The position numbers were made by a program, and so were the translations under genes. The notes under the pieces are model-generated. The model was given only the letters and a program-made list of their open reading frames with translations. It was not told the DNA's origin and ran no database searches. Below, in pieces: positions 1 through 64,000 of a stretch of DNA of 64,000 bases; the stretch's first letter is position 1; each line of letters begins with the position of its first letter. This DNA comes from Acidobacteriota bacterium (GTDB lineage Bacteria > Acidobacteriota > Vicinamibacteria > Vicinamibacterales > UBA2999): positions 66,533 to 130,532 of the forward strand of contig JAKFYH010000016.1 of assembly GCA_021730945.1 (NCBI GenBank). Direction: 5' to 3'.

Positions 1-23
1 AGAAGCTTTGAGCCGGTCAGCAT
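1..23 (-). CDS. Probable 5' end of a gene divergent from the response regulator (runs off the window)
   Basis: ATG (cat at 21-23) reads MLTGSKL to the window edge and lies just past the inverted pair of direct-repeat boxes at 49-87. Confidence 0.35.
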
Positions 24-48
24 AGGGACAGAGCCTACCAGTGACCAG

Positions 49-87
49 CTGAACCGAACGTGAAGGCGTCATTCAGGTGTCGTTCAG
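49..87. promoter_or_regulatory. OmpR-family direct-repeat boxes in both orientations (probable binding site of the adjacent RR)
   Basis: CTGAA(49)-N6-GTGAA(60) and TTCAG(72)-N6-TTCAG(83); 11-bp period; CACAAT -10 at 100-105. Confidence 0.55.
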
Positions 88-111
88 CGGCAAAGCAGGC
101 ACAATTGCAGC

Positions 112-774
112 GTGCGCATCCTGGTGGCGGAGGACGAAGCCGCCTTGTCGGAACAACTTGCAGCCGCCTTGGGCACGGCTGGTTACGCCGTGGACTGTGC
201 CGTTGATGGCGAGCGCGCCGACTTTCTGGGACGAACCGAAGGGTACGACGCCGTGGTGCTCGACCTCGGCCTTCCCAAGGTCGATGGCCTGACCCTGTTG
301 CGCCGCTGGCGTGAGTCGGGCATCGGCACCCCGGTGCTGGTGCTGACAGCTCGCGGCAGCTGGCACGAGAAGGTCCTGGGCATCGACGGCGGAGCCGACG
401 ACTACATGGCCAAGCCGTTCGAAATCGAGGAGGTGCTGGCGCGCCTGCGGGCGCTGATTCGCCGCGCCAGCGGCCAGGTGACACCCGCGATCACGATCGG
501 CGCCCTGGTACTCGATCCGCGCAGTGCGCGCGTCTCGCTGGCCGGCGTGCCCGTTAAGCTCACCAGCCACGAGTTTCGCGTGCTGTCCTATCTCATGCAC
601 CACCGCGGCAGGATCGTCTCGCAGGGCGAACTGACCGAGCATATCTATTCACAGGGATTCGACCGCGATTCGAACACGGTGGAAGTGTTCGTGGCGCGGC
701 TGCGGCGCAAGTTGGGCGGTTCGCTGATTGCGACGGTGCGCGGCATGGGCTACCGCATTGAGGAACCGGCATGA
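112..774 (+). CDS. OmpR/PhoB-family DNA-binding response regulator
   Basis: REC (LVAEDE, LDLGLP, LTAR, KPF) plus winged helix (SNTVEVFVARLRRKL, TVRGMGY). Confidence 0.95.
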   Translation: MRILVAEDEAALSEQLAAALGTAGYAVDCAVDGERADFLGRTEGYDAVVLDLGLPKVDGLTLLRRWRESGIGTPVLVLTARGSWHEKVLGIDGGADDYMAKPFEIEEVLARLRALIRRASGQVTPAITIGALVLDPRSARVSLAGVPVKLTSHEFRVLSYLMHHRGRIVSQGELTEHIYSQGFDRDSNTVEVFVARLRRKLGGSLIATVRGMGYRIEEPA

Positions 775-1769
775 GGCGGCTGTTGTCGTTGCGGGCGCGG
801 ATTCTGATCGGCGCGGCGTTGTGGACCGCTGGACTGTTCACGCTGGCGGGGTTGGTACTGACGCAGGCAATGTTCCGCCATCCCAACGCGCCGGGAGTGT
901 TTCACGACCTCTTCTTGAACGTCTGGCCCTTGTCGATCGTGGCAGCAGTGTGCCTGGTGGCGGGGCTGTCCCAGATCAGGCGCGGGCTGACGCCGTTTGA
1001 TGAACTGCGCGTTCGTCTCGGGGGCGTGCGCGAAGGCCGAGACAAGCGACTGGAAGGCGCCTACCCTGCTGAGGTTCAACCGCTGGTGGCTGACCTGAAC
1101 GGGCTGTTACAGGACCGCGAGCAGCGGGTCACGCGGGCGCTGACCAAGGCCGGCGACCTGGCGCATGGACTCAAGACACCGCTTGCGGTGTTGAACCGCG
1201 AAGCGGAGCGAGCGCGGGCGGCAGGGCAGAATGAGCTGGCAACGGCCATTACACGGCAGGTCGAACGCATGGGCCGGCAGGTGGACTATCACCTCGCCCA
1301 GGCGCGCGCCTCGGCGTCGGGCGGCAACCCCGGTATCCGCTGCCACGTGCTGACCTCGGCTGATGGGCTGGCCCGCACCATGCACACGCTGCACGCCGAT
1401 CGCGGGATCAACGTGAAGATCGACGTGTCGCCCGAACACTTCGTACGGGGCCTGCGTGAGGATCTTGATGAGATGCTCGGCAACCTGGTTGACAACGCGT
1501 GCAAGTGGGCGCAGTCGCGGGTGAGCGTCACCTCAATCCTCGAGGCGTCACGGGTGACCATTCTCGTGGACGACGATGGCGCCGGACTGGATCCATCGCT
1601 GCGGGAAACGGCGTTACGCCGAGGTGTGAGAGTGGATGAGGCGGCGCCCGGCTCGGGTCTGGGTCTGGCGATCGTCCGCGATCTGGCCGAACTGTATGAC
1701 GGTTCGATCTCGCTGCACTCCTCCCCGATGGGTGGTGTCCGCGCGCGCCTCGAGCTGCCGCGAGCTTGA
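771..1769 (+). CDS. Membrane sensor histidine kinase (PhoQ/QseC-like)
   Basis: Two TM segments, H-box LAHGLKTPL, N-box GNLVDNACK, DDGAG, GSGLGL; ATGA overlap with the RR. Confidence 0.95.
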   Translation: MRRLLSLRARILIGAALWTAGLFTLAGLVLTQAMFRHPNAPGVFHDLFLNVWPLSIVAAVCLVAGLSQIRRGLTPFDELRVRLGGVREGRDKRLEGAYPAEVQPLVADLNGLLQDREQRVTRALTKAGDLAHGLKTPLAVLNREAERARAAGQNELATAITRQVERMGRQVDYHLAQARASASGGNPGIRCHVLTSADGLARTMHTLHADRGINVKIDVSPEHFVRGLREDLDEMLGNLVDNACKWAQSRVSVTSILEASRVTILVDDDGAGLDPSLRETALRRGVRVDEAAPGSGLGLAIVRDLAELYDGSISLHSSPMGGVRARLELPRA

Positions 1770-1781
1770 GAGATGACCGCA

Positions 1782-1822
1782 GATCGGGAGATCAGAAGTT
1801 AAGGAATCAGAATTACTCCTTT
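1782..1822. repeat. Degenerate 8-bp-period GATCAGGA-type intergenic repeat
   Basis: GATCGGGA GATCAGAA GTTAAGGA; related to the copies at 43311 and 46200. Confidence 0.4.
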
Positions 1823-1854
1823 GCTGAGCCCCTATAATCCCCAGAGGGGAAACC

Positions 1855-2475
1855 ATGAGACTTGTCCGAGTGCTTTCTGTTGCGATCCTGCTTGCCGGCG
1901 CGGCGCCGATCTTGACCGACGCGCATTTCAAGCTGCTTGAGCCGGCATCCAGGCTGGTGGAAGATCAGCGTGGCGACCCGCAGAAGCTCGGGCCGTGCGG
2001 CGGCACGTCGGCCAACCCCGGCACCCCGAGCGGCATCGTCAACGCCGCCCAGGGCGGTTCGAAGCTTCACATCAAGTTGCAGGAAACGATCTACCACCCG
2101 GGCTTCTACCGCGTGGCGCTGGCGGTGAAGTCGGTGGACGAGCTGCCGCCGGACCCGGTGGCGATCACGCGCGAGACAGCGAAGGGTCCGTGGTCGATAT
2201 CCGGCGCGATCCAGAGCAACCCGCAAATGCCGGTGCTTGCCGACGGCCTGTTCTCACACCGCACCCGGCCGGCCGCTGGAACGCAGCTGCCGCCCTTCGA
2301 GACCGACGTCGATCTGCCCAACATCAACTGCGAGAAGTGCACGGTGCAGATCGTGCAGTTCATGGAAGACCACGGCTACAACAAAGATGGCGGTTACACC
2401 TACCACCACTGCGCCGATGTGAAGATCACGGCCGATCCGGCCAAGCCGATCGACAAGGGCTGGCCGGGTCAGTAG
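1855..2475 (+). CDS. Secreted polysaccharide-monooxygenase-like (SCE4755-type) His1 protein
   Basis: Signal peptide ending TDA then His (HFKLLEP), GPCGG, YHPG, C-x2-C-TVQ-x2-Q, YHHCAD. Confidence 0.75.
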   Translation: MRLVRVLSVAILLAGAAPILTDAHFKLLEPASRLVEDQRGDPQKLGPCGGTSANPGTPSGIVNAAQGGSKLHIKLQETIYHPGFYRVALAVKSVDELPPDPVAITRETAKGPWSISGAIQSNPQMPVLADGLFSHRTRPAAGTQLPPFETDVDLPNINCEKCTVQIVQFMEDHGYNKDGGYTYHHCADVKITADPAKPIDKGWPGQ

Positions 2476-2901
2476 CTACTGCGCCGGCTTCGGCGCCTTG
2501 CCGAACACTTCGACGATGGTCGCGGTCATGGTGCCGGTGTTCGTGAACGTATGCATCACGCCGCCCTTCAGGTCGACGACATCACCGGCCTTGACCTCAA
2601 CCGGCGGCTGACCCTCGATGGTCAACACCAGTTGGCCGGTCAGCAGCGTGAAGACGTGATAGGTCGCCTCGGCGTGATTGTGCATCCGGCGAACGGCGCC
2701 CGGCTCGGCCCAATCGCGCAGTACCCGAAACTCGGGTCGATCCATCACCACCATCGATGAGATGCCGGGATCGCCAGCCACCGCCCGGCCCTTCTCGGGC
2801 CCGCCGATGGCCTGCGCCGCCAATGCGGACGAGACCGAACTGCCTGGCAGTGAAACAGCCAGCATGAATCCTGCCGCCACCATGAATCGCCTGATGCCCA
2901 T
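2476..2901 (-). CDS. Secreted cupin-domain protein
   Basis: Signal-like N-terminus; MHNH...GVMH cupin motifs; start reassigned to ATG 2901 (2883 also possible). Confidence 0.8.
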   Translation of the reverse strand: MGIRRFMVAAGFMLAVSLPGSSVSSALAAQAIGGPEKGRAVAGDPGISSMVVMDRPEFRVLRDWAEPGAVRRMHNHAEATYHVFTLLTGQLVLTIEGQPPVEVKAGDVVDLKGGVMHTFTNTGTMTATIVEVFGKAPKPAQ

Positions 2902-2923
2902 GCGCCCTATACTACCGTCGGGC

Positions 2924-3454
2924 ATGGGCGCGCGGTTCATTTTCGGTGTGGGGTTCTGGCTGGCCGTGCACGCCGGTGTGCTCGCGCAGGCACCAGCGCG
3001 GACGCCGGACATTCACTTCAATCCCACCCGCCACGCCATTGCCGACGCCATGCTGCAACTGGCCGCGGTCACCGCCGAAGACGTGGTCTTCGACCTGGGG
3101 TCGGGCGACGGTCGCATCCCGATCATTGCCGCCCAGAAATATGGCGCCCGTGGCGTGGGTGTGGAAATCGACCCGCGGCTGGTCAACCAGTCGTGGGGTA
3201 ATGCCAACGACGCCGAAGTCGCCAATCGCGTGAGCTTCCGGGTTGGCGATCTGTTCGAAACCGACCTCGCCGGCGCCACCGTCGTCACCATGTACCTGTC
3301 ACCCAGCATCATGAAGCGGCTGATGCCGAGGCTGAGAACCCTCCCACCGGGGACTCGAATCGTCTCGCACCAGTTCGACATGCCCGGCTGGCCACCCGAT
3401 GAACGGCGCAAGGTGGACGAGGCTGAGATCTTCTTGTGGAGAATTCCGAAATGA
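2924..3454 (+). CDS. Class I SAM-dependent methyltransferase (signal-like N-terminus)
   Basis: DLGSGDGR, GVEID, VVTMYL, RIVSHQF; TATACT at 2908-2913 upstream. Confidence 0.9.
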   Translation: MGARFIFGVGFWLAVHAGVLAQAPARTPDIHFNPTRHAIADAMLQLAAVTAEDVVFDLGSGDGRIPIIAAQKYGARGVGVEIDPRLVNQSWGNANDAEVANRVSFRVGDLFETDLAGATVVTMYLSPSIMKRLMPRLRTLPPGTRIVSHQFDMPGWPPDERRKVDEAEIFLWRIPK

Positions 3455-5340
3455 CAACCGCCGCGCGCGTGCTCGAGATTCGAGGCACGATCGAGACCCT
3501 TTACCCGGATGTGCTGACACCGGCCGCGATCGCCGCTCTGGAACATCTCGCCCATTTCGATCGGCGGCGCCGGACGCTGATGGCGGCGCGAATCGCCCGC
3601 CGGCGGGAGCGGGCTGCACAACGCCAACCGATCGACTTTCTCGCCGCTGATGCGCTGATTGCCGGCACCGGCATCCTGGTCGGCGACGCCAGGGACGGAC
3701 GATTCACCGGCGGCGAAATCCCCGATGACTTGCGCCGCCAGTGGATTCAGGGCACCGGCCCGGCCGCTCGTCCGAATGCGCCGACCGCCACCAGCATCCG
3801 CAACGTCGCCTACGCGCTCCTGTCTGGCGCCGACGGCTGGATGTTCGACGGCGAGGATGCACTCGGCCAGGTGTCGACCATGTCGCTCGACAACCAGCGA
3901 AACCTGAAGCTGGCCATCCACGACGACCCGGTGTTCCTGCAGGTGGCCGAACAGGTGGCCGCCGAGATGAACCTGTGGGCCGAGGGCTTCTTCAAGCGGC
4001 CGATCATCAGCGACTGGCGGCAGCAGCTCCGTTTCACTACCAGGATCTTTCGCGCGCGCGGATTGCATCTTGACGACCGGCAGATTCGCCTGGCCACCGG
4101 CGAAGGCTTCTCCGCGTCGATTGTCGACGCCACTCTCTACGTCGTGAACAACTACCAGCGGCTCGGCAGCCACGGTGCGTCAGTGGTGCTCTACCTGCCG
4201 AAGATCCAGACCGCCGAGGAAGCAGCGCTCTGGAACGACATACTTGACGCGCTCGAGTCGCATCTTGGCCTCACGGCCGGCACCATCAAGGCCTACGTGC
4301 TGGTGGAACAGGTCGAGGCCTGCTTCCAGTTGATGGAGATTCGCGCCGCGCTGGGCCGCCACTTTGTTGGCTTCAACACCGGCCGCTGGGACTACATCAA
4401 CAGCGTCTCTGATGCGATGGCGTGGGACGGCGCCTTCGTCAATCCCAACATCGACGCCATCACCATGACCTACGGCTACATGCGCCACTACGAAGATCGG
4501 GTCCGCCGGGCGGTGAACACGCCCGATCGCGATGGCCGCTTTGCGCTGTGGCAAGGCGGCATGGAGCCGAACATTCCGGTCGGGTCGGCGGCCGGCGTTG
4601 CCGCCGGCATGAAGCGCGCGCTTGCCGGAGCGGAGCGGGAACAACGTGAGGGCGCCAGTGGCAAATGGGTGGCTCACTGGAAGATGGTGCATATCGTGCG
4701 GCCCGTCTGGGAACGCGCAGGCGAGGCCAACCAACTGGGCCGGGCGTTCCCGCGGCTCAGCTATTCGAATGAAGACGCCGCCGGGCTGACCCAACTCGAA
4801 CCGGCGCCGCGGACGGTTCGCGGCGCCCGCGACCTGATCAGCGTGGCCATCCAATACGGCAATGCCTTCGGCCAGGGCCTGCAGGCCGCCGCCCTGAAGC
4901 CGGCCGACTTCTTCGGCAACGACGATGTGCTCTATCTGATGGAGGACATGGCGACCGGCGAGATCCGGCTGAGCATCTTGTGGGAGTGGCTGCACAAGGG
5001 TGCCACGTTGACCGAGGACGGCGACGGCGTTCGCGCGGGTGATAGGTTCTCGCGTGAACTGTGCACGCGGTTGCTTGCCGAGGAGTATGAGAAGTTGCTG
5101 AACGCGGCCGATCGCGACGTCTACGAAATGTCGAAGACCACGACCCTGCCGATTGCCAGGGAGATCGTCGCCACCTACGTCATGGACGAGCTCAAGTTGC
5201 CGTGGTACATAGACCTGTTGAACATTAACCTGGGCAACCATGACCTGGGCGAAGCGAAACGGCGGATTCAGTTGCTTGCCGACGCTTTTCGCGCCGACGG
5301 GACGAGGATCACCCAGAACCTGGACTTCGGCCGGGGCTAG
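3451..5340 (+). CDS. aceB: Malate synthase
   Basis: WMFDGED, YLPKIQ, FNTGRWDY, GGM, KWVAH, LMEDMATGEI; ATGA overlap with the upstream gene. Confidence 0.85.
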   Translation: MTTAARVLEIRGTIETLYPDVLTPAAIAALEHLAHFDRRRRTLMAARIARRRERAAQRQPIDFLAADALIAGTGILVGDARDGRFTGGEIPDDLRRQWIQGTGPAARPNAPTATSIRNVAYALLSGADGWMFDGEDALGQVSTMSLDNQRNLKLAIHDDPVFLQVAEQVAAEMNLWAEGFFKRPIISDWRQQLRFTTRIFRARGLHLDDRQIRLATGEGFSASIVDATLYVVNNYQRLGSHGASVVLYLPKIQTAEEAALWNDILDALESHLGLTAGTIKAYVLVEQVEACFQLMEIRAALGRHFVGFNTGRWDYINSVSDAMAWDGAFVNPNIDAITMTYGYMRHYEDRVRRAVNTPDRDGRFALWQGGMEPNIPVGSAAGVAAGMKRALAGAEREQREGASGKWVAHWKMVHIVRPVWERAGEANQLGRAFPRLSYSNEDAAGLTQLEPAPRTVRGARDLISVAIQYGNAFGQGLQAAALKPADFFGNDDVLYLMEDMATGEIRLSILWEWLHKGATLTEDGDGVRAGDRFSRELCTRLLAEEYEKLLNAADRDVYEMSKTTTLPIAREIVATYVMDELKLPWYIDLLNINLGNHDLGEAKRRIQLLADAFRADGTRITQNLDFGRG

Positions 5341-5444
5341 GACAGCCGCAGATTGCGTTTCGGACCGGACCAGCCGCAGCTTAAAGGCGGACCGGGCGGC
5401 CGTCGAACAGTCGAAGCGTAAACAACAGAAACTGAGGACCTCCG

Positions 5445-6398
5445 ATGGGCCGCACATTGCCTCTTACAGTCGCGCTCGTGATGGTTGGTTGTGTGGGGCA
5501 CATCCTCGCGCAGCAACCGGCAGCCCCGCGTCCCGTGCCGACCAGCGCGTGGGCCTCGAAGCCGGCGAAGACGCCGGATTATGTACCGCCGCAGAAGCCG
5601 TGGGTCAAGCTGTCGGACCTGAAGGCCAGGCACAAAGGCCAGGCCGACTGGCGCGAACTCCTGGTGGACGACGGGCGATTGACGGCGGAGTATTTCTCGG
5701 CCGCGCCGGGAACCAAAGTCGAGCCGCGGTTTCATCCTGACACGCGCGAGTGGTTTGCGGTGGTCGAGGGGGAAGTGCGGGTTGAGATTGAGGGCCAGGC
5801 GCCAATCACGGCCACGCGTGGATCGCTCGTCAACATTCCGCGCCAGACGATCTACTCGATTGAGACGGTTGGCACCACGCCGAGCCTGAGGTTCGTCGTG
5901 AATGTGGCTCGAGCGAAGACGTTGTTCCCGCAGGATGGTCCGCCGCCGGCAGCGCCGGGCCCCGGCACGTCGTGGGTGCCGGTGACGATCAATCGGACGC
6001 CGGCGCGATACGACGAGTTCAACCAGCCGCACCTCAACATTCACGAGGCCGCCGCGAAGAACGAGAAGTATTCGGGTGGACGATTCGTTCGCGACGACAA
6101 ATCCGAGATGCTGGTGCTCTACGGTCACGAGAAGAACCTGCCGCCGCTGGATCCGCTGGACAAGGGCCACTTCCACGCCGAGAGCGCCGAGTTCTGGCTG
6201 GTGTTCACGGGGAAGATTCGCTACGCCTTTGAAGGTCAGCAACCATTCATTGCCAGCGAGGGCGACGTCGTCTACGTGCCGGCCAACACCTGGCATGCCA
6301 CTCGATACACGGGACCGGATCCGTCGTGCCGCCTTTCGATCACTGAGTACGTGGGTAATGCATTATTGCTTGAGCCGCGCAAGCCACCTTTCAACTGA
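5445..6398 (+). CDS. Secreted double-cupin protein
   Basis: Signal peptide; two cupin repeats (FHPDTREWF; HFHAESAEFW...NTWH). Confidence 0.8.
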   Translation: MGRTLPLTVALVMVGCVGHILAQQPAAPRPVPTSAWASKPAKTPDYVPPQKPWVKLSDLKARHKGQADWRELLVDDGRLTAEYFSAAPGTKVEPRFHPDTREWFAVVEGEVRVEIEGQAPITATRGSLVNIPRQTIYSIETVGTTPSLRFVVNVARAKTLFPQDGPPPAAPGPGTSWVPVTINRTPARYDEFNQPHLNIHEAAAKNEKYSGGRFVRDDKSEMLVLYGHEKNLPPLDPLDKGHFHAESAEFWLVFTGKIRYAFEGQQPFIASEGDVVYVPANTWHATRYTGPDPSCRLSITEYVGNALLLEPRKPPFN

Positions 6399-6442
6399 AC
6401 TGACCACCGTTGGTGGCCGGTTCGCTCAAGGCCGGTAACTGA

Positions 6443-7837
6443 CTAGCGATCGTTCAGCCTGATCGACCGGACGATGCGGTCGAATGCGGCCTCGTACGAG
6501 CCGAGTTCGCGGCCGGGCGCCACTGCCAGGTGGTAAAACAGGTCGCCGTCGGCCAGGAGCGTCGTGTAGACGTCGATGTGCTCGGGTCCGCCCAGTACCG
6601 ATCGGCCTTCGAGCGGCGTGAGGATAGCGGCACGCCCGGAGATTCGCACGTTGCGTTGCGCGCCGACCACGCCCATCTCCCGGTTACTCTGGATGATGCC
6701 GTCGATGAAGGCCTGGGTGGCCTGCCGCAGGTCGCGTGATGCGGCGCGCGCGACGCCCAGCTCCACGCCGTGCGTCATCACGTCCTGCCCATTTGAGGGC
6801 CCGTAGGCGTTCTGGGGCACGTACTTTACGGAACTGTTGGAGGCGAGCGCGGTCCAATTGGCGGGCACGCTCAGTTGAAACAGTTGGCCGCCTCGCACCG
6901 TTCGGTACTGGGTTGAGGGCGGCGGCACGGCGTCGCCGACGCGGCCGACCGATACCGGCGCACGGTTGCCTGCTCCGCCGGCGCGTTCGACGTCGGCCAT
7001 CGTCCGGGCCGGCGGGAGCGAGGCGAGCCGTGCCCGTGCTTGCGCGAATCCGGCGTCGTCGGGTCGCGGCGCAATCTTCAGTTGCGATGCTTCCTGGTTG
7101 ATGTACTCGGTGCGGTTGCCAGGGTTGGGGTGGCTGCTGAGCCACTGGGGCGGGGTCGATCCACCTTGCTTCTGGATGGTTTCGAACATCCGCGCCAGGT
7201 CGCGCGGGTCGTAACCAGCCTGCGCCATGATCTGAGCGCCGAGCAGGTCGGCCTGTTTCTCGTAGTCGCGGCTGTACTTCATGAGCCAGGTGCCGAGGCC
7301 GAACTGCGATCCCTGGGAGATGACTTCGCCCCACCCGCCGCCGATCACTGCTCCGGCAATGGCGCCGGCGAGGGCGCCGAGCTGGAAGCCCTGCGCCTTG
7401 GTGGCGTTGGCCGTGCCATGGCGCAGCAGCACATGCGCCAGTTCGTGCGCCATCACTCCGGCGACCTCACCTTCGCCGGCCGCGGCTTCAATCATTCCCC
7501 GGTTGACGAACATGGGCCCGCCGGGCAGGGCAAAGGCGTTGATGTCCTTCAGGTTGACCGGCGTGAACGAGTACTCGAATTGCGGTCTGTCGAGGGCCGG
7601 GGGAGCCGTGGCGACCAGGCGCTTGCCGAGGCGGTCGAGGTAGTCCTCGATTCGGTCGTCGGTGATGAGCGGATACTGTTGCCGGACCTCAGCCGCGGCC
7701 TCTCGCCCAATCTGCACATCCTGCTCGATCGTGTATTTATTCTTGGGCGGGGTGACCTTGGTCTGTGCCACCGCGGTCGTGGCCACCAGGGCGAACACCA
7801 CGGCCAGCCGGCTGAGCAGTCTCATTTTCGTCTCCAT
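6443..7837 (-). CDS. M48-family Zn metallopeptidase with C-terminal extension
   Basis: Signal peptide, INAFALPGG, HELAH, YSRDYEKQAD, SSHP. Confidence 0.93.
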   Translation of the reverse strand: METKMRLLSRLAVVFALVATTAVAQTKVTPPKNKYTIEQDVQIGREAAAEVRQQYPLITDDRIEDYLDRLGKRLVATAPPALDRPQFEYSFTPVNLKDINAFALPGGPMFVNRGMIEAAAGEGEVAGVMAHELAHVLLRHGTANATKAQGFQLGALAGAIAGAVIGGGWGEVISQGSQFGLGTWLMKYSRDYEKQADLLGAQIMAQAGYDPRDLARMFETIQKQGGSTPPQWLSSHPNPGNRTEYINQEASQLKIAPRPDDAGFAQARARLASLPPARTMADVERAGGAGNRAPVSVGRVGDAVPPPSTQYRTVRGGQLFQLSVPANWTALASNSSVKYVPQNAYGPSNGQDVMTHGVELGVARAASRDLRQATQAFIDGIIQSNREMGVVGAQRNVRISGRAAILTPLEGRSVLGGPEHIDVYTTLLADGDLFYHLAVAPGRELGSYEAAFDRIVRSIRLNDR

Positions 7838-8041
7838 TGTCCGGTTCGTATTTCAAGAACCGCGCCGACTTTCCAGACCCGAAACGGCCTCTTCAGGAAC
7901 CGATCCAGCCCAAGTGGGGCAGCCAGCCGTCCATAAACGGTAAGACGATGTTACCGAAAAGTGGTTTCAGGAAGGCAGGAAGGGCACGATACTTGCTTTA
8001 GGCAAGGCGTGGATCAACATTATCGCGCTGGAGAGAGAACG

Positions 8042-8860
8042 ATGAAGACAATCATGGGCGTAATCGCTGCCGTGACGCTGGCCGGGGCCATCGCTTCCGC
8101 GCAGTCGGCGCCGGACATGACCACTCTGGAACAAAAGTTTCAGGACGTCCAGGCCGCCCAGGCCCGTAGTAACGACACCATGTTCGCCGATGAGGTCGCC
8201 GAGATTCGCGACGACCTCGCCTACCTGCGCGTGAAGGCGCGTCGTGGTGAGACCGTCTCGACCCGCGAGCGGCGCGAGTTGGGCGACCGCATCGACCGGC
8301 TGGCCACCAGGCTCCAGAGCCGCATTACCGCTGCCCGCGAGCGGTCGACGAGCAGCGCCGATCGCATGTTGGCCGCCGGCAGCGAGCTCGACGTGCGGCT
8401 GCGAACGCGCCTCTATTCCGACACCGCGAAGGTCGAGGACCGCGTGGAAGCGACCACCGTGATTGACCTGTACCGCGGCGACGAATTGCTGGTGCCGGCT
8501 GGTTCACTGATGACTGGATACGTGTCGTCGGTCGATCGGGCGAGCCGCACCGATCGCAAGGGCAGTCTGACCGTTCAATTCACCAAGTTCACCGTCAACG
8601 GCCGCACCCGCGATGTCCGCGCCCACGTGAAGCAGGTGCTCGAGAGTGAAGGGATCAAGGGCGAGGCCGGACGAATCGGCGCCGGCGCCGGTGTTGGTGC
8701 GATTCTCGGCGGCATTCTCGGCGGCGTGAAGGGGGCCATTGCCGGCATCCTGATTGGCGGCGGCGGCGTAATCGCGGCCACCGAGGGCAAGGACGTCGAC
8801 TTGCCGGTCGGCACGGTCCTGCGGGTGCAGTTCGAAGAGGCCGTGCCGCTGGGCAACTAG
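8042..8860 (+). CDS. Secreted hypothetical protein: coiled coil, beta domain and glycine zipper
   Basis: Signal peptide after a GGAG RBS; [16 protein letters not shown] zipper; [11 protein letters not shown]-terminus. Confidence 0.75.
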
Positions 8861-8948
8861 CGGCCGGGCGGCCGCGGCCGATCGCCGGTCACACGCTGAG
8901 GTAAGATTGCGGACCGGGCACCTTCCTTTCGCCCGTGGAGAATCAGGC

Positions 8949-10181
8949 ATGAACCATCAGTTGATCGCGGCAACCGTGACCCTGGCCGTGGCGGGCGCGG
9001 TGAGCGTGGCCGCCGCGCAGGGCGTCGATCCGCGCCCTCCCAATAACCCCCAGCAGACGCCTGCCGCCGCCGGCCAGACCGATGCGCCGGCTGTGAAGTC
9101 GACCGTCGCCTTTGATGTGGTGACGGTGGCCGAAGGCCTGGTCAACCCGTGGAGCCTTGCGTTCCTGCCGAACGGCAAGATGCTGGTGACCGAGCGTCCC
9201 GGCCGGCTCCGCGTGCTCGGTGCCGACGGCACGCTGTCGGCTCCGGTCGCGGGCCTGCCTCCGGTCGACGCGCGCGGCCAGGGCGGCTTGCTGGACGTGG
9301 CTCTCGACCCGGCGTTTGCGAAGAACAACCTGATCTACTGGAGCTATGCCGAGCCGAAAGTGGGCGAGGCCGGTGTCAACAACACGGCGGTGGCCCGCGG
9401 CCGGTTTGTCGACGATGGGGCTGCGCCGCGGGTGGACGACATGCAGGTGATCTATCACCAGCGGCCGTCACTCAACTCGCCGTTGCATTTTGGCAGCCGC
9501 CTGGTCTTCGGCCGTGACGGCACCTTGTTTGTGACCCAGGGCGACCGCTCGATCACCGAGGGCCGGATGCAGGCGCAGACGCTGTCGAGCGGCCTCGGCA
9601 AGATCGTCCGCATCAACACCGATGGATCGATTCCGAAGGACAACCCGTTTGTCGGCAAGGACGGCGTGTTGCCGGAGATCTGGTCGTTCGGTCACCGCAA
9701 CATCCAGTCGGCGGCGCTGCACCCCACGACCGGTGAACTGTGGGAAGTGGAACATGGCACTCGTGGCGGCGACGAGATCAACATCGCCCGCAAGGGCAAG
9801 GACTACGGCTGGCCGACCATTGCCTACGGCATCGAGTACCGCGGCGGTCCCATCACCGGCGGCATCACGCAGCAGGCCGGCATGGAGCAGCCGCTGTATT
9901 TCTGGGATCCGATCATTGGTCCGAGCGGCATGACCTTCTACACCGGCTCGTTGTTCCCGGCCTGGAAGGGCAACCTGTTTGTTGGCGGCCACGGGACCAA
10001 CGACCTGGTCCGGCTGGTTCTTGACGGCGACAAGGTGATTGGCGAGGAGCGGCTGCTGACCGATCTGCAGCCGAAGCCGGAGCGCATTCGCGACGTGCGC
10101 ACCGGTCCTGACGGCGCGATCTATGTCGTAACCGACAGCAACAGCGCCCGCATCCTCAAGCTCGTCCCCAAGAAGAGCTAG
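8949..10181 (+). CDS. PQQ-dependent sugar (glucose/sorbosone) dehydrogenase
   Basis: [40 protein letters not shown]. Confidence 0.93.
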
Positions 10182-10187
10182 GCGGGA

Positions 10188-10520
10188 TCATCGCTTTCCG
10201 GTGTCCACCCTCCCCTTGAGGGTGGCGCCTTCTTCCATCACGAAGGTCGGCGCGTTGACGTCGCCTTCGACCGTGGCGGTGGCCTTCAGTTCCACTCGCG
10301 CCGCGCCCATGACATTGCCCACCACCTTGCCGCTGACGGTGACGACCTTGGCGGCCAGGTCGGCGACCACGGCCGCGCCGGATCCGATGGTGAGGCTGTG
10401 ATCGCCCAGCTCGATCGTGCCCTCCACCTGCCCGTCGATCACCAGATCTCCTGAAGAGACCACATCACCCCGCACGAGGATCGAGCCGCTGATCCAGGAT
10501 GCCCGTCGCCGTTCTTCCAT
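10188..10520 (-). CDS. Bactofilin (polymer-forming cytoskeletal protein)
   Basis: Beta-helix pattern DLVIDGQVEGTI...VEGDV...EEGA. Confidence 0.9.
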   Translation of the reverse strand: MEERRRASWISGSILVRGDVVSSGDLVIDGQVEGTIELGDHSLTIGSGAAVVADLAAKVVTVSGKVVGNVMGAARVELKATATVEGDVNAPTFVMEEGATLKGRVDTGKR

Positions 10521-10598
10521 TCGTCCCTCCCGTCGGTCTGCCGTGTCCCTGATGGTATGTCATCAACCTCCGCCCGTCCGGCCGTCTTCGCCCCGCAG

Positions 10599-10634
10599 TT
10601 GACAGGAAGCAATTAAATGAACGACCATTAATTT
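10599..10634 (+). promoter_or_regulatory. Promoter and imperfect palindrome, probable TetR operator
   Basis: TTGACA at 10599; AT-rich AATTAAATGAACGACCATTAATTT immediately before the ATG. Confidence 0.45.
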
Positions 10635-10637
10635 CTT

Positions 10638-11315
10638 ATGGCCCGCCCCAAGAACGCCGACGGACAACGCACCCGCCAGGCGATCCTGGACGCGGCGCTC
10701 GACCTGTTCGCCGACAAGGGCTACTTCGGCACCAGCCTGCGCGACGTCGCCACCGTCGTCGGCGTGCGCGAAAGCGCGCTTTACAACTATTTCGCCGGCA
10801 AGGAAGCGCTCTTTGGCGCGCTCCTGGAGGCCCACGACGCCACCAAGTCGGAACGGCTCACCGCCATTGCCGAGGGCCCGATTCCCGATGGTCGCGCCGT
10901 CCTCGAGAAGCTGGCGGTCGCCACTCTCAAGGGCTTCACCGAGCCCAGTGAGCAGAAGCTGTTCCGCATCCTGATGTCGGACGGGATCCGGCTGGCCAGG
11001 AGCGGCCGCATCAACCTCTACGAGCGCATGGCCAGCGGCCGCGAACGGCTGCAGGACATCCTGCAGCGCCTGATCCGCGATGGCTGGCTGCGTCCGGCCG
11101 ACCCGTTCGTTCTCGGCACGGCCTTCATGAGCCCGTTGATCGTGTGGCGGCAATTGCACGCGATCGACGCCGGCCTGCCCATGATCAAGCACCCGCGCCA
11201 GTTTGCCCGCCAGCATGTCGGGCTGTTTCTCGAGGGCGCCGCGGCGCCCGCCACCCCCGCGCGCCGGGCCAGGCCCGCGCGCTCATCCAAGCCAGCACCA
11301 GGAGCCCGATCGTGA
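10638..11315 (+). CDS. TetR/AcrR family transcriptional regulator
   Basis: ILDAALDLFADKGY...ALYNYFAGKEAL HTH. Confidence 0.95.
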   Translation: MARPKNADGQRTRQAILDAALDLFADKGYFGTSLRDVATVVGVRESALYNYFAGKEALFGALLEAHDATKSERLTAIAEGPIPDGRAVLEKLAVATLKGFTEPSEQKLFRILMSDGIRLARSGRINLYERMASGRERLQDILQRLIRDGWLRPADPFVLGTAFMSPLIVWRQLHAIDAGLPMIKHPRQFARQHVGLFLEGAAAPATPARRARPARSSKPAPGARS

Positions 11316-12493
11316 CTCGCCCAATTCTCGCTATTTGCCTGCTCGCCGCTGCCTTGTCGGCGGCCTGTGACCGCGCCGGCGCGGACTCGGCATCGCCCGA
11401 GGCGGCAGCCGTGGCGGTGTCGCTTGCCGAGGTCGTGGAACAGCCCATCAAACGGTTCATCCGCGTGAGCGGCACGCTCACCGCCGAGGAAGAAGCCGCC
11501 GTGGCCGCTGAAGTTGGCGGCCGCGTGGTCGCAACGCCGATCGAGCGAGGCAGTCGCGTGGCGGCCGGCGATGGGCTGGTGAAGCTGCTGGCCGACGAGG
11601 GCGAAGCGCAGGCGGCCGAAGCGCAGGCCAACGCCGCGCAGATCGAGGCGCGGCTCGGCATCGCCAACGGCACGGAGTTCGCCGTCGAGCGGGTGCCCGA
11701 AGTGGCCAACGCGCGGGCCGGCGTGCAATTGCAGCGCAGCGAGTTCGAGCGGGCCAAGATGCTGCACGAGAAGAAGCTCCTCTCGCAGGCCGAGTTCGAC
11801 CAGCGCAGCGCCCAGACGGATGCGGCCCAACGCCAGTACGACATGGCCCGCAACACCGCGGCGCAGCAGTATCAATCCCTGCTGGCGGCGCGCGCGCGCG
11901 TCACGCTGGCGCAGAAGGCGCTGGCCGACACCACCGTACGGGCGCCTTTCACCGGGGTGGTCGGCGAGCGCTTTGTCTCGGTCGGCGACTATGTGACGCG
12001 GGGCACCAAGGTGGCCACGGTGATGCGCGTTGATCCGTTGCGCGTGGAGCTCACGATTCCGGAGCAGTTTGTCTCGGTGGTGGCCGAAGGCCGGGCTGTC
12101 ACCTTCAAGGTCGATGCCTACCAGGGCGAAACGTTTGCAGGTACGGTTCGCTACGTCTCACCATCGGTGAAGGCCGACACCCGCGCCCTTACGCTCGAAG
12201 CGGAGGTGCCCAATCCCGCCCGGCGGCTCAAGCCCGGGTTCTTCGCGACCGCCGAGATCGAGCAGGCAGCGATGGTGCCCGGCCTGCTGGTTCCGGCCAC
12301 GGCCGTGCGCACGGTCGCCGGCACCGCCCGTGTGTTTGTCGTCGCCGGTGATCGCGCCGAAGAGCGCGTAGTCACGGTCGGCCAAAACGTCGGCGACCTC
12401 GTTGAGATCACCAGTGGCATCAAGGCCGGCGAGCGCGTGGTGGCCCGGGACCTGGACCGGCTGGTCGACGGCATTCGCGTTGCGGTGAGGTGA
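11312..12493 (+). CDS. RND efflux periplasmic adaptor (lipoprotein)
   Basis: LSAAC lipobox, coiled-coil hairpin, VRAPFTGVV, LKPG; GTGA overlap with TetR. Confidence 0.92.
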   Translation: MTRPILAICLLAAALSAACDRAGADSASPEAAAVAVSLAEVVEQPIKRFIRVSGTLTAEEEAAVAAEVGGRVVATPIERGSRVAAGDGLVKLLADEGEAQAAEAQANAAQIEARLGIANGTEFAVERVPEVANARAGVQLQRSEFERAKMLHEKKLLSQAEFDQRSAQTDAAQRQYDMARNTAAQQYQSLLAARARVTLAQKALADTTVRAPFTGVVGERFVSVGDYVTRGTKVATVMRVDPLRVELTIPEQFVSVVAEGRAVTFKVDAYQGETFAGTVRYVSPSVKADTRALTLEAEVPNPARRLKPGFFATAEIEQAAMVPGLLVPATAVRTVAGTARVFVVAGDRAEERVVTVGQNVGDLVEITSGIKAGERVVARDLDRLVDGIRVAVR

Positions 12494-12496
12494 CCC

Positions 12497-15400
12497 ATGC
12501 AGTGGCTGGCAGAAATCTGCGTCCGGCGCCCGGTCTTTGCCTGGGTTCTGGTCCTCTCGCTGAGCGTGGTGGGCCTGTTCGCCTTCGGGCGGCTGGGTGT
12601 CGACCGTTTTCCGAACGTCGATATTCCCACCATCTCTGTCACCACCCGGCTGCCTGGCGCCGCGCCTGAGCAGATTGAGACCGAAGTCACCGACAAAGTC
12701 GAAGAAGCCGTCAACACCATCAGCGGCATCGACACGCTGACCTCGACCTCGTCTGAAGGCATCTCGCAGGTGGTGGTCTCGTTCAAGCTCGAGAAGAACG
12801 CTGATATTGCCGCGCAGGAAGTGCGCGATCGCATTAACCGGGTCATTCCGCAATTGCCCAGGACCGCCCTGCAGCCGACGGTGGAGAAGCTCGACTTCAC
12901 GGCGTCGCCGGTCATCACCCTGGCCGTGACCGCCGACAAGCCAGTCCGCGACATCACCGAGTTTGCCGACAAGATCCTGCGGCGCCGGCTCGAAAGCTCG
13001 GACGGGGTCGGCCAGGTGGTCGTGATCGGCGGGCGCAGCCGTCAGTTGAACCTGTGGCTCAATACCGCCCTGCTCCGCGCGCAACGGCTGTCGGTCAACG
13101 ACGTCGCCCGCGCGCTGCAGTCGCAGAACGCCGACATCCCGGGCGGCCGCATGGATCAGGGCGCCCAGTCGGTGACCCTGCGGACGCGTGGACGCCTCGA
13201 ATCGATCGATGCGTTCGGCGACGTGGTCTTGCGCGAAGTCGACGGCCACCCGATCCGGCTGCGCGACGTCGCGCGAATCGAGGACGGCATGGCCGAGCCT
13301 CGCACCCAGGCCAGCGTCAACGGCGAGGCTACCGTCCTGCTGCAGATCCGCAAGCAGTCTGGCACCAACACGGTCGAGGTCGCCAATAATGTCAAGCAGC
13401 GGCTGGCCGAGCTGCAGGGCACCCTGCCCGCCGGCTACCAACTGCGCATTGTCCGTGACGAGGCGCAATTCATCGAGGCGTCGATCGCCAGCGTGCAAGA
13501 GCACCTGATCGTCGGCTCGCTGCTGGCCGCGATTGTCGTGTTTCTGTTTCTCGGCAATGTCCGCTCGACGGTGATCGCCGCGATCTCGATTCCCACCTCG
13601 ATCGTGGCCACGTTCTCGCTGGTCTGGTACATGGGATTCACGCTCAACATGCTGACCATGTTGGCGCTGACGCTGTCGGTCGGCATCGTGATCGACGATG
13701 CCATCGTGGTGCTGGAGAACATCTTCCGCTTCATCGAGGAAAAGGGCATGCCGCCCATGCAGGCGGCGGTGGAGGCCACCAGGGAGATTGGCCTGGCGGT
13801 CATGGCGACGACCTTTTCGCTGGTGGCGATCTTTGCCCCGGTCGGCTTCATGAGCGGCATGGTCGGCAAGTTCATGCAGAGCTTCGGCCTGACGATGGCC
13901 TTCGCCGTGATGGTGTCGTTGTTTGTCAGCTTCACGCTGACGCCGATGATGTCGGCCTACTGGCTCAAGCCGCCGCCCAAGGGCGCGCACGGCGATTCCA
14001 AGCACAACCGGCTCTTCGACCCGATCGATCGCGTCTACACGCGCATGCTCGAATGGGCCATGGTCCACCGCGGGCTGGTGGCCGTCGGCGCCGTGCTGGT
14101 GTTGCTGACGAGCGTGCCGCTCTTCCAGTTCACGGCCGTGAACTTCACGCCCGAAGACGACCAGTCCCAGTTCGACGTGACCATGCGTGCCCCGGAAGGC
14201 ACCAGCCTGGCGTCGATGTCGCTGCTGGCCAATCGCGTGAGCACCGCCGTGCGGGCGATTCCCGAGGTCGAGTTCACGCTCGTCACGGTGGCCGGCGACT
14301 CGGCCGGCACCCTGAACACGGCGAGCATGCTGGTGCGCCTGCATCCGATCGAGGCGCGGTCGCGCGACCAGTTCGCCGTGATGGCCCAGGTCCGTAATGA
14401 GATTCTGCCGGTCTACGCCAAGGCCGGCATCCGCACGGCCGTGCAGCAAGGCGGCGGACCCGGCGGCGGCGGTGGCGGCATCCAGTTCATGGTGCAGGGG
14501 CCGGACCTCGAGCAGCTCGAGAAGTTCAGCGAGGCGCTGCGGACCAGGGCCCTGGCCATTCCCGGGCTTGTCGATGTCGACACGTCGTTGAACGCCGGCA
14601 AGCCGGAAGTGTCGGTCTATCTCGATCGGCCGAAGGCCGCCGACCTTGGCGTCTCGATAGCTGACGCCGCCGACGCGATCCGCCTGCTCGTCGCCGGCGA
14701 CCAGGTGACCACTTTCAACGACGGCGGCGAACAGTACGAGGTCCATCTGCGCGCGGAAGAGGTCAATCGCAGTTCGACCGACGCCATCGCCGGGCTGCCG
14801 GTGCCGTCATCGCGGCTGGGTATTGTCAGCCTCGACAACATTGCCTCGTTTGCGAAGAGCGACTCGCCGGCCAGCATCAATCGCATGGGCCGTCAGCGCC
14901 AGGTGACGCTCAGCGCCAACCTGCTGCCGGGCACGTCGCAGGGAGCGGCGCAGGAGCAGATTGCCGCCGCCGCGGCGGAGCTGAACTTTGGCCCCGAGTA
15001 CCGGGCCGACTTCGCAGGCCGCTCGCGCGAACTCAACCGCACGGCGACTGCGTTTCTGACCGCGATCGCGCTGTCGTTCATCTTCATGTACCTCATCCTG
15101 GCCGCGCAGTTCGAATCGTGGCTGCACCCGGTGACGATCCTGCTGTCGCTGCCGCTGACGCTGCCGTTCGCGCTGTTGTCGCTCATCATCTTTCAGCAGT
15201 CGCTCAATATCTTCTCGGGTCTGGGCCTGCTGGTGCTGTTCGGCGTGGTCAAGAAGAACTCGATTCTGCAGATTGATCACGCCAACCAGCTGAAGGACGC
15301 CGGCATGAACACCCACGACGCGGTGGTGCAGGCCAGCCGCGACCGCCTGCGGCCGATTCTGATGACGACACTGGCGTTTGTGGCGGGCATGGTGCCGCTG

Positions 15401-15610
15401 GTCGTGTCGAATGGGGTCGGCGCAGCCACCAACCACGCCATCGGCTGGGTGGTGATCGGCGGCCAGACCATGGTGTTGCTGGTCACGCTGATCGTGACGC
15501 CGGTGGCCTATTCGCTGTTCGACCAGATGCAGGGCGCCGCGGTGATGTCGCGCGGCTGGGACTGGCTGCGCTCGAAACTGCCCGCACAGAATCCGGTGAC
15601 ACCGCTCTAA
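12497..15610 (+). CDS. RND efflux permease (AcrB/SwrC family)
   Basis: 1037 aa; GIVIDDAIVVLEN, KNSIL, RLRPILMT. Confidence 0.97.
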   Translation: MQWLAEICVRRPVFAWVLVLSLSVVGLFAFGRLGVDRFPNVDIPTISVTTRLPGAAPEQIETEVTDKVEEAVNTISGIDTLTSTSSEGISQVVVSFKLEKNADIAAQEVRDRINRVIPQLPRTALQPTVEKLDFTASPVITLAVTADKPVRDITEFADKILRRRLESSDGVGQVVVIGGRSRQLNLWLNTALLRAQRLSVNDVARALQSQNADIPGGRMDQGAQSVTLRTRGRLESIDAFGDVVLREVDGHPIRLRDVARIEDGMAEPRTQASVNGEATVLLQIRKQSGTNTVEVANNVKQRLAELQGTLPAGYQLRIVRDEAQFIEASIASVQEHLIVGSLLAAIVVFLFLGNVRSTVIAAISIPTSIVATFSLVWYMGFTLNMLTMLALTLSVGIVIDDAIVVLENIFRFIEEKGMPPMQAAVEATREIGLAVMATTFSLVAIFAPVGFMSGMVGKFMQSFGLTMAFAVMVSLFVSFTLTPMMSAYWLKPPPKGAHGDSKHNRLFDPIDRVYTRMLEWAMVHRGLVAVGAVLVLLTSVPLFQFTAVNFTPEDDQSQFDVTMRAPEGTSLASMSLLANRVSTAVRAIPEVEFTLVTVAGDSAGTLNTASMLVRLHPIEARSRDQFAVMAQVRNEILPVYAKAGIRTAVQQGGGPGGGGGGIQFMVQGPDLEQLEKFSEALRTRALAIPGLVDVDTSLNAGKPEVSVYLDRPKAADLGVSIADAADAIRLLVAGDQVTTFNDGGEQYEVHLRAEEVNRSSTDAIAGLPVPSSRLGIVSLDNIASFAKSDSPASINRMGRQRQVTLSANLLPGTSQGAAQEQIAAAAAELNFGPEYRADFAGRSRELNRTATAFLTAIALSFIFMYLILAAQFESWLHPVTILLSLPLTLPFALLSLIIFQQSLNIFSGLGLLVLFGVVKKNSILQIDHANQLKDAGMNTHDAVVQASRDRLRPILMTTLAFVAGMVPLVVSNGVGAATNHAIGWVVIGGQTMVLLVTLIVTPVAYSLFDQMQGAAVMSRGWDWLRSKLPAQNPVTPL

Positions 15611-15641
15611 GGGTCGTCCCCGGGCCGGTGGCAGCAAGGGG

Positions 15642-16919
15642 CTACTCGTAGCGTAGCGCCTCGACTGGATCCATGGCCGCCGCCCGGCGGGCCGGCCAGT
15701 AGCCCGCCACCACGCCCACCAGCACCGAGGTCGTCAAACCGGCGACGACGGCCCAGAGCGGCGGGGCCGCCGGAAAAGTCGGGGCGAGCGCCGCGGCCAG
15801 CAGCCCCAGTGCCGAGGCCAGCGCGACACCGGCGGCGCCGCCCGCGCCCGATAACAGCGCCGCTTCGAACAGAAACTGCCGCAGCACATCCTGGCGGCGG
15901 GCACCGATCGCCAGCCGCACGCCAATCTCCCTGGTGCGCTCCGTCACGCTGATGACCATGACGTTGGCGATGCCGATGCCGCCAATGATCAGGCTGACCG
16001 CCGACAGCGCGATCGTGGCCAGGAAGATCTGGAAGCCCAGGCGGTCGAATTGCGCGATGATCTGGTCGGCCGTGTTCAAGGCGAAGTTGTCGGGTTCGCC
16101 GAGGGGAACGTTGCGCAAGAGGCGCAGAATCGTGGCGGCCTCGAGGCGCGCCTGGTCGCGCTGCCCTGGATACGCGCGTATGTAGAGGACCGTGTTCTCG
16201 GCGTCGGGAAACTTCTGCCGCGCGGTGTTGACCGGGATCGCGACCACGGTGTCGTTGCGATTCTCGCCGAAGAAGGTTCCCTTGCGCGGTTGCAGTTCGC
16301 CGACGACGTAGTAGCGGTCGCCGCCCAGCAGGAACGATTGCCCGACTGACGTCCGTTGACCAAACAGCGCGCGGGCAATGCTGGCGCCGAGCACCGCCAC
16401 CTGCGCGCGCGCCCGTTCCTCGTACTCGGTGAACGGCCGGCCGGCGGCAAACTCCGCGCCGACCACGTCGTAGAAATTTGCCGAGATGCCCTCGATCAAC
16501 AGCGAGTCTGATTCGTTGCCGCCGGCACGGGCCGTGATCGCGCGCGTGCCCGTGACGGCCGGAACGATCAGTTCCACACCAACGTCGCGAATGGCCGGAC
16601 CCAACTGGGCAATGCGGGGGGCAAACTCGGGGCGCAGCGGCGGCCGCTTTACGTCCTGCGTGGACCCGGCCGAGTACGGCTCGCCGTTGAAGTGAAAGGC
16701 GAAGATGTTCTCGGTGCCCAGCTCCCGGAATAGCAGGGCCACGCTGTTGCGCAGACCCACCAGGGTCGACGACACCAGCACGACGGTCACGATGCCTATC
16801 ACCACGCCGACGATCGCCAGCGCCGAGCGGGCGGGCTGCGACCGAATGGACTCGACCGCCAGGGTCGACGCCTCGGTTAGTGCTCCGGTGACGGATTCGC
16901 TTGATCGTGCCATTGCCAT
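15642..16919 (-). CDS. MacB/FtsX-type ABC permease
   Basis: GGIGIANVMVISVTERTREIGVRLAIGA, DPVEALRYE. Confidence 0.93.
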   Translation of the reverse strand: MAMARSSESVTGALTEASTLAVESIRSQPARSALAIVGVVIGIVTVVLVSSTLVGLRNSVALLFRELGTENIFAFHFNGEPYSAGSTQDVKRPPLRPEFAPRIAQLGPAIRDVGVELIVPAVTGTRAITARAGGNESDSLLIEGISANFYDVVGAEFAAGRPFTEYEERARAQVAVLGASIARALFGQRTSVGQSFLLGGDRYYVVGELQPRKGTFFGENRNDTVVAIPVNTARQKFPDAENTVLYIRAYPGQRDQARLEAATILRLLRNVPLGEPDNFALNTADQIIAQFDRLGFQIFLATIALSAVSLIIGGIGIANVMVISVTERTREIGVRLAIGARRQDVLRQFLFEAALLSGAGGAAGVALASALGLLAAALAPTFPAAPPLWAVVAGLTTSVLVGVVAGYWPARRAAAMDPVEALRYE

Positions 16920-18182
16920 CTATTCCACCCGCATCGCCGAAACCACGTCCATCCGCACCGCTCGCCGGGACGGGTACCAGCCCGCGATGATGCCGCTCGC
17001 CGCCGAGGCGCCCAGGCCCCACGCCAGCGTCGACAGCTGCACGGACAGCGGAATGTCCAGCGCCCGCGCCAGCACGCTCACCAGGGTCACGGCCGCCGCC
17101 GTGCCCACGCTGCCGCCGATCAGGGCGATGAGCACGGACTCGGCCAGGACTTCCAGCATGATCTGGCGTCGCGTGGCCCCGAGCGCCCGGCGCACCCCAA
17201 TCTCCCGCGTTCGCTGCGTCACCGAGACGAGGATCGTGTTCGTGACGACGACGACCGCCGCAAACAGGGCCATGAGTGAGAGGGGCCCCGCCGCCGCGCC
17301 GATCCGGTCCGACAGGCTCGCCACGAAACCACGGGCGGCGTCGGGCGTCAGGATGTCGAACGTGTCGGCCGCGCCGGGCCCGAGCGCGCGCCGGGCCCGC
17401 AGCGAAATCCGCGCCCGGTCCTCGCCAACCACCGAGGGCAGTTCTCCGGTTGCCTTCGCAAAGATCTGCAGAGTCCTGGGAGCGCCGAAGGCGCGCTCAA
17501 AGGCGCGTAGCGGCAACCACACGTACTTGTCGAGCGAAGCACCGCCCGACTGGCCTTGCCGATCCTGGACGCCAATCACGGTGAAACGGCGGCCCGCGAT
17601 CCGGATCGACCGGCCCAGCGGGTCGACGGCCGGGAACACCGCGTCCACGATCTCCGCCCCGATGACCACCACCTGCTCACCGCGACGGTCCTCGTCCTCG
17701 CGAAAGAACCGGCCGCGGCCGATGGTCAGGTCGCGCAGGTTGGCTAGCTGCCATGTCGTCCCGGTGATCGTGGCGTTCTCGATCTTGAATCCACCCGCGA
17801 TCACGTCAGCCCGCGCCTGAGCGTTGGGCGCATATTCGACCAGGCCGCCCGCGTACTGCTCAAGAAACTTCGTCTCGGTCCGCCGGATGGGCGGGTTGCG
17901 CTGCAGTTGTTGCTGCAGTTCACGCCGGGAAACTTTGCCTGGCGAGGCCACTTGCGCGATGAGGAACGTGTCCGACCCAAAGGTGCGGGCGGTCGACTGC
18001 CGCGCGTAGATCGCGACCCCGTCGAGGGCCGATACCACCAGGACGATGGTGGCAACCGCAACGGCAATCGCCAATGCGCCCAGTGCGGCCCGCAGTGGGC
18101 TGCCAACCAGCGCGGCAGCGGCTTGCGCGATGGCCTCGAAGGCCATGCGCCAGTCGACAATCGCCGGTCGCCTCACGCGCAC
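16920..18182 (-). CDS. MacB/FtsX-type ABC permease (second)
   Basis: SVTQRTREIGVRRALGA; start either GTG 18182 or ATG 18146. Confidence 0.9.
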   Translation of the reverse strand: MRVRRPAIVDWRMAFEAIAQAAAALVGSPLRAALGALAIAVAVATIVLVVSALDGVAIYARQSTARTFGSDTFLIAQVASPGKVSRRELQQQLQRNPPIRRTETKFLEQYAGGLVEYAPNAQARADVIAGGFKIENATITGTTWQLANLRDLTIGRGRFFREDEDRRGEQVVVIGAEIVDAVFPAVDPLGRSIRIAGRRFTVIGVQDRQGQSGGASLDKYVWLPLRAFERAFGAPRTLQIFAKATGELPSVVGEDRARISLRARRALGPGAADTFDILTPDAARGFVASLSDRIGAAAGPLSLMALFAAVVVVTNTILVSVTQRTREIGVRRALGATRRQIMLEVLAESVLIALIGGSVGTAAAVTLVSVLARALDIPLSVQLSTLAWGLGASAASGIIAGWYPSRRAVRMDVVSAMRVE

Positions 18183-18212
18183 TCGCCGACTCGTCTAGAC
18201 TGTACCCAGCAC

Positions 18213-19457
18213 ATGAGCAAACCTCGCCTTTTGATGGCCGGCACGGCCATCGTGATGATTGCTGCGGTCGTGTTTGCGACCCGCGGTTCCACCGAAGCCC
18301 CTGCAGCGGACGTCGTGGCGGTGACCCGCACTCCCATCTTGCAGTCGTTCGTGACCGCTTCGGGAGAAATTGTGGCCACGCGGTTTGCCGACATCGGGTC
18401 GGCGTCGATGGGCCGGCTCGTTTCGCTGAGTGTCCGGGAGGGAGACCGCGTCCGGGCCGGACAGACGCTTGCGCGCATCGACCCGGTGCAGGCGGCCAGT
18501 GCCGCCGACGCCGCGGCGGCCGGCCTGCGCGCACTCGAGGCTGATGTCCAGGGCGCCGCCAGCCAGGTTCGGGCCAGTCAGGCCGAACTGGCGGCGGCGA
18601 CGGCCCGGGCCAACGACGCGGACACATCGCTGCGCCGCGCGCGCGAGCTGCGTCAGGCCGGACTGATTGCGCCCTCCGACTTCGACACCGCCGAAGCCAC
18701 CGCCGAAGCGGCCCGCGCGCAGGAACGCGCCGCCGCCGCGGCCGTTCAGCGCCTGGAACAGGCGCAGGCATCGGCCGAGCGCCGGGTGGCGCAGGGGCGA
18801 GCCGAACTGGCACGCGCGCGTGACCAGGTATCCAAGACCGATATCACCGCGCCCATAGACGGAGTCGTCACGCGCCTCGATGTCGAAGAAGGTGAGATGG
18901 TCGTGATCGGCATTCAGAACCAGCCGGGCACCATCCTGATGACGATCTCCGACCTCAGTTCGATCAACGCCGAGGTCAAGGTTGCCGAGGCCGACGTGCT
19001 GCGCCTCTCGGTGGGCAATCCTGCCACCGCCACGCTCGAAGCCCTGCCCAGCGTCACTTTTACCGGCAATGTCGTCGAGATCGGCGCCAGCGCGCTGTCG
19101 ACGATCGGCCCGCAGGCCGCCGCGCGCGAGTTCAGGGTGAAGGTCCGGCTCGAAGGGGACCTGGCGCGGCTGCGCCCGGGACTGACCTGTGATGCCGAAA
19201 TCCTGATCGCATCGCGGAACAACGTCCTGACCGTGCCGCTCCAGTCGCTGGTCCAACGACCGTCGCCAGACGGCTCCCCGGCTACCGGGGTGTTCGTCGT
19301 GCGCGACGGGGTGGCCCGCTTTACGCCGGTCACGGCTGGCATCATCGGTGGGCTGACCGTCGAGGTCGAGGGCGTTGCCGAGGGGGCCTCGGTGATCGCG
19401 GGACCGTTCCAGGTGCTTCGTGAGCTCCAGGACGGCGCGCCGATCAAGGCGAAATAG
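18213..19457 (+). CDS. MacA-like periplasmic adaptor (MFP)
   Basis: N-terminal TM, long alpha hairpin, ITAPIDGVV, GEMVVIGIQN, LRPG; start reassigned to ATG 18213. Confidence 0.9.
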   Translation: MSKPRLLMAGTAIVMIAAVVFATRGSTEAPAADVVAVTRTPILQSFVTASGEIVATRFADIGSASMGRLVSLSVREGDRVRAGQTLARIDPVQAASAADAAAAGLRALEADVQGAASQVRASQAELAAATARANDADTSLRRARELRQAGLIAPSDFDTAEATAEAARAQERAAAAAVQRLEQAQASAERRVAQGRAELARARDQVSKTDITAPIDGVVTRLDVEEGEMVVIGIQNQPGTILMTISDLSSINAEVKVAEADVLRLSVGNPATATLEALPSVTFTGNVVEIGASALSTIGPQAAAREFRVKVRLEGDLARLRPGLTCDAEILIASRNNVLTVPLQSLVQRPSPDGSPATGVFVVRDGVARFTPVTAGIIGGLTVEVEGVAEGASVIAGPFQVLRELQDGAPIKAK

Positions 19458-19466
19458 GGCCGGCAT

Positions 19467-20054
19467 CTATCCGGCCGTGACGACGACCGCGCCGCACGCT
19501 CGACCGCCGCTGCGCCGATAGGCGTGCGGCTGGTTTGCGTCGAAGTAGATCGAGTCGCCGGTGGCCAGCACATGCTCCACGTCGTCGACGTGGACGCTCA
19601 ACTGGCCGGTCACGACGTAGATGAACTCGACGCCGGTGTGGACATGGGGCCGCAGGCGATCGGGCGTCACCGGGAGGAACTCGGCGTAGTACGAGCTGAA
19701 CCGCCGCTCGGTGGCCGGAAAATCCAGCGACTCAAAACGATAGGCCGGCGCGCGCGCGCCGGCTTGGTCTGGGAGCCGCACGCGATCGGACTTGCGGACG
19801 ATGGCGATCAGCGGCTTCTCGCGAGTGCCGGCAAAAAAGAAATCGAGACCGACGCTGAACACGAGCGCGATGCGCAACAGCGTCGGCAGGGTTGGAAACA
19901 GCCGGCCGCGCTCGATCTTCGACAACAGCGCGGCGGACAGGCCCGTGTGCTTGCCGAGCTCGACCAGGCCCATCGACCGCTTCAGTCGGAGCTTCCGAAT
20001 CTTCTCGCCAATCCCGTAATCGCCCAGGCCCGATTCGATCGTCGCCGACAGCAT
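19467..20054 (-). CDS. XRE-family HTH plus cupin transcriptional regulator
   Basis: LSKIERG...PTLPTL; HTGVEFIYV, GDSIYFDANQPH; AAGGAG RBS upstream of ATG 20054. Confidence 0.92.
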   Translation of the reverse strand: MLSATIESGLGDYGIGEKIRKLRLKRSMGLVELGKHTGLSAALLSKIERGRLFPTLPTLLRIALVFSVGLDFFFAGTREKPLIAIVRKSDRVRLPDQAGARAPAYRFESLDFPATERRFSSYYAEFLPVTPDRLRPHVHTGVEFIYVVTGQLSVHVDDVEHVLATGDSIYFDANQPHAYRRSGGRACGAVVVTAG

Positions 20055-20234
20055 TCCCAGCTCCTTTTTTCCTGACACGAACATTTCGCGCGCGTTCTGT
20101 CGTGTCGCTCACACGACTTTGGGCGTCGGAACGGATTTTACTGTTAATCAAGTCAGTTTGCACTACATTCAATTGATGGCATCGAATTCACGGCGCCATG
20201 CACAGTCACTGACCAGAGTTAAAGGGATCACATC

Positions 20235-20741
20235 ATGCGAAAACTACTCGCCATTGGAACCATCACCGCGCTCACACTGACGCTTACGACCGCCGTCGCC
20301 TCGGCGCAGCAGTCCGACATGAAGGGCGGCAAGGACATCGTCGCCACCGCCGTGGCGGCCGGCTCGTTCAAGACGCTCGCGGCGGCGCTGACGGCGGCCG
20401 GCCTCGTGCCGACGCTCCAGGGTGCGGGCCCGTTCACGGTGTTCGCGCCGACCGACGAGGCGTTTGCCAAGCTGCCCAAGGGCACGGTCGAGGACCTGCT
20501 CAAGCCCGAGAACAAGGCGAAGCTGACGCGCATCCTGACCTACCATGTGGTGTCGGGCAAGGTCATGGCGGCCGACGTGGTGAAGCTGAAGTCGGCCAAG
20601 GCCGTCAGCGGTGACATGATCACCATCAAGGTCGTGGACAAGACCGTGATGATCGACGGGGCGAAGGTGACCACGGCCGACATCGCCGCCAGCAACGGCG
20701 TCATTCACGTGATCGACAGCGTCATTCTGCCGAAGAACTAG
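20235..20741 (+). CDS. Fasciclin (FAS1) domain secreted protein
   Basis: Signal peptide; [31 protein letters not shown]. Confidence 0.95.
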
Positions 20742-20808
20742 GGCGACCGACGTGCAAGCAAGGTGCGGTTCGCCGGGCACGACCGGTGGGACCGCACCGG
20801 AGGCCCTG

Positions 20809-21309
20809 ATGATCACAGTGGTAGTCAACGATCGGATGCAGCGCGGTTATACCTACAGCCGCACCGAACCGATTGGCCGCAACTTCGATCCTTTGTTTAA
20901 GCCCGAGCTCACGCCGGCGCAGATGCTCCGGCTTGGCGTGTTTGGCGGCAAGTACATGACCGACTGCCGGGATGAGTTCCCGGCCCGCTGGTTCGCCGGA
21001 GCGAAGCTGTGCGCCCATCAGCACGACGCGCGCCTGAACTTCTTTGGCGTGAACGCATCACAGTCGCTCGCCACCTGGCGCCGCAATGGCTGGATCAACT
21101 CGCACGATCCGCGCGGCTGGTTCCAGTGGTACTGCCGGTACTACATGGGGCGGCGCGGCCGTGACGATGCCCGGCAGATCAAGCGCTGGCGCGCGATTGC
21201 CCGGCATGCCGCGGCGGTTCGCAAGAACTGCGAACCGGGCGACCTCGACTGCCGGCGGCGGCAGCGGCAAGCGCTGCTGCACTGGGCGTACGATAGTCGC
21301 AAGCTGTGA
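20809..21309 (+). CDS. Conserved hypothetical Trp/Arg-rich protein
   Basis: GGAGG RBS; PELTPAQML-GVFGGKY, DPRGWFQWYCRYYMGRR, RQIKRW, RQALLHWAYD. Confidence 0.8.
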   Translation: MITVVVNDRMQRGYTYSRTEPIGRNFDPLFKPELTPAQMLRLGVFGGKYMTDCRDEFPARWFAGAKLCAHQHDARLNFFGVNASQSLATWRRNGWINSHDPRGWFQWYCRYYMGRRGRDDARQIKRWRAIARHAAAVRKNCEPGDLDCRRRQRQALLHWAYDSRKL

Positions 21310-21319
21310 GGACATTCAG

Positions 21320-21733
21320 ATGCCAATGACCGTAATCGCCGGAACCTATGCGCTGATGACCGCGGTCTTCTTCGCCATCGACCTGGTGTGGCTTGGGATC
21401 GTTGCCCGGCCGTTCTATCAGACGCATCTCGGTCCCTTGCTGCGACCCGACGTACGGTGGGGACCGGCCATCTTGTTTTACCTGCTGTTCATTACCGGGA
21501 TCCTGGTGTTTGCCGTATTGCCGGCGGTCGAACGGGCATCGCTGTGGCGGGCCGTGGCGCTCGGGGCTTTCTTCGGCTTTGTGGCCTACGCCACTTACGA
21601 TCTGACCAGCCTCGCGCTGGTAAAAGGGTTCCCCGACATCGTCGCGGTCGTGGACATGGCGTGGGGTACGGTGCTAACGGCCACGGTCGCGGCTGCGGGC
21701 TACGCCGCCGCGCGGTGGCTCTCGGGGCACTGA
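21320..21733 (+). CDS. DUF2177-family membrane protein
   Basis: IDLVWLG, YATYDLT, DMAWG; 4 TM segments. Confidence 0.88.
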   Translation: MPMTVIAGTYALMTAVFFAIDLVWLGIVARPFYQTHLGPLLRPDVRWGPAILFYLLFITGILVFAVLPAVERASLWRAVALGAFFGFVAYATYDLTSLALVKGFPDIVAVVDMAWGTVLTATVAAAGYAAARWLSGH

Positions 21734-21770
21734 AGCGTCCGCGACTGCGCGTCGCGCGCATTTCCGCCGC

Positions 21771-22238
21771 TTACGTTTTTTGGAACGCCCGCAGCGTGAC
21801 GGCGTGGCGGTAGGCGAACAGACGCCTCAGCTTTCGTTGCATGATCGGCCCGCCAAGCAGCGCGCCGATTGATCCAAACGGCAGTTCATAGCGAATCGTG
21901 TCGTCCAGCACACACGCGTCCGGGCCTTCCGGAATCATCCGGTGCACGTGCGTCCAGGAGCGGAACGGGCCGGCGATCTGCTGATCGCTGAAGGAGCGGC
22001 CGTACTGGTAGTCGGCGTGCCGCAAGTCCCAGCGCACCGCAAACGGGCCGGGTCCGATGCGAAGCGACACCAGGGCGCCGTCGCGAATCCCGCCTTCGTG
22101 CCGGATCACGCGCACGCGCTCCCACGGGGGTGTCAGCTGCTCGAAGGCCCCTGGGGCCTCGTGCCAGTCGAACACCGCTTCGGCGGACGCGGGGATCACG
22201 CTGCGCGCAACGAAGGTGATACCGCGTGGTCCTGTCAT
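21771..22238 (-). CDS. SRPBCC family protein
   Basis: VFDWHE-PGAFEQLTPPW, DQQIAGPFRSWTHVH, FAYRH. Confidence 0.88.
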   Translation of the reverse strand: MTGPRGITFVARSVIPASAEAVFDWHEAPGAFEQLTPPWERVRVIRHEGGIRDGALVSLRIGPGPFAVRWDLRHADYQYGRSFSDQQIAGPFRSWTHVHRMIPEGPDACVLDDTIRYELPFGSIGALLGGPIMQRKLRRLFAYRHAVTLRAFQKT

Positions 22239-22239
22239 C

Positions 22240-22803
22240 TCATGGCACCGAGCGATAGCGCGGAACGCCGGCTTCCGGCGCCTCCAGGCGGACGACGAGG
22301 GCGAAGACCGCGAGGGCCACGGCCCAGCCGACCGAGAGCCGGACCAGCCCGAGTGCGAGCGGCGGCAGCAGCGTAACCGCGCCGAGGCCTTCGCCCGCGA
22401 GAAACGCGATTGGGCCTCCAATGGCCCCAAACAGTGCCGCGCGCATCGGTCGCGCCATCACCGGGCGCAAACTAAAGCGAAAGGTCGTCGCCAATTGTGC
22501 CCACATCGCCACCAGCCATAGCGGAGGAAACCAGGCGGCCACCGTGCCCGACGTGAAGCGATAGGTGCCAGACTCGAGCTGTACCATCTCGAGGACCACG
22601 CCGGCCAGAACAGCCAGGCCCATGAGGCGCGCCTCCAACCAACGTTCGTTGGTCAGCGCCAGGTGTACGCCGAACAGGGCGACGGCGACCACGACCCCCG
22701 TCCCGGGGCGATTCCAGGCACCGCCGAGCACGCAGGCGAACCATCCAACCTGATAGAGCGCGTAGTTGATCAGAAGAGTGTTTCGCACACGATCACTGGG
22801 CAC
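22240..22803 (-). CDS. DUF2878-family membrane protein
   Basis: NYALYQVGWFACVLG, PPLWLVAMW, GAIGGP. Confidence 0.85.
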   Translation of the reverse strand: MPSDRVRNTLLINYALYQVGWFACVLGGAWNRPGTGVVVAVALFGVHLALTNERWLEARLMGLAVLAGVVLEMVQLESGTYRFTSGTVAAWFPPLWLVAMWAQLATTFRFSLRPVMARPMRAALFGAIGGPIAFLAGEGLGAVTLLPPLALGLVRLSVGWAVALAVFALVVRLEAPEAGVPRYRSVP

Positions 22804-24262
22804 GCCGGGCGATCGCGCGCAGCATCCCCCTGAAAATCACCGCGTGAACGGGGAGCAAGGCATACCAGTACAGCAAGCCAAACAGCCCGACTGGTTCGAA
22901 CACCGCGGTCTGATGGACGGAGGCGCCGCCACCCGCCGCCGGTGCCACCTCGAACTCGAGCCACGCGCGTCCCGGCAACTTCATTTCCGCGGCCAGCCGC
23001 AATCGTCGACCCGGCTCGTACTTCTCAACCCGCCAGAAGTCGAGAGCGTCGCCAATGGCGGGGGTGTCCGGGTCGCGGCGTCCCCGGCGCATTCCGACGC
23101 CGCCCACCAGCAAGTCGATGGCGCCCCTGATCCGCCACAGCCAGGTGCCGAAGTACCAGCCCCGTTGGCCGCCGATTCTCGCAATCGGCGCAAAGGCGCG
23201 ATCGGCGTCGACACCTACATGCATCTGCCGGGCGTCGACCAGGCGGTTGCCGAACTTCGCTTCAAGGAAGGCGGTCGGCGCGCCGCCCGACGAGCGGGCA
23301 TCGGACCACCGCGTCTGGGCGAAGGCGCGGTTTTCATAGCGGATGGCGCGATCGATGGCTTCACTAAGGCCCACCGGCCTGATGGGGAACACCGAGAGCG
23401 CTGCAGGATCGGTGACCACCGACCGGTTCTTCAACCCGGCGATCAGTTCCCGTCCCACCCGGGCGTAGATCGGTGTCACCAGCCCAAGCCAGAGGCTCGA
23501 CAAGCGAGGAGTCAGCAGCGGAACGGAAATCATGGCGCGACCGAGCCCGCGCTGCCGCGCGTACTCGCGCATGAGGTCGCCGTAGCTGGCCTGATCGGCG
23601 CCGCCGATCTCGAACGTGCGGCTCCCGTGGTCCGGCAGATGGAGGCCGGCCACCAGGTAGGCGAGCAAGTCGTCGATCCCGATTGGCTGCGCCAGGGTGG
23701 ACACCCACGTCGGGCAGATCATGATGGGCAGGCGCTCCACCAGCGCGCGAATCAGCTCGAACGAGAGGCTGCCCGATCCGACCACGACCGAGGCCCGGAA
23801 TTCCACCACCGCCACCCCGCCCTCGCGCAGCGCCTCGCCGGTTTCGATGCGGCTCTTCAAGTGCTTGCTGAGCGCCCCTTCTTCTTCCGCGAGGCCGCCG
23901 AGGTAGATGATGCGCCCCACTCCCGCCTGTCGCGCGGCTTGCCCAAAGTTGCGGGCGGCAATACGGTCGGTCTCCAGGTAGTCGCCGTGCGCCCCCATGG
24001 AATGCACGAGGTAATAGGCCACGTCGATGCCGTCGAGCGCGCGATCGAGTGACTCGCGATCGAGGACGTCGCCCGCAACCACTTCGGTCGCTGGTGACAC
24101 CCGCGACACCAGCGCGGCCGGCCGCCGCGCGAGGCACCGGAGGCGAACCCCCGCGGCCTCGAGCACCGGGACCAGCCGTCCACCGATGTATCCGGTCGCG
24201 CCCGTGACCAGGACGGCCGGCCGCCCATCAGTCGAGGGCCCCTGGGGGACGAGGCTGGTCAC
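22793..24262 (-). CDS. Atypical SDR/NAD(P)-binding oxidoreductase with DUF2867 C-terminus (YbjT-like)
   Basis: VLVTGATGYIGG, YYLVHSM, GSGSLSFE, DFWRVE, AEMKLPG; GTGA overlap with the TonB gene stop. Confidence 0.9.
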   Translation of the reverse strand: MTSLVPQGPSTDGRPAVLVTGATGYIGGRLVPVLEAAGVRLRCLARRPAALVSRVSPATEVVAGDVLDRESLDRALDGIDVAYYLVHSMGAHGDYLETDRIAARNFGQAARQAGVGRIIYLGGLAEEEGALSKHLKSRIETGEALREGGVAVVEFRASVVVGSGSLSFELIRALVERLPIMICPTWVSTLAQPIGIDDLLAYLVAGLHLPDHGSRTFEIGGADQASYGDLMREYARQRGLGRAMISVPLLTPRLSSLWLGLVTPIYARVGRELIAGLKNRSVVTDPAALSVFPIRPVGLSEAIDRAIRYENRAFAQTRWSDARSSGGAPTAFLEAKFGNRLVDARQMHVGVDADRAFAPIARIGGQRGWYFGTWLWRIRGAIDLLVGGVGMRRGRRDPDTPAIGDALDFWRVEKYEPGRRLRLAAEMKLPGRAWLEFEVAPAAGGGASVHQTAVFEPVGLFGLLYWYALLPVHAVIFRGMLRAIARRAQ

Positions 24263-26646
24263 CGGAACCGCCAGTCGAAGCCGATGATCGGAAACAGCCC
24301 CTGCTGCTCGCCGAACTGCTCGGTGTTGGAGCGCCGGTTCCAGCGGTAGCCGGCGAAGTTGCGGCGGTTGGTGACGTTCTGAACGCCAAGGAAGAGGTTC
24401 AGCGGCTGCCCGCCCACGGTGAACGTGCGGTCGATGCGAAGGTCGATGCGGCCGTAATCGGGCGCGCGCTCGGCGTTGACGCGCGACAGATCGTAGACGC
24501 CACGACGCTGGGCCGTGGACACCGCGCTGTCGTAGGGTGTGAACGGCCGGCCCGAAAGAAACGACACCCGGGCGGACAGTTCCCATGCCGATGACAGTCG
24601 ATAGCCACCCAACAGGTTGAACACGATCGGATAGTCGAACGAGCCCGGCCTCAGAACGCCGTCGAGCCCCGCATGGCGGGTGCGCGAGAACGACAGGTTG
24701 CCCTGGCCGTAAAGCCCCGACCTGAGGCGCTGTTCCACAAAGAACTCTATGCCCTCGGCATGACCTGTACCGGCGCTGGTCAGAGGGAACAGAATCTCGC
24801 GGACGTCAAAGGTGTCTCCGATGTTGGCCAGTGACACGGTGGGGAGTCCACTCGCGACCGGGTAGTCATTGTAGTTCTTGCGGTACGCTTCGGCGGTCAC
24901 GCGCCGATCGGCACTCGGAGACCACGCCAGGCCCGTCACATAGTGGTCGGCACGCCACGGCTTGAGGGCCGCGTTCTGCGGGAACGCCGACACGAACAGG
25001 AACGCCGGCTGCTGGTAGTACGAGCCCGTGCTCGCGCTCCACGACAGGGAGTCGGTGAGGCGCACGGTGATCCCGGCGCGCGGACTGACGCGGGTCTTCG
25101 ACAAGGCGGCGTAGTGATCGACACGGCCGCCGAGGGTCACGCCGATTCGAGGGGCCACCTGCTTGGAGGCCTGCAGATAGGCGCCGGTCTGATACGATCG
25201 GAAGGTCGTGTCCAGCGAGAACGGGTCGACGCCTGGCTGTGGCGAGAACGGCGTGTCGTTGCCCAGGGGCGACCGCACCGCGTAGTCGATCCGAAACGTC
25301 TTGAAGCTGGCACCGGCCTGCACCGTATCGAAGTGCGGCACTCGTAAGGTGAGGTCGTACTTGATGGTGGTCTCGCCTTCGCGAGAATCCTCGAAGTAGA
25401 CGATGGGGCTGCGGGCAATGAGGTCGCCGGGCGCCACATCCGCAGCCGGGACGCCTTGCGCGACCAGGTCTTTCACCTGCTGCCCGACCTTTGCCTCCGA
25501 GTGCGTGACGCCAAGCAGGCCAACGCCGCGTGACCCGAAGAGGCGCTGCCAGTTGACACCCGTGGCGCTGCGCCAGCCGTTGTAGCGGATGTCGAAGTTC
25601 GCCAGTTCCTCTTCGAGGTCAGTGGCGTCGCCGAGACCGAGCCGAATTTCGTCGACACCTGCGATATTGACCACCCAGATGCGGTCTCGAGGTGTCAGGT
25701 CGTACACGGCCTTGGCATTGAGCGCATAGACGACCGGCACACCACCAAACCCCACGTCGTTGGTGAACAAGTCGAGGAAACTGCGGCGCGCCGACACCAC
25801 CCATGACCCCTTGCCCGCGTTGATGGGGCCTTCGAGAATGGCGCCCGCACCGGCGAAGCCGAGCGTGGCCCAACCGCCAAACTTTTCGCGACTGCCTTCG
25901 CGCTGGGTCACCTGCAACACGCTCGACGTCCGGTTGATGTAGGGCGCCGGGTATCCGCCGCTCAGGAACGTGACTTCCTGCAGGAGCTCGGCGTCGAGCA
26001 GGCTGACCGTGCCGCCGGCCGAGGCAAAGTTCGCGAAGGCGTTGATGTTCGGGATCTCGACGTTGTCGACGATGAACAGGTTCTCGAGGGGACTGCCGCC
26101 ACGGACAATGATGTCGTTGCGGAAATCGTCGGTGCCGATCACCACGCCCGGCAGGCCCTGGACGTAGCGCGACACGTCCTGCAGAGCGGCGGCGCTCTTG
26201 AGAATCTCGCGCGGCTCCACCAGGAAGCCCGAGTTCTTCACCTCCTGGGGCACCCGGAAGGCGGGTGCCGTCACGGTGACGGTTTGTTCGAACGTCTCGA
26301 TTGACGGCAGCTGCACCTGCACGGAGCCGTCCATGCCGGCCCGCACGTCAACCGGGTCGGTGGTGAACGGCAGGCCCTCGAGCGGCAGGATTTCCAGGCG
26401 ATAGGCGCCAGCCCGCAGGTCGCCAATGCGAAACGCGCCTTGCGCGCCGCTGGTGGCGCACGAAGGGGTGTCGAGCGCGCACACGCGCACGTTTTCGACC
26501 GGCTGCCCGGCCGCGTTCACTACCACGCCGCTGATCGCTCCGGCGCCGGTGGTGTCCTGCGCCGCCACCGGCGTGGCCGCCAACGCAGTGGCGGCTGCGA
26601 CGGCGAGAATCAGGCAGAGGCGAAGAAGCAAGTTCATTGGTGTCAT
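24259..26646 (-). CDS. TonB-dependent outer-membrane receptor
   Basis: Signal peptide, N-terminal extension, IIVRGGSPLEN plug, beta-barrel, C-terminal FDWRF; ATGA overlap with the MerR stop. Confidence 0.93.
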   Translation of the reverse strand: MTPMNLLLRLCLILAVAAATALAATPVAAQDTTGAGAISGVVVNAAGQPVENVRVCALDTPSCATSGAQGAFRIGDLRAGAYRLEILPLEGLPFTTDPVDVRAGMDGSVQVQLPSIETFEQTVTVTAPAFRVPQEVKNSGFLVEPREILKSAAALQDVSRYVQGLPGVVIGTDDFRNDIIVRGGSPLENLFIVDNVEIPNINAFANFASAGGTVSLLDAELLQEVTFLSGGYPAPYINRTSSVLQVTQREGSREKFGGWATLGFAGAGAILEGPINAGKGSWVVSARRSFLDLFTNDVGFGGVPVVYALNAKAVYDLTPRDRIWVVNIAGVDEIRLGLGDATDLEEELANFDIRYNGWRSATGVNWQRLFGSRGVGLLGVTHSEAKVGQQVKDLVAQGVPAADVAPGDLIARSPIVYFEDSREGETTIKYDLTLRVPHFDTVQAGASFKTFRIDYAVRSPLGNDTPFSPQPGVDPFSLDTTFRSYQTGAYLQASKQVAPRIGVTLGGRVDHYAALSKTRVSPRAGITVRLTDSLSWSASTGSYYQQPAFLFVSAFPQNAALKPWRADHYVTGLAWSPSADRRVTAEAYRKNYNDYPVASGLPTVSLANIGDTFDVREILFPLTSAGTGHAEGIEFFVEQRLRSGLYGQGNLSFSRTRHAGLDGVLRPGSFDYPIVFNLLGGYRLSSAWELSARVSFLSGRPFTPYDSAVSTAQRRGVYDLSRVNAERAPDYGRIDLRIDRTFTVGGQPLNLFLGVQNVTNRRNFAGYRWNRRSNTEQFGEQQGLFPIIGFDWRFR

Positions 26647-27566
26647 CCCATTCGTCCGCCGAGGCGGACCAGTTCCTTCTGGTAGGCAACATAATCGGCA
26701 AAGACCAGGCCGCGCGCGCCCAACGCGGCCGCGTGCCGCTCGGCGCCGCGGCCGCCGGCCCATACCTCGATGTCCGCCGGGAGTCCGCGCGCCAGGGCGC
26801 GCAGTTCGCGTTCGATCGACTTGCCCTCTGGCGCCGTCGTCAACCCGAGCACGACCACCCGCGCGCCGGTGGCCTTGGCCGCGGCCACGATCTCGCCGGC
26901 CGGCAGGTCCGGGCCGAGATAGGCGACGCCCAGGCCGCTGCTGGCCGCCAGCATCGCCGCGCCCAGGATGCCAATCTCGTGGCGGTCGCCAGCGGGCGTG
27001 GCAAACATCAGCCGGGTCGTTCCCTCCCCGCGCGAGTGCAAGCGGAGAAATGAGCCGAGGACGTGCCGGATCGATGACGACAGTAAATGTTCGTGCGCCA
27101 CTCCGGCGCGTCGGCGGTGCCAGTCCTCGCCCACCCGGACGAGCGCCGGCATCAGCAGGTTCTGGAGGAGATCGAGGGGACTAAGCAGCGAGGCCAGGCG
27201 CGCGACCTCCTGGTCGATTGCCGCCGCGTCGTATCGGCGCACCGCGGCGTCCAGTACGGTCGCATCCGCCGCTGTCGCCGGTGCCGGGGGCGGGGCGGAC
27301 GCGGCCGGCGCCGCCAGCGGGCGCAACTGCCGGTCGCTCAGTCCGGCCAGGCGGCCGATGCTGTGCCCCTGCTCGACCGCATCGCGCAACAGCCGCAGCC
27401 TCGCCACGTCCGCGTCCGTGTACATGCGTCCGCGGTCGTCGCGCGCCGGCGTGACGACGCCGTGGCGGCGTTCCCATGCCCGCAGCGTGTCGATGGCGAT
27501 GCCGGTCTGTTTCGAGACGGCACGGATCGGATAGCGCGCGGCGGCGTCGCGAGCGGTCTTTACCAT
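26643..27566 (-). CDS. CarH/LitR-like MerR regulator with cobalamin-binding domain
   Basis: TLRAWERRH HTH; W-x9-EH (WHRRRAGVAHEH); DRHEIG, YLGPDLP, WAGG. Confidence 0.9.
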   Translation of the reverse strand: MVKTARDAAARYPIRAVSKQTGIAIDTLRAWERRHGVVTPARDDRGRMYTDADVARLRLLRDAVEQGHSIGRLAGLSDRQLRPLAAPAASAPPPAPATAADATVLDAAVRRYDAAAIDQEVARLASLLSPLDLLQNLLMPALVRVGEDWHRRRAGVAHEHLLSSSIRHVLGSFLRLHSRGEGTTRLMFATPAGDRHEIGILGAAMLAASSGLGVAYLGPDLPAGEIVAAAKATGARVVVLGLTTAPEGKSIERELRALARGLPADIEVWAGGRGAERHAAALGARGLVFADYVAYQKELVRLGGRMG

Positions 27567-27594
27567 CCCGGATCCTCGATTCTCATGTTCTCCA

Positions 27595-27674
27595 AGGGTA
27601 GTGGGTGCTGTTCCTGGTGTCAAGTGTTTGTCATGGACAAATCATTGACACATTGGGCGGGGTACTGCTACTTT
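27595..27674. promoter_or_regulatory. Divergent sigma70-type promoters overlapped by a CarH-type operator
   Basis: GTGTCAA-GTG-TTTGTC-ATG-GACAAA-TCA-TTGACAC (27617-27651). Plus strand: TTGACA 27645 and TG-C-TACTTT 27666-74. Minus strand: TTGACA 27623-18, 17 bp, TACCCT 27600-595. Confidence 0.8.
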
Positions 27675-27683
27675 CGATCCGAG

Positions 27684-28934
27684 ATGAGGACAGTTGCGGT
27701 CATTGGCGCGGGGATCTCCGGTCTGGCGGCCGCCTATTTGTTGAGCCGCCGGCACCGGGTCGACCTGTTCGAGCAGGACGGGCGTCTTGGCGGCCACACC
27801 AACACAGTGCTGGTGCCCGGCCCGGACGGGTCAGTGCCGCTCGATACCGGTTTCCTGGTGCACAACGACCGCACCTATCCCAACCTGGTGCGGCTGTTCG
27901 CCGAGCTCGGCGTGACGACGCGGGACTCGGACATGTCGTTTGCGGTGTCCGATCGCCAGAGTGGCCTTGAGTACAGCAGCCGCGGCGCCAACGGGTTCTT
28001 CGCCCAGCGGCGCAACCTGGTGAACCCGGCGCATCTGCTTCTGCTCAGGGAGATCGTTCGCTTCAATCGCGAGGCGCTGGTGCTGCTCGACCAGCCGGAC
28101 GCCGAGCGGCACACGCTGGGAGACTTTCTCGAGCTGCGGCGCTTCGGCCAATCGTTCACGCGCCGCTACCTGTATCCCATGGCGTCGGCCATCTGGTCGT
28201 CGTCGCTCGATGCGGTCAGCGCGTTTCCCGCGGTGACCCTGGCGCGGTTCTTCCACAACCACGGCCTGCTGTCGCTCACGGCGCAGCCCACCTGGAAGGT
28301 AGTCGAGGGCGGCAGCCACACCTACATCCCCAAACTGGCCGCCCCGTTCGCCGATCGCATCCACACGGGCGCGAATATCCAGCACGTGCGCCGCGGGGAG
28401 CACCAAGTGACGCTGACCTTCCGCGACCGCCCCTCGCAGGACTTTGACGACGTCGTGTTCGCCTGCCACGGCGATCAGGTCCTGCCGCTGCTCGCCGACC
28501 CGAGCGATGACGAGCGCGCGATCTTCTCGCACTTCACCACCACGACCAACGTCGCCTGTCTCCATTCCGACGCCTCCGTGCTCCCGCGCCTGCCAGGCGC
28601 GCGCGCCTCCTGGAACTACTTGCTGGCTGCCGACGGCGGGGCGCCGCCGGTTGTGACCTACGACCTGAATCGACTGCAGGGGCTTTCGGGCGCCGAGCAG
28701 TACTGCGTCACCCTCAACCCGGACGGCACCGTCGACGAGCGGCTCGTGCTGGGCCGCTTTGTTTATCGTCACCCGCTGTTCACGCGCGCGGCGCTCGCGG
28801 CGCAACAGCAATGGAGCGTGGTCAGCGGCCGCCCGCGCACGCACTACTGCGGCGCCTACTGGTTCTACGGGTTTCACGAGGACGGGTTGAACTCCGCCAT
28901 TCGAGTGGCGGCCGCACTGGGAGTCGAGTGGTGA
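27684..28934 (+). CDS. FAD-dependent oxidoreductase, UfaD-like fatty-acyl desaturase
   Basis: GAGISG, RLGGHTNT, DTGFLVHNDRTYP, ASWNY, YGFHEDG. Confidence 0.9.
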   Translation: MRTVAVIGAGISGLAAAYLLSRRHRVDLFEQDGRLGGHTNTVLVPGPDGSVPLDTGFLVHNDRTYPNLVRLFAELGVTTRDSDMSFAVSDRQSGLEYSSRGANGFFAQRRNLVNPAHLLLLREIVRFNREALVLLDQPDAERHTLGDFLELRRFGQSFTRRYLYPMASAIWSSSLDAVSAFPAVTLARFFHNHGLLSLTAQPTWKVVEGGSHTYIPKLAAPFADRIHTGANIQHVRRGEHQVTLTFRDRPSQDFDDVVFACHGDQVLPLLADPSDDERAIFSHFTTTTNVACLHSDASVLPRLPGARASWNYLLAADGGAPPVVTYDLNRLQGLSGAEQYCVTLNPDGTVDERLVLGRFVYRHPLFTRAALAAQQQWSVVSGRPRTHYCGAYWFYGFHEDGLNSAIRVAAALGVEW

Positions 28935-29737
28935 TCTCCTCCGGGTTGTTCGTCGGCACGCTGCGGCATCGCCGGTTCTCGCCGGTCCGGCACGCGTTCA
29001 CCTATCCGATCTTCATGGCGCTGCTGGACATCGATCGGCTGCCACAGTTGATGCAGGTGTCGCGGCTCACGAGCTACGACCGGTGGAACTGGGCCAGCTT
29101 TCACAACCCCGACCACCTGGGCGACCCGTCGCGCCCCCTGAGGGAACGGCTGGCAGCCGACGCCGCCAGTCACGGCGTCGACCTGCCGAACGGCCCGATC
29201 TTTCTGCTGACCCACCTGCGCTATCTCGGCTACGGGTTCAATCCCGTGTCGTTCTTCTATTGCCTCGACGCCGCCGGCGACGTGCGGATCGTGATGGCCG
29301 AGGTCAGCAACACCTTCGGCGGCACCCATAACTACTGGCTGCGGCCCGACCCGTCAGCGCGCACGTTCCGGTCGGCCGCCGCCAAGTCCTTGTACGTGTC
29401 CCCGTTTCTTCCCGTCGACCTCGACTACAACTTCGCACTCTCGGCGCCGGACGATCGGCTGGTGGCGCACATGGATGCGCGCCGAGACGGCGCCGTATGC
29501 CTCGACGCGACCCTGTCGCTTGAACGGCGGCCGTGGAGCGCCCGTGAGATTCGCCGCGCGCTCATCCGGCACCCGGCGATGACGGCCGGCGTTGTGGCGG
29601 GGATTCATTGGCAGGCGTTAAGACTCTGGTGGAAGGGCGTTCCCCTCGTCGCGCGCGCCACTCGCCACGGCGTCGGGGAACGCGCGGCGCAAGGCCGCCG
29701 CGACCAACCATTGGGCGAATCACTAAAGGAGTTCTGA
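28928..29737 (+). CDS. DUF1365 protein, UfaO-like
   Basis: HRRF-P-HAFTY, FNPVSFFYC, AEVSNTFG, YVSPF, IHWQALRLWWKG. Confidence 0.9.
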   Translation: MVISSGLFVGTLRHRRFSPVRHAFTYPIFMALLDIDRLPQLMQVSRLTSYDRWNWASFHNPDHLGDPSRPLRERLAADAASHGVDLPNGPIFLLTHLRYLGYGFNPVSFFYCLDAAGDVRIVMAEVSNTFGGTHNYWLRPDPSARTFRSAAAKSLYVSPFLPVDLDYNFALSAPDDRLVAHMDARRDGAVCLDATLSLERRPWSAREIRRALIRHPAMTAGVVAGIHWQALRLWWKGVPLVARATRHGVGERAAQGRRDQPLGESLKEF

Positions 29738-29739
29738 GC

Positions 29740-30996
29740 GTGTTGACGAAGTGGGCAAGAACGGCGTTTCTCTCCGGCCTCGACAATGTCAAGGGCGGAG
29801 CCCTCACCATCAACTGCGCGGATCGCACCTACCGGTTTGGCCAGGCCGGCGAGCTGGATGCGCGGCTGTGCATCCACGACGACCGCTTCTTCCTGCGGGC
29901 GCTCACCGGTGGGCAGATCGGCCTGGGCGAGTCCTTCATGGATGGAGACTGGACGACCCCGGACCTGGTGCCGCTGGCACGGCTGATGCTCCGCAGCCGG
30001 CAGGCCCTGGACGCGCAGACCCGCGTGATGGGTGCGCTGCACCAGATCGGAGGCGCGATTTCGCGACGCCTGCGTGACAACTCCATCGCCGGCAGCCGCC
30101 GCCACATCCATCGCCATTACGACCTGGGCAACGACTTCTTCCGGCTCTTCCTCGACACCGAGTTGCTCATGTACTCCTGCGCCGCCTTCGAGACGGCCAG
30201 CGATTCGCTGGAGCAGGCGCAAGCCCAAAAGGTCGACCGCATCTGCCGGACACTGCAGCTCGGCCCGTCCGACCACGTTCTTGAAATTGGCAGCGGCTGG
30301 GGCGGATTCGCGTCGTGGGCCGCCACCCGCTACGGCTGCCGGGTCACCACGACGACCATCAGCGACGAGCAGTACCGGCACGTGCGCGGCGTGCGGTCGC
30401 AGCTGGGTGAGGCCGGGTCGCGCATCGAGGTGTTGCATGCCGACTACCGCGAACTGACCGGCCGCTACGACAAGGTTGTCAGCATCGAGATGTTCGAGGC
30501 CGTTGGCCTCAACCACTACGACGACTATTTTTCGGCGGTCGACCGCCTGCTGGCCACGGGCGGCGCCATGTTCCTGCAAACCATCACCGTCGATGACCAA
30601 TGGTTCCCGCACTACCACGGCACACCGGACTGGATCGAGAAGTACATCTTCCCGGGCGGCGAACTGGCGTCGGTCGGCGAGATCATGAAGTCGCTCACGC
30701 GCACCACGTCGCTGTCGGTCTATCACGCGCAGAACCTGGGCACGCACTACGCGCGCACGCTGCGAGCCTGGCGCGAACGATTCCATCGCAACCTCGACCA
30801 CGTCGTCGCCCTCGGGTTCGACGACCGGTTCATTCGCATGTGGGACCTGTACCTCGGTTCCTGCGAAGCGGCCTTCCTGGAGCGCCACACCGGGCTGTTC
30901 CAGTTGATGCTGGTGAAGAACGGCTCACAGCAGGTGTGGTTCAACGAGCCTTGGGCTGAAGACCGCGCGGTCTCCCGGCAGGAGTCAGCGGCGTGA
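29740..30996 (+). CDS. cfa: Cyclopropane-fatty-acyl-phospholipid synthase family methyltransferase (UfaM/CfaB-like)
   Basis: HYDLGNDFF, VLEIGSGWG, SIEMFEAVG, YIFPGG, HYARTL. Confidence 0.93.
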   Translation: MLTKWARTAFLSGLDNVKGGALTINCADRTYRFGQAGELDARLCIHDDRFFLRALTGGQIGLGESFMDGDWTTPDLVPLARLMLRSRQALDAQTRVMGALHQIGGAISRRLRDNSIAGSRRHIHRHYDLGNDFFRLFLDTELLMYSCAAFETASDSLEQAQAQKVDRICRTLQLGPSDHVLEIGSGWGGFASWAATRYGCRVTTTTISDEQYRHVRGVRSQLGEAGSRIEVLHADYRELTGRYDKVVSIEMFEAVGLNHYDDYFSAVDRLLATGGAMFLQTITVDDQWFPHYHGTPDWIEKYIFPGGELASVGEIMKSLTRTTSLSVYHAQNLGTHYARTLRAWRERFHRNLDHVVALGFDDRFIRMWDLYLGSCEAAFLERHTGLFQLMLVKNGSQQVWFNEPWAEDRAVSRQESAA

Positions 30997-32024
30997 CCGG
31001 CGCCTCCCCGGCCCGAGCAGAGGCGCACCATCATCCCGCTGGCACCGCGCCCGACCGCTGGGACGTGATCCGGGCCATCGAACCGGTGGTAGGAGACAAC
31101 CTCGACCTGCTTGTGCCGATCGAGCGGGCATGGCAGCCCACCGACTACCTGCCCGATCTGGAAGCCGATGGGTGGCGCGATGAGGTGGAGCGTTTTCGCC
31201 GGTCTGCCGAGGCGATCTCAGACGACCTGCTCGTGGTCCTGGTGGGCGACATGGTCACCGAAGAGGCGCTGCCCAGTTACTCGGTGGCGCTCAATGGCCT
31301 GGTGCGCGACACCGAGGGCACGAGCCCGGCACCATGGGCCCGCTGGCTGCGCGGGTGGGTCGCCGAAGAGAACCGGCATGGTGACCTGTTGAATGCTTAC
31401 CTCCGCCTGACCGGACGCGTCGACATGCGCGCGGTCGAGCGCTCGATTCACCACCTGATCGCCAACGGCTTCAATTCCGGGAGCCAGGCTGACCCCTACA
31501 ACCTGATCGTCTACACCTCGTTCCAGGAGCGCGCCACGCGCATCTCGCACGCCAATGTGGGCAAGCGGGCCGGCCGGGAGGGCGACCCCCAACTGGCCCG
31601 CATCTGCGGGATGATCGCCAGTGATGAAGCGCGTCACGAGACCTTCTACACCCGCATGATGGGCGAGGTGCTCGAGCGCGATCCGGCCGGTGGCATCCTG
31701 GCGTTCAGGTCGATGCTGCGGGGCCTGATCGCGATGCCGGGCCGCCACATGCACGACGGCCGCGATCCGGATCTGTTCGATCACTTCGCCGTCGTGGCCC
31801 AGCGGATCGGCGTCTATACGGCGCGCGACTACGCCTCCATTATCGAGCACCTCGTCCGAGCCTGGAACATCGCCGGCCGGTCGGTGAGCGGCGCGGCCGC
31901 CCGCGCCCAGGACGAACTGTGTCAGCAGGCCGACCGATACATGAGGCTGGCGGAGCGAACTTCCGCGGCGCTTGCCAGGCAGCCTCCAGTTGCGTTCAGC
32001 TGGCTGCGGGATCGCAAGGCCTGA
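30993..32024 (+). CDS. Soluble di-iron acyl-ACP desaturase
   Basis: WQPTDYLP, TEEALPSY, WVAEENRHG, FQERATRISH, DEARHE; GTGA overlap. Confidence 0.92.
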   Translation: MTGASPARAEAHHHPAGTAPDRWDVIRAIEPVVGDNLDLLVPIERAWQPTDYLPDLEADGWRDEVERFRRSAEAISDDLLVVLVGDMVTEEALPSYSVALNGLVRDTEGTSPAPWARWLRGWVAEENRHGDLLNAYLRLTGRVDMRAVERSIHHLIANGFNSGSQADPYNLIVYTSFQERATRISHANVGKRAGREGDPQLARICGMIASDEARHETFYTRMMGEVLERDPAGGILAFRSMLRGLIAMPGRHMHDGRDPDLFDHFAVVAQRIGVYTARDYASIIEHLVRAWNIAGRSVSGAAARAQDELCQQADRYMRLAERTSAALARQPPVAFSWLRDRKA

Positions 32025-32056
32025 CGAGTGCGGGAAGTGCGCGGTAAAGTGTAGCC

Positions 32057-32785
32057 GTGTCACAGATGCCGGATGCCGTCCGGGCCGAGCTGGCGCCACA
32101 GGGCCGGCTGCGTGCCGCCCTGAACGACGCCAACACGCTGCTGATTTCCACGCGCGGATCCGATCCCACGGGCGTGGCCCCCGACCTGGCGCGCGAACTG
32201 GCCGCGCGGGCCGGCGCGACCGTCGAGTTCATCGGATACGCCAATGCCGGACTGGTCGCCGACGCGGCCACCACCGGCGCCTGGGACGTGGCCTTCATCG
32301 GCGCCGAACCGCAGCGCGCCGGCGAGGTCGCCTTTTCGCCGGCGTATGTCGAGATCGACGCCACCTTTCTGGTGGCGTCCGATTCCCCCTTCACGCGGAT
32401 CGACGAGGTCGATCGCGACGGAGTTCACATTGCGACGGCGGCGCGGGCGGCCTACACGCTCTACCTGCAACGCACGCTGCGCCACGCGGCCCTGGTCGAG
32501 GCGGAGGGGCTGCCCGGCGCGTTCGAGCGATTTGTCGGGATGAAGCTGGATGCGTTGGCAGGACTGAAGCCCAACCTGATCGCGGACGCCCGCAAGCTGG
32601 CGGGGGCGCGGATCCTCGCCGGCCGCTTTACCGCGGTGCAGCAGGCCATCGGCACGCCCAAGCCACGAGCGGCGGCGGCGGCCTACCTGGCCTCGTTCGC
32701 CTCTGAGATCGTGGTGTCGGGATTGCTGGCACGCGTGATTGCGCGCCACCAGGTGGAAGGGCTGTCGATCGTGCCGGCGCGCTAG
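32057..32785 (+). CDS. Orphan substrate-binding-domain protein (type 2 PBP fold)
   Basis: LAPQGRLRAALN, GVAPDLARELA, WDVAF; no signal peptide. Confidence 0.8.
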   Translation: MSQMPDAVRAELAPQGRLRAALNDANTLLISTRGSDPTGVAPDLARELAARAGATVEFIGYANAGLVADAATTGAWDVAFIGAEPQRAGEVAFSPAYVEIDATFLVASDSPFTRIDEVDRDGVHIATAARAAYTLYLQRTLRHAALVEAEGLPGAFERFVGMKLDALAGLKPNLIADARKLAGARILAGRFTAVQQAIGTPKPRAAAAAYLASFASEIVVSGLLARVIARHQVEGLSIVPAR

Positions 32786-32848
32786 TGGGATTCCGGCGAG
32801 GCCGGGCGAGGACGCCGCAAAACGCGAGCGCCCCCGCCCATCCCTCAC

Positions 32849-35434
32849 TTACTGCTTATAGGGCGGCCGTGCCAGCCACTCCTGAGGTTCTTCGCCAATC
32901 GGTGCGCCGGGCGGCGCCGCCGACGGCGGCACGATCCGCGCCGAGAGCGCGTCGTTCATGGGTCGCTCAAGGAAGCGCTTGATGTCGGCGGCCATCAGCA
33001 AGCGGTGCGCCCGTTCCGATTCGGCCTGCGAACCCACCGCCGCCGGGCCGACGTTGGCCGCACGCGCGCGGAGCCGGTCGAGCTTGAGCGATGCAATCGC
33101 CCGCACCTGCGCATTCTGCGCCGATGCCGCCAGCCACATCACGCGGTCGACCAGCACGCGTTCGGTGGCGCGCCGCACCTCAGCCTCGTAGGTGCCCGAG
33201 GTCGGGGCGTCAAACGTCGCCCTGACCAGCCGGTCGATCACTTCGCCCAGGCCCGGCAGCGACTGGTCGACCGCCGACTGCGTCACCATGCGCGCCGCCC
33301 GATCGCCCTGCAGCATGAAACCGATCGTGACGTCGGCGGCAATGGCCGCCGGGTTGACCGGGTCGAAGCCCTCGCCGGTGGTGCGCGGGAACAGCTCGCG
33401 GTGCATGCCCAAGCCGGGCGGACGCGGCGGAATCAGGTCGAGAATCCGCTTCGGAATGGTGAGCTCCGAGGGCTTGAGCGTCAGCGTCAGCGCGTCGATC
33501 GCCTTGCGCTGCGCTTCGCCCGACACCCACGCCGTCGGCGTGCGGCCATCGTCGCGCATGGCATAGACGAAGTCCTGCCCGCCAATCGACGATGCAGTGC
33601 TTTCGACCGCGTAGCGGTGATACATGTAAATCGGGACCAGCGGTTCTTCGATCAACACCGTTGGCGTACCGGTGCGGATGGTGTTGGTGCCGATGCGGTC
33701 GAGCGCTGCTCGCCGCACCTTCATGAGGCGTGTCAGTTCGTCGGTCTGGACGGCGCCGTTGGTCCACTGGTCGGCCTTCGGGTGGATGTCGGTGTCCTGG
33801 TTGGTGAAGTAGCGCAGGTCCGCCGCCCACGCGTCGTTCAGGATCTTTTCCAGCGCCGGGTCGTCGTTGGCGCCCTTCGGGAACTCGCGATAGCCGTAAT
33901 TGATGGCCACCTTGTCCCACTCGCCGATGTTCTGGTGGTAGGCCCGCGACAAGTCCATGCGGCCGTCCTCGGTGAGCTCGGCCAGTGCCACCGGATAATC
34001 CATCACCGAGATCCAGCCCTTGGTGCTGTCGTAATAGTTGTGGCCCAGGCCGAGCGTGTGACCGACTTCGTGCGCCGACAACTGGCGGATGCGGGCGAGG
34101 GCGGTCTCGTAGAGCACCGCCGGGCGCTCGTTGCCGTTGACGTAGGGTGAGGTCAGGCCTTCGAAGATCATGTAGTCCTGGCGATCGCGCAGCGAGCCCA
34201 GGGTGACCGTGGCCTTGATGATCTCGCCGGTGCGCGGATCCGACACCGAGCCGCCGGTGCTCCAGCCGCGGGTCGAGCGATGCACCCAGTTGATCATGTT
34301 GTAGCGGATGTCCATCGGGTCGGCGCCCGCGGGCAGGATGTCGACCTTGAACGCGTTCTGGAAGCCGGCCGCTTCGAAGGCGGCGCTCCACCAGCGCGCG
34401 CCGTCAAGCAGCGCCTGCCGGACGTCTTCCGGCGCTCCGGAATCGACCCAATACTGAATCGGCTTGATCGGCTCGCTCATCGCCGCTGCTGGATCCTTCT
34501 TCTGCAGGCGATGCCGCCGGATGTGGCGGAACTGCATGGGCTCGCCAATCGGCGTGCTGTAGTCGACAAACGTGGTGCCGCCGTAGCCGGCGCGCGGATC
34601 GTCGAAGCGCGGCGTGAAGTTGTTGTCGGGCAGCTCCACGAACGAGACGTGCTCGCGCAGCGTGACCGAGTCGGCCGACGGCGTGACGCTACCGACCGAA
34701 CCCGAAAACAGGCCGCCGCCGAAACCGCCGCCGCCACCGCCGCCGCCGGTGCCGCCGATCACTTCAGGACCCTGCGCCGGGCCGCCGCCGCCGCCACCCG
34801 CGCCGCCGGTCGGTTCATTCACAAACGTCAACATCACGTCGACTTCCGTGTTCTTCGGAAAGTTCTTGGTGTTGGGGACATAGATGGTGCTGCGCGTGCG
34901 ATCGATGCGGTAGTTGCCTGGCCGCAGGCGGCTGCCGGCGTTGTACCAGTCGCGCATGAAGAAGTCGGTGGCGTCGACCAGCACCCGATCACCGGTCATG
35001 GCGGCAACCGTGAAGCCCCACAGCACCGACTTGGCAAACGAATCCTCAACCGACTTGCGCTCGAGCGGGTTAGTGCTGCTCGACCGGAACGACTGGTTAC
35101 CCTGCACCATCAGGACCTTGCGGCCCACTCGCTGGAACTGGACGATGCGGCTGCCGCCGCCCTGGCCGCGATCGAGGCCGATGTCGTTGGAACCCAGGCC
35201 GGCCGACAATCCGTTCGAGAACAGGAAGTCGGCATCGAACCGGGAGATCTCGAGCAGCAACTGGCCCGAGTCCTCGCCCCAGTAGAGCGGGAAGTAGCCG
35301 TCGAGTTTTGTGTAACCGGTGACCCGTGTCTCGATCGAGTCGAGGGGGGCCGGTCGCGGCGCGGCCTGCTGCGCATCGAGCGCAGGTCCCGCCAGCAGAA
35401 TGGCACCGATAAGCAACACGCACTGTTTGAACAT
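32849..35434 (-). CDS. Secreted Zn-dependent metalloprotease (met-zincin, DUF5117/DUF4953-type)
   Basis: Signal peptide; HEVGHTLGLGHN, SVMDY Met-turn, DPRTGEII. Confidence 0.92.
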   Translation of the reverse strand: MFKQCVLLIGAILLAGPALDAQQAAPRPAPLDSIETRVTGYTKLDGYFPLYWGEDSGQLLLEISRFDADFLFSNGLSAGLGSNDIGLDRGQGGGSRIVQFQRVGRKVLMVQGNQSFRSSSTNPLERKSVEDSFAKSVLWGFTVAAMTGDRVLVDATDFFMRDWYNAGSRLRPGNYRIDRTRSTIYVPNTKNFPKNTEVDVMLTFVNEPTGGAGGGGGGPAQGPEVIGGTGGGGGGGGFGGGLFSGSVGSVTPSADSVTLREHVSFVELPDNNFTPRFDDPRAGYGGTTFVDYSTPIGEPMQFRHIRRHRLQKKDPAAAMSEPIKPIQYWVDSGAPEDVRQALLDGARWWSAAFEAAGFQNAFKVDILPAGADPMDIRYNMINWVHRSTRGWSTGGSVSDPRTGEIIKATVTLGSLRDRQDYMIFEGLTSPYVNGNERPAVLYETALARIRQLSAHEVGHTLGLGHNYYDSTKGWISVMDYPVALAELTEDGRMDLSRAYHQNIGEWDKVAINYGYREFPKGANDDPALEKILNDAWAADLRYFTNQDTDIHPKADQWTNGAVQTDELTRLMKVRRAALDRIGTNTIRTGTPTVLIEEPLVPIYMYHRYAVESTASSIGGQDFVYAMRDDGRTPTAWVSGEAQRKAIDALTLTLKPSELTIPKRILDLIPPRPPGLGMHRELFPRTTGEGFDPVNPAAIAADVTIGFMLQGDRAARMVTQSAVDQSLPGLGEVIDRLVRATFDAPTSGTYEAEVRRATERVLVDRVMWLAASAQNAQVRAIASLKLDRLRARAANVGPAAVGSQAESERAHRLLMAADIKRFLERPMNDALSARIVPPSAAPPGAPIGEEPQEWLARPPYKQ

Positions 35435-35459
35435 GACCAATCCTCGCGGAACATTCTAC

Positions 35460-35491
35460 CCGCCTTCGCGCCTTCGGCGCTTCGGCGCGAC
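35460..35491. repeat. REP-like CCGCCTTCGC/GCTTCGGCG hairpin element (short copy)
   Basis: CCGCCTTCGCGCCTTCGGCGCTTCGGCGCGAC; shares its 5' end with the element at 45944. Confidence 0.5.
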
Positions 35492-35593
35492 CAGTCCGCG
35501 CGTGCTGGGTTGCATCAGCAGACAATCTTGTCTGTGTGCGCTGTATGGACAGATATCTGCGCATGAGCTTGATGCGGGTACACTGCTGCGGTC

Positions 35594-38500
35594 GTGTCGT
35601 GGCTGTTCCTGGTGGCATACACATGTTCGGGCCTCGCCGGACTGACTTACGAGGTCAGTTGGACACGGCTGCTCACGCTTTATCTCGGACACACAACCGC
35701 GGCGGCCAGCGCCGTGGTCGCGGCGTTTCTGGGCGGGCTGGCGGTCGGTGCGGCCGCGGCCGGGCCGGTGGCCGGGCGACTCTCGCCCCGCCGCAGCCTC
35801 CAGGCCTACGCCGGCCTGGAGATTGGCGTGATCGTGGCGGCGTGGTTGTTGCCTCACGAGCTCTCCCTGCTGACACCCGTGCTTGGCTGGGCCTATGGAG
35901 ATGGCGCACCGGGTGTGGTGTTTCCTCTGATTCGCGTCGCGGCATGCCTGGTGATGGTGTTTGTGCCGGCGGTGGCGATTGGCGCCACCTTTCCGCTCTC
36001 CATCCGCTGGTTCGCTCACGCATCGGAACAACCTGCGCGTGACAGCGGCACCTTGTATTTCCTCAATACCGCCGGCGCCGCCACCGGCGCGCTGCTGGCC
36101 GGCTTTGTCCTCATTCCGCAATTGGGCATCACGCGAACCACCTATGTCGGCATGGCGGCAAGTCTCCTGGCCGCCGCCGGGGCCTGGCTGATTCTTCGGT
36201 CACCCGAAGTGCCCGCGCCGAAGGTCGCGAAGCAGAAGCGATCCTCCACCGTCACCACGAACCCGGTCGCGCCGGTGCCCATGTGGCTGCCCGCCCTGGT
36301 CTTGGGCTTGTCTGGCTTCGCGTCGCTGCTCCACGAGATCGCCTGGACGCGCATCCTGTCGCTCGTGCTTGGCCCAACCACTTACGCTTTCGCGGCAGCC
36401 CTGGCGGCGGTGATCACCGGCGTGGCGATCGGATCGGGCGCCGGCACGTGGATGGTGGCGCGCGCCAAACGTCCAGCCGTGTGGCTCGCCGCCGTCCTGT
36501 CGGTCGCGGCGGTGATCACAAGCTGGACCTACTCGCTGGCCGGCAACGAGGTGCCGATGATCGTGGCCCGCCAGGTCGCCGGTTCGTCCACCTACTTCGA
36601 TCAACTGCTGGCGCAGGGTGCGCTGCTGATTGCGGTACTCGTGGTGCCCACCGCGGTCTGCCTCGGCGCGGCCTTTCCGTTGGCGCTGGCCCTGGCCCAC
36701 GACCCGTCGCAAGCCGCGCCGGCGCGCTTCAGCCTGGTCTACGCGGTCAATACCATTGGCGCGGTCGCCGGCTCGCTCGCGGCCGGCTTCTGGTTCATAC
36801 CGAAGCTGGGATTGCAGCCGACCCTCTGGACCGCCAGTGGTTGCCTGGTGCTGGCGGCCCTGGTGGTCGTCGCGGTCGCCGAGATGCCACGTGCCTTGCG
36901 CCTGGCCGGCGTCGGCCTGGCCGCCGCCACCGTCGTGCTGATCGTGTTCAGCCCCGCCTGGGATCGCGAACTGCTGGCCAGCGGCGTCTACATGTACGCG
37001 CCCTACGTGCCGAAGGATCTCGACCTCGAGACCCAATTGAAGGCCGGCACGCTCCTCTACTACCGTGAAGGCGCCTCTGCCACCGTTTCCGTGAAAAAAC
37101 TGACCGGCACGACGACGCTGGCGGTCGACGGCAAGACGGACGCCTCGAACCGGGGCGACATGCTGACGCAGAAACTGGTGGCCCACCTGCCGCTGTTACT
37201 GCACAGCGACCCACGCGAGGTCGGAATCATCGGCCTCGGCAGTGGCGTCACGCTCGGCGCCGCCCTCTCGCACTCGATCGCCCGCGCGGATGTGCTCGAG
37301 ATCTCACCCGAGGTGGTGGCGGCGTCGGCGTTCTTCACGACCGAGAATCGCCACGCTCTTGCCGATCCCCGCACCCACCTGATCGTCGGTGACGGCCGTT
37401 CACACATGCTGCTTGGCCAGCGCCGCTACGACGTGATCATCTCGGAGCCGTCCAACCCGTGGATCGCCGGCGTGGCGGCGCTGTTCACCCAGGAGTTCTT
37501 CGCCGCGGCTCGCGACCGCCTGGCACCGGGCGGCGTCATGTGCCAGTGGGCGAATGCCTACAACATCAGCGACGCCGATTTGCGATCGATCCTGGCAACG
37601 TTCCGCTCGGTGTTTCCCCACGGCACCGCCTGGCTGGTCGGCGGGGATGACGTGCTGATGGTGGGCTCAACCGAGCCGTTGGACGACCGGCTGGCCAACA
37701 TCGAGCGCAACTGGAATCGCCCTGGCGTCGCCGAAGACCTGGCGCTGGTCGCCGCCACCGATCCTTTCGCGATCTACGCCCTCTTCGTGGCCGGCCCCGC
37801 CGAGCTTGCGACCTACACCGCCGACGCGACCGTGTTCACTGACGACGCCTCCCGGCTCGAGTTTTCGGCGCCGCGAGAATTGCACAACCGGAGCGCGGGC
37901 GACAACGCCGCCGCGCTGGCACGACTGTTGGAGACCGGCAGCGGGCCGCCGGTGATCCGCGACGCCCGTCGGCGCGCCTCCTCCCGGCAATGGCGAATCC
38001 GCGGCGACATGATGGCCAAGGCCGATGTCTACCAACTGGCCTACGATGACTACGTCCGCGCCCTGACCATTGATCCGCGCGACCACGCCGCGCTGGCGGG
38101 CCTGGTTCGCATTGCCGTGCTCACCAGGCGCGGCGCCGATGCCCTGGCCTGGGTCAAGTCGCTGACGGTGGATCGTGGTGGTGATGTCGAGGTGCAGGTC
38201 GCGGTCTCGAAGTTGCTGGCCTCGATTGGCTCGGCCGCCGAGGCGGTGACGATCGCCCGCGATGCGGCCGCGACCACACCGGTGTCGGCGGTTGCACTCG
38301 AGCAACTGGCGTCGCTGCTGGCCGATGCCGGCGACTTGACCGCACTTGACGCCACGGTGACCCGCCTGCGCCAGGTGGCGCCGCAAGCGCCGGCGGGTTA
38401 CTACTACGCCGGCGCTGCCGCGTTCATGCGGGGCGACCTTGCCGGCGCGGTCCGGCTGGGAGAACAGGCGATGGCCGCCGACCCGACCTACGCGCCGGTC

Positions 38501-38737
38501 TACGATCTGCTCGGCGCGGCCCACACGCGACTGCAGCACCCGGACCAGGCGCGCGCGGCCTTCGCGCAGTCGTTGATCTTTGACGCCCACGACAGCACGG
38601 CGTACACGAACCTCGGAGTGCTGGAACTGGGCCTGGGAAGGCGGGAACAGGCGGCGCGATATTTTGCCGAGGCGCTGTGGCTGACACCGGAATCGCCGGT
38701 GGCGAGGCAGGGCCTGGCGCAAGCGTCGGCCCGATAG
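35594..38737 (+). CDS. Fused multi-TM (MFS-like) / spermidine synthase-like protein with C-terminal TPRs
   Basis: SGLAGLTYEVSW repeated as SGFASLLHEIAW; IGLGSGVT, DGR, YDVIISEPSNPW; TPR-like tail. Confidence 0.88.
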   Translation: MSWLFLVAYTCSGLAGLTYEVSWTRLLTLYLGHTTAAASAVVAAFLGGLAVGAAAAGPVAGRLSPRRSLQAYAGLEIGVIVAAWLLPHELSLLTPVLGWAYGDGAPGVVFPLIRVAACLVMVFVPAVAIGATFPLSIRWFAHASEQPARDSGTLYFLNTAGAATGALLAGFVLIPQLGITRTTYVGMAASLLAAAGAWLILRSPEVPAPKVAKQKRSSTVTTNPVAPVPMWLPALVLGLSGFASLLHEIAWTRILSLVLGPTTYAFAAALAAVITGVAIGSGAGTWMVARAKRPAVWLAAVLSVAAVITSWTYSLAGNEVPMIVARQVAGSSTYFDQLLAQGALLIAVLVVPTAVCLGAAFPLALALAHDPSQAAPARFSLVYAVNTIGAVAGSLAAGFWFIPKLGLQPTLWTASGCLVLAALVVVAVAEMPRALRLAGVGLAAATVVLIVFSPAWDRELLASGVYMYAPYVPKDLDLETQLKAGTLLYYREGASATVSVKKLTGTTTLAVDGKTDASNRGDMLTQKLVAHLPLLLHSDPREVGIIGLGSGVTLGAALSHSIARADVLEISPEVVAASAFFTTENRHALADPRTHLIVGDGRSHMLLGQRRYDVIISEPSNPWIAGVAALFTQEFFAAARDRLAPGGVMCQWANAYNISDADLRSILATFRSVFPHGTAWLVGGDDVLMVGSTEPLDDRLANIERNWNRPGVAEDLALVAATDPFAIYALFVAGPAELATYTADATVFTDDASRLEFSAPRELHNRSAGDNAAALARLLETGSGPPVIRDARRRASSRQWRIRGDMMAKADVYQLAYDDYVRALTIDPRDHAALAGLVRIAVLTRRGADALAWVKSLTVDRGGDVEVQVAVSKLLASIGSAAEAVTIARDAAATTPVSAVALEQLASLLADAGDLTALDATVTRLRQVAPQAPAGYYYAGAAAFMRGDLAGAVRLGEQAMAADPTYAPVYDLLGAAHTRLQHPDQARAAFAQSLIFDAHDSTAYTNLGVLELGLGRREQAARYFAEALWLTPESPVARQGLAQASAR

Positions 38738-38746
38738 CCGGCGCCG

Positions 38747-39358
38747 TCAGCCCAGTTGGCGATAGGGGATCTCGCGAAACATCGGCAGGCCGGCGACCTG
38801 GATGATGTCGATCAGTCCCTGCCGTTCGTGGAACTCCTTGCTGTCGCGATCGATCACGATCGTGTCGGGGTAGAGCGGCGCCAATCGCCGAAACTCGGCG
38901 TCGATCAGGCGGAAGCGGCGCACCATCATTTCGGCGCTTTCGTGAGGCCGATTACGCAGCCGAATATGCTTCTCGATGGTGTCGGTGCTCGAGGTCAGCA
39001 CGATCACCTTGTCGGGCCGCCAATCGTCGCCGATGGTGAGCACGCGCCGCAGCGCCTCGTGGTGCTCGCGCGGATACTCCGCGATGTGCGCCTCAAGCGT
39101 GATGCGCGCGCCCTCGAAGAAGATCACCTTGTCGGGCGCATCGTGCTCGGCCGCATCGCGGTAGTTGGCATCGTAGAGCCGGCCGAAGTAATCGGTCACG
39201 CCGACCGCGTTCACACCGTGGGCGATGTCCTCGAGCACCTGCGGGTCCCAGACGCCCTTCTCGCCCTCGCCGTAGGATCCGTTGTGATAGAGGTCGGCCA
39301 ATTGCCGTACCAGCGTGCTCTTGCCGACTCCCGGACCACCGACGATCGCCACGCGCAT
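38747..39358 (-). CDS. P-loop kinase, deoxynucleoside/nucleoside-monophosphate kinase-like
   Basis: GGPGVGKST; PDKVIVL; lid IRLRNRPHE. Confidence 0.7.
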   Translation of the reverse strand: MRVAIVGGPGVGKSTLVRQLADLYHNGSYGEGEKGVWDPQVLEDIAHGVNAVGVTDYFGRLYDANYRDAAEHDAPDKVIFFEGARITLEAHIAEYPREHHEALRRVLTIGDDWRPDKVIVLTSSTDTIEKHIRLRNRPHESAEMMVRRFRLIDAEFRRLAPLYPDTIVIDRDSKEFHERQGLIDIIQVAGLPMFREIPYRQLG

Positions 39359-39409
39359 TGCTGCGATCTTGGCCCCAACCGGGCGGCGCCGTCCACCTGA
39401 AAAGGGCCC

Positions 39410-40123
39410 TCAGCGCTCGAATCGATACCCGAGGCCGTAGACCGTGACGATATGCATCGGGCTGTGGGGATCGGGTTCCAGCTTCTGCCGCAGCCAACTG
39501 ACGTGCACGTCCACCGTGCGGGTCTCGGGCGTCGCCTGGTAACCCCACACCGCATCGAGCAACTCGTCGCGCGAAAACACCACGCCGGGATGCTTGACGA
39601 AGTGGCAGAGCAGCTTGAACTCCTGGGCTGACAAACGAACCGGCCGGCCATCGCGCAGCACCTGGCCCGCCCGCGGCCGGACGCAGACGCCGCCAAAGAC
39701 AAACGACTCAGGTTCAGGATCGCTGGCCCGTGTGCGCCGCAACAGTGCCTCGATGCGCGCCATCAATTCCGCCGACTCGAACGGCTTGGTCATGTAGTCG
39801 TCGGCACCGAGCTTGAGGCCGGTGATCTTGTCGGCCATCGCGTCGCGGGCGGTCAGCATGAGCACGGCCACGTTGTTCTTTTCGCGGCGCAACTCCCGGC
39901 AGACCTCGAGACCGTTCTTCGCCGGCAGGTTCAGGTCGAGGATGATCAGGTCGTAGTCGCTCTTGCGGGCCATGTCGGAAGCGGCCGGGCCCGTAGCCGC
40001 GGTATCGACGCCGTAGCCCTCCTTGCGAAGCCGGTCGGACAGCGTCCGGCGCAAGCCCGGTTCATCATCCACCAGCAGAATGCGCCGCTCGCCGTCGCCG
40101 GCCCTGGCGCCCGGCGTGGTCAA
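39410..40123 (-). CDS. OmpR-family response regulator
   Basis: LVDDE, LDLNLP, GADDYMTKPF, TRTVDVHVSWLRQKLE. Confidence 0.95.
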   Translation of the reverse strand: MTTPGARAGDGERRILLVDDEPGLRRTLSDRLRKEGYGVDTAATGPAASDMARKSDYDLIILDLNLPAKNGLEVCRELRREKNNVAVLMLTARDAMADKITGLKLGADDYMTKPFESAELMARIEALLRRTRASDPEPESFVFGGVCVRPRAGQVLRDGRPVRLSAQEFKLLCHFVKHPGVVFSRDELLDAVWGYQATPETRTVDVHVSWLRQKLEPDPHSPMHIVTVYGLGYRFER

Positions 40124-41745
40124 GCGGCGGGCTCCACCGCAACCGGCCTGAGGCCTTTGAGCGCCGGCAGATGCAGGACAAAGCGCGCGCCCTTCTGCGC
40201 GCTGACGCCGACACGCACCCGGCCGCCATGCGAGCGGGCCACCTGCCGGACGATGCTGAGGCCGATGCCGCTGCCTTCCACTTCCATCTCGCGGGCCAGC
40301 CGGCCGCGGAAGAACGGGTCGAAGATTCGCAGGCGTTCGCCAGCAGGGACGCCGGGGCCCTCGTCGTCCACCGCGATCGCGACTTCCTCACCGCCGGTGG
40401 CCGTGCGCTGAGTCTGGGCGGCCACCCGCACGGGCCTGCCCCGGCCGTACTTGACCGCGTTCAGCACCAGGTTCTTGATGGCCATCTTGAGCGCCTCGCG
40501 GTCGGCCATCACGGCCGGCAATCCCGGCTCGATGCTGATCTCGATGAGCTGCCCTTCGGGAGCGACCGCGCGGCTCTCGGCCAGGGCGCTGTCGATGACA
40601 CTGGCGATGTCGGTGGGCGCCGGACTGATCGCGGCGTCGGGTGCCGCCTGCAGCCGGCAGCAGAGCAGGATGTCGCCGATGGTCTTGGAGAGGCGGCGGC
40701 CTTCGCGCTTGATCAGCTCTCCGTAGTGCCGCGCATCGGCCGGTGAGCTGACCACCTCGTCGGCCAGGTTCTCGCCCGCGCTGGTGATGGTGGCCAGCGG
40801 CGTTCGTAGCTCGTGCGACATCCGGGCCACCAGCTCGAGTTGTTCGCGCGCGGCCCGCTGCATGCCGTGCGCCGATGCGACCAGCAGACCGATGCTGACG
40901 GCCAGCAGCAGCAGCACGCCGATGCCGATCGCGAGGTTGCGCACTCGTACGGCGCCCAGCGTGGCCTCGAGCGCACCGCTCTGGTGCTGCAGGTACACGC
41001 GCCACCGATGGGCGGCCGCATCGGGCGTGAGGCGCAAGGCCGCCGCCCGGGTGAGGTCGCGTCCGTGAATGGCAAACAGGGGAATGGGCGCCACCGCGGG
41101 GTCGAAGTCGGCGACCGCCAGCTCCGGCCGCGAGCGGTAGACCACCTGGTCGGGCAGGTCGTCACGAATGATCAGGACATCGAACGCCGACGGGATGCCG
41201 CCCTCGAAGCACCCGGCCAGGATGGTGGGAATCACCTCGCTGGCGATGCGTTCCATGTCGAGTGCGGCCACCAATCGAGGCTGATCGGCGCTGGCGGGAT
41301 GCACCACGATGGCGGGAATGTCGGCGTGGAGCGTGCGGCCGAGTGCAGCCGGCGAATCGGCCAGGTCCGAAAGCCACGCCGGGATCGCGGCGGCATCGGC
41401 GCCGGGAACAATGCCGGCGATGGTCCGCACCGACGAGTGACCGCCCGAAGGACCGACCGCGTAAAGCGCCTTCACGACCCCGGCCGGGATCGCCTGCCTG
41501 GCGGCATCGTGGCTGGCCGGCGCGCCGGGATCGATCGCTGACAGTCCCGTGTAGACCTGGGCCAGATGGGCGTCGAACTCTGTCGACAGCCGGACCGTGC
41601 CGGCGACCAGGTTCTGGCGCGCGCGCAGGCCTTCGAGTCCGCTCAGCTCGCCCTGCCAGCGGTATTGCAGGAAGGCCAGCGCCGGCAGGAGCAGCGCAAT
41701 CAGCGCGATCAGCGCCAACGAGCGACGGGAGGTGGTCAACACCAT
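40120..41745 (-). CDS. Sensor histidine kinase with periplasmic domain
   Basis: Two TM segments; SHELRTPL, NAVKYG, DEGPG, GSGIGL. Confidence 0.95.
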   Translation of the reverse strand: MVLTTSRRSLALIALIALLLPALAFLQYRWQGELSGLEGLRARQNLVAGTVRLSTEFDAHLAQVYTGLSAIDPGAPASHDAARQAIPAGVVKALYAVGPSGGHSSVRTIAGIVPGADAAAIPAWLSDLADSPAALGRTLHADIPAIVVHPASADQPRLVAALDMERIASEVIPTILAGCFEGGIPSAFDVLIIRDDLPDQVVYRSRPELAVADFDPAVAPIPLFAIHGRDLTRAAALRLTPDAAAHRWRVYLQHQSGALEATLGAVRVRNLAIGIGVLLLLAVSIGLLVASAHGMQRAAREQLELVARMSHELRTPLATITSAGENLADEVVSSPADARHYGELIKREGRRLSKTIGDILLCCRLQAAPDAAISPAPTDIASVIDSALAESRAVAPEGQLIEISIEPGLPAVMADREALKMAIKNLVLNAVKYGRGRPVRVAAQTQRTATGGEEVAIAVDDEGPGVPAGERLRIFDPFFRGRLAREMEVEGSGIGLSIVRQVARSHGGRVRVGVSAQKGARFVLHLPALKGLRPVAVEPAA

Positions 41746-41842
41746 GGCCAGATGGTAACAACTCTGTGCCGCCCGGGGCCAATCACCTCAGTTTTTACCA
41801 CCTCTTAAAGTCAGTGCCCGGGCCCTCTGATAGCGTCTGAGT

Positions 41843-41936
41843 CGCGATTGTCGCGCACCACTCTGTCTCCGGTCCCACCAAGCCGGAGTCGGAGAGCCCG
41901 GTCGGCCTCGCGCCATCAACCGGCCGGGCTTTTTCC
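41843..41936 (+). ncRNA. Candidate small RNA (three hairpins, intrinsic terminator)
   Basis: Extended -10 TG-A-TAGCGT at 41828-36; hairpins at 41843-55, 41861-94 and 41895-930 followed by a T run; no upstream plus-strand gene. Confidence 0.45.
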
Positions 41937-41941
41937 ATTTT
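41895..41941 (+). terminator. Rho-independent terminator
   Basis: AGCCCGGTCGG...CCGGCCGGGCT (11 bp, one G-U) followed by TTTTCCATTTT. Confidence 0.65.
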
Positions 41942-41998
41942 CCGGCCGTTCGCTCCGTTGCCCGCGCCAGCGGTGTGGTTCTTGCACGGTAAGATGGG

Positions 41999-42397
41999 AT
42001 GGTGACTCAAGTTTCAATCGTGGCCGCGTTGCTGGCGGCGCTGGTGACAGCCGGCTGTTCCAATCCGCCGTTGAGCCTGTCGAACATCCAGGTCGGCCGT
42101 TCGCTCAACCCCGACCGCAGCATTGCCAGCATCACCACACTGTTCAAGCCGTCGGAGACCATTTACGTGTCGGTGCAGACGCGGCAGGCCGGCTCGGGCA
42201 CCGTGGGCGTGAAGTGGATGTTCGGTTCGCAGGTGATCGATGAACCGACCAAGACGGTGAAGTATGACGGCCCGGCCAGCACCGATTTCCACCTGCGCAA
42301 TTCCGGCGCCTTCCCGCCGGGTGACTACAGCGTGGAAATCTTCATCGACGGACAAATGGTGGGTAAACGCGTGTTCAAGGTGGATGACATCAGATGA
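41999..42397 (+). CDS. Hypothetical lipoprotein (Ig-like beta fold likely)
   Basis: TAGC lipobox; PGDYSVEI; TAAGAT at 41990-95 (GTG 42002 is an alternative start). Confidence 0.75.
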   Translation: MVTQVSIVAALLAALVTAGCSNPPLSLSNIQVGRSLNPDRSIASITTLFKPSETIYVSVQTRQAGSGTVGVKWMFGSQVIDEPTKTVKYDGPASTDFHLRNSGAFPPGDYSVEIFIDGQMVGKRVFKVDDIR

Positions 42398-43311
42398 TGC
42401 CCTACGGGTTAATAGCGGTCGCGATGTCGCTGCTCGCGTCCTTCGGTCAGGCGGTCCTGCGCCCCGATCCGCCGATTGCGTGCGAGATGTGCGGCGAGTG
42501 GAACCTGCCACTCGAGCCGTTCAGGTTGTACGGCAACACCTACTACGTCGGCACCGCGGGATTGTCGGCGCTGCTCATCACCTCGGACCAGGGCCACATC
42601 CTGCTCGACGGCGGCTTGACCCAGTCAGCGCCGCTGATTGCCGCCAACGTCGTCAAGCTGGGGTTCAAGGTCGAGGACATCAAGCTGATCCTGAACTCGC
42701 ACGCGCATTACGATCACGCTGCCGGCATTGCGGCCCTGCAGCGCGCCAGCGGCGCGACCGTCGTGTCGAGCGCGTCGGGCGCTGAAGGGTTTGCCCTCGG
42801 CAACGCCGTGCCAGACGACCCGCAGGCCGGATTCGGCAAGGCCGACAACGCGTTTCCCCCCGTGAAGAATGTGCGGGTGGTCAAGGACCTGGACATCGTG
42901 CGGGTAGGGCCGCTGGCGGTGCAAATGCACGACACCGCCGGGCACACGCCGGGCAGCACCACCTGGACGTGGCAGTCCTGCGTCGGCGGCCGGTGCCTCA
43001 ACATGGTCTACGCCGACAGCATTTCGGCGATCGCCGCGCCAGGCTTCCGTTTCACCGGGGACGCGAAGACACCGAGCCGCGTGGATCGGTTCCGCAAGAG
43101 CATCACGACCGTGGGCGAATTGCCATGCGACATCATGATGACCACGCACCCGGCGGTGACCGACCTGTCCGGCAAGCTGAAGAAGCGGGCGGCGAAACCG
43201 CCCGTGGACCCCTTCATCGATCCGCAGGCCTGCCGCGCGCTTGCCGCCAACGCCATGAAGGCGCTCGACGCTCGCGTCGCGGAGGAAAAGAAAAGCGAGA
43301 TCAAGAAGTAA
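42394..43311 (+). CDS. bla: Subclass B3 metallo-beta-lactamase
   Basis: Signal peptide; WN-P-EPFRLYGNTYYVGT, SHAHYDH, GHTPG, YADS, PCDI..TTHP. Confidence 0.9.
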   Translation: MMPYGLIAVAMSLLASFGQAVLRPDPPIACEMCGEWNLPLEPFRLYGNTYYVGTAGLSALLITSDQGHILLDGGLTQSAPLIAANVVKLGFKVEDIKLILNSHAHYDHAAGIAALQRASGATVVSSASGAEGFALGNAVPDDPQAGFGKADNAFPPVKNVRVVKDLDIVRVGPLAVQMHDTAGHTPGSTTWTWQSCVGGRCLNMVYADSISAIAAPGFRFTGDAKTPSRVDRFRKSITTVGELPCDIMMTTHPAVTDLSGKLKKRAAKPPVDPFIDPQACRALAANAMKALDARVAEEKKSEIKK

Positions 43312-43356
43312 CAGGAGGTCAAGAGATCAGGAGAACAAGATCTCCTGCCCTCCTGT
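43311..43356. repeat. 8-bp-period CAGGAGAT inverted repeat (possible bidirectional terminator)
   Basis: ACAGGAGGTCAAGAGATCAGGAGA...TCTCCTGCCCTCCTGT between convergent genes. Confidence 0.6.
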
Positions 43357-43358
43357 CA

Positions 43359-45845
43359 TTACTCGTAGCGTAACGCCAGGATCGGATCGGTCTGGCTGGC
43401 ACGGCGGGCCGGAATCATTCCGGCCGCCGCCGAAATCACCGTCAGCAGCGCCATCGTCGACACCGCAATCCACGGGTCGTTTGGTTCGATGCCGAACAAC
43501 TGCGACGAGACATAGCGGCCGAGGGCAATGGCCGACGGAATGCCGACGGCCAGCCCGATCGCGAGCAGCAGCAGCACTTCTTTCATCACCAGCCAGATGA
43601 CCGACGCCGGCTCGGCGCCGAGCGCCAGCCGCAAGCCCATCTCTTTCTTTCGGCGGGCGACGATGAACGCCATCACCCCGTAGAGGCCGATCGAGGCCAG
43701 CAGCGTCGCCAGCAGGCCGAAGCCGGCTGACAGCATGGCGACCAGCCGATCGCTCAGCAGCGTTTCATCCAACTGGCCCTGCAGCGTCTTCATGTCGTAG
43801 ACGGGCATGCCGGCATCGAGCCGCTTGACCTCGTTGCGCACCAGGCCGAAGGCGCTGCTCGACGCCTCGGTGGTGCGCAGGTAGAAGGTCACGCCGCCCC
43901 GGCCCCAGTTGGGGATGAACACCTGCCGCCGCACCCCTTCGCGTGGACCTTCGTAGAGCGCGTCCGCGACGACGCCGACAATTTCGATGGGGAGCTTGGT
44001 GCCAGGCCGATCGCCGAACCCGACGTGCCGGCCGATGGCGCTCTGGTCACCAAAAAAGTGGCGCGCGAACTTCTGGTTCACGATGGCCACCGTGGCGTCT
44101 TCTTTCGCGTCGGCGCGCGTGAAGTCGCGGCCTTCGAGAAATGGAATGCCCATGGTCTGGAAATAGCCGGGCGACAGGGAGTTCATGAACGCCTGCATGT
44201 CCTCGCCGTCCTTGGCCTGGTGGCCTTCGACCGACATGGTGCTGTCCCATTCGTCGCCGGCAAGAATGGACACTGCCGCCGTGCCGGCCGACTTCACGCC
44301 GGGCGAGGAATTCAGGCGGTCCAGCAAGTCGCGGTAGAAGTTGACGCCGCGCGGGTTGTCGTAGCCGCTGAGCGCCGGATTGAGTCGGAACATCACGAGG
44401 TTGTCGAGCTGGACGCCGGTGTCGGTGGTTTGCAGGTTCTGAAGGCTGCGGACGAAGAGCCCCGCGCCAAACAGCAGCAGAAAGCTGAGCGCCACCTGGG
44501 CGGCGACCAGGCCCTTCCTGAGAAACAGCGAACCGCCGGTGCCGGCAATGCCGCCGACCGTGTCTTTGAGCGTGGCCCATTGATCGGGATTGCTCGCGCG
44601 CAGCGCCGGCAGCAGCCCGAACACCACGCCGGTAATCAAGGTGAGCGAGAAGGTGAACAGCAGGATGCGCAGGTCCGGCGCCGGTTGGACCAGCAGCGGC
44701 TGGTCGGACGGGATCAGCGAGATCAGCCCGCGGGTCAACGCCATCGACAGGAAGATTCCCACCGTACCGCCGACGAGCGACAACAGCACGCTCTCGGTCA
44801 GCAACTGACGGACCAGCTGACCGCGAGTGGCGCCCAGCGACAGGCGTACCGCGATCTCCTTCTGGCGCATGAAGCCGCGGGCGATCAACAGGTTGGCGAC
44901 GTTGGCACAAGCGATCAGCAGGACCAGGCCGACCATGGCCATCAGCACCACCAGGGCGGTCGAGAAGTCGTTGCGCAGCGCCGAGTAGCCCATCGCCGCC
45001 TTCTCGACCTTCAGCCGCCCGGTCATGAAGCGTTCGCGCACGAACGGCGAGAAGTCCTTGGCGCCCGGCAGCGTCAGCTCGTGCTGGCGAATCTGCGTGA
45101 ACAGGCCTTGCATGGGTCCTTGCGCGGTTTCGGCGGTGTAGCCGGGCTTGAGCCGCGCGAACACCTGCACCCAGCGGGTGCGCTCGTCGTTCATCCGGAC
45201 CCATTCCCACTCGGGTACCACGGCCGGCTTCATCTGAATGGGCACGCGGATCTGCGGCGACCGCGCGGGATCGATCCCGGAGAATCCCTCGGCCGAGACG
45301 CCGACGATCGACATGGGATAGCTGTTGACGAGTATCTTCCGGCCAATCACCTCGACGTCGCGGCCGAATCGCGTGACCCAGTAGTTGTGGCTTAGCACCA
45401 CCACCGGATGGCCCTGGTAGATCTGGTCGTCCTCCTGCGAATTGAAGACCCGGCCAAGCGCCGGACCCACGCCCAGCATGGTGAAGAAGTTGCCCGACAC
45501 CATCTCCACTTCGACCCGTTCGGTCTGGTTGTCGACGCTGATCGACGCGGCGGCCAGGCGGCGCGCCAGCACCTCGGCCAACGGCTCGCCGCGCTTCCGG
45601 TATTCCTCGTAGATGGGATACGAGTGCATGCGAGAGCCCATGTTGCTGCCGCTGTGGGGACCCTCTTGGTACAACATCACCAGCTCGTCCGGGTTCTTGA
45701 CCGGGAGCGGGCGCAGCAGGATCTGGTCGATGAGCGTGAAGATCGCGGTGTTGGCGCCAATGCCGAGCGCCAGCGACAGGATGGCGACGGTCGAGAACAA
45801 GGGGCTGCGGAACAGGCCGCGAATGGCGAGTTTCAGGTCGTTCAT
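43359..45845 (-). CDS. ADOP-type duplicated ABC permease
   Basis: LALGIGANTAIF, LLIACANVANLL, GLYGVMAF, DPILALRYE. Confidence 0.93.
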   Translation of the reverse strand: MNDLKLAIRGLFRSPLFSTVAILSLALGIGANTAIFTLIDQILLRPLPVKNPDELVMLYQEGPHSGSNMGSRMHSYPIYEEYRKRGEPLAEVLARRLAAASISVDNQTERVEVEMVSGNFFTMLGVGPALGRVFNSQEDDQIYQGHPVVVLSHNYWVTRFGRDVEVIGRKILVNSYPMSIVGVSAEGFSGIDPARSPQIRVPIQMKPAVVPEWEWVRMNDERTRWVQVFARLKPGYTAETAQGPMQGLFTQIRQHELTLPGAKDFSPFVRERFMTGRLKVEKAAMGYSALRNDFSTALVVLMAMVGLVLLIACANVANLLIARGFMRQKEIAVRLSLGATRGQLVRQLLTESVLLSLVGGTVGIFLSMALTRGLISLIPSDQPLLVQPAPDLRILLFTFSLTLITGVVFGLLPALRASNPDQWATLKDTVGGIAGTGGSLFLRKGLVAAQVALSFLLLFGAGLFVRSLQNLQTTDTGVQLDNLVMFRLNPALSGYDNPRGVNFYRDLLDRLNSSPGVKSAGTAAVSILAGDEWDSTMSVEGHQAKDGEDMQAFMNSLSPGYFQTMGIPFLEGRDFTRADAKEDATVAIVNQKFARHFFGDQSAIGRHVGFGDRPGTKLPIEIVGVVADALYEGPREGVRRQVFIPNWGRGGVTFYLRTTEASSSAFGLVRNEVKRLDAGMPVYDMKTLQGQLDETLLSDRLVAMLSAGFGLLATLLASIGLYGVMAFIVARRKKEMGLRLALGAEPASVIWLVMKEVLLLLAIGLAVGIPSAIALGRYVSSQLFGIEPNDPWIAVSTMALLTVISAAAGMIPARRASQTDPILALRYE

Positions 45846-45943
45846 ACAGTGGCTTGGACGGGATTCTGGTCCCACGGGTTGGGAGTGTGGCCAACCCTGA
45901 ACCGATTTCATCCGTCATACGTAAACAGAACAAGGTGCTCCGC

Positions 45944-46015
45944 CCGCCTTCGCGGCCGGAGGCCGCTACGGCGAGGTCTCGCCGTAGCTCACCGATGACT
46001 TGTGAGCGAAGGCGG
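45944..46015. repeat. Multi-stem REP/MITE-like element
   Basis: Outer CCGCCTTCGC/GCGAAGGCGG; inner perfect GCTACGGCGAG/CTCGCCGTAGC; also GCGGCC/GGCCGC and GCTCAC/GTGAGC. Confidence 0.65.
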
Positions 46016-46024
46016 AGAGGCAAG

Positions 46025-46189
46025 ATGTCTTTTTTGAATCGTCTGTTGGGGAAGAGCGAACCGCCGAAGCAGCGCGTCCAGGTCTGCGTCGAATGTGGCA
46101 TGCCGGTGGCAGACCACAAGCAATGGTGCTCGATCCTGCAGGGGCAGAACGAGATGAAGCTGAAGGCGGCCGCCAAGCAGACCGCCTGA
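46025..46189 (+). CDS. 54-aa putative zinc-binding microprotein
   Basis: GGAGAGG RBS; MSFLNRLLGK...CVECGMPVADHKQWC. Confidence 0.7.
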   Translation: MSFLNRLLGKSEPPKQRVQVCVECGMPVADHKQWCSILQGQNEMKLKAAAKQTA

Positions 46190-46199
46190 GGAGAAATTC

Positions 46200-46257
46200 A
46201 CAGGAGATCAAGAGTTACAGAGAAGACTCTTGGTCTCTTGGTCTCCTGCTCTCCTGT
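46200..46257. repeat. 8-bp-period CAGGAGAT inverted repeat
   Basis: ACAGGAGATCAAGAG...CTCTTGGT CTCTTGGT CTCCTGCT CTCCTGT between convergent genes. Confidence 0.6.
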
Positions 46258-48701
46258 TATTCAGATCTGAGCGCCTGCATCACGTCTACGCGCGCGGCCC
46301 GCGCAGCCGGCATGAACGAGGCGAGCACGGCGGCGGCAATCAACAACAGCGCCGCTCCGGCCAGCGGCAGCGGGCCCGGAATAGTCAGCTCGCCAACGAA
46401 GCCGCCGGCAAACCTGGCGAGCGCCAGGCCGCTCACCACCCCTGTCGCGACTCCAATCCCGGCAATCACCGCCCCTTCCGCAAGAATCTTCGCCAGCAGG
46501 CTCGACGGCGTTGAGCCAATAGCCAGCCGCACACCGAACTCGCGCGTGCGGGCGCTGACCGAAAACGCCAGCACGCCGGCGACGCCGACCACGGCAATGG
46601 CCAGGGCCACGCCGGCAAAGCCGCCAAACACGAGCGCGTTCAACCGGTTCGGCGCCAGCACCTCGGCCCGCACATCGTCGAGGGTGGCCGCTTGCTCAAC
46701 CGGCTGCTCAGCCGACAGGTCGCGGATGATCTTGGTGATCGGCGGGACCAGCCCGTAGGGATCGGTGGCCGCATGCACGAACAGCCGGCCCTGGAACATC
46801 TCCTGTTCCATCGGGTGATACACCGTGATGGTCGACTCCGGGACCACATTCTCATCGTCCAGGTCGGCGGCGACGCCGATGATGCGGCGAGGACCGTTGT
46901 TGACGCCAATGAACTTGGTGACCGGATCGGTCCACATGAGGTTGCGGTTCAGCGCGTCCTGACTCGGGAACATCCGCTTCGCCAGGCTTTCGCTGACGAT
47001 TACCACCTTCTCGCCGTCGCTGCGATCGTCGGCGTTGAAGTCGCGACCGGCGATGATGGGCACGTTGAGCGCGCGGAAAAAGCCCGGTGACACCGTGCGG
47101 AACTTGGCGCGCGGGTCGTCTTCGCCGTCGGCCTTGTTGTAGCCCTCGACCGTAAACTGCGCCGCAAACCACTGGCCGGCGTCGCGCCACGGCACCATGG
47201 TGCCGATCGCCACGGTCTCCACGCCGGGCAGTTCGCCGATGCGGCGAATGACCTCGCGGTAAAACGGCAGAATCTGTGCCGGCGGCCGCTCGTAGTTGAC
47301 CGGCACGTTGAGCACCAGCACGTTGCGGGTGTTGATGCCCGGCGTCGCCGATTGCAGGGCCATCAGCGTCGTGACCAGCATGCCCGCCCCCGCCACCAGC
47401 ACGAACGAGGCCGCAATCTGCGTGACGGCGAAGAGCCGCAGGCGACGGTTGGTGCCGCTCGTGATGCGGACGCCGCCACTCGACAGGCCGAGCCCGTTGG
47501 CGGACTCGGCCGAGGGGAGCCGCGGCACGAAGGCGAGCAGCACGGACGAGACGAGCGCCAGCGTGACGCCCACCCACAGCAGCGTTGAATCCACCGTCAG
47601 GTCGAGCGCGCGCACCGAGTAGCGCGAGGCGTAGCTGGCCAGCACCGCCACCATCGGCCGCGCAATCAGCACGCCCAGGATGGCACCGGCGCCGCAGAGC
47701 AGCAGACTTTCGGCCAGCAGCGTTCGGCGCAGGGCGGCCCGGCTGGCGCCGAGGGCCGCGCGCACCGCCAGCTCACCCTCGCGGCGCACGGACCTTGCCA
47801 GGATCAGGTTGGCAACGTTCGAGCACGCAATAATGAAGATCAGGCCCGAGGCCGCCAGCAGGATCAGCAACACGGTGCGCGCCGGCGAGGTGATCTGATC
47901 GCGCAGTTGCACCGCACTGATCTGGAAATCGCCACTCACCGGGTAGTCCTCGCGATGTTCGGTCAGCATCACGCTGTGAGCCGTCTGCAACTCCGCGCGC
48001 GCCTGCTCAAGGGTGGCGCCGGGCGCGAGCCGGCCGAACAGCTCAGTCATGCGATGCACACGGCCATCGACCATCGTCGCGTCCATGTGGTGCGAGCTGG
48101 TGACGACGTTGGCGATCAGTTCGGTCTGCGCCGGATAGGGAATCGACGGTTCGAGCACGCCGACGATGGTCACCGCGCGATCGCCGAGCTTGATCACCTT
48201 GCCGATCAGCGCCGGGTCGCTGTTCAAGCCCGTGCTCCAAAAGCGGTGCGTCAGAACCGCCACCGGCGCGGCCGTGGGGCCGTCGTCGGTCGCATCAAGC
48301 AGGCGCCCGGCCACTGGACCTAGCCCCATCACGTTGAAGTAGTTGCCGCCCACCACGCCGGCACGCACGACCCGCGGGTCGCCCAGACCGACCATGGTGA
48401 ACTCGATGGTGGAGAAGTCACCGAACGCCGCAATGCTCTTCACGCGCGCGCGCAAGTCCCGGATCTCCGGGACCGAGAAGTTCGCATTCTCGGAACCGGC
48501 GCCCTTCGCGCTCTGGCGGATGTAGATCAGCCGCTCTTCATCGTCGTTGACCAGCGGCTTGAGCAGTACGCCTCGGACCAGGCTGAAGATGGCGGCATTG
48601 GCGCCGATGCCCAGGGCCAGCGTGACGATGACGGTCGCGGCCACGCCCTTGACGCGGCCGAGCGAGCGCAACGCGAAGCGGAGGTCGGTGAGCAGGCTCA
48701 T
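46257..48701 (-). CDS. ADOP-type duplicated ABC permease
   Basis: LALGIGANAAIF, IIACSNVANL, RTREFGVRLAIG; ATGA overlap with the SRPBCC stop. Confidence 0.93.
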   Translation of the reverse strand: MSLLTDLRFALRSLGRVKGVAATVIVTLALGIGANAAIFSLVRGVLLKPLVNDDEERLIYIRQSAKGAGSENANFSVPEIRDLRARVKSIAAFGDFSTIEFTMVGLGDPRVVRAGVVGGNYFNVMGLGPVAGRLLDATDDGPTAAPVAVLTHRFWSTGLNSDPALIGKVIKLGDRAVTIVGVLEPSIPYPAQTELIANVVTSSHHMDATMVDGRVHRMTELFGRLAPGATLEQARAELQTAHSVMLTEHREDYPVSGDFQISAVQLRDQITSPARTVLLILLAASGLIFIIACSNVANLILARSVRREGELAVRAALGASRAALRRTLLAESLLLCGAGAILGVLIARPMVAVLASYASRYSVRALDLTVDSTLLWVGVTLALVSSVLLAFVPRLPSAESANGLGLSSGGVRITSGTNRRLRLFAVTQIAASFVLVAGAGMLVTTLMALQSATPGINTRNVLVLNVPVNYERPPAQILPFYREVIRRIGELPGVETVAIGTMVPWRDAGQWFAAQFTVEGYNKADGEDDPRAKFRTVSPGFFRALNVPIIAGRDFNADDRSDGEKVVIVSESLAKRMFPSQDALNRNLMWTDPVTKFIGVNNGPRRIIGVAADLDDENVVPESTITVYHPMEQEMFQGRLFVHAATDPYGLVPPITKIIRDLSAEQPVEQAATLDDVRAEVLAPNRLNALVFGGFAGVALAIAVVGVAGVLAFSVSARTREFGVRLAIGSTPSSLLAKILAEGAVIAGIGVATGVVSGLALARFAGGFVGELTIPGPLPLAGAALLLIAAAVLASFMPAARAARVDVMQALRSE

Positions 48702-49201
48702 GACTGCTGCAACTCGCCGACCAGGTCTTCGAGACGGTCGTAGCTGAGGGCGACGCCCTTCTCCATGCCGGACCCGATCACCATGTCGCGGACCTCCTTC
48801 GATGGATACGCGCAAGTGGCCGTCAGCCGCGTCTGGCCGTCTTCTTCGGTCAGGACGCTGGTGACCACCGAGACCGCATCCGGATAAGGCTCGAAGATCT
48901 CAGTGAAAACGAGCCGGCCCGGTGGCTGGATCTCGCGGTACTCGCCGTAGAAACAGACCTCGCCATTGGGTGCAGCGTTGACAAACCGCCACTTGCCGCC
49001 GACGCGCAAGTCGACCTCGCATACCGGCACGGTGTAGCCCGGGCCAAGGTTACCCCACCAGCGCTTTATGTGCTCGGGCTTGCTCATGGCGTCAAACACC
49101 AGCTGGCGCGGCGCGCGGAACAGCCGCGTCATGACAATCTCGTGGTCGGACGGCGTCGAGACCGAGAAGCTTTCCTTATTTGCGACGGGACTTACGGCCA
49201 T
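48698..49201 (-). CDS. SRPBCC/AHSA1-like protein
   Basis: MTRLFRAPRQLVF, WWG, DLRVGGKWRF, GMEKG. Confidence 0.9.
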   Translation of the reverse strand: MAVSPVANKESFSVSTPSDHEIVMTRLFRAPRQLVFDAMSKPEHIKRWWGNLGPGYTVPVCEVDLRVGGKWRFVNAAPNGEVCFYGEYREIQPPGRLVFTEIFEPYPDAVSVVTSVLTEEDGQTRLTATCAYPSKEVRDMVIGSGMEKGVALSYDRLEDLVGELQQS

Positions 49202-49535
49202 GGGGCTTCTCCTGTTGCTGCAGTTCCTGCAGGTAGTTGTCGAGGCGGTCGAGCCGCTGTTGCCAAATCTGCCGATACGGCTCGGCCCAGTCCGCCACTT
49301 CCTTCAGCGGACCGGCTTCGATGCGGCATGGCCGCCACTGCGCTTCGCGTCCCCGCGCGATCAGGCCGGCCCGCTCGAGCACCCGCAGGTGTTTCGAGAC
49401 GGCCGGCATGGTCATGTCGAACGGTTCGGCCAGTTCGGTGACGGAGCATTCGCCGGTGACGAGCCGGGCGAGAATGGCCCGGCGCGTCGGGTCGGCGAGG
49501 GCGGCGAAGGTGGTACTCAGTTGGTCGGTCGGCAT
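49176..49535 (-). CDS. ArsR/SmtB-family regulator
   Basis: FAALADPTRRAIL, AVSKHLRVLERAGLI. Confidence 0.95.
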   Translation of the reverse strand: MPTDQLSTTFAALADPTRRAILARLVTGECSVTELAEPFDMTMPAVSKHLRVLERAGLIARGREAQWRPCRIEAGPLKEVADWAEPYRQIWQQRLDRLDNYLQELQQQEKPHGRKSRRK

Positions 49536-49544
49536 GGGATGTAA

Positions 49545-49603
49545 TAAACCATTTAGTTAATTAACCTGTAGGTTTAATATACTGGCGCCGGCCCTGCTGT
49601 CAA
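49545..49603. promoter_or_regulatory. ArsR-type operator palindrome with minus-strand promoter
   Basis: TAAACC-ATTTA-GTTAATTAAC-CTGTA-GGTTTA; minus-strand TTGACA (49603-598) and TATATT (49581-576). Confidence 0.7.
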
Positions 49604-49626
49604 GGCATACAACCCGGAGGTGGCTG

Positions 49627-50109
49627 ATGAACACCGATCGCATCGAGAAGACCATTGTGCTGCGGGCCCCGCGCGCCATGGTGTGGCGCGCGCTCACCAA
49701 CGCCGATCAATTCGGCGCCTGGTTCGGCGCGAAGATGGGCGGTGTCTTCACTCCCGGCGCGCGTGTCACCGGTCGCATCACCGCGCCCGGCTACGACCAC
49801 CTCACCATGGACCTGGTGATCGACCGGCTTGAACCCGAGCGACTGTTTTCGTATCGCTGGCATCCCTTTGCCATCGACCCGGCCGTGGACTACTCCGGAG
49901 AGCCGATGACGCTGTGCGAGTTCACGCTGGAGGAGACCCCCGACGGCACGCGGTTGACCGTGATCGAGTCGGGCTTCGACCGCATCCCGCCCGCCCGCCG
50001 CGACCTTGCCTTCCGCATGAATGACGGTGGCTGGACAGCCCAGATGCAGAACATCCAACGGTATCTCGACGGACTCACGGGCGGCGGGCCTGGTGCTCCA
50101 ATGCCTTGA
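49627..50109 (+). CDS. SRPBCC family protein
   Basis: VWRALT..FGAWFG, FSYRWHP, TRLTVIESGF, GGW. Confidence 0.9.
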   Translation: MNTDRIEKTIVLRAPRAMVWRALTNADQFGAWFGAKMGGVFTPGARVTGRITAPGYDHLTMDLVIDRLEPERLFSYRWHPFAIDPAVDYSGEPMTLCEFTLEETPDGTRLTVIESGFDRIPPARRDLAFRMNDGGWTAQMQNIQRYLDGLTGGGPGAPMP

Positions 50110-50971
50110 CGATCGCGGTGAGCGCGGCGTTGACCGGGCAGGCGATGCCGTAGTGCCCGCCCAGGGCGACGACGGCGCCATTCAGGTAGTCGATTTCGGT
50201 CTGCCGCCCCTTCTGCAGGTCCTGCAGCGTTGACGCCACCGTCGCGGCCGATGCGAACACCTTGTCGATGACCGCCATGAAGTCTTCGTCAAACCGCACC
50301 CCGTCGGCCGCCGCCGCCGCCACGCACTCGTCAATCACCAGGCGCTTGATTGGCGCCAGCTTCGGATCGACGATGCCGCCCACGGTGGTTCCGGTGATCG
50401 CCGTAATGGGGTTGATCACGCAGTTGAAGACGGTCTTGCGCCACATCGCCGTCTTCATATCGTCGATCACCCGGCCGTCGAGGTCGCACGCGGTCAACGC
50501 TTCGGCAATGGCCCCGGCCCGCTCGTGCGCCTCGACCAGCGTGTATCCCGCCACGGTGTGCTCAACCACCCCGGGCCCGCGCAGGATGGCACCGACCTGC
50601 GTGATCGCGCGCAGCGTGACCGCCCGCTCACCCACCAGATCGCGCACGATGCGTTCAGAGTAAAGGCCGTTTTGCACACACAGGATCGTCACCGACGGCG
50701 TCAACAGCGGCACGAGGGGGCGCACCGCCTCCTCTGAGTTGCCGACCTTGGTGGTGAGAATGACCAGCGTGCCAGGTTCGATGGCGTCGAGGCGGGTGAC
50801 CGCCTTTACCGGGAAGGTGCCACGGCGAATCGCCCCCTCGATTCGAAGGCCGCTCTCGCAAATGGCTCGCACGTGCGGCTCAGTGCCCACCAGAGTCACG
50901 TCGTGACGCGACGCCAACTGGTAACCGTAGACGCTGCCGATGGCGCCTGCCCCCACCACCACGATAGTCAC
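50075..50971 (-). CDS. panE: 2-dehydropantoate 2-reductase (ketopantoate reductase family)
   Basis: VVGAGAIG, VQNG, WRK..N...NPITA, STLQDL..GR.TEIDYLNG. Confidence 0.88.
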   Translation of the reverse strand: MTIVVVGAGAIGSVYGYQLASRHDVTLVGTEPHVRAICESGLRIEGAIRRGTFPVKAVTRLDAIEPGTLVILTTKVGNSEEAVRPLVPLLTPSVTILCVQNGLYSERIVRDLVGERAVTLRAITQVGAILRGPGVVEHTVAGYTLVEAHERAGAIAEALTACDLDGRVIDDMKTAMWRKTVFNCVINPITAITGTTVGGIVDPKLAPIKRLVIDECVAAAAADGVRFDEDFMAVIDKVFASAATVASTLQDLQKGRQTEIDYLNGAVVALGGHYGIACPVNAALTAIVKALEHQARRP

Positions 50972-51056
50972 GCGGCTATCGTAGTCGCAGTCGACTACCT
51001 GGTGACTCCGTAGCCTGGAGATCGGTATCATCAGGGGTCAAATTGAGGAGGCCAGT

Positions 51057-52211
51057 ATGAGTCGAACGTGGATGGGACTAGTCGCCGGAGTGGCGTTGTT
51101 GTCGGCGACCGTGTTGGCGCAGGCGCCGCTCAGGTCGGCCTTGCACGACTACCGCGTCGTCACCGTCGTCGACACGCTGGTTCAACCCTGGTCGATGGCG
51201 TTCCTGCCCGGCGGCGATACGCTGATCACCGAGCGGCCCGGGCGCCTGCGGATTCTGCGCAACGGCAAGCTTCTGCCGCAACCGGTCGAGGGGTTGCCTC
51301 CGGTACTGTTTGCGGGTCAGGGAGGACTGCTCGAAGTCGCGCCACACCCGGACTTCGCGTCCAACCGGCTGATCTACGTGTCGTTCTCGAAGCCGATCGG
51401 TGATGGCAAGGAAGGGACCACGGCCTTGATTCGCGGGCGGTACGAGAACGACCGCCTCACCAACGTGCAGCAGCTCTTCGAGTCGATCTCAAAGGGTCGC
51501 GGACACTACGGCGGGAAGATCGCGTTTGACGGCAAGGGCTTTGTCTTCCTCACGCTGGGCGACCGACAAGTGCCGCCCGAAGGCGATCTTGAGGCCCACC
51601 CGGCGCAGGACCTCAGCAACCACCACGGCACCATTGTCCGGCTGCACGACGACGGCCGCGTGCCGGCGGACAATCCTTTCGTCAGTCGTGCCGGCGCGCG
51701 CCCCGAGATCTGGAGCTACGGCCACCGCAACGTGCAGGGCCTTGCGATCAATCCCGAGACCGGTGATGTGATGGCCAACGAACACGGGCCCCAGGGCGGC
51801 GACGAACTCAATCGTATTCTGCCCGGGCTCAACTACGGCTGGCCGGTCATCGGCTTCGGCGTCAACTACACGACTGGTCTCGCCATCCACAAGGGTACGC
51901 ATCGCGAGGGCATGGAGCAGCCGCGGCATATCTGGGTGCCATCGATCGGCGTTTCCGGCGCCATGTTCTACACCGGCGATCGTTTCCCGCAGTGGAAGGG
52001 CAACCTGTTCGTGGGCGGCATGGCTGGACAGCGGCTCGCGCGGCTGACCATGAAGGGCAACGCAGTGATCGGCGAGGAAGCGCTGGTGCCGCGGATGGGC
52101 CGCATCCGCGACGTGCGCCAGGGGCTGGACGGATTGATCTACTTGATCACCGACGATCGCGACGGCAAGCCGACACCGATCTACCGCCTCGAACCCGCCG
52201 ATCGCCAGTAA
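51057..52211 (+). CDS. PQQ-dependent sugar dehydrogenase (second paralog)
   Basis: GQGGLL, GHRNVQG, EHGPQGGDELN, NYGWP, RIRDV. Confidence 0.93.
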   Translation: MSRTWMGLVAGVALLSATVLAQAPLRSALHDYRVVTVVDTLVQPWSMAFLPGGDTLITERPGRLRILRNGKLLPQPVEGLPPVLFAGQGGLLEVAPHPDFASNRLIYVSFSKPIGDGKEGTTALIRGRYENDRLTNVQQLFESISKGRGHYGGKIAFDGKGFVFLTLGDRQVPPEGDLEAHPAQDLSNHHGTIVRLHDDGRVPADNPFVSRAGARPEIWSYGHRNVQGLAINPETGDVMANEHGPQGGDELNRILPGLNYGWPVIGFGVNYTTGLAIHKGTHREGMEQPRHIWVPSIGVSGAMFYTGDRFPQWKGNLFVGGMAGQRLARLTMKGNAVIGEEALVPRMGRIRDVRQGLDGLIYLITDDRDGKPTPIYRLEPADRQ

Positions 52212-52224
52212 AGGAGTGTTGGGG

Positions 52225-53562
52225 TCAGGCCCCGGGACGCCGGACCAGATAAACGACAGTGGCGATGGCGAGGCAGATGCCGAAGCCGATCCATTCATCG
52301 GGCGTGAGGCCGGAGAGCAGCCACCCGATGACTGCGACGGTGAGCCACGGCACGGCACTCATCAACAGGGCTGCCGAGGACGACCCGTTTCCAGGTGACC
52401 GCGGCTCGGCGCGACTGCCCATCTGGCGCAACCGCCACGACGCCAGTGCGCAGCCCAGGTACAGCGCGAGCGCCGAGACATTGGCGAGGATTGCCAGCTT
52501 CTCGAACGTGCCGGTGATCGCCAGGGCAAGCCCCAACGTCGACTGAAAGAGGATGGCCGTCTGCGGCGTGTGGTGGGTGGCATGAACCGCAGCCAGCGCC
52601 CGTGGCAGGTAGCCGTCGCTTGCCAGCGCGAACACCATGCGCGGCATCGACAGCGTCATGCCGCCGAGATAACCGAACATCGACAGCGACGCGCCGCCCA
52701 GCAGCAGCGCCGCGGCCCAGCTGCCGAACGAAGCCCCGGCGGCCTCGGCCAACGGCGACACTGTCGCCAGCGCCAGGCCGCTGCCGAGCACACCCTGGGC
52801 CACCACCTGCAACAACACGTAGAGCGTGGTGATTCCCACCATGGCCAGCGCGATCGCGCGCGGCACCGTGCGCGCGGTATCGCGGACTTCGCCGCTCGGC
52901 ACCAACGCGCACTCGATCCCGGCAAACGCGAAGATCAGCAGCAGCGACGTGCGGGCGACATCCCCAACAGCCGGCATGGCCGCCACCTTCAGGTTGTCGG
53001 TATCGATGAAGAACAACCCGCCGATCGCCACCAGCAGCAACGGCAGCAGCTTGGCGACGGTGGCGATGGAGTTCAGCCGCACCCCCAGCGTCACGCCCCG
53101 CAGGTTGACCACGGCCCAGAAGCCGAACGACACCGCGAGAATGGCGACCTCCATGCCGTACCCCGCCAGCGTGGGCACCAGCAGTCCGAGGCTTGAGGCA
53201 AACACGGTCGATACGGCCGCCGTGGCAAACGTGCCGAGCATCCACAGCAGCGCGCCAGAGAGAAAGCCCGCGTACGGACCGAAGGCGGTGCCGACATAGG
53301 CGTACGGCCCGCCGGTGAGCGAGACCCGGCGGCCGGCATCGGCAATGCACAGCACGATCAGGCCCATGGCGACAGCGCACACCAGATAGGCGATCGGCGC
53401 GGCGGCACCGAGCGAACCGGCAACGTTGGCCGGCAGGCGGAAGATGCCGCCGCCGATGGTGATGTTGATGATTGCCGCAGCCAGCCCGAAGGTGCCGATC
53501 GCCCGGACCAACGACTCGTTGCCGGCGACGGCGCGCCGGGCGGGCGGGGTAGCTGAAGACAT
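52225..53562 (-). CDS. APC-family amino acid permease
   Basis: IGGGIF, GGPYAY, FAFAGIE; about 12 TM segments. Confidence 0.92.
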   Translation of the reverse strand: MSSATPPARRAVAGNESLVRAIGTFGLAAAIINITIGGGIFRLPANVAGSLGAAAPIAYLVCAVAMGLIVLCIADAGRRVSLTGGPYAYVGTAFGPYAGFLSGALLWMLGTFATAAVSTVFASSLGLLVPTLAGYGMEVAILAVSFGFWAVVNLRGVTLGVRLNSIATVAKLLPLLLVAIGGLFFIDTDNLKVAAMPAVGDVARTSLLLIFAFAGIECALVPSGEVRDTARTVPRAIALAMVGITTLYVLLQVVAQGVLGSGLALATVSPLAEAAGASFGSWAAALLLGGASLSMFGYLGGMTLSMPRMVFALASDGYLPRALAAVHATHHTPQTAILFQSTLGLALAITGTFEKLAILANVSALALYLGCALASWRLRQMGSRAEPRSPGNGSSSAALLMSAVPWLTVAVIGWLLSGLTPDEWIGFGICLAIATVVYLVRRPGA

Positions 53563-53590
53563 CGACCGTGATGTTATCGTGGAGGCTGTC

Positions 53591-54214
53591 ATGCGGCTTT
53601 GGGATATTTCTCCGGTCGTCGCCGCCGGCACGCCGTGCTTCCCTGGCGACACGGCCTACTCGCAGCGGTGGCATGCCGAGATTGGACCCGGCTGTGCGGT
53701 CAACGTCAGCGCCATCACCATGTCGCCGCATCTGGGCGCGCACGCCGATGCGCCGCTACACTACGGCGCCGGCGCCGCCGCGATCGGCAGCGTCGACCTC
53801 ACGCCGTTTCTTGGACCCTGTCGCGTGATCCACGCCATCGACCGCGGCGCGCTGATCACCGCCGATCACCTTGCGCACGCGGCGGCCGGGTTACCCGCTC
53901 GCGTGCTCGTTCGCACCTGCCGTCACGCCCCGACGGCCTGGTCGTCCACCTTCAGCGCGTTTGCGCCGTCGACCATCGCCTGGCTGGCCGGCCGCGGGGT
54001 CCGCCTGGTCGGCATCGACTCGGCGTCGGTCGATCCGGCCGAGAGCAAGACGCTCGACAGTCATCAACAGCTGCTGGCCCACGACATGCGGGTCCTTGAG
54101 AATCTTGTCCTCGATGAAGTGGACGAAGGCGACTACGAACTGATCGCGCTGCCGCTGAAGCTGGCGACTGCGGATGCCTCACCGGTGCGCGCGGTGTTGC
54201 GGCGGTTGCCATGA
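53591..54214 (+). CDS. kynB: Arylformamidase (kynurenine formamidase)
   Basis: [31 protein letters not shown]; GGAGG RBS. Confidence 0.93.
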
Positions 54215-55536
54215 CGCGCGACTGGTGCCTGGCCCGCGATGCGGCCGATCCGCTCGCGCCACTACGGGCTCTGTTCGCGATGGCGCGGGCCGACGCCGAC
54301 GGCGTCATCTACCTCGATGGCAACTCGCTTGGCGCGCTGCCCGCCGCCACCCCCGCCCGGGTCGCCACCGTCGTGGAAGACGAGTGGGGCGCCGGCCTCA
54401 TCCGTAGTTGGAACTCCGCTCCGCGACCCGGGGGCCCGAACCAGGGGCCAGCGGGCTGGATCAACCTGCCTCAGATCATCGGCGACAAGATCGCGCCCCT
54501 GATCGGCGCCAGGGCTGGCGGCGTGGTGGTGGCCGATTCGACCTCGGTCAACCTCTATAAAATCCTGACCGCCGCCATGGTGATCGCGGTGGCACGCACC
54601 GCGTCGCCCTCGTCTGGCCGCTTCCGCGTCCTGTCCGAGCGCTCCAACTTTCCCACCGACCTCTACATCGCCGATACCCTGGCGCGGGAGCACGGCTGCG
54701 AGCTGGTCCTCGCCGACACCGACGACCTCCCGGCGCTGCTCGACAGCCGCGTTGCCGTCCTCATGTTGACGCACGTCAACTACCGGACCGGCCGCATGCA
54801 CCGCATGGCCGAGATCACGGCGGCCGCGCACGACGCCGGCTCCCTGGTAGTGTGGGACCTCGCCCACTCGGCCGGTGCGGTTCCCGTGGACCTGATGGGC
54901 GCTGACGCCGACTTCGCGGTCGGCTGCGGCTACAAGTACCTGAACGGCGGCCCTGGCGCCCCGGCCTTCGCGTGGGCCCATCCCAGGCATACCGCCTGGA
55001 TGGATACTCATGACTGGCGGCAGCCGCTGGCCGGCTGGCTCGGTCATGCCGCTCCCTTCGCGTTCACGCCTGACTACCGGCCCGGCGCCGGTATGTCGCG
55101 ATTCATTTGCGGCACGCCGCCGATGTTGTCGCTCGCGGCGCTCGAGTGCGGTGTCGATACGGTGTTGGCCGCTGACTCCTACGGCGGCATGGCGGCCATC
55201 CGCCAGAAGTCACTCGCGCTCACCGATCTGTTTATCGCGCTGGTGGAAACCCGTTGCGGCAACCAAGGTCTCACGCTCGTGACCCCGCGCGACGCCGCCG
55301 ACCGTGGCAGTCAAGTCAGCTTCGCGCACGACACCGGCGGCTACCCGATCATGCAGGCGCTGATCGCCCGCGGCGTGATCGGCGACTTTCGCGCCCCCGA
55401 CATCCTGCGATTCGGCTTCACTCCGCTCTATACCCGGTACGTCGACGTGTGGGACGCGGTGGCCCACCTCGAACAGGTGATGACCACCGGCGAATGGCGC
55501 GAGCCGCGCTTCGCCGTGCGCGCTGCCGTCACCTGA
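54211..55536 (+). CDS. kynU: Kynureninase
   Basis: [35 protein letters not shown]. Confidence 0.96.
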
Positions 55537-57865
55537 ACTCGGGCCCTGTCGCGCTCGCCGAGCCATCGAGCACTTCGCGCACCTTACGCCGCAAGCCGAG
55601 CGCGCCAAACGGCTTGCCGATGAACGCCGAGGTTTGGCCCGCCAACTTCCCGGGCAGGTCGGTATTTTCGGTGTAGCCAGACATGAAGAGGATCTTGGTG
55701 CCTGGGCGGGCCTCATCGAATTGCGCCGCAAGGTCCTTCACGGTCATGCCGGGCATCACCATGTCGGTGAGCAGCAAGTCGATGACGCCTTCGTGCCGGT
55801 CAGCCGCATACAGCGCTTCGTCGCCATTGGCGGCCGGGAGCACGGTGTAGCCGGCAGCTTGCAGGATCAGTGTCGTCAGCAGCCGCACGCCATCTTCGTC
55901 CTCGACGACAAGGATGGTTTCAGTGCCGTGCAACTGTGGTGAGGGGAGAGCCGGCGCCGCCGCCCCCAGCGCCTGCGCGACCTGGGGCAGGTAGATGGTG
56001 AAGGTTGTCCCGTCGCCGACCTCACTCGCGACCCAGATACTGCCGCCGCTCTGCTTGACGATTCCGTAGACGGTGGATAATCCGAGTCCGGTGCCTTTTC
56101 CCCGCTCCTTGGTGGTGAAAAAGGGCTCGAAGATATGGAGGCGCGTCGCCTCGTCGATGCCGTCGCCGGTGTCGCTGATGGCCAGCGCGACATGTGGGCC
56201 AGGCCGCACCGACGGGTGGTTGTTGGCAAACGCTTGATCGAGATCGACATTCATGGTCGTGATGGTCAGCGTGCCACCCGCGCGCATGGCGTCGCGGGCA
56301 TTGACGGCAAGGTTCATGACCACCTGCTCGATCTGCCCCGGATCGGCCAGGACGTTGCCAACATCCGCCGCCGCCGACACTTCCAGGGCGACGTCCTCAC
56401 CGATCAGGCGGCGCAGCATGCCCTGGAGATCGCCGATCAGGGAGGCGAGGTTCAAGACATCGGGTTTCAGGATCTGCTGGCGACTGAAGGCCAGCAGTTG
56501 ACGGGTCAGTGCCGCCGCCCGGTTGCCGGCGGCGTGAATCTGCATGAAGTCCGCGCGCCGGGGATCGCCCTCGTCGAGGTCGCCCAACGACATTTCAGCC
56601 GTGCCGTTGATGACGGTCAGCAGGTTATTGAAGTCGTGGGCGACGCCGCTGGCAAGCCGCCCGACTACCTCCATCTTCTGGGACTGGAGGAACTGCGCCT
56701 GCAGCCGCATCGGCTCGGTCAGGTCGCGCTCGATGCCAATGAAGTGGGTCACCTCGCCGTTCGCGTCTCGCACCGAGGTCATGCTCTGATCGATGGTGTA
56801 CTTGCTGCCATCCTTACGGCGATTGGTCATCTCGCCATGCCAGGTGTCGCTGGTCAGCAGGGTGTCCCACAACTTCTGGTAGAAGGCGTCGTCGTGAACC
56901 CCCGACCTCACCAGGTCGCGAGGGTTCTTGCCGATGGCCTCCTCACGGCTGTAGCCGGTCATGGTCGTGAACGCCTGGTTGACCCATTCGATGGTGCCGC
57001 GACTGTCGGTGATGACCACGCCGTCGGCGGCGGCATTGAGTGCGGCGCTTTGGACGCGCAATCCCGCCTCGGATTGCGCGCTCTTGGTTCGGTCGAGCAC
57101 GAACGCCACGCCATGGCCGGGTGCGTGCTCGAATGCGGTGGCGCCAATCACGACCGGGACCCGTGAACCGTCCTTGCGAAAGTATTCCTTCTCGAACGGC
57201 GTGCAAGTACCCTTGTCGGCAATCTCCTGCAGCCCGCGCCGGTCGGCCGCCGCAAACTCCGGTGGCGTCATCTCATTCCAGCGGAGCCGGCCGTGGCGGA
57301 CATCGTCCTGGGTGTAGCCGACAATGTTCAAGAAGGCGTCGTTGGCCTCCGCGATGGCCCCGGCTGAGTCCCAGAACAGCAGTCCGATCATGTCCGATTG
57401 CATGATGCCGCGGAACCGGGCCTCGCTGTTCGCCAACGCCGACTCGGACCGTTCGGCCTCCAACTCCAGGGCGCGTTGCTGGCGGCGGCGCTCCGCCTCC
57501 CGCAACTCCCGCTGCACGGCAGGGACAAACCGTCTCAGGTCTTGCTTGAGGATGTAGTCATGCGCGCCCGCCCGCATCATGGCCACCGCCGCGTCTTCGC
57601 CAATGCTGCCGGAGACCACCACGAACGGGAGGTCGTGGCCACTGTCTTTGAGTACGCGCAGCGCGGTTGGCGCGTCGAACCCGGGCATCGAATAATCGCA
57701 GACCACCAGGTGGCAGGCGTCCCGTTCCAGGGCCGCTGCCATCGCGCCGGCGGTCTGGACGCACTCCCACTGCGGTTCAAAGCCGCCGCGGCGCAGTTGC
57801 CGCAGGACCAGTTCCGCGTCGCTCTCGGAATCTTTGACGATCAGCACCCGTAGCGGTACGGCCAT
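55529..57865 (-). CDS. Hybrid histidine kinase REC-PAS-PAS-HisKA-HATPase-REC
   Basis: AHDFNN, NARDAM, EPFFTTK, GTGLGL; two PAS and two REC domains. Confidence 0.93.
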
Positions 57866-57866
57866 C

Positions 57867-58319
57867 TCATCCCCGCCTGACCGGCGGCGCCTCATTCAGC
57901 ACCAGCCAGTACAAGCCGATGTGGCGGACAGCCTCGCTGAACTGTTCGAAGTCCACGGGCTTACGGATGTAGCTGTTGGCACCCAGGCCGTAACTGTTCA
58001 CGAGGTCCTGTTCCTGGTTGGACGAGGTGAGGACGACCACCGGCTGCATGCGCGTTCTCGGGTCTTCGCGCAGCCGCTGGAGCACCTCCAGACCACTCAC
58101 CTTCGGGAGCTTCAAGTCCAGCAACACCAGTTGTGGCGAGACACTCACGTCGCGACCGGCGTAGGCCCCCGTGCCAAAGAGGTAATCAAGGGCCTCGGCG
58201 CCGTCCCTGGCCACGATCACTTCGTTCAGAATGTGGTTTCGCTTCAGCGCCCGGATGGTGAGCAGTTCGTCGTCCGGGTTGTCTTCCACGAGCAAGATTG
58301 CTTTTCCGGTGGCGGTCAT
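57867..58319 (-). CDS. Single-domain response regulator (Rcp1-like)
   Basis: LVEDNPDD, LLDLKLP, LTSS, GANSYIRKPVDF, YWL. Confidence 0.93.
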   Translation of the reverse strand: MTATGKAILLVEDNPDDELLTIRALKRNHILNEVIVARDGAEALDYLFGTGAYAGRDVSVSPQLVLLDLKLPKVSGLEVLQRLREDPRTRMQPVVVLTSSNQEQDLVNSYGLGANSYIRKPVDFEQFSEAVRHIGLYWLVLNEAPPVRRG

Positions 58320-59479
58320 GACGGGTCCTCGACGACAGGAAGTGTGAAGTAGAACGTCGCGCCCTTGTCAGGTTGGGCTTCCGCCCAGACGCGGCCGCCG
58401 TGGCGAAGAATGACCCGTTGGACCGTCGCCAGTCCGATTCCCGTGCCGGGAAACTCGGCGGTGGTGTGCATCCGCTGAAAGGCGCCAAACAGGCGGCCGG
58501 CATAGGTCATGTCAAAACCGGCGCCGTTGTCGCGCACGAAAAACACGCCGTCAGAGACGCGGCCCAGCCGGCCCATTTCGATGTGGGCCTGCTCGCGACG
58601 CCCCGTGAACTTGAACGCATTGCCCAACAGGTTGTCGAGCATGACCCGCAGCAGTTGCGGGTCACCGCTCGCGGCCAGGCCCTCGCCGATCCGCCAGTGA
58701 ACCAACCGTTCTCCTTGCTGCTGCCGCAACTCGGCAATGGCCAGTTGCGCCAGCGCGGTCAGGTCCACCCGGTCGTGCGTCATCTCCTGGCGCGTCACCA
58801 TCGACAGGCCGAGGATGTCGTCAATCAGCCGGCCCATCTGCTGCGCCCCTGCACGAACCCGCCGCAGGTAGTCCTGGCCGGTGGCATCGAGCCGGTCGCC
58901 GTAGTCCTCCAGCAGGGCCTGGCTGAAGCCGTCCATGCTGCGCAGTGGCGCGCGCAGGTCGTGCGAGACGGAATAGGCGAACGACTCCATTTCGGCGTTG
59001 GCGGACTCAAGTTGCGCGGCCCGGCGCTGGAGGTCGGCATTCAGTTGGGCCACGGTCTCCTCAGCCACCTTGCGCTTGGTGATCTCGGTGCGGATGGTGA
59101 TGAACTCGACCGGCCGGCCGGCCGGATCCACTCTCGGTACAATGCTGGCGGACACCCAGTAGAAGGAGCCGTCCTTGGCGCGGTTGCGCAACTCGCCGTG
59201 CCAGACCTGCCCGCCAAGAATGGTTTGCCACAACTCCTTCATCATCGCCTTCGGGTGGTACCCCGAGTTGAGGATGCGGAAATCCTGGCCCAGCAGTTCC
59301 GATCGCGAGTACTGGGTAACAGCGCAGAACTTGTCGTTGACGTAGGTGAACCGGCCCTCACTGGAAGTGATGGCCGCCATGGCGTGGAAGTCGATACCGA
59401 GCTTGAGCAGGGCCAGGGCGCCTGAATCCATGCCTTCGTCGTTATCGGCGTGTCCGGTCTGGCCTGGGGGGCCGTTCAT
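58316..59479 (-). CDS. Cytoplasmic PAS histidine kinase (Cph1/BphP-like transmitter)
   Basis: PAS; FAYSVSHDLRAPL, NAFKF, DNGAGF, FQRMH, GTGIGL. Confidence 0.92.
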   Translation of the reverse strand: MNGPPGQTGHADNDEGMDSGALALLKLGIDFHAMAAITSSEGRFTYVNDKFCAVTQYSRSELLGQDFRILNSGYHPKAMMKELWQTILGGQVWHGELRNRAKDGSFYWVSASIVPRVDPAGRPVEFITIRTEITKRKVAEETVAQLNADLQRRAAQLESANAEMESFAYSVSHDLRAPLRSMDGFSQALLEDYGDRLDATGQDYLRRVRAGAQQMGRLIDDILGLSMVTRQEMTHDRVDLTALAQLAIAELRQQQGERLVHWRIGEGLAASGDPQLLRVMLDNLLGNAFKFTGRREQAHIEMGRLGRVSDGVFFVRDNGAGFDMTYAGRLFGAFQRMHTTAEFPGTGIGLATVQRVILRHGGRVWAEAQPDKGATFYFTLPVVEDPS

Positions 59480-59549
59480 GGAAGTCCTCGCGAACCACTT
59501 GCAATTGCTGGGCGCCGTCTGTGGCTTTCCTTCGGACTCTACACCCGAT

Positions 59550-60524
59550 TCATTGGCGTGCTCCCGCTATCTCGTACGAGCGCAGTCGAGCCGCATGGTC
59601 ATGAATATGTGAGACCACGATCAGTTCGTCAGCCGCGGTCTTCTCAACAAAAGCCGCGACTTGCGGTCGAATAGTGTCGCCCGACCCCACAAAAGAGACC
59701 CGCGCCGGCGTCGTGACCCCAGCCACCTCAGCCGTGTCGCGCTCCCACTCCTTTGAGGGCGGCGGCAACTGGATCGGCCGTCCCGCCCGCAGGCTCGCAA
59801 ACGCCTGCCGGCCAGACGAGGCCAGGAAGCGCGCCTCGTCGTCGCTATCGGCCGCCACGACGTTGACGCCGAGCATGAGATACGGCCGCGCGAGCTGTTC
59901 GGAAGGTGTGAACCGGGCACGGTAGATCGCGGCGGCCTCGTCCAGCATCGCCGGCGCGAAATGCGACGCGAAGGCGAAGGGCAAGCCCAGGGCGGCGGCG
60001 ACCTGCGCCCCGAACGTGCTCGACCCGAGAATCCAGATCGGCACCGTCAACCCGCCCCCCGGCACCGCGCGCACCGCCTGGCGGGGTTTCGGCGCGCGGA
60101 AGAAGGCCATCACCTCCATCACGTCCTGCGGAAACGCGTCTGGATTGGTGTTCAGCGTGCGCCGCAGTGCGACGGCGGCGGCGTGATCGGTGCCGGGCGC
60201 GCGGCCCAGGCCCAGGTCGACCCGGCCGGGGAACAGCGACGCCAGCGTGCCGAACTGTTCGGCCACCTGGAGCGGAGCGTGGTTGGGCAGCATGATGCCG
60301 CCCGCGCCGATGCGAATGGTCGTGGTGCCGGCCCCGACATGCCCAATCAATACCGCGGTCGCCGCGCTGGCGATGCCGGGCATGTTGTGATGCTCGGCCA
60401 GCCAGAACCGCTGGTAGCCCCAGCGTTCGGCGTGCTGGGCGAGGTCGAGCGTGTTGCGAAACGCCTGCGCCGCCGTGCCGCCCTCAATGATGGGCGAGAG
60501 GTCGAGCACCGAGAGCGGGACCAC
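59550..60524 (-). CDS. LLM-class flavin-dependent oxidoreductase (luciferase-like)
   Basis: [31 protein letters not shown]. Confidence 0.92.
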
Positions 60525-60529
60525 GGCGG

Positions 60530-61720
60530 TCAGTTGGCGAACGCCGGAATGCCGGTCTGGGCGCGGCCCAGAATCAACGCGTGAATGTCGTGCGTGCCTT
60601 CGTAGGTGTTCACGACTTCCAGGTTCACCAGGTGGCGAATCACCGCGAACTCGTCGGTGATGCCGTTGCCGCCCATCATGTCGCGTGCCAGCCGCGCAAT
60701 GTCCAGCGCCTTGCCGCAGGAGTTGCGCTTCATCAGCGACGTCAGCTCCACCGCCGCCGTGCCCTCCTCCTTCATCCGGCCCAGGCGCAGGCACCCCTGC
60801 AGGCCGAGCGCGATCTCGGTCTGCATGTCGGCGAGCTTCTTCTGGATTAACTGGTTGGCGGCCAGCGGCCGGCCGAACTGCTTGCGCTCCAGCACATACT
60901 CGCGCGACCGCAGCCAGCAGTCCTCGGCCGCGCCCATGGCGCCCCAGGCAATGCCGTAGCGCGCACTGTTCAGGCAGGTGAACGGTCCCTTCAAGCCCTT
61001 GATCTCGGGAAACGCGTTCTCCTCCGGGCAGAACACGTTGTCCATCACCACTTCACCGGTGATGCTGGTTCGCAGCCCGACCTTGCCATGAATGGGTGGC
61101 GCCGTCAGCCCCTTCGCGCCCTTCTCCAGCACAAACCCGCGAATCTCCCCGGCGTCGTCCTTGGCCCAGATGATGAAGACGTCGGCGATCGGGCTGTTGC
61201 TGATCCAGGACTTGGTGCCGGTGAGCGCGTAGCCGCCGTCCACCTTCACGGCGCGAGTGGTCATGCTGCCCGGGTCGGAGCCGGCGTTGGGTTCGGTGAG
61301 GCCAAAACAGCCAATCCACTCGCCGGTGGCCAGCTTCGGCAGGAACTTCTGCTTCTGCGCCTCGGTGCCGAATTCATTGATCGGCACCATGACCAGCGAG
61401 CCCTGCACGCTCATCATCGAGCGGAATCCGGAATCAACCCGCTCCACCTCGCGCGCCACCAGGCCGTAGGCCACATAGCCGAGGCCGGCGCCGCCGTACT
61501 CCTCGGGAATGACGATGCCGAGCATGTCGAGGGCGCCGAGCTCACGGAAGATCGCCGGGTCGGGTTTCTCGTGGCGGAACATCTCGAGGACCCGGGGCGC
61601 CAGCTTGTCGGTGCAATAGGCGCGGGCGCTGTCGCGCACCATGCGCTCTTCCGCGGTGAGCTGCTGGTCGAGCAGGAACGGGTCGCTCCAGTTGAAGCGG
61701 GTCTTGGTCGGGGTGGCCAT
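60530..61720 (-). CDS. gcdH: Glutaryl-CoA dehydrogenase
   Basis: [40 protein letters not shown]. Confidence 0.92.
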
Positions 61721-61838
61721 CCTGATAATCGTCTCACAGGACCGGCGGCGGCGGCGGCAGCGAACGAACGTGGCCGAGATGGAATCCACAAGTTTGTCAT
61801 ATTGGACATGGGACGGCCTCTACCTATTCAATATCGTC

Positions 61839-63128
61839 ATGAACAACGCCGACATCGCATGGATGCTGGTGGCCACCTCGCTCGTGCTGTTGATGACGCC
61901 GGCGCTCGCCTTCTTCTACGGCGGGCTGGTGCGCTCGAAGAACGCCCTCAACACCATGATGATGAGTTTCGTCGCGCTCGGTCCGGTGGCTGTGGTGTGG
62001 GCGCTCATCGGTTACTCCCTGGCCTTCGCGCCTGGCGGTCCGGCGATCGGATCGCTCGCGTTTGCCGGGCTGCGCGACGTCGGCCTTGAGGCGCAGGGCA
62101 CCATTCCGCATGTGCTGTTCATGTGCTTCCAGGGGACGTTCGCCATCATCACGCCGGCGCTGATTTCCGGCGCGGTGGTGGAGCGCATGCGGTTCAACGC
62201 CTACCTGGCCTTCATTGCCTTGTGGGTGCTGGTGGTTTACGCCCCGGTGGCGCACTGGGTGTGGGGCGGCGGGTTCCTGGCCACGATGGGCGCGCTTGAT
62301 TTCGCCGGCGGCGCGGTGGTGCATGTCAACGCCGCGTCGGCGGCGCTGGTCGCCGCCATGGTGGTGGGCCCGCGCAAGGATTACGGCCGCCACGCGATCC
62401 TGCCGCACAACGTGCCCTTCGTGATGCTGGGCGCCGGGCTGCTGTGGTTTGGCTGGTTCGGCTTCAATGCCGGGAGCGCGCTGTCGGCCGGCACTTCGGC
62501 CGCGCTGGCGTTTACCAACACGTTGCTGGCGCCGGCCGCTGCCCTGGCGACGTGGACACTGATCGATCTGCTGCGCGGTGGCCCGGTGACGGCGGTCGGC
62601 GCCGCGACCGCAATTGTCGTCGGCCTGGTGGTGGTGACCCCGGCGGCCGGTTACATCAGCCCGATCTCGGCGATTGCGATGGGCGCGATCGGCGCGTTTC
62701 CCAGCTATTTCGCCCTGATCTACCGCGCCAAGACCAAGCTGGATGATTCACTGGACGTCGTGGCCGCGCATGGCCTGGGCGGCGCCACCGGCGCCATCCT
62801 GACCGGCGTGTTCGCCGAGGCCGCCTGGAGCGGCGGCGCCAACGGATTGATCGGCGGCCACCCCGGCCAGGTGCTGACGCAACTGGTCAGCGTCGTGATC
62901 GTGCTGGCCTATAGCGGCGGCATGACCTTCGTCCTGCTGCAGGGGCTGGCGCTCGTGATGCCGCTGCGCATCGGCGACCGCCACGAGGGCCTGGGCCTTG
63001 ATGTGACCGACCACGGCGAGGAAGCCTATACGCACGGTGACGGCGCCATCCTGGTCAAGCCAAAGGTCGAGGCGATGGCCCTGACGGCGGTTGACGCCGT
63101 CGCAGTTCAAAGCGGCGGGCGGTCATGA
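61839..63128 (+). CDS. amtB: Ammonium transporter
   Basis: FFYGG, DFAGGAVVH, LWFGWFGFN, DDSLDV.AHG. Confidence 0.96.
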   Translation: MNNADIAWMLVATSLVLLMTPALAFFYGGLVRSKNALNTMMMSFVALGPVAVVWALIGYSLAFAPGGPAIGSLAFAGLRDVGLEAQGTIPHVLFMCFQGTFAIITPALISGAVVERMRFNAYLAFIALWVLVVYAPVAHWVWGGGFLATMGALDFAGGAVVHVNAASAALVAAMVVGPRKDYGRHAILPHNVPFVMLGAGLLWFGWFGFNAGSALSAGTSAALAFTNTLLAPAAALATWTLIDLLRGGPVTAVGAATAIVVGLVVVTPAAGYISPISAIAMGAIGAFPSYFALIYRAKTKLDDSLDVVAAHGLGGATGAILTGVFAEAAWSGGANGLIGGHPGQVLTQLVSVVIVLAYSGGMTFVLLQGLALVMPLRIGDRHEGLGLDVTDHGEEAYTHGDGAILVKPKVEAMALTAVDAVAVQSGGRS

Positions 63129-63490
63129 AACTGATCGTGGCCATCGTCAGGCCCGAGAAGTTGAGCGACGTGCTGGAGGCGTTGTTTCATGCCGATATTC
63201 GCGGCCTGACCATCAGCCGGGTGCAGGGACATGGCGGCGAGATCGAGCACGTCGAGAACTACCGCGGCACCAGCGTGAAGATGGCGCTGGCCGAGAAGGT
63301 GCGGATCGAGATTGGAGTCTCGAATCACTTCGTGCAGCCGACCATCGACACCATTCTCGAGGCCGCGCGCACCGGCGAGGTCGGCGACGGCAAAATCATG
63401 GTGCTGCCGATCGAGAAGATCTACCGGATTCGCACCGGCGAATCCGACCAGGACGCAGTCACGCCGGTCGCCAGCGATCAATCTGAATAA
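63125..63490 (+). CDS. glnK: P-II nitrogen regulatory protein
   Basis: T-loop YRG, ARTGEVGDGKI, RIRTGE; ATGA overlap with amtB. Confidence 0.93.
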   Translation: MKLIVAIVRPEKLSDVLEALFHADIRGLTISRVQGHGGEIEHVENYRGTSVKMALAEKVRIEIGVSNHFVQPTIDTILEAARTGEVGDGKIMVLPIEKIYRIRTGESDQDAVTPVASDQSE

Positions 63491-63550
63491 GAGATACTAG
63501 TTATAAATAGATTGCGCTTTCGTTATGAATGACGATTACCTCTAATAGGT
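63481..63550 (+). promoter_or_regulatory. AT-rich gltB promoter region with LysR-type box
   Basis: ATCT-GAATAAG-AGAT (63481-95; T-N11-A) at the start of an AT-rich patch. Confidence 0.4.
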
Positions 63551-63557
63551 CATCGCC

Positions 63558-64000
63558 ATGGACGACCGCAGTGACCAGCGGGGCTTGTATCGCCCGACCG
63601 ATGAGCACGACGCCTGCGGCGTTGGATTCGTCGCGCACATCAAGGGGGTAGCGTCGCACTCGATCGTCCGCCAGGCGCTCGACCTCCTCATCAATCTCGA
63701 ACATCGCGGCGCCTGCGGCTCCGACCCCGACACCGGGGACGGCGCCGGCATCCTGGTGCAGATGCCGGACAGGTTTCTGCGCAAGACCGTGCAGTTCCTG
63801 CTGCCATCGGCCGGTGCCTATGGCGCCGGCCTGGTCTTCATGCCCGGCGACCATAAGGCGCAAGCGCAACTGCGCGCGCTCGTGCACCGCATCGCGGTCG
63901 AGGAGGGCCTTGCCGTGCTCGGCTGGCGCCCGGTGCCGACCGACCTCTCGAAGATCGGCAAGAGTGCGGCGGCGGTGGCACCGGCATTCGAGCAACTGTT
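63558..64000 (+). CDS. gltB: Glutamate synthase large subunit (5' part, truncated by the window)
   Basis: Manual translation: MDDRSDQRGLYRPTDEHDA-CGVGF...LEHRGA...GDGAGIL...LGWRPVP; missing from the ORF track because it has no stop. Confidence 0.95.
   Translation, partial: MDDRSDQRGLYRPTDEHDACGVGFVAHIKGVASHSIVRQALDLLINLEHRGACGSDPDTGDGAGILVQMPDRFLRKTVQFLLPSAGAYGAGLVFMPGDHKAQAQLRALVHRIAVEEGLAVLGWRPVPTDLSKIGKSAAAVAPAFEQL

Follow-up and report, generated by a model that had tools for sequence, protein, structure and literature searches.

A predicted CarH-type repressor and its putative operator between divergent ufa-type lipid-modification and envelope operons in an Acidobacteriota genome

In a 64,000-nt window (the whole stretch of DNA analysed here) of an Acidobacteriota genome, a carH-like gene lies divergent from an operon of lipid-modification genes, and the 117 bp between them hold a palindrome found once in the genome. 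We consider it fairly probable that the locus is a light-gated lipid-modification regulon, in which AdoB12-bound CarH would repress in the dark and light would induce furan or methylated fatty acids together with envelope proteins. Photoprotection by furan lipids is of a known kind, but we found no literature report of a B12-type CarH sensor controlling it. Read in this way, the cluster would be a further variant beside the known ufa clusters under LitR or ChrR control. Papers given by PMC identifier are cited from excerpts, and statements about them hold for those excerpts.

Gene content of the locus

Gene identities were assigned by Pfam and NCBIfam profile searches of translated frames (Table 1). 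All genes lay where the first-pass annotation had put them, its DUF2177 frame included, and its main points are supported as far as sequence analysis reaches. GC3 was 0.78-0.92 across all called frames. Both large operons are tightly coupled, with ATGA or GTGA overlaps or 1-2 nt gaps at junctions, as had been described for the oxidoreductase, DUF1365, CMAS and desaturase genes opposite carH. The desaturase start overlaps the methyltransferase stop (GTGA). On the other side, the TonB receptor ATG overlaps the carH stop (ATGA), the next gene overlaps the receptor stop (GTGA), DUF2878 overlaps the stop of that gene, and the SRPBCC ATG lies 1 nt past the DUF2878 stop.

The TonB receptor, DUF2878 and SRPBCC assignments in the carH operon stood, while the gene called an SDR proved to be an NAD(P)-binding/DUF2867 fusion and no classical SDR. 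Coordinates and strands bear out the convergence of the fasciclin-unknown-DUF2177 operon on the carH operon. The description of these genes as unusual extra parts did not hold: SDR-type, DUF2878, SRPBCC, fasciclin and DUF2177 genes are usual companions of the triad or of singlet-oxygen regulons (PMC10012899, PMC4067076 and our locus survey).

Table 1 Features of the locus (positions in the window)
Feature	Position	Strand	Evidence or remark
XRE-type HTH + cupin regulator	19467..20084	-	Pfam HTH_3/HTH_31 + Cupin_2; context only, membership uncertain
Fasciclin-domain protein, N-terminal signal-like sequence	20235..20741	+	PF02469, 139.6 bits
166-aa protein, no named family	20809..21309	+	flanked by fasciclin, then DUF2177
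DUF2177 membrane protein	21320..21733	+	PF09945, 147.3 bits
SRPBCC/START-like (Polyketide_cyc), last gene of carH operon	21771..22238	-	PF03364, 37.9 bits
DUF2878 membrane protein	22240..22803	-	PF11086, 118 bits
NAD(P)-binding (NmrA/epimerase-like) + DUF2867 fusion oxidoreductase	22793..24262	-	PF13460, PF01370, PF05368, PF11066 (125 bits)
TonB-dependent outer-membrane receptor	24259..26646	-	Pfam: CarboxypepD_reg + Plug + barrel
carH: MerR_1 + B12-binding_2 + B12-binding	26643..27566	-	Pfam; NCBIfam; alignment to T. thermophilus CarH
Predicted carH promoter	27595..27623	-	read from sequence
Predicted CarH operator, 33-bp palindrome	27618..27650	strand-neutral	sequence; unique in genome; conserved in relatives
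Predicted ufaD promoter	27645..27674	+	read from sequence
UfaD-like FAD/NAD-binding, phytoene-desaturase-like oxidoreductase	27684..28934	+	Amino_oxidase PF01593, NAD_binding_8 PF13450
UfaO-like DUF1365 protein	28928..29737	+	PF07103, 259.9 bits
CMAS-family SAM methyltransferase, UfaM position	29740..30996	+	PF02353, 287.6 bits
Soluble di-iron acyl-ACP desaturase (DesA)	30993..32024	+	FA_desaturase_2 PF03405, 422.3 bits

The CarH-type regulator

The carH product combines a MerR-type HTH, a bundle of four helices and a Rossmann B12-binding domain, and aligns over 277 residues to the T. thermophilus CarH structures 3WHP and 5C8D (E 3e-26). The CarH signatures recognised in the first reading were recovered in this alignment as LRAWERRHG, W-x9-EH and DRHEIG. 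The His adjacent to EH, the lower-ligand His within DRHEIG and the GG motif are kept as well. GxxW, WH, EH, GxxH and GxxxP are each present, and GxxW, EH, GxxH and GxxxP make up the published light-response signature (PMC8156234, PMC11796333). In the SxV/T B12 motif, Ser is replaced by Gly in this CarH and most relatives. The best NCBIfam match, NF052513 (CarH), reaches 114.7 bits, far under the equivalog cut-off of 400. We predict an AdoB12-dependent photoreceptor repressor. Cobalamin riboswitches lie at two places in the genome, ahead of a BtuB-like receptor gene and ahead of btuCDF-like genes, and a PduO-type adenosyltransferase is encoded as well; judging from these genes, B12 can be obtained and adenosylated.

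Operator and divergent promoters

The putative operator follows the plan TGTCAA-N4-TTGTC-ATG-GACAA-N4-TTGACA, with a pair of ACA/TGT elements on each strand, four in all, at 11-bp spacing. Each of the divergent promoters takes its -35 hexamer, TTGACA, from one of the outer arms. The predicted carH promoter consists of the complement of 27618-27623, a 17-nt spacer and the -10 TACCCT (complement of 27595-27600), and the predicted ufaD promoter of 27645-27650, an 18-nt spacer and the -10 TACTTT (27669-27674). Both -10 hexamers match the consensus at only 3/6 positions, and a consensus promoter scan reported neither promoter. Because the ufaD ATG sits only 9 nt past the predicted -10, the mRNA is predicted to be nearly leaderless; the same ufaD promoter geometry was found in L013, L015, L018, L020, L026 and L027.

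The full palindrome has one occurrence in the 4.73-Mb genome with 0 mismatches, the next sites having 6, and its core 13-mer also occurs exactly once. Under a matrix built from the window palindrome and 7 related sites, the window site scored 51.9 bits versus 18.9 for the next best genome-wide. When 7 orthologous intergenic regions were aligned, 21 of the 25 invariant columns fell inside the operator, which is almost the sole conserved intergenic sequence among relatives. Sites of at least 20 bits were detected in 10 CarH-centred loci outside the matrix-building set and in 6/15 receptor-centred loci. Given this score difference and the recurrence of the gene set in relatives, which a neighbourhood survey of Acidobacteriota confirmed, the arrangement is more than chance.

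The published CarH repeat is nAnnTnnACAn (PMC8156234), of which T5 and ACA8-10 are kept in each of the four 11-bp units and position 2 is not. Since characterised CarH operators have three or four tandem repeats (PMC8156234) and this one consists of two inverted pairs, the binding mode assumed here is extrapolated.

The ufa-type operon

The order FAD oxidoreductase-DUF1365-CMAS is that of the proven Rhodopseudomonas palustris ufaD-ufaO-ufaM. Of 39 further DUF1365 loci in the phylum sample, 33 have the three genes side by side. UfaD has been described as an NAD-FAD-binding, phytoene-dehydrogenase-like protein and UfaO as a DUF1365 protein (PMC7380195). Here, the UfaD-like gene opens the triad, and its product would desaturate a methylated acyl chain. 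The UfaO-like DUF1365 protein, single-copy in the genome, is predicted to carry out O2-dependent furan-ring formation, and the product of the genome's one strong CMAS gene would methylate a cis-monounsaturated phospholipid acyl chain. Putative orthology to UfaM, UfaD and UfaO rests on family, gene order and copy number.

The desaturase translation shows EENRH and DEARH motifs, and DesA is predicted to supply the monounsaturated precursor. Soluble DesA holds the same operon position in L013, L026, L027, L069 and L071 and is the last operon gene in 6 loci; a membrane FA_desaturase stands ahead of ufaD in 12 loci and beside it in one more. Oxygen-scavenging furan fatty acids are the most likely product of the operon.

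The carH operon and the converging operon

Across the order, the TonB receptor recurs as a member of CarH regulons. Among 15 fetched loci, its orthologues lie behind CarH and the operator in 5 and behind the operator alone in 1; they are likewise found in G008 and G010. In all, six families of the order have the receptor placed after CarH or the operator. Homologues of the NAD(P)/DUF2867 fusion adjoin CarH in 9 of 51 CarH-centred loci and SRPBCC genes are near it in 14 of the 51, while DUF2878 comes after the triad in several acidobacterial loci. A lipid or some other hydrophobic molecule is the probable ligand of the SRPBCC protein.

Fasciclin genes adjoin CarH in 13/51 CarH-centred acidobacterial loci, and the fasciclin, unknown and DUF2177 families are all CarH-linked in other genomes. 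In this genome, CarH or light control of the three-gene plus-strand operon headed by fasciclin is not supported, because the matrix scan found no CarH operator upstream of it (best 1.6 bits). The divergently encoded XRE-type HTH-cupin protein is a candidate local regulator, and the same divergent pair occurs in L070.

The 166-aa protein carries the motifs DPRGWFxWYCRYYxGRR and RQRQALLHWAYD and gave no match in searches of Pfam, PHROG and PDB sequences. Its family appears widespread and highly conserved: all 8000 of 8000 scored candidates (90% clusters) fell at E<=0.001, giving at least 8000 members, the 120 matches listed (90% clusters) being 76-93% identical, and 2453 of the 50% representatives were also at E<=0.001. 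In G025 (L016), a homologue shares a CarH operator with DUF2177-carH. The window DUF2177 gene, which starts 10 nt after the 166-aa gene, was considered as a displaced carH-operon gene; this was rejected, because its identity to the DUF2177 proteins heading relatives' carH operons is only 33-43%, which marks it as a paralogue.

Distribution in the phylum

Among 301 Acidobacteriota genomes (one draw), CarH was present in 54 and DUF1365 in 51. Both occurred in 27 versus about 9 expected by chance, a figure that overstates the signal because related genomes are not independent. Of the 51 genomes with DUF1365, 10 have CarH within the 10 kb used for linkage. The two halves can exist apart, since G008 has lost the ufa genes and kept the operator and carH operon. 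Immediately upstream of ufaD, L085 and L117 carry further B12-binding regulators and L094 an operator-like site. Phylum-wide, these regulators neighbour photolyases, ufa genes, fasciclin and SRPBCC. Searches with PF00875 and PF04244 found no photolyase in this genome, extending to the whole genome the absence reported for the window; with the single operator site, this agrees with the earlier view of a self-contained module.

Proposed mechanism and alternatives

Dark repression would come from CarH loaded with AdoB12, probably as a tetramer: it would occupy the palindrome, cover the -35 hexamer of each of the divergent sigma-70-type promoters and repress both carH-TonB receptor-NAD(P)/DUF2867 oxidoreductase-DUF2878-SRPBCC and ufaD-ufaO-ufaM-like-desA. 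UV, blue or green light would cleave the Co-C bond, whereupon CarH would disassemble and leave the DNA, and both operons would be transcribed. DesA would provide monounsaturated acyl chains, the CMAS-family enzyme would methylate them on phospholipids, UfaD would introduce a second double bond, and UfaO would close the furan ring by inserting one oxygen atom of O2. Within the membrane, the furan fatty acids would then scavenge singlet oxygen and radicals and so play a protective role, with co-induced envelope and lipid-binding proteins assisting the response.

Regulation could be as proposed and the product a methyl-branched, conjugated-diene, cyclopropane or other oxygenated chain that alters the membrane or serves as a signal, which we regard as rather unlikely. 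In acidobacteria, the fatty-acid substrates may be other than cis-vaccenate. With E. coli Cfa the CMAS enzyme shares 37% identity and the residues C139, E239 and Y317, and the Q that it has at the H266 position is also found in plant cyclopropane synthases (PMC3132707). Nor does position alone identify UfaM, because in R. sphaeroides the CMAS gene after ufaO, RSP1089, is dispensable for furan fatty acids and UfaM is encoded elsewhere (PMC7380195). However, the enzyme falls under every NCBIfam Cfa equivalog cut-off (e.g., 297.9 versus 400) and belongs to a subfamily that always adjoins DUF1365, in which 48 of 49 members have Q266, whereas nearby second CMAS genes keep H in 26 of 28. Moreover, no other role is known for homologues of UfaD and UfaO, and in R. 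palustris the triad was sufficient.

There is a small chance that the MerR/B12 protein is no photoreceptor, being either CarA-like or a sensor of B12 supply for the receptor, with the lipid genes carried along. Myxococcus CarA binds the same operator type without requiring B12 (PMC8156234), the receptor gene directly follows the regulator gene, the regulator scores under the NCBIfam CarH cut-off, and the EH pair is altered in two relatives' regulators (GH in L013, ER in L027). Against this, W-x9-EH, said to define CarH homologues and to be missing from CarA (PMC8156234), is intact; the receptor is unlike BtuB, with 25% identity over 181 residues to the separate, riboswitch-controlled BtuB-like receptor; and the phylum-wide neighbours form a light or singlet-oxygen set rather than one for B12 metabolism. 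That the divergence is incidental, with CarH autoregulating only its own operon and ufa controlled otherwise, for example by an ECF sigma factor as in Rhodobacter, seems very improbable. CarH is missing from 41/51 DUF1365 loci by the 10-kb test, other regulators stand beside some loci (an ECF sigma factor in L087), and the genome has weak Cupin_7 (ChrR-type) matches elsewhere (best 31.8 bits). Yet the gap offers no good -35 box other than the right arm of the palindrome, 33 bp before the ufaD ATG, so operator occupancy must affect ufaD, and the same promoter and operator geometry appears in two CarH subclades 46-48% identical to each other.

Comparison with known systems

The light-gated lipid-modification regulon that we favour shares with CarH/class I LitR of Thermus thermophilus, Myxococcus xanthus and Bacillus megaterium a MerR-plus-B12 regulator with W-x9-EH and a His lower ligand, an operator of 11-bp units (T5, ACA8-10) over a -35 box, and the regulator's own promoter among the targets. 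It differs in its phylum and modest similarity (114.7 bits against the cut-off of 400), in targeting lipid-modification and envelope rather than carotenoid genes, and in having two inverted pairs serving two divergent promoters instead of 3-4 tandem repeats. In Pseudomonas, the class II LitR proteins PplR and PmlR likewise lie beside a short-chain dehydrogenase, an FAD oxidoreductase, ufaM and unknowns, and ufaM is light-induced 25-33 fold (PMC9758184). As described there, those regulators lack the Rossmann B12 domain and act via a short LOV protein, and the cluster has a photolyase and the site T(G/A)TACA/TGTACA; by contrast, the window regulator has the full B12 signature in a genome without photolyase.

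The same three enzyme families occur in Rhodobacter sphaeroides (RSP1091-1087 and UfaM) and R. palustris (RPA2571-2569), the latter in the gene order of the window; a singlet-oxygen-linked function would be common to both. Their control is by sigmaE-ChrR and involves no photoreceptor, and the operons as described lack a desaturase (PMC7380195). The Aeromonas salmonicida operon SDR-FAD oxidoreductase-DUF1365-cfa-DUF2878, for which the excerpt describes no light regulator and expression changed with riboflavin, makes SDR-type and DUF2878 genes regular triad partners (PMC10012899). The Chlamydomonas SAK1 singlet-oxygen regulon is eukaryotic and nuclear, uses another signalling route and has unclustered genes, but its co-induced CFA1, CFA2, DUF1365, DUF2177, DUF1295 and fasciclin-like genes (PMC4067076) represent the families gathered around CarH in Acidobacteriota.

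Gene organization of the locus

Divergent from a predicted furan fatty acid (ufa) operon lies a gene for a CarH-type regulator, which heads an operon of its own, and a third operon running from fasciclin to DUF2177 converges on the last gene of the carH operon, encoding an SRPBCC protein. Because the G+C content of the window is about 66%, six-frame ORF lists are crowded; real genes were decided by domain searches and third-position G+C. Among listed sequencing runs, four DNA runs from one study contain the stretch, perhaps as its origin, and no RNA run does. By these measures (Pfam/NCBIfam domains and third-position G+C), the gene content and layout named in the first-pass annotation were all present. 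Consecutive genes of the carH and ufa operons are connected by ATGA/GTGA overlaps or separated by gaps of 1-2 nt. The gene described as an SDR does encode an NAD(P)-binding oxidoreductase, an atypical one fused to DUF2867. The "unusual extra parts" were less unusual than claimed, as SDR-type and DUF2878 proteins are ordinary partners of the ufaD-DUF1365-CMAS triad in the accessible part of PMC10012899. Downstream, a gene for an SBP_bac_3-like protein of 242 aa starts 32 nt past the desaturase gene (desA) with no terminator seen, and may be co-transcribed with it; since this gene is not kept at that position in relatives, it is probably not a member of the module.

Coordinates of features in the window, elsewhere in its genome (G000; contigs C1 and C13) and in loci fetched from compared genomes
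Feature	Sequence	Coordinates	Strand	Basis or unit
HlyD-type gene	window	17907-19457
XRE-HTH + cupin regulator	window	19467-20084	-
Fasciclin	window	20235-20741	+	third operon
166-aa protein without family	window	20809-21309	+	third operon
DUF2177	window	21320-21733	+	third operon
SRPBCC protein	window	21771-22238	-	Pfam
DUF2878	window	22240-22803	-	Pfam
NAD(P)-binding/DUF2867 fusion	window	22793-24262	-	Pfam
TonB-dependent receptor with CarboxypepD_reg domain	window	24259-26646	-	Pfam
carH: MerR_1 + B12-binding_2 + B12-binding	window	26643-27566	-	Pfam
Putative operator	window	27618-27650		carH-ufaD gap
ufa operon: Amino_oxidase/NAD_binding_8 flavoprotein, DUF1365, CMAS methyltransferase, soluble acyl-ACP desaturase	window	27684-32024	+
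SBP_bac_3-like gene	window	32057-32785	+
Cobalamin riboswitch 1 and genes behind it	G000 C1	24477-27062
Cobalamin riboswitch 2 and genes behind it	G000 C1	178659-182307
PduO-type adenosyltransferase and two SQS_PSY genes	G000 C13	15473-17787
Extended carH operon	L013 (G010)	498-5016
ufaD/desA remnant	L015 (G008)	3225-3559
XRE-HTH + cupin regulator paired with fasciclin	L070 (G382)	14630-15217
Other B12-binding regulator	L043 (G045)	14285-15178	-
Other B12-binding regulator	L085 (G043)	2544-3377
Other B12-binding regulator	L117 (G191)	5880-6644

The CarH-type regulator

CarH proteins, or class I LitR, are AdoB12-dependent tetramers that are bound to DNA in the dark and dissociate in light. The 307-aa window protein carries a MerR-type winged-helix domain (PF13411, 56.1 bits) at residues 31-95 of the long ORF, and was aligned over 277 residues with the solved CarH of Thermus thermophilus (TtCarH; E 3e-26), with LRAWERRHG opposite LRQWERRYG of TtCarH and the motif GEDWHRRRAGVAHEH opposite GEAWHRGEIGVAEEH. 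The recognition-helix sequence, W-x9-EH with the adjoining His, the lower-ligand His in DRHEIG and the GG motif are all kept, W-x9-EH being part of the CarH homologue motif as defined in the accessible text of PMC8156234. The light-response signature is likewise complete (GEDW, EH, GDRH and GPDLP for GxxW, EH, GxxH and GxxxP, as published in the part of PMC11796333 that was accessible). Two results stand against simple CarH membership. The score for the CarH equivalog NF052513 was 114.7 bits, below the cut-off of 400, with this model still the best-scoring in NCBIfam by a wide margin. Further, in the B12-binding motif ExHx2G-x41-SxV/T-x22-27-GG, where DRHEIG and GG are correctly spaced, the Ser is replaced by Gly (GLT). 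Counted from the alignment, 12 of 19 aligned relatives share this replacement, and six have Ser or Ala-type residues. No further protein of this kind is encoded in the genome; the remaining B12-binding_2 match falls in a 1262-aa frame of methionine-synthase size.

Further types of B12-binding regulator adjoin ufa or photolyase genes in three of the fetched loci (L043, L085 and L117). The architectures seen were B12-binding_2 and B12-binding with a C-terminal HTH_3, HTH_17 with B12 domains immediately before ufaD, and a 254-aa B12-domain ORF between a DUF2867 oxidoreductase and ufaD.

A putative palindromic operator between the divergent operons

The gap of 117 bp between carH and ufaD holds the palindrome TGTCAA-GTGT-TTGTC-ATG-GACAA-ATCA-TTGACA, with four ACA/TGT elements, two per strand, at 11-bp spacing. 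Compared with the 11-bp operator repeat nAnnTnnACAn (accessible text of PMC8156234), each unit of the putative operator has T5 and ACA8-10 and lacks A2, and the arrangement is one of two inverted pairs, not a tandem array. Each outer arm is a perfect -35 hexamer (TTGACA), and the palindrome overlaps both -35 boxes. On the ufaD side, TTGACA is followed by an 18-nt spacer, TACTTT and, 9 nt on, the ATG; on the carH side, by a 17-nt spacer and TACCCT. Both -10 boxes are weak (3/6 matches), and a consensus promoter scan reported neither predicted promoter.

Across the whole genome (4.73 Mb, 100% complete), every other match to the exact palindrome pattern has at least 6 mismatches, and there is a single copy of the 13-base core. 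When seven orthologous intergenic regions were aligned, 25 columns proved invariant, and 21 of these fall within the palindrome. The window and seven loci supplied the sites for a scoring matrix and therefore match it by construction; the window operator scored 51.9 bits versus 18.9 for the next-best genomic site. Sites of at least 20 bits were present in 10 CarH-centred loci beyond the matrix set, in 6 of 15 receptor-centred loci and in 1 of 39 ufa-centred loci. Upstream of the genome's DUF1295 gene there was no operator (best matrix score -2.0 bits).

The absence of photolyase genes claimed for the window holds genome-wide in searches with PF00875 and PF04244. Given this absence and that of a second operator, the locus appears to be the entire CarH regulon of the genome.

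Predicted furan fatty acid enzymes

The products of the UfaD-UfaO-UfaM pathway are 11Me-12t-18:1, 11Me-10t,12t-18:2 and 9M5-FuFA. In the window, the DUF1365 protein (UfaO family; PF07103, 259.9 bits) is the one copy in the genome, and its start is overlapped by the stop of the UfaD-type gene, whose product matches PF01593 and PF13450. The accessible part of PMC7380195 describes UfaD as an NAD/FAD-binding, phytoene-desaturase-like protein, and reports that UfaD (RSP1091) and UfaO (RSP1090, DUF1365) of Rhodobacter sphaeroides turn the UfaM product into the furan acid 9M5-FuFA, that Rhodopseudomonas palustris RPA2571-2570-2569 (ufaD-ufaO-ufaM) is both required and enough for making 9M5-FuFA, and that the CMAS gene after ufaO in R. 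sphaeroides (RSP1089) is not required for furan acids. In families and in gene order, the window agrees with R. palustris. PMC10940516 cites UniProt entries Q3J4I7 for UfaM and Q6NBA4 for FufM. Its CMAS methyltransferase (287.6 bits) is encoded by the sole strong CMAS gene in the genome; with a single DUF1365 and a single strong CMAS gene, this enzyme must be UfaM if the pathway runs. On that proviso, we would tentatively assign it as UfaM by family and gene order, with the precedent of RSP1089 as a caution.

The window CMAS shares 37% identity with E. coli Cfa and scores below every NCBIfam Cfa equivalog cut-off (297.9 vs 400, 281 vs 600 and 217 vs 650). Among the strictly conserved bicarbonate ligands of Cfa (C139, E239, H266, I268 and Y317; accessible part of PMC3132707), the H266 position is Gln in the window protein, and the canonical ligand set is thus incomplete. 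Gln is also found there in 48 of 49 triad-type CMAS homologues beside DUF1365 in the fetched loci, and His in 26 of 28 nearby second, shorter CMAS genes. As cotton cyclopropane synthases also carry Gln at this position (same part of PMC3132707), the residue marks the subfamily, not the product.

The claim that the locus carries its own desaturase and outer-membrane receptor was borne out, the latter by Pfam and the former by a PF03405 match of 422.3 bits over 317 residues and by the di-iron (D/E)ExxH motifs EENRH and DEARH in the translation. Soluble DesA is the last gene of the ufa operon in the window and in L013, L026, L027, L069 and L071. In L018, L020, L031, L061, L087, L090, L101, L105, L108, L112, L116 and L119, ufaD is preceded by a membrane FA_desaturase (PF00487), and in L103 one lies beside it. 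The recurrence of two unrelated desaturase types in these operons argues that the module includes supply of the precursor.

Cobalamin supply and the TonB-dependent receptor

Two cobalamin riboswitches were found in the genome, one before a BtuB-like TonB receptor (best NCBIfam model TonB-B12) and a PepSY_TM protein, the other before ABC_tran/FecCD and two Peripla_BP_2 genes. The genome also encodes a PduO-type adenosyltransferase. The organism probably imports B12, and from its gene content looks able to obtain and adenosylate it. On contig C13, the adenosyltransferase gene adjoins two tandem genes of the squalene/phytoene synthase family (SQS_PSY); none of the 25 best operator scores in the genome belongs to these two.

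Within the order, 120 other genomes were searched for orthologues of the window receptor (E≤1e-80), and 20 had one. In the 15 receptor loci fetched, CarH and the operator lay directly upstream in five, the operator alone in one, and neither in nine, these last having varied neighbours with no common theme. Adding G008 and G010, two further genomes, the link of receptor and CarH or operator extends over six families of the order. B12 import was set aside as the leading explanation for this receptor, as it matched neither TonB-B12 model (TIGR01779 or NF007926) at E≤0.01 and a BtuB-like receptor linked to a riboswitch (TIGR01779, 172 bits), to which it is 25% identical over 181 residues, is encoded elsewhere in the genome. 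No Rfam family, the cobalamin riboswitch included, was detected anywhere in the window, and no relative of the receptor among PDB sequences.

The convergent operon

The third operon converges on the carH operon as described, and has no CarH operator upstream in the window (best matrix score 1.6 bits). An XRE-HTH and cupin regulator is divergent from its fasciclin gene; the same pair occurs in L070, which suggests a small regulatory unit of its own. Singlet oxygen co-induces a fasciclin-like gene, DUF2177, DUF1295, DUF1365 and two CFA genes in Chlamydomonas (accessible part of PMC4067076), and DUF2177 and DUF1295 mark heliorhodopsin neighbourhoods (preprint 10.1101/2021.02.16.431466).

The 166-aa protein of this operon had no Pfam or PHROG match, and its profile, run against PDB sequences, hit a single entry at chance level (E 0.13). 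It belongs to a very widespread, nameless family of 167-aa "hypothetical proteins", approximately 80% identical (alignment A1 of its homologues), with the motifs DPRGWFxWYCRYYxGRR and RQRQALLHWAYD. In G025, a compared genome, a homologue has the CarH operator in common with DUF2177-carH.

Distribution of the module in Acidobacteriota

The CarH of one Acidobacteriota relative is 67% identical to that of the window. Full-length CarH-like proteins (E≤1e-25) were present in 11 of 41 related genomes, the window's own included, and in 6 of 24 genomes inside the genus. In a phylum draw of 301 genomes, 54 had a CarH-like protein (E≤1e-15), 51 had DUF1365 and 27 had both, a co-occurrence obtained by comparing two tables of related, not independent, genomes. 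In 10 of these 27, CarH and DUF1365 lay at most 10 kb apart on one contig.

The neighbourhood survey agreed with the grouping proposed in the first-pass annotation, with the full triad near CarH in 10 of 51 CarH-centred loci; in one more it was cut by a contig end and in another (G008) reduced to a deletion remnant. Near CarH in the same 51 loci were also fasciclin (13), SRPBCC (14), NAD(P)/DUF2867 (9) and DUF2177 (10). Among 148 flanking ORFs in 33 loci without the full triad, Pfam identified photolyases, epimerase with DUF1731, DUF1295, DUF4397 and MacB/HlyD efflux genes, and no carotenoid genes within 3 kb of CarH. Of 39 further DUF1365 loci, 33 have an uninterrupted triad, two are cut by contig ends and four are variants. 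The layout of the window is complete in G366 and G404. In relatives, DUF2177 is the first gene of the carH operon; that copy is missing from the window, whose DUF2177 is a paralogue of it (33-43% identity).

Several loci depart from this arrangement. In G008, the first 64 ufaD codons abut the last 56 desA codons, which looks like a deletion of approximately 3.5 kb that took the ufa operon and left the carH-receptor-oxidoreductase operon and the operator in place. In G010, the carH operon extends beyond the oxidoreductase to a SpoIIE-type phosphatase, DUF2878, a ferritin/Dps-like protein, DoxX and a photolyase-related DPRP protein, and its light regulon would be larger than that of the window. 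In a second CarH subclade (L019, L021, L030 and L056), SRPBCC, HlyD and two MacB/FtsX genes come after the regulator, an array that resembles an efflux pump under light control. An HlyD-type gene also lies in the window, within a few kb of the locus and unlinked to CarH.

Proposed regulation and comparison with known systems

In the model best supported by these sequence data, AdoB12-CarH bound in the dark at the single palindromic operator would repress both divergent operons, and light would relieve the repression. Furan, or at least methylated and desaturated, fatty acids would then be induced by light, alongside accessory envelope and lipid-binding proteins. A broader reading, which we regard as improbable, is that CarH also gates outer-membrane transport through a light-induced TonB importer and that the 167-aa protein is an unrecognised core member of an ancient set of singlet-oxygen lipid-defence genes that algae have too. 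The cargo of such an importer might be a corrinoid, replacing the chromophore irreversibly destroyed by light, or possibly another photoprotective or photosensitising compound. The receptor conserved in this predicted light regulon bears on how cells replace a photolysed chromophore.

To our knowledge, CarH-type AdoB12 photoreceptors have been tied almost entirely to carotenoid genes, and furan fatty acid genes are known to be controlled by sigmaE-ChrR or by a B12-free LitR that has a LOV partner. As far as we know, Acidobacteriota, a phylum of soil and water, are difficult to grow in culture, and their light biology has hardly been studied. The window and related loci join a full predicted B12 photoreceptor to a predicted furan-lipid operon, in which desaturase and triad form a compact four-gene cassette; further interest lies in how the operator is built and in the conservation of the receptor. 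From Acidobacteriota to green algae, CMAS, DUF1365, DUF2177, DUF1295, fasciclin and SRPBCC travel together. Among the open-access papers listed in literature searches, none describes ufa genes under the control of a full B12-type CarH, and none CarH in Acidobacteria.

Unlike the sigmaE-ChrR-controlled ufa genes of Rhodobacter, the window locus has neither an ECF sigma nor a ChrR anti-sigma gene among the genes called at 17900-35400, and Cupin_7 (ChrR-type) matches are weak and confined to other contigs (best 31.8 bits). The Aeromonas triad operon (accessible part of PMC10012899) has SDR-type and DUF2878 partners as in the window. In Pseudomonas, class II LitR, which lacks a B12 domain, mediates light induction of ufaM, an SDR and an FAD oxidoreductase (accessible part of PMC9758184). 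CarH operators solved so far are tandem repeats, whereas the window operator is a short palindrome that would serve two promoters; and whereas known CarH proteins control carotenoid genes, that of the window adjoins a predicted furan-lipid operon.
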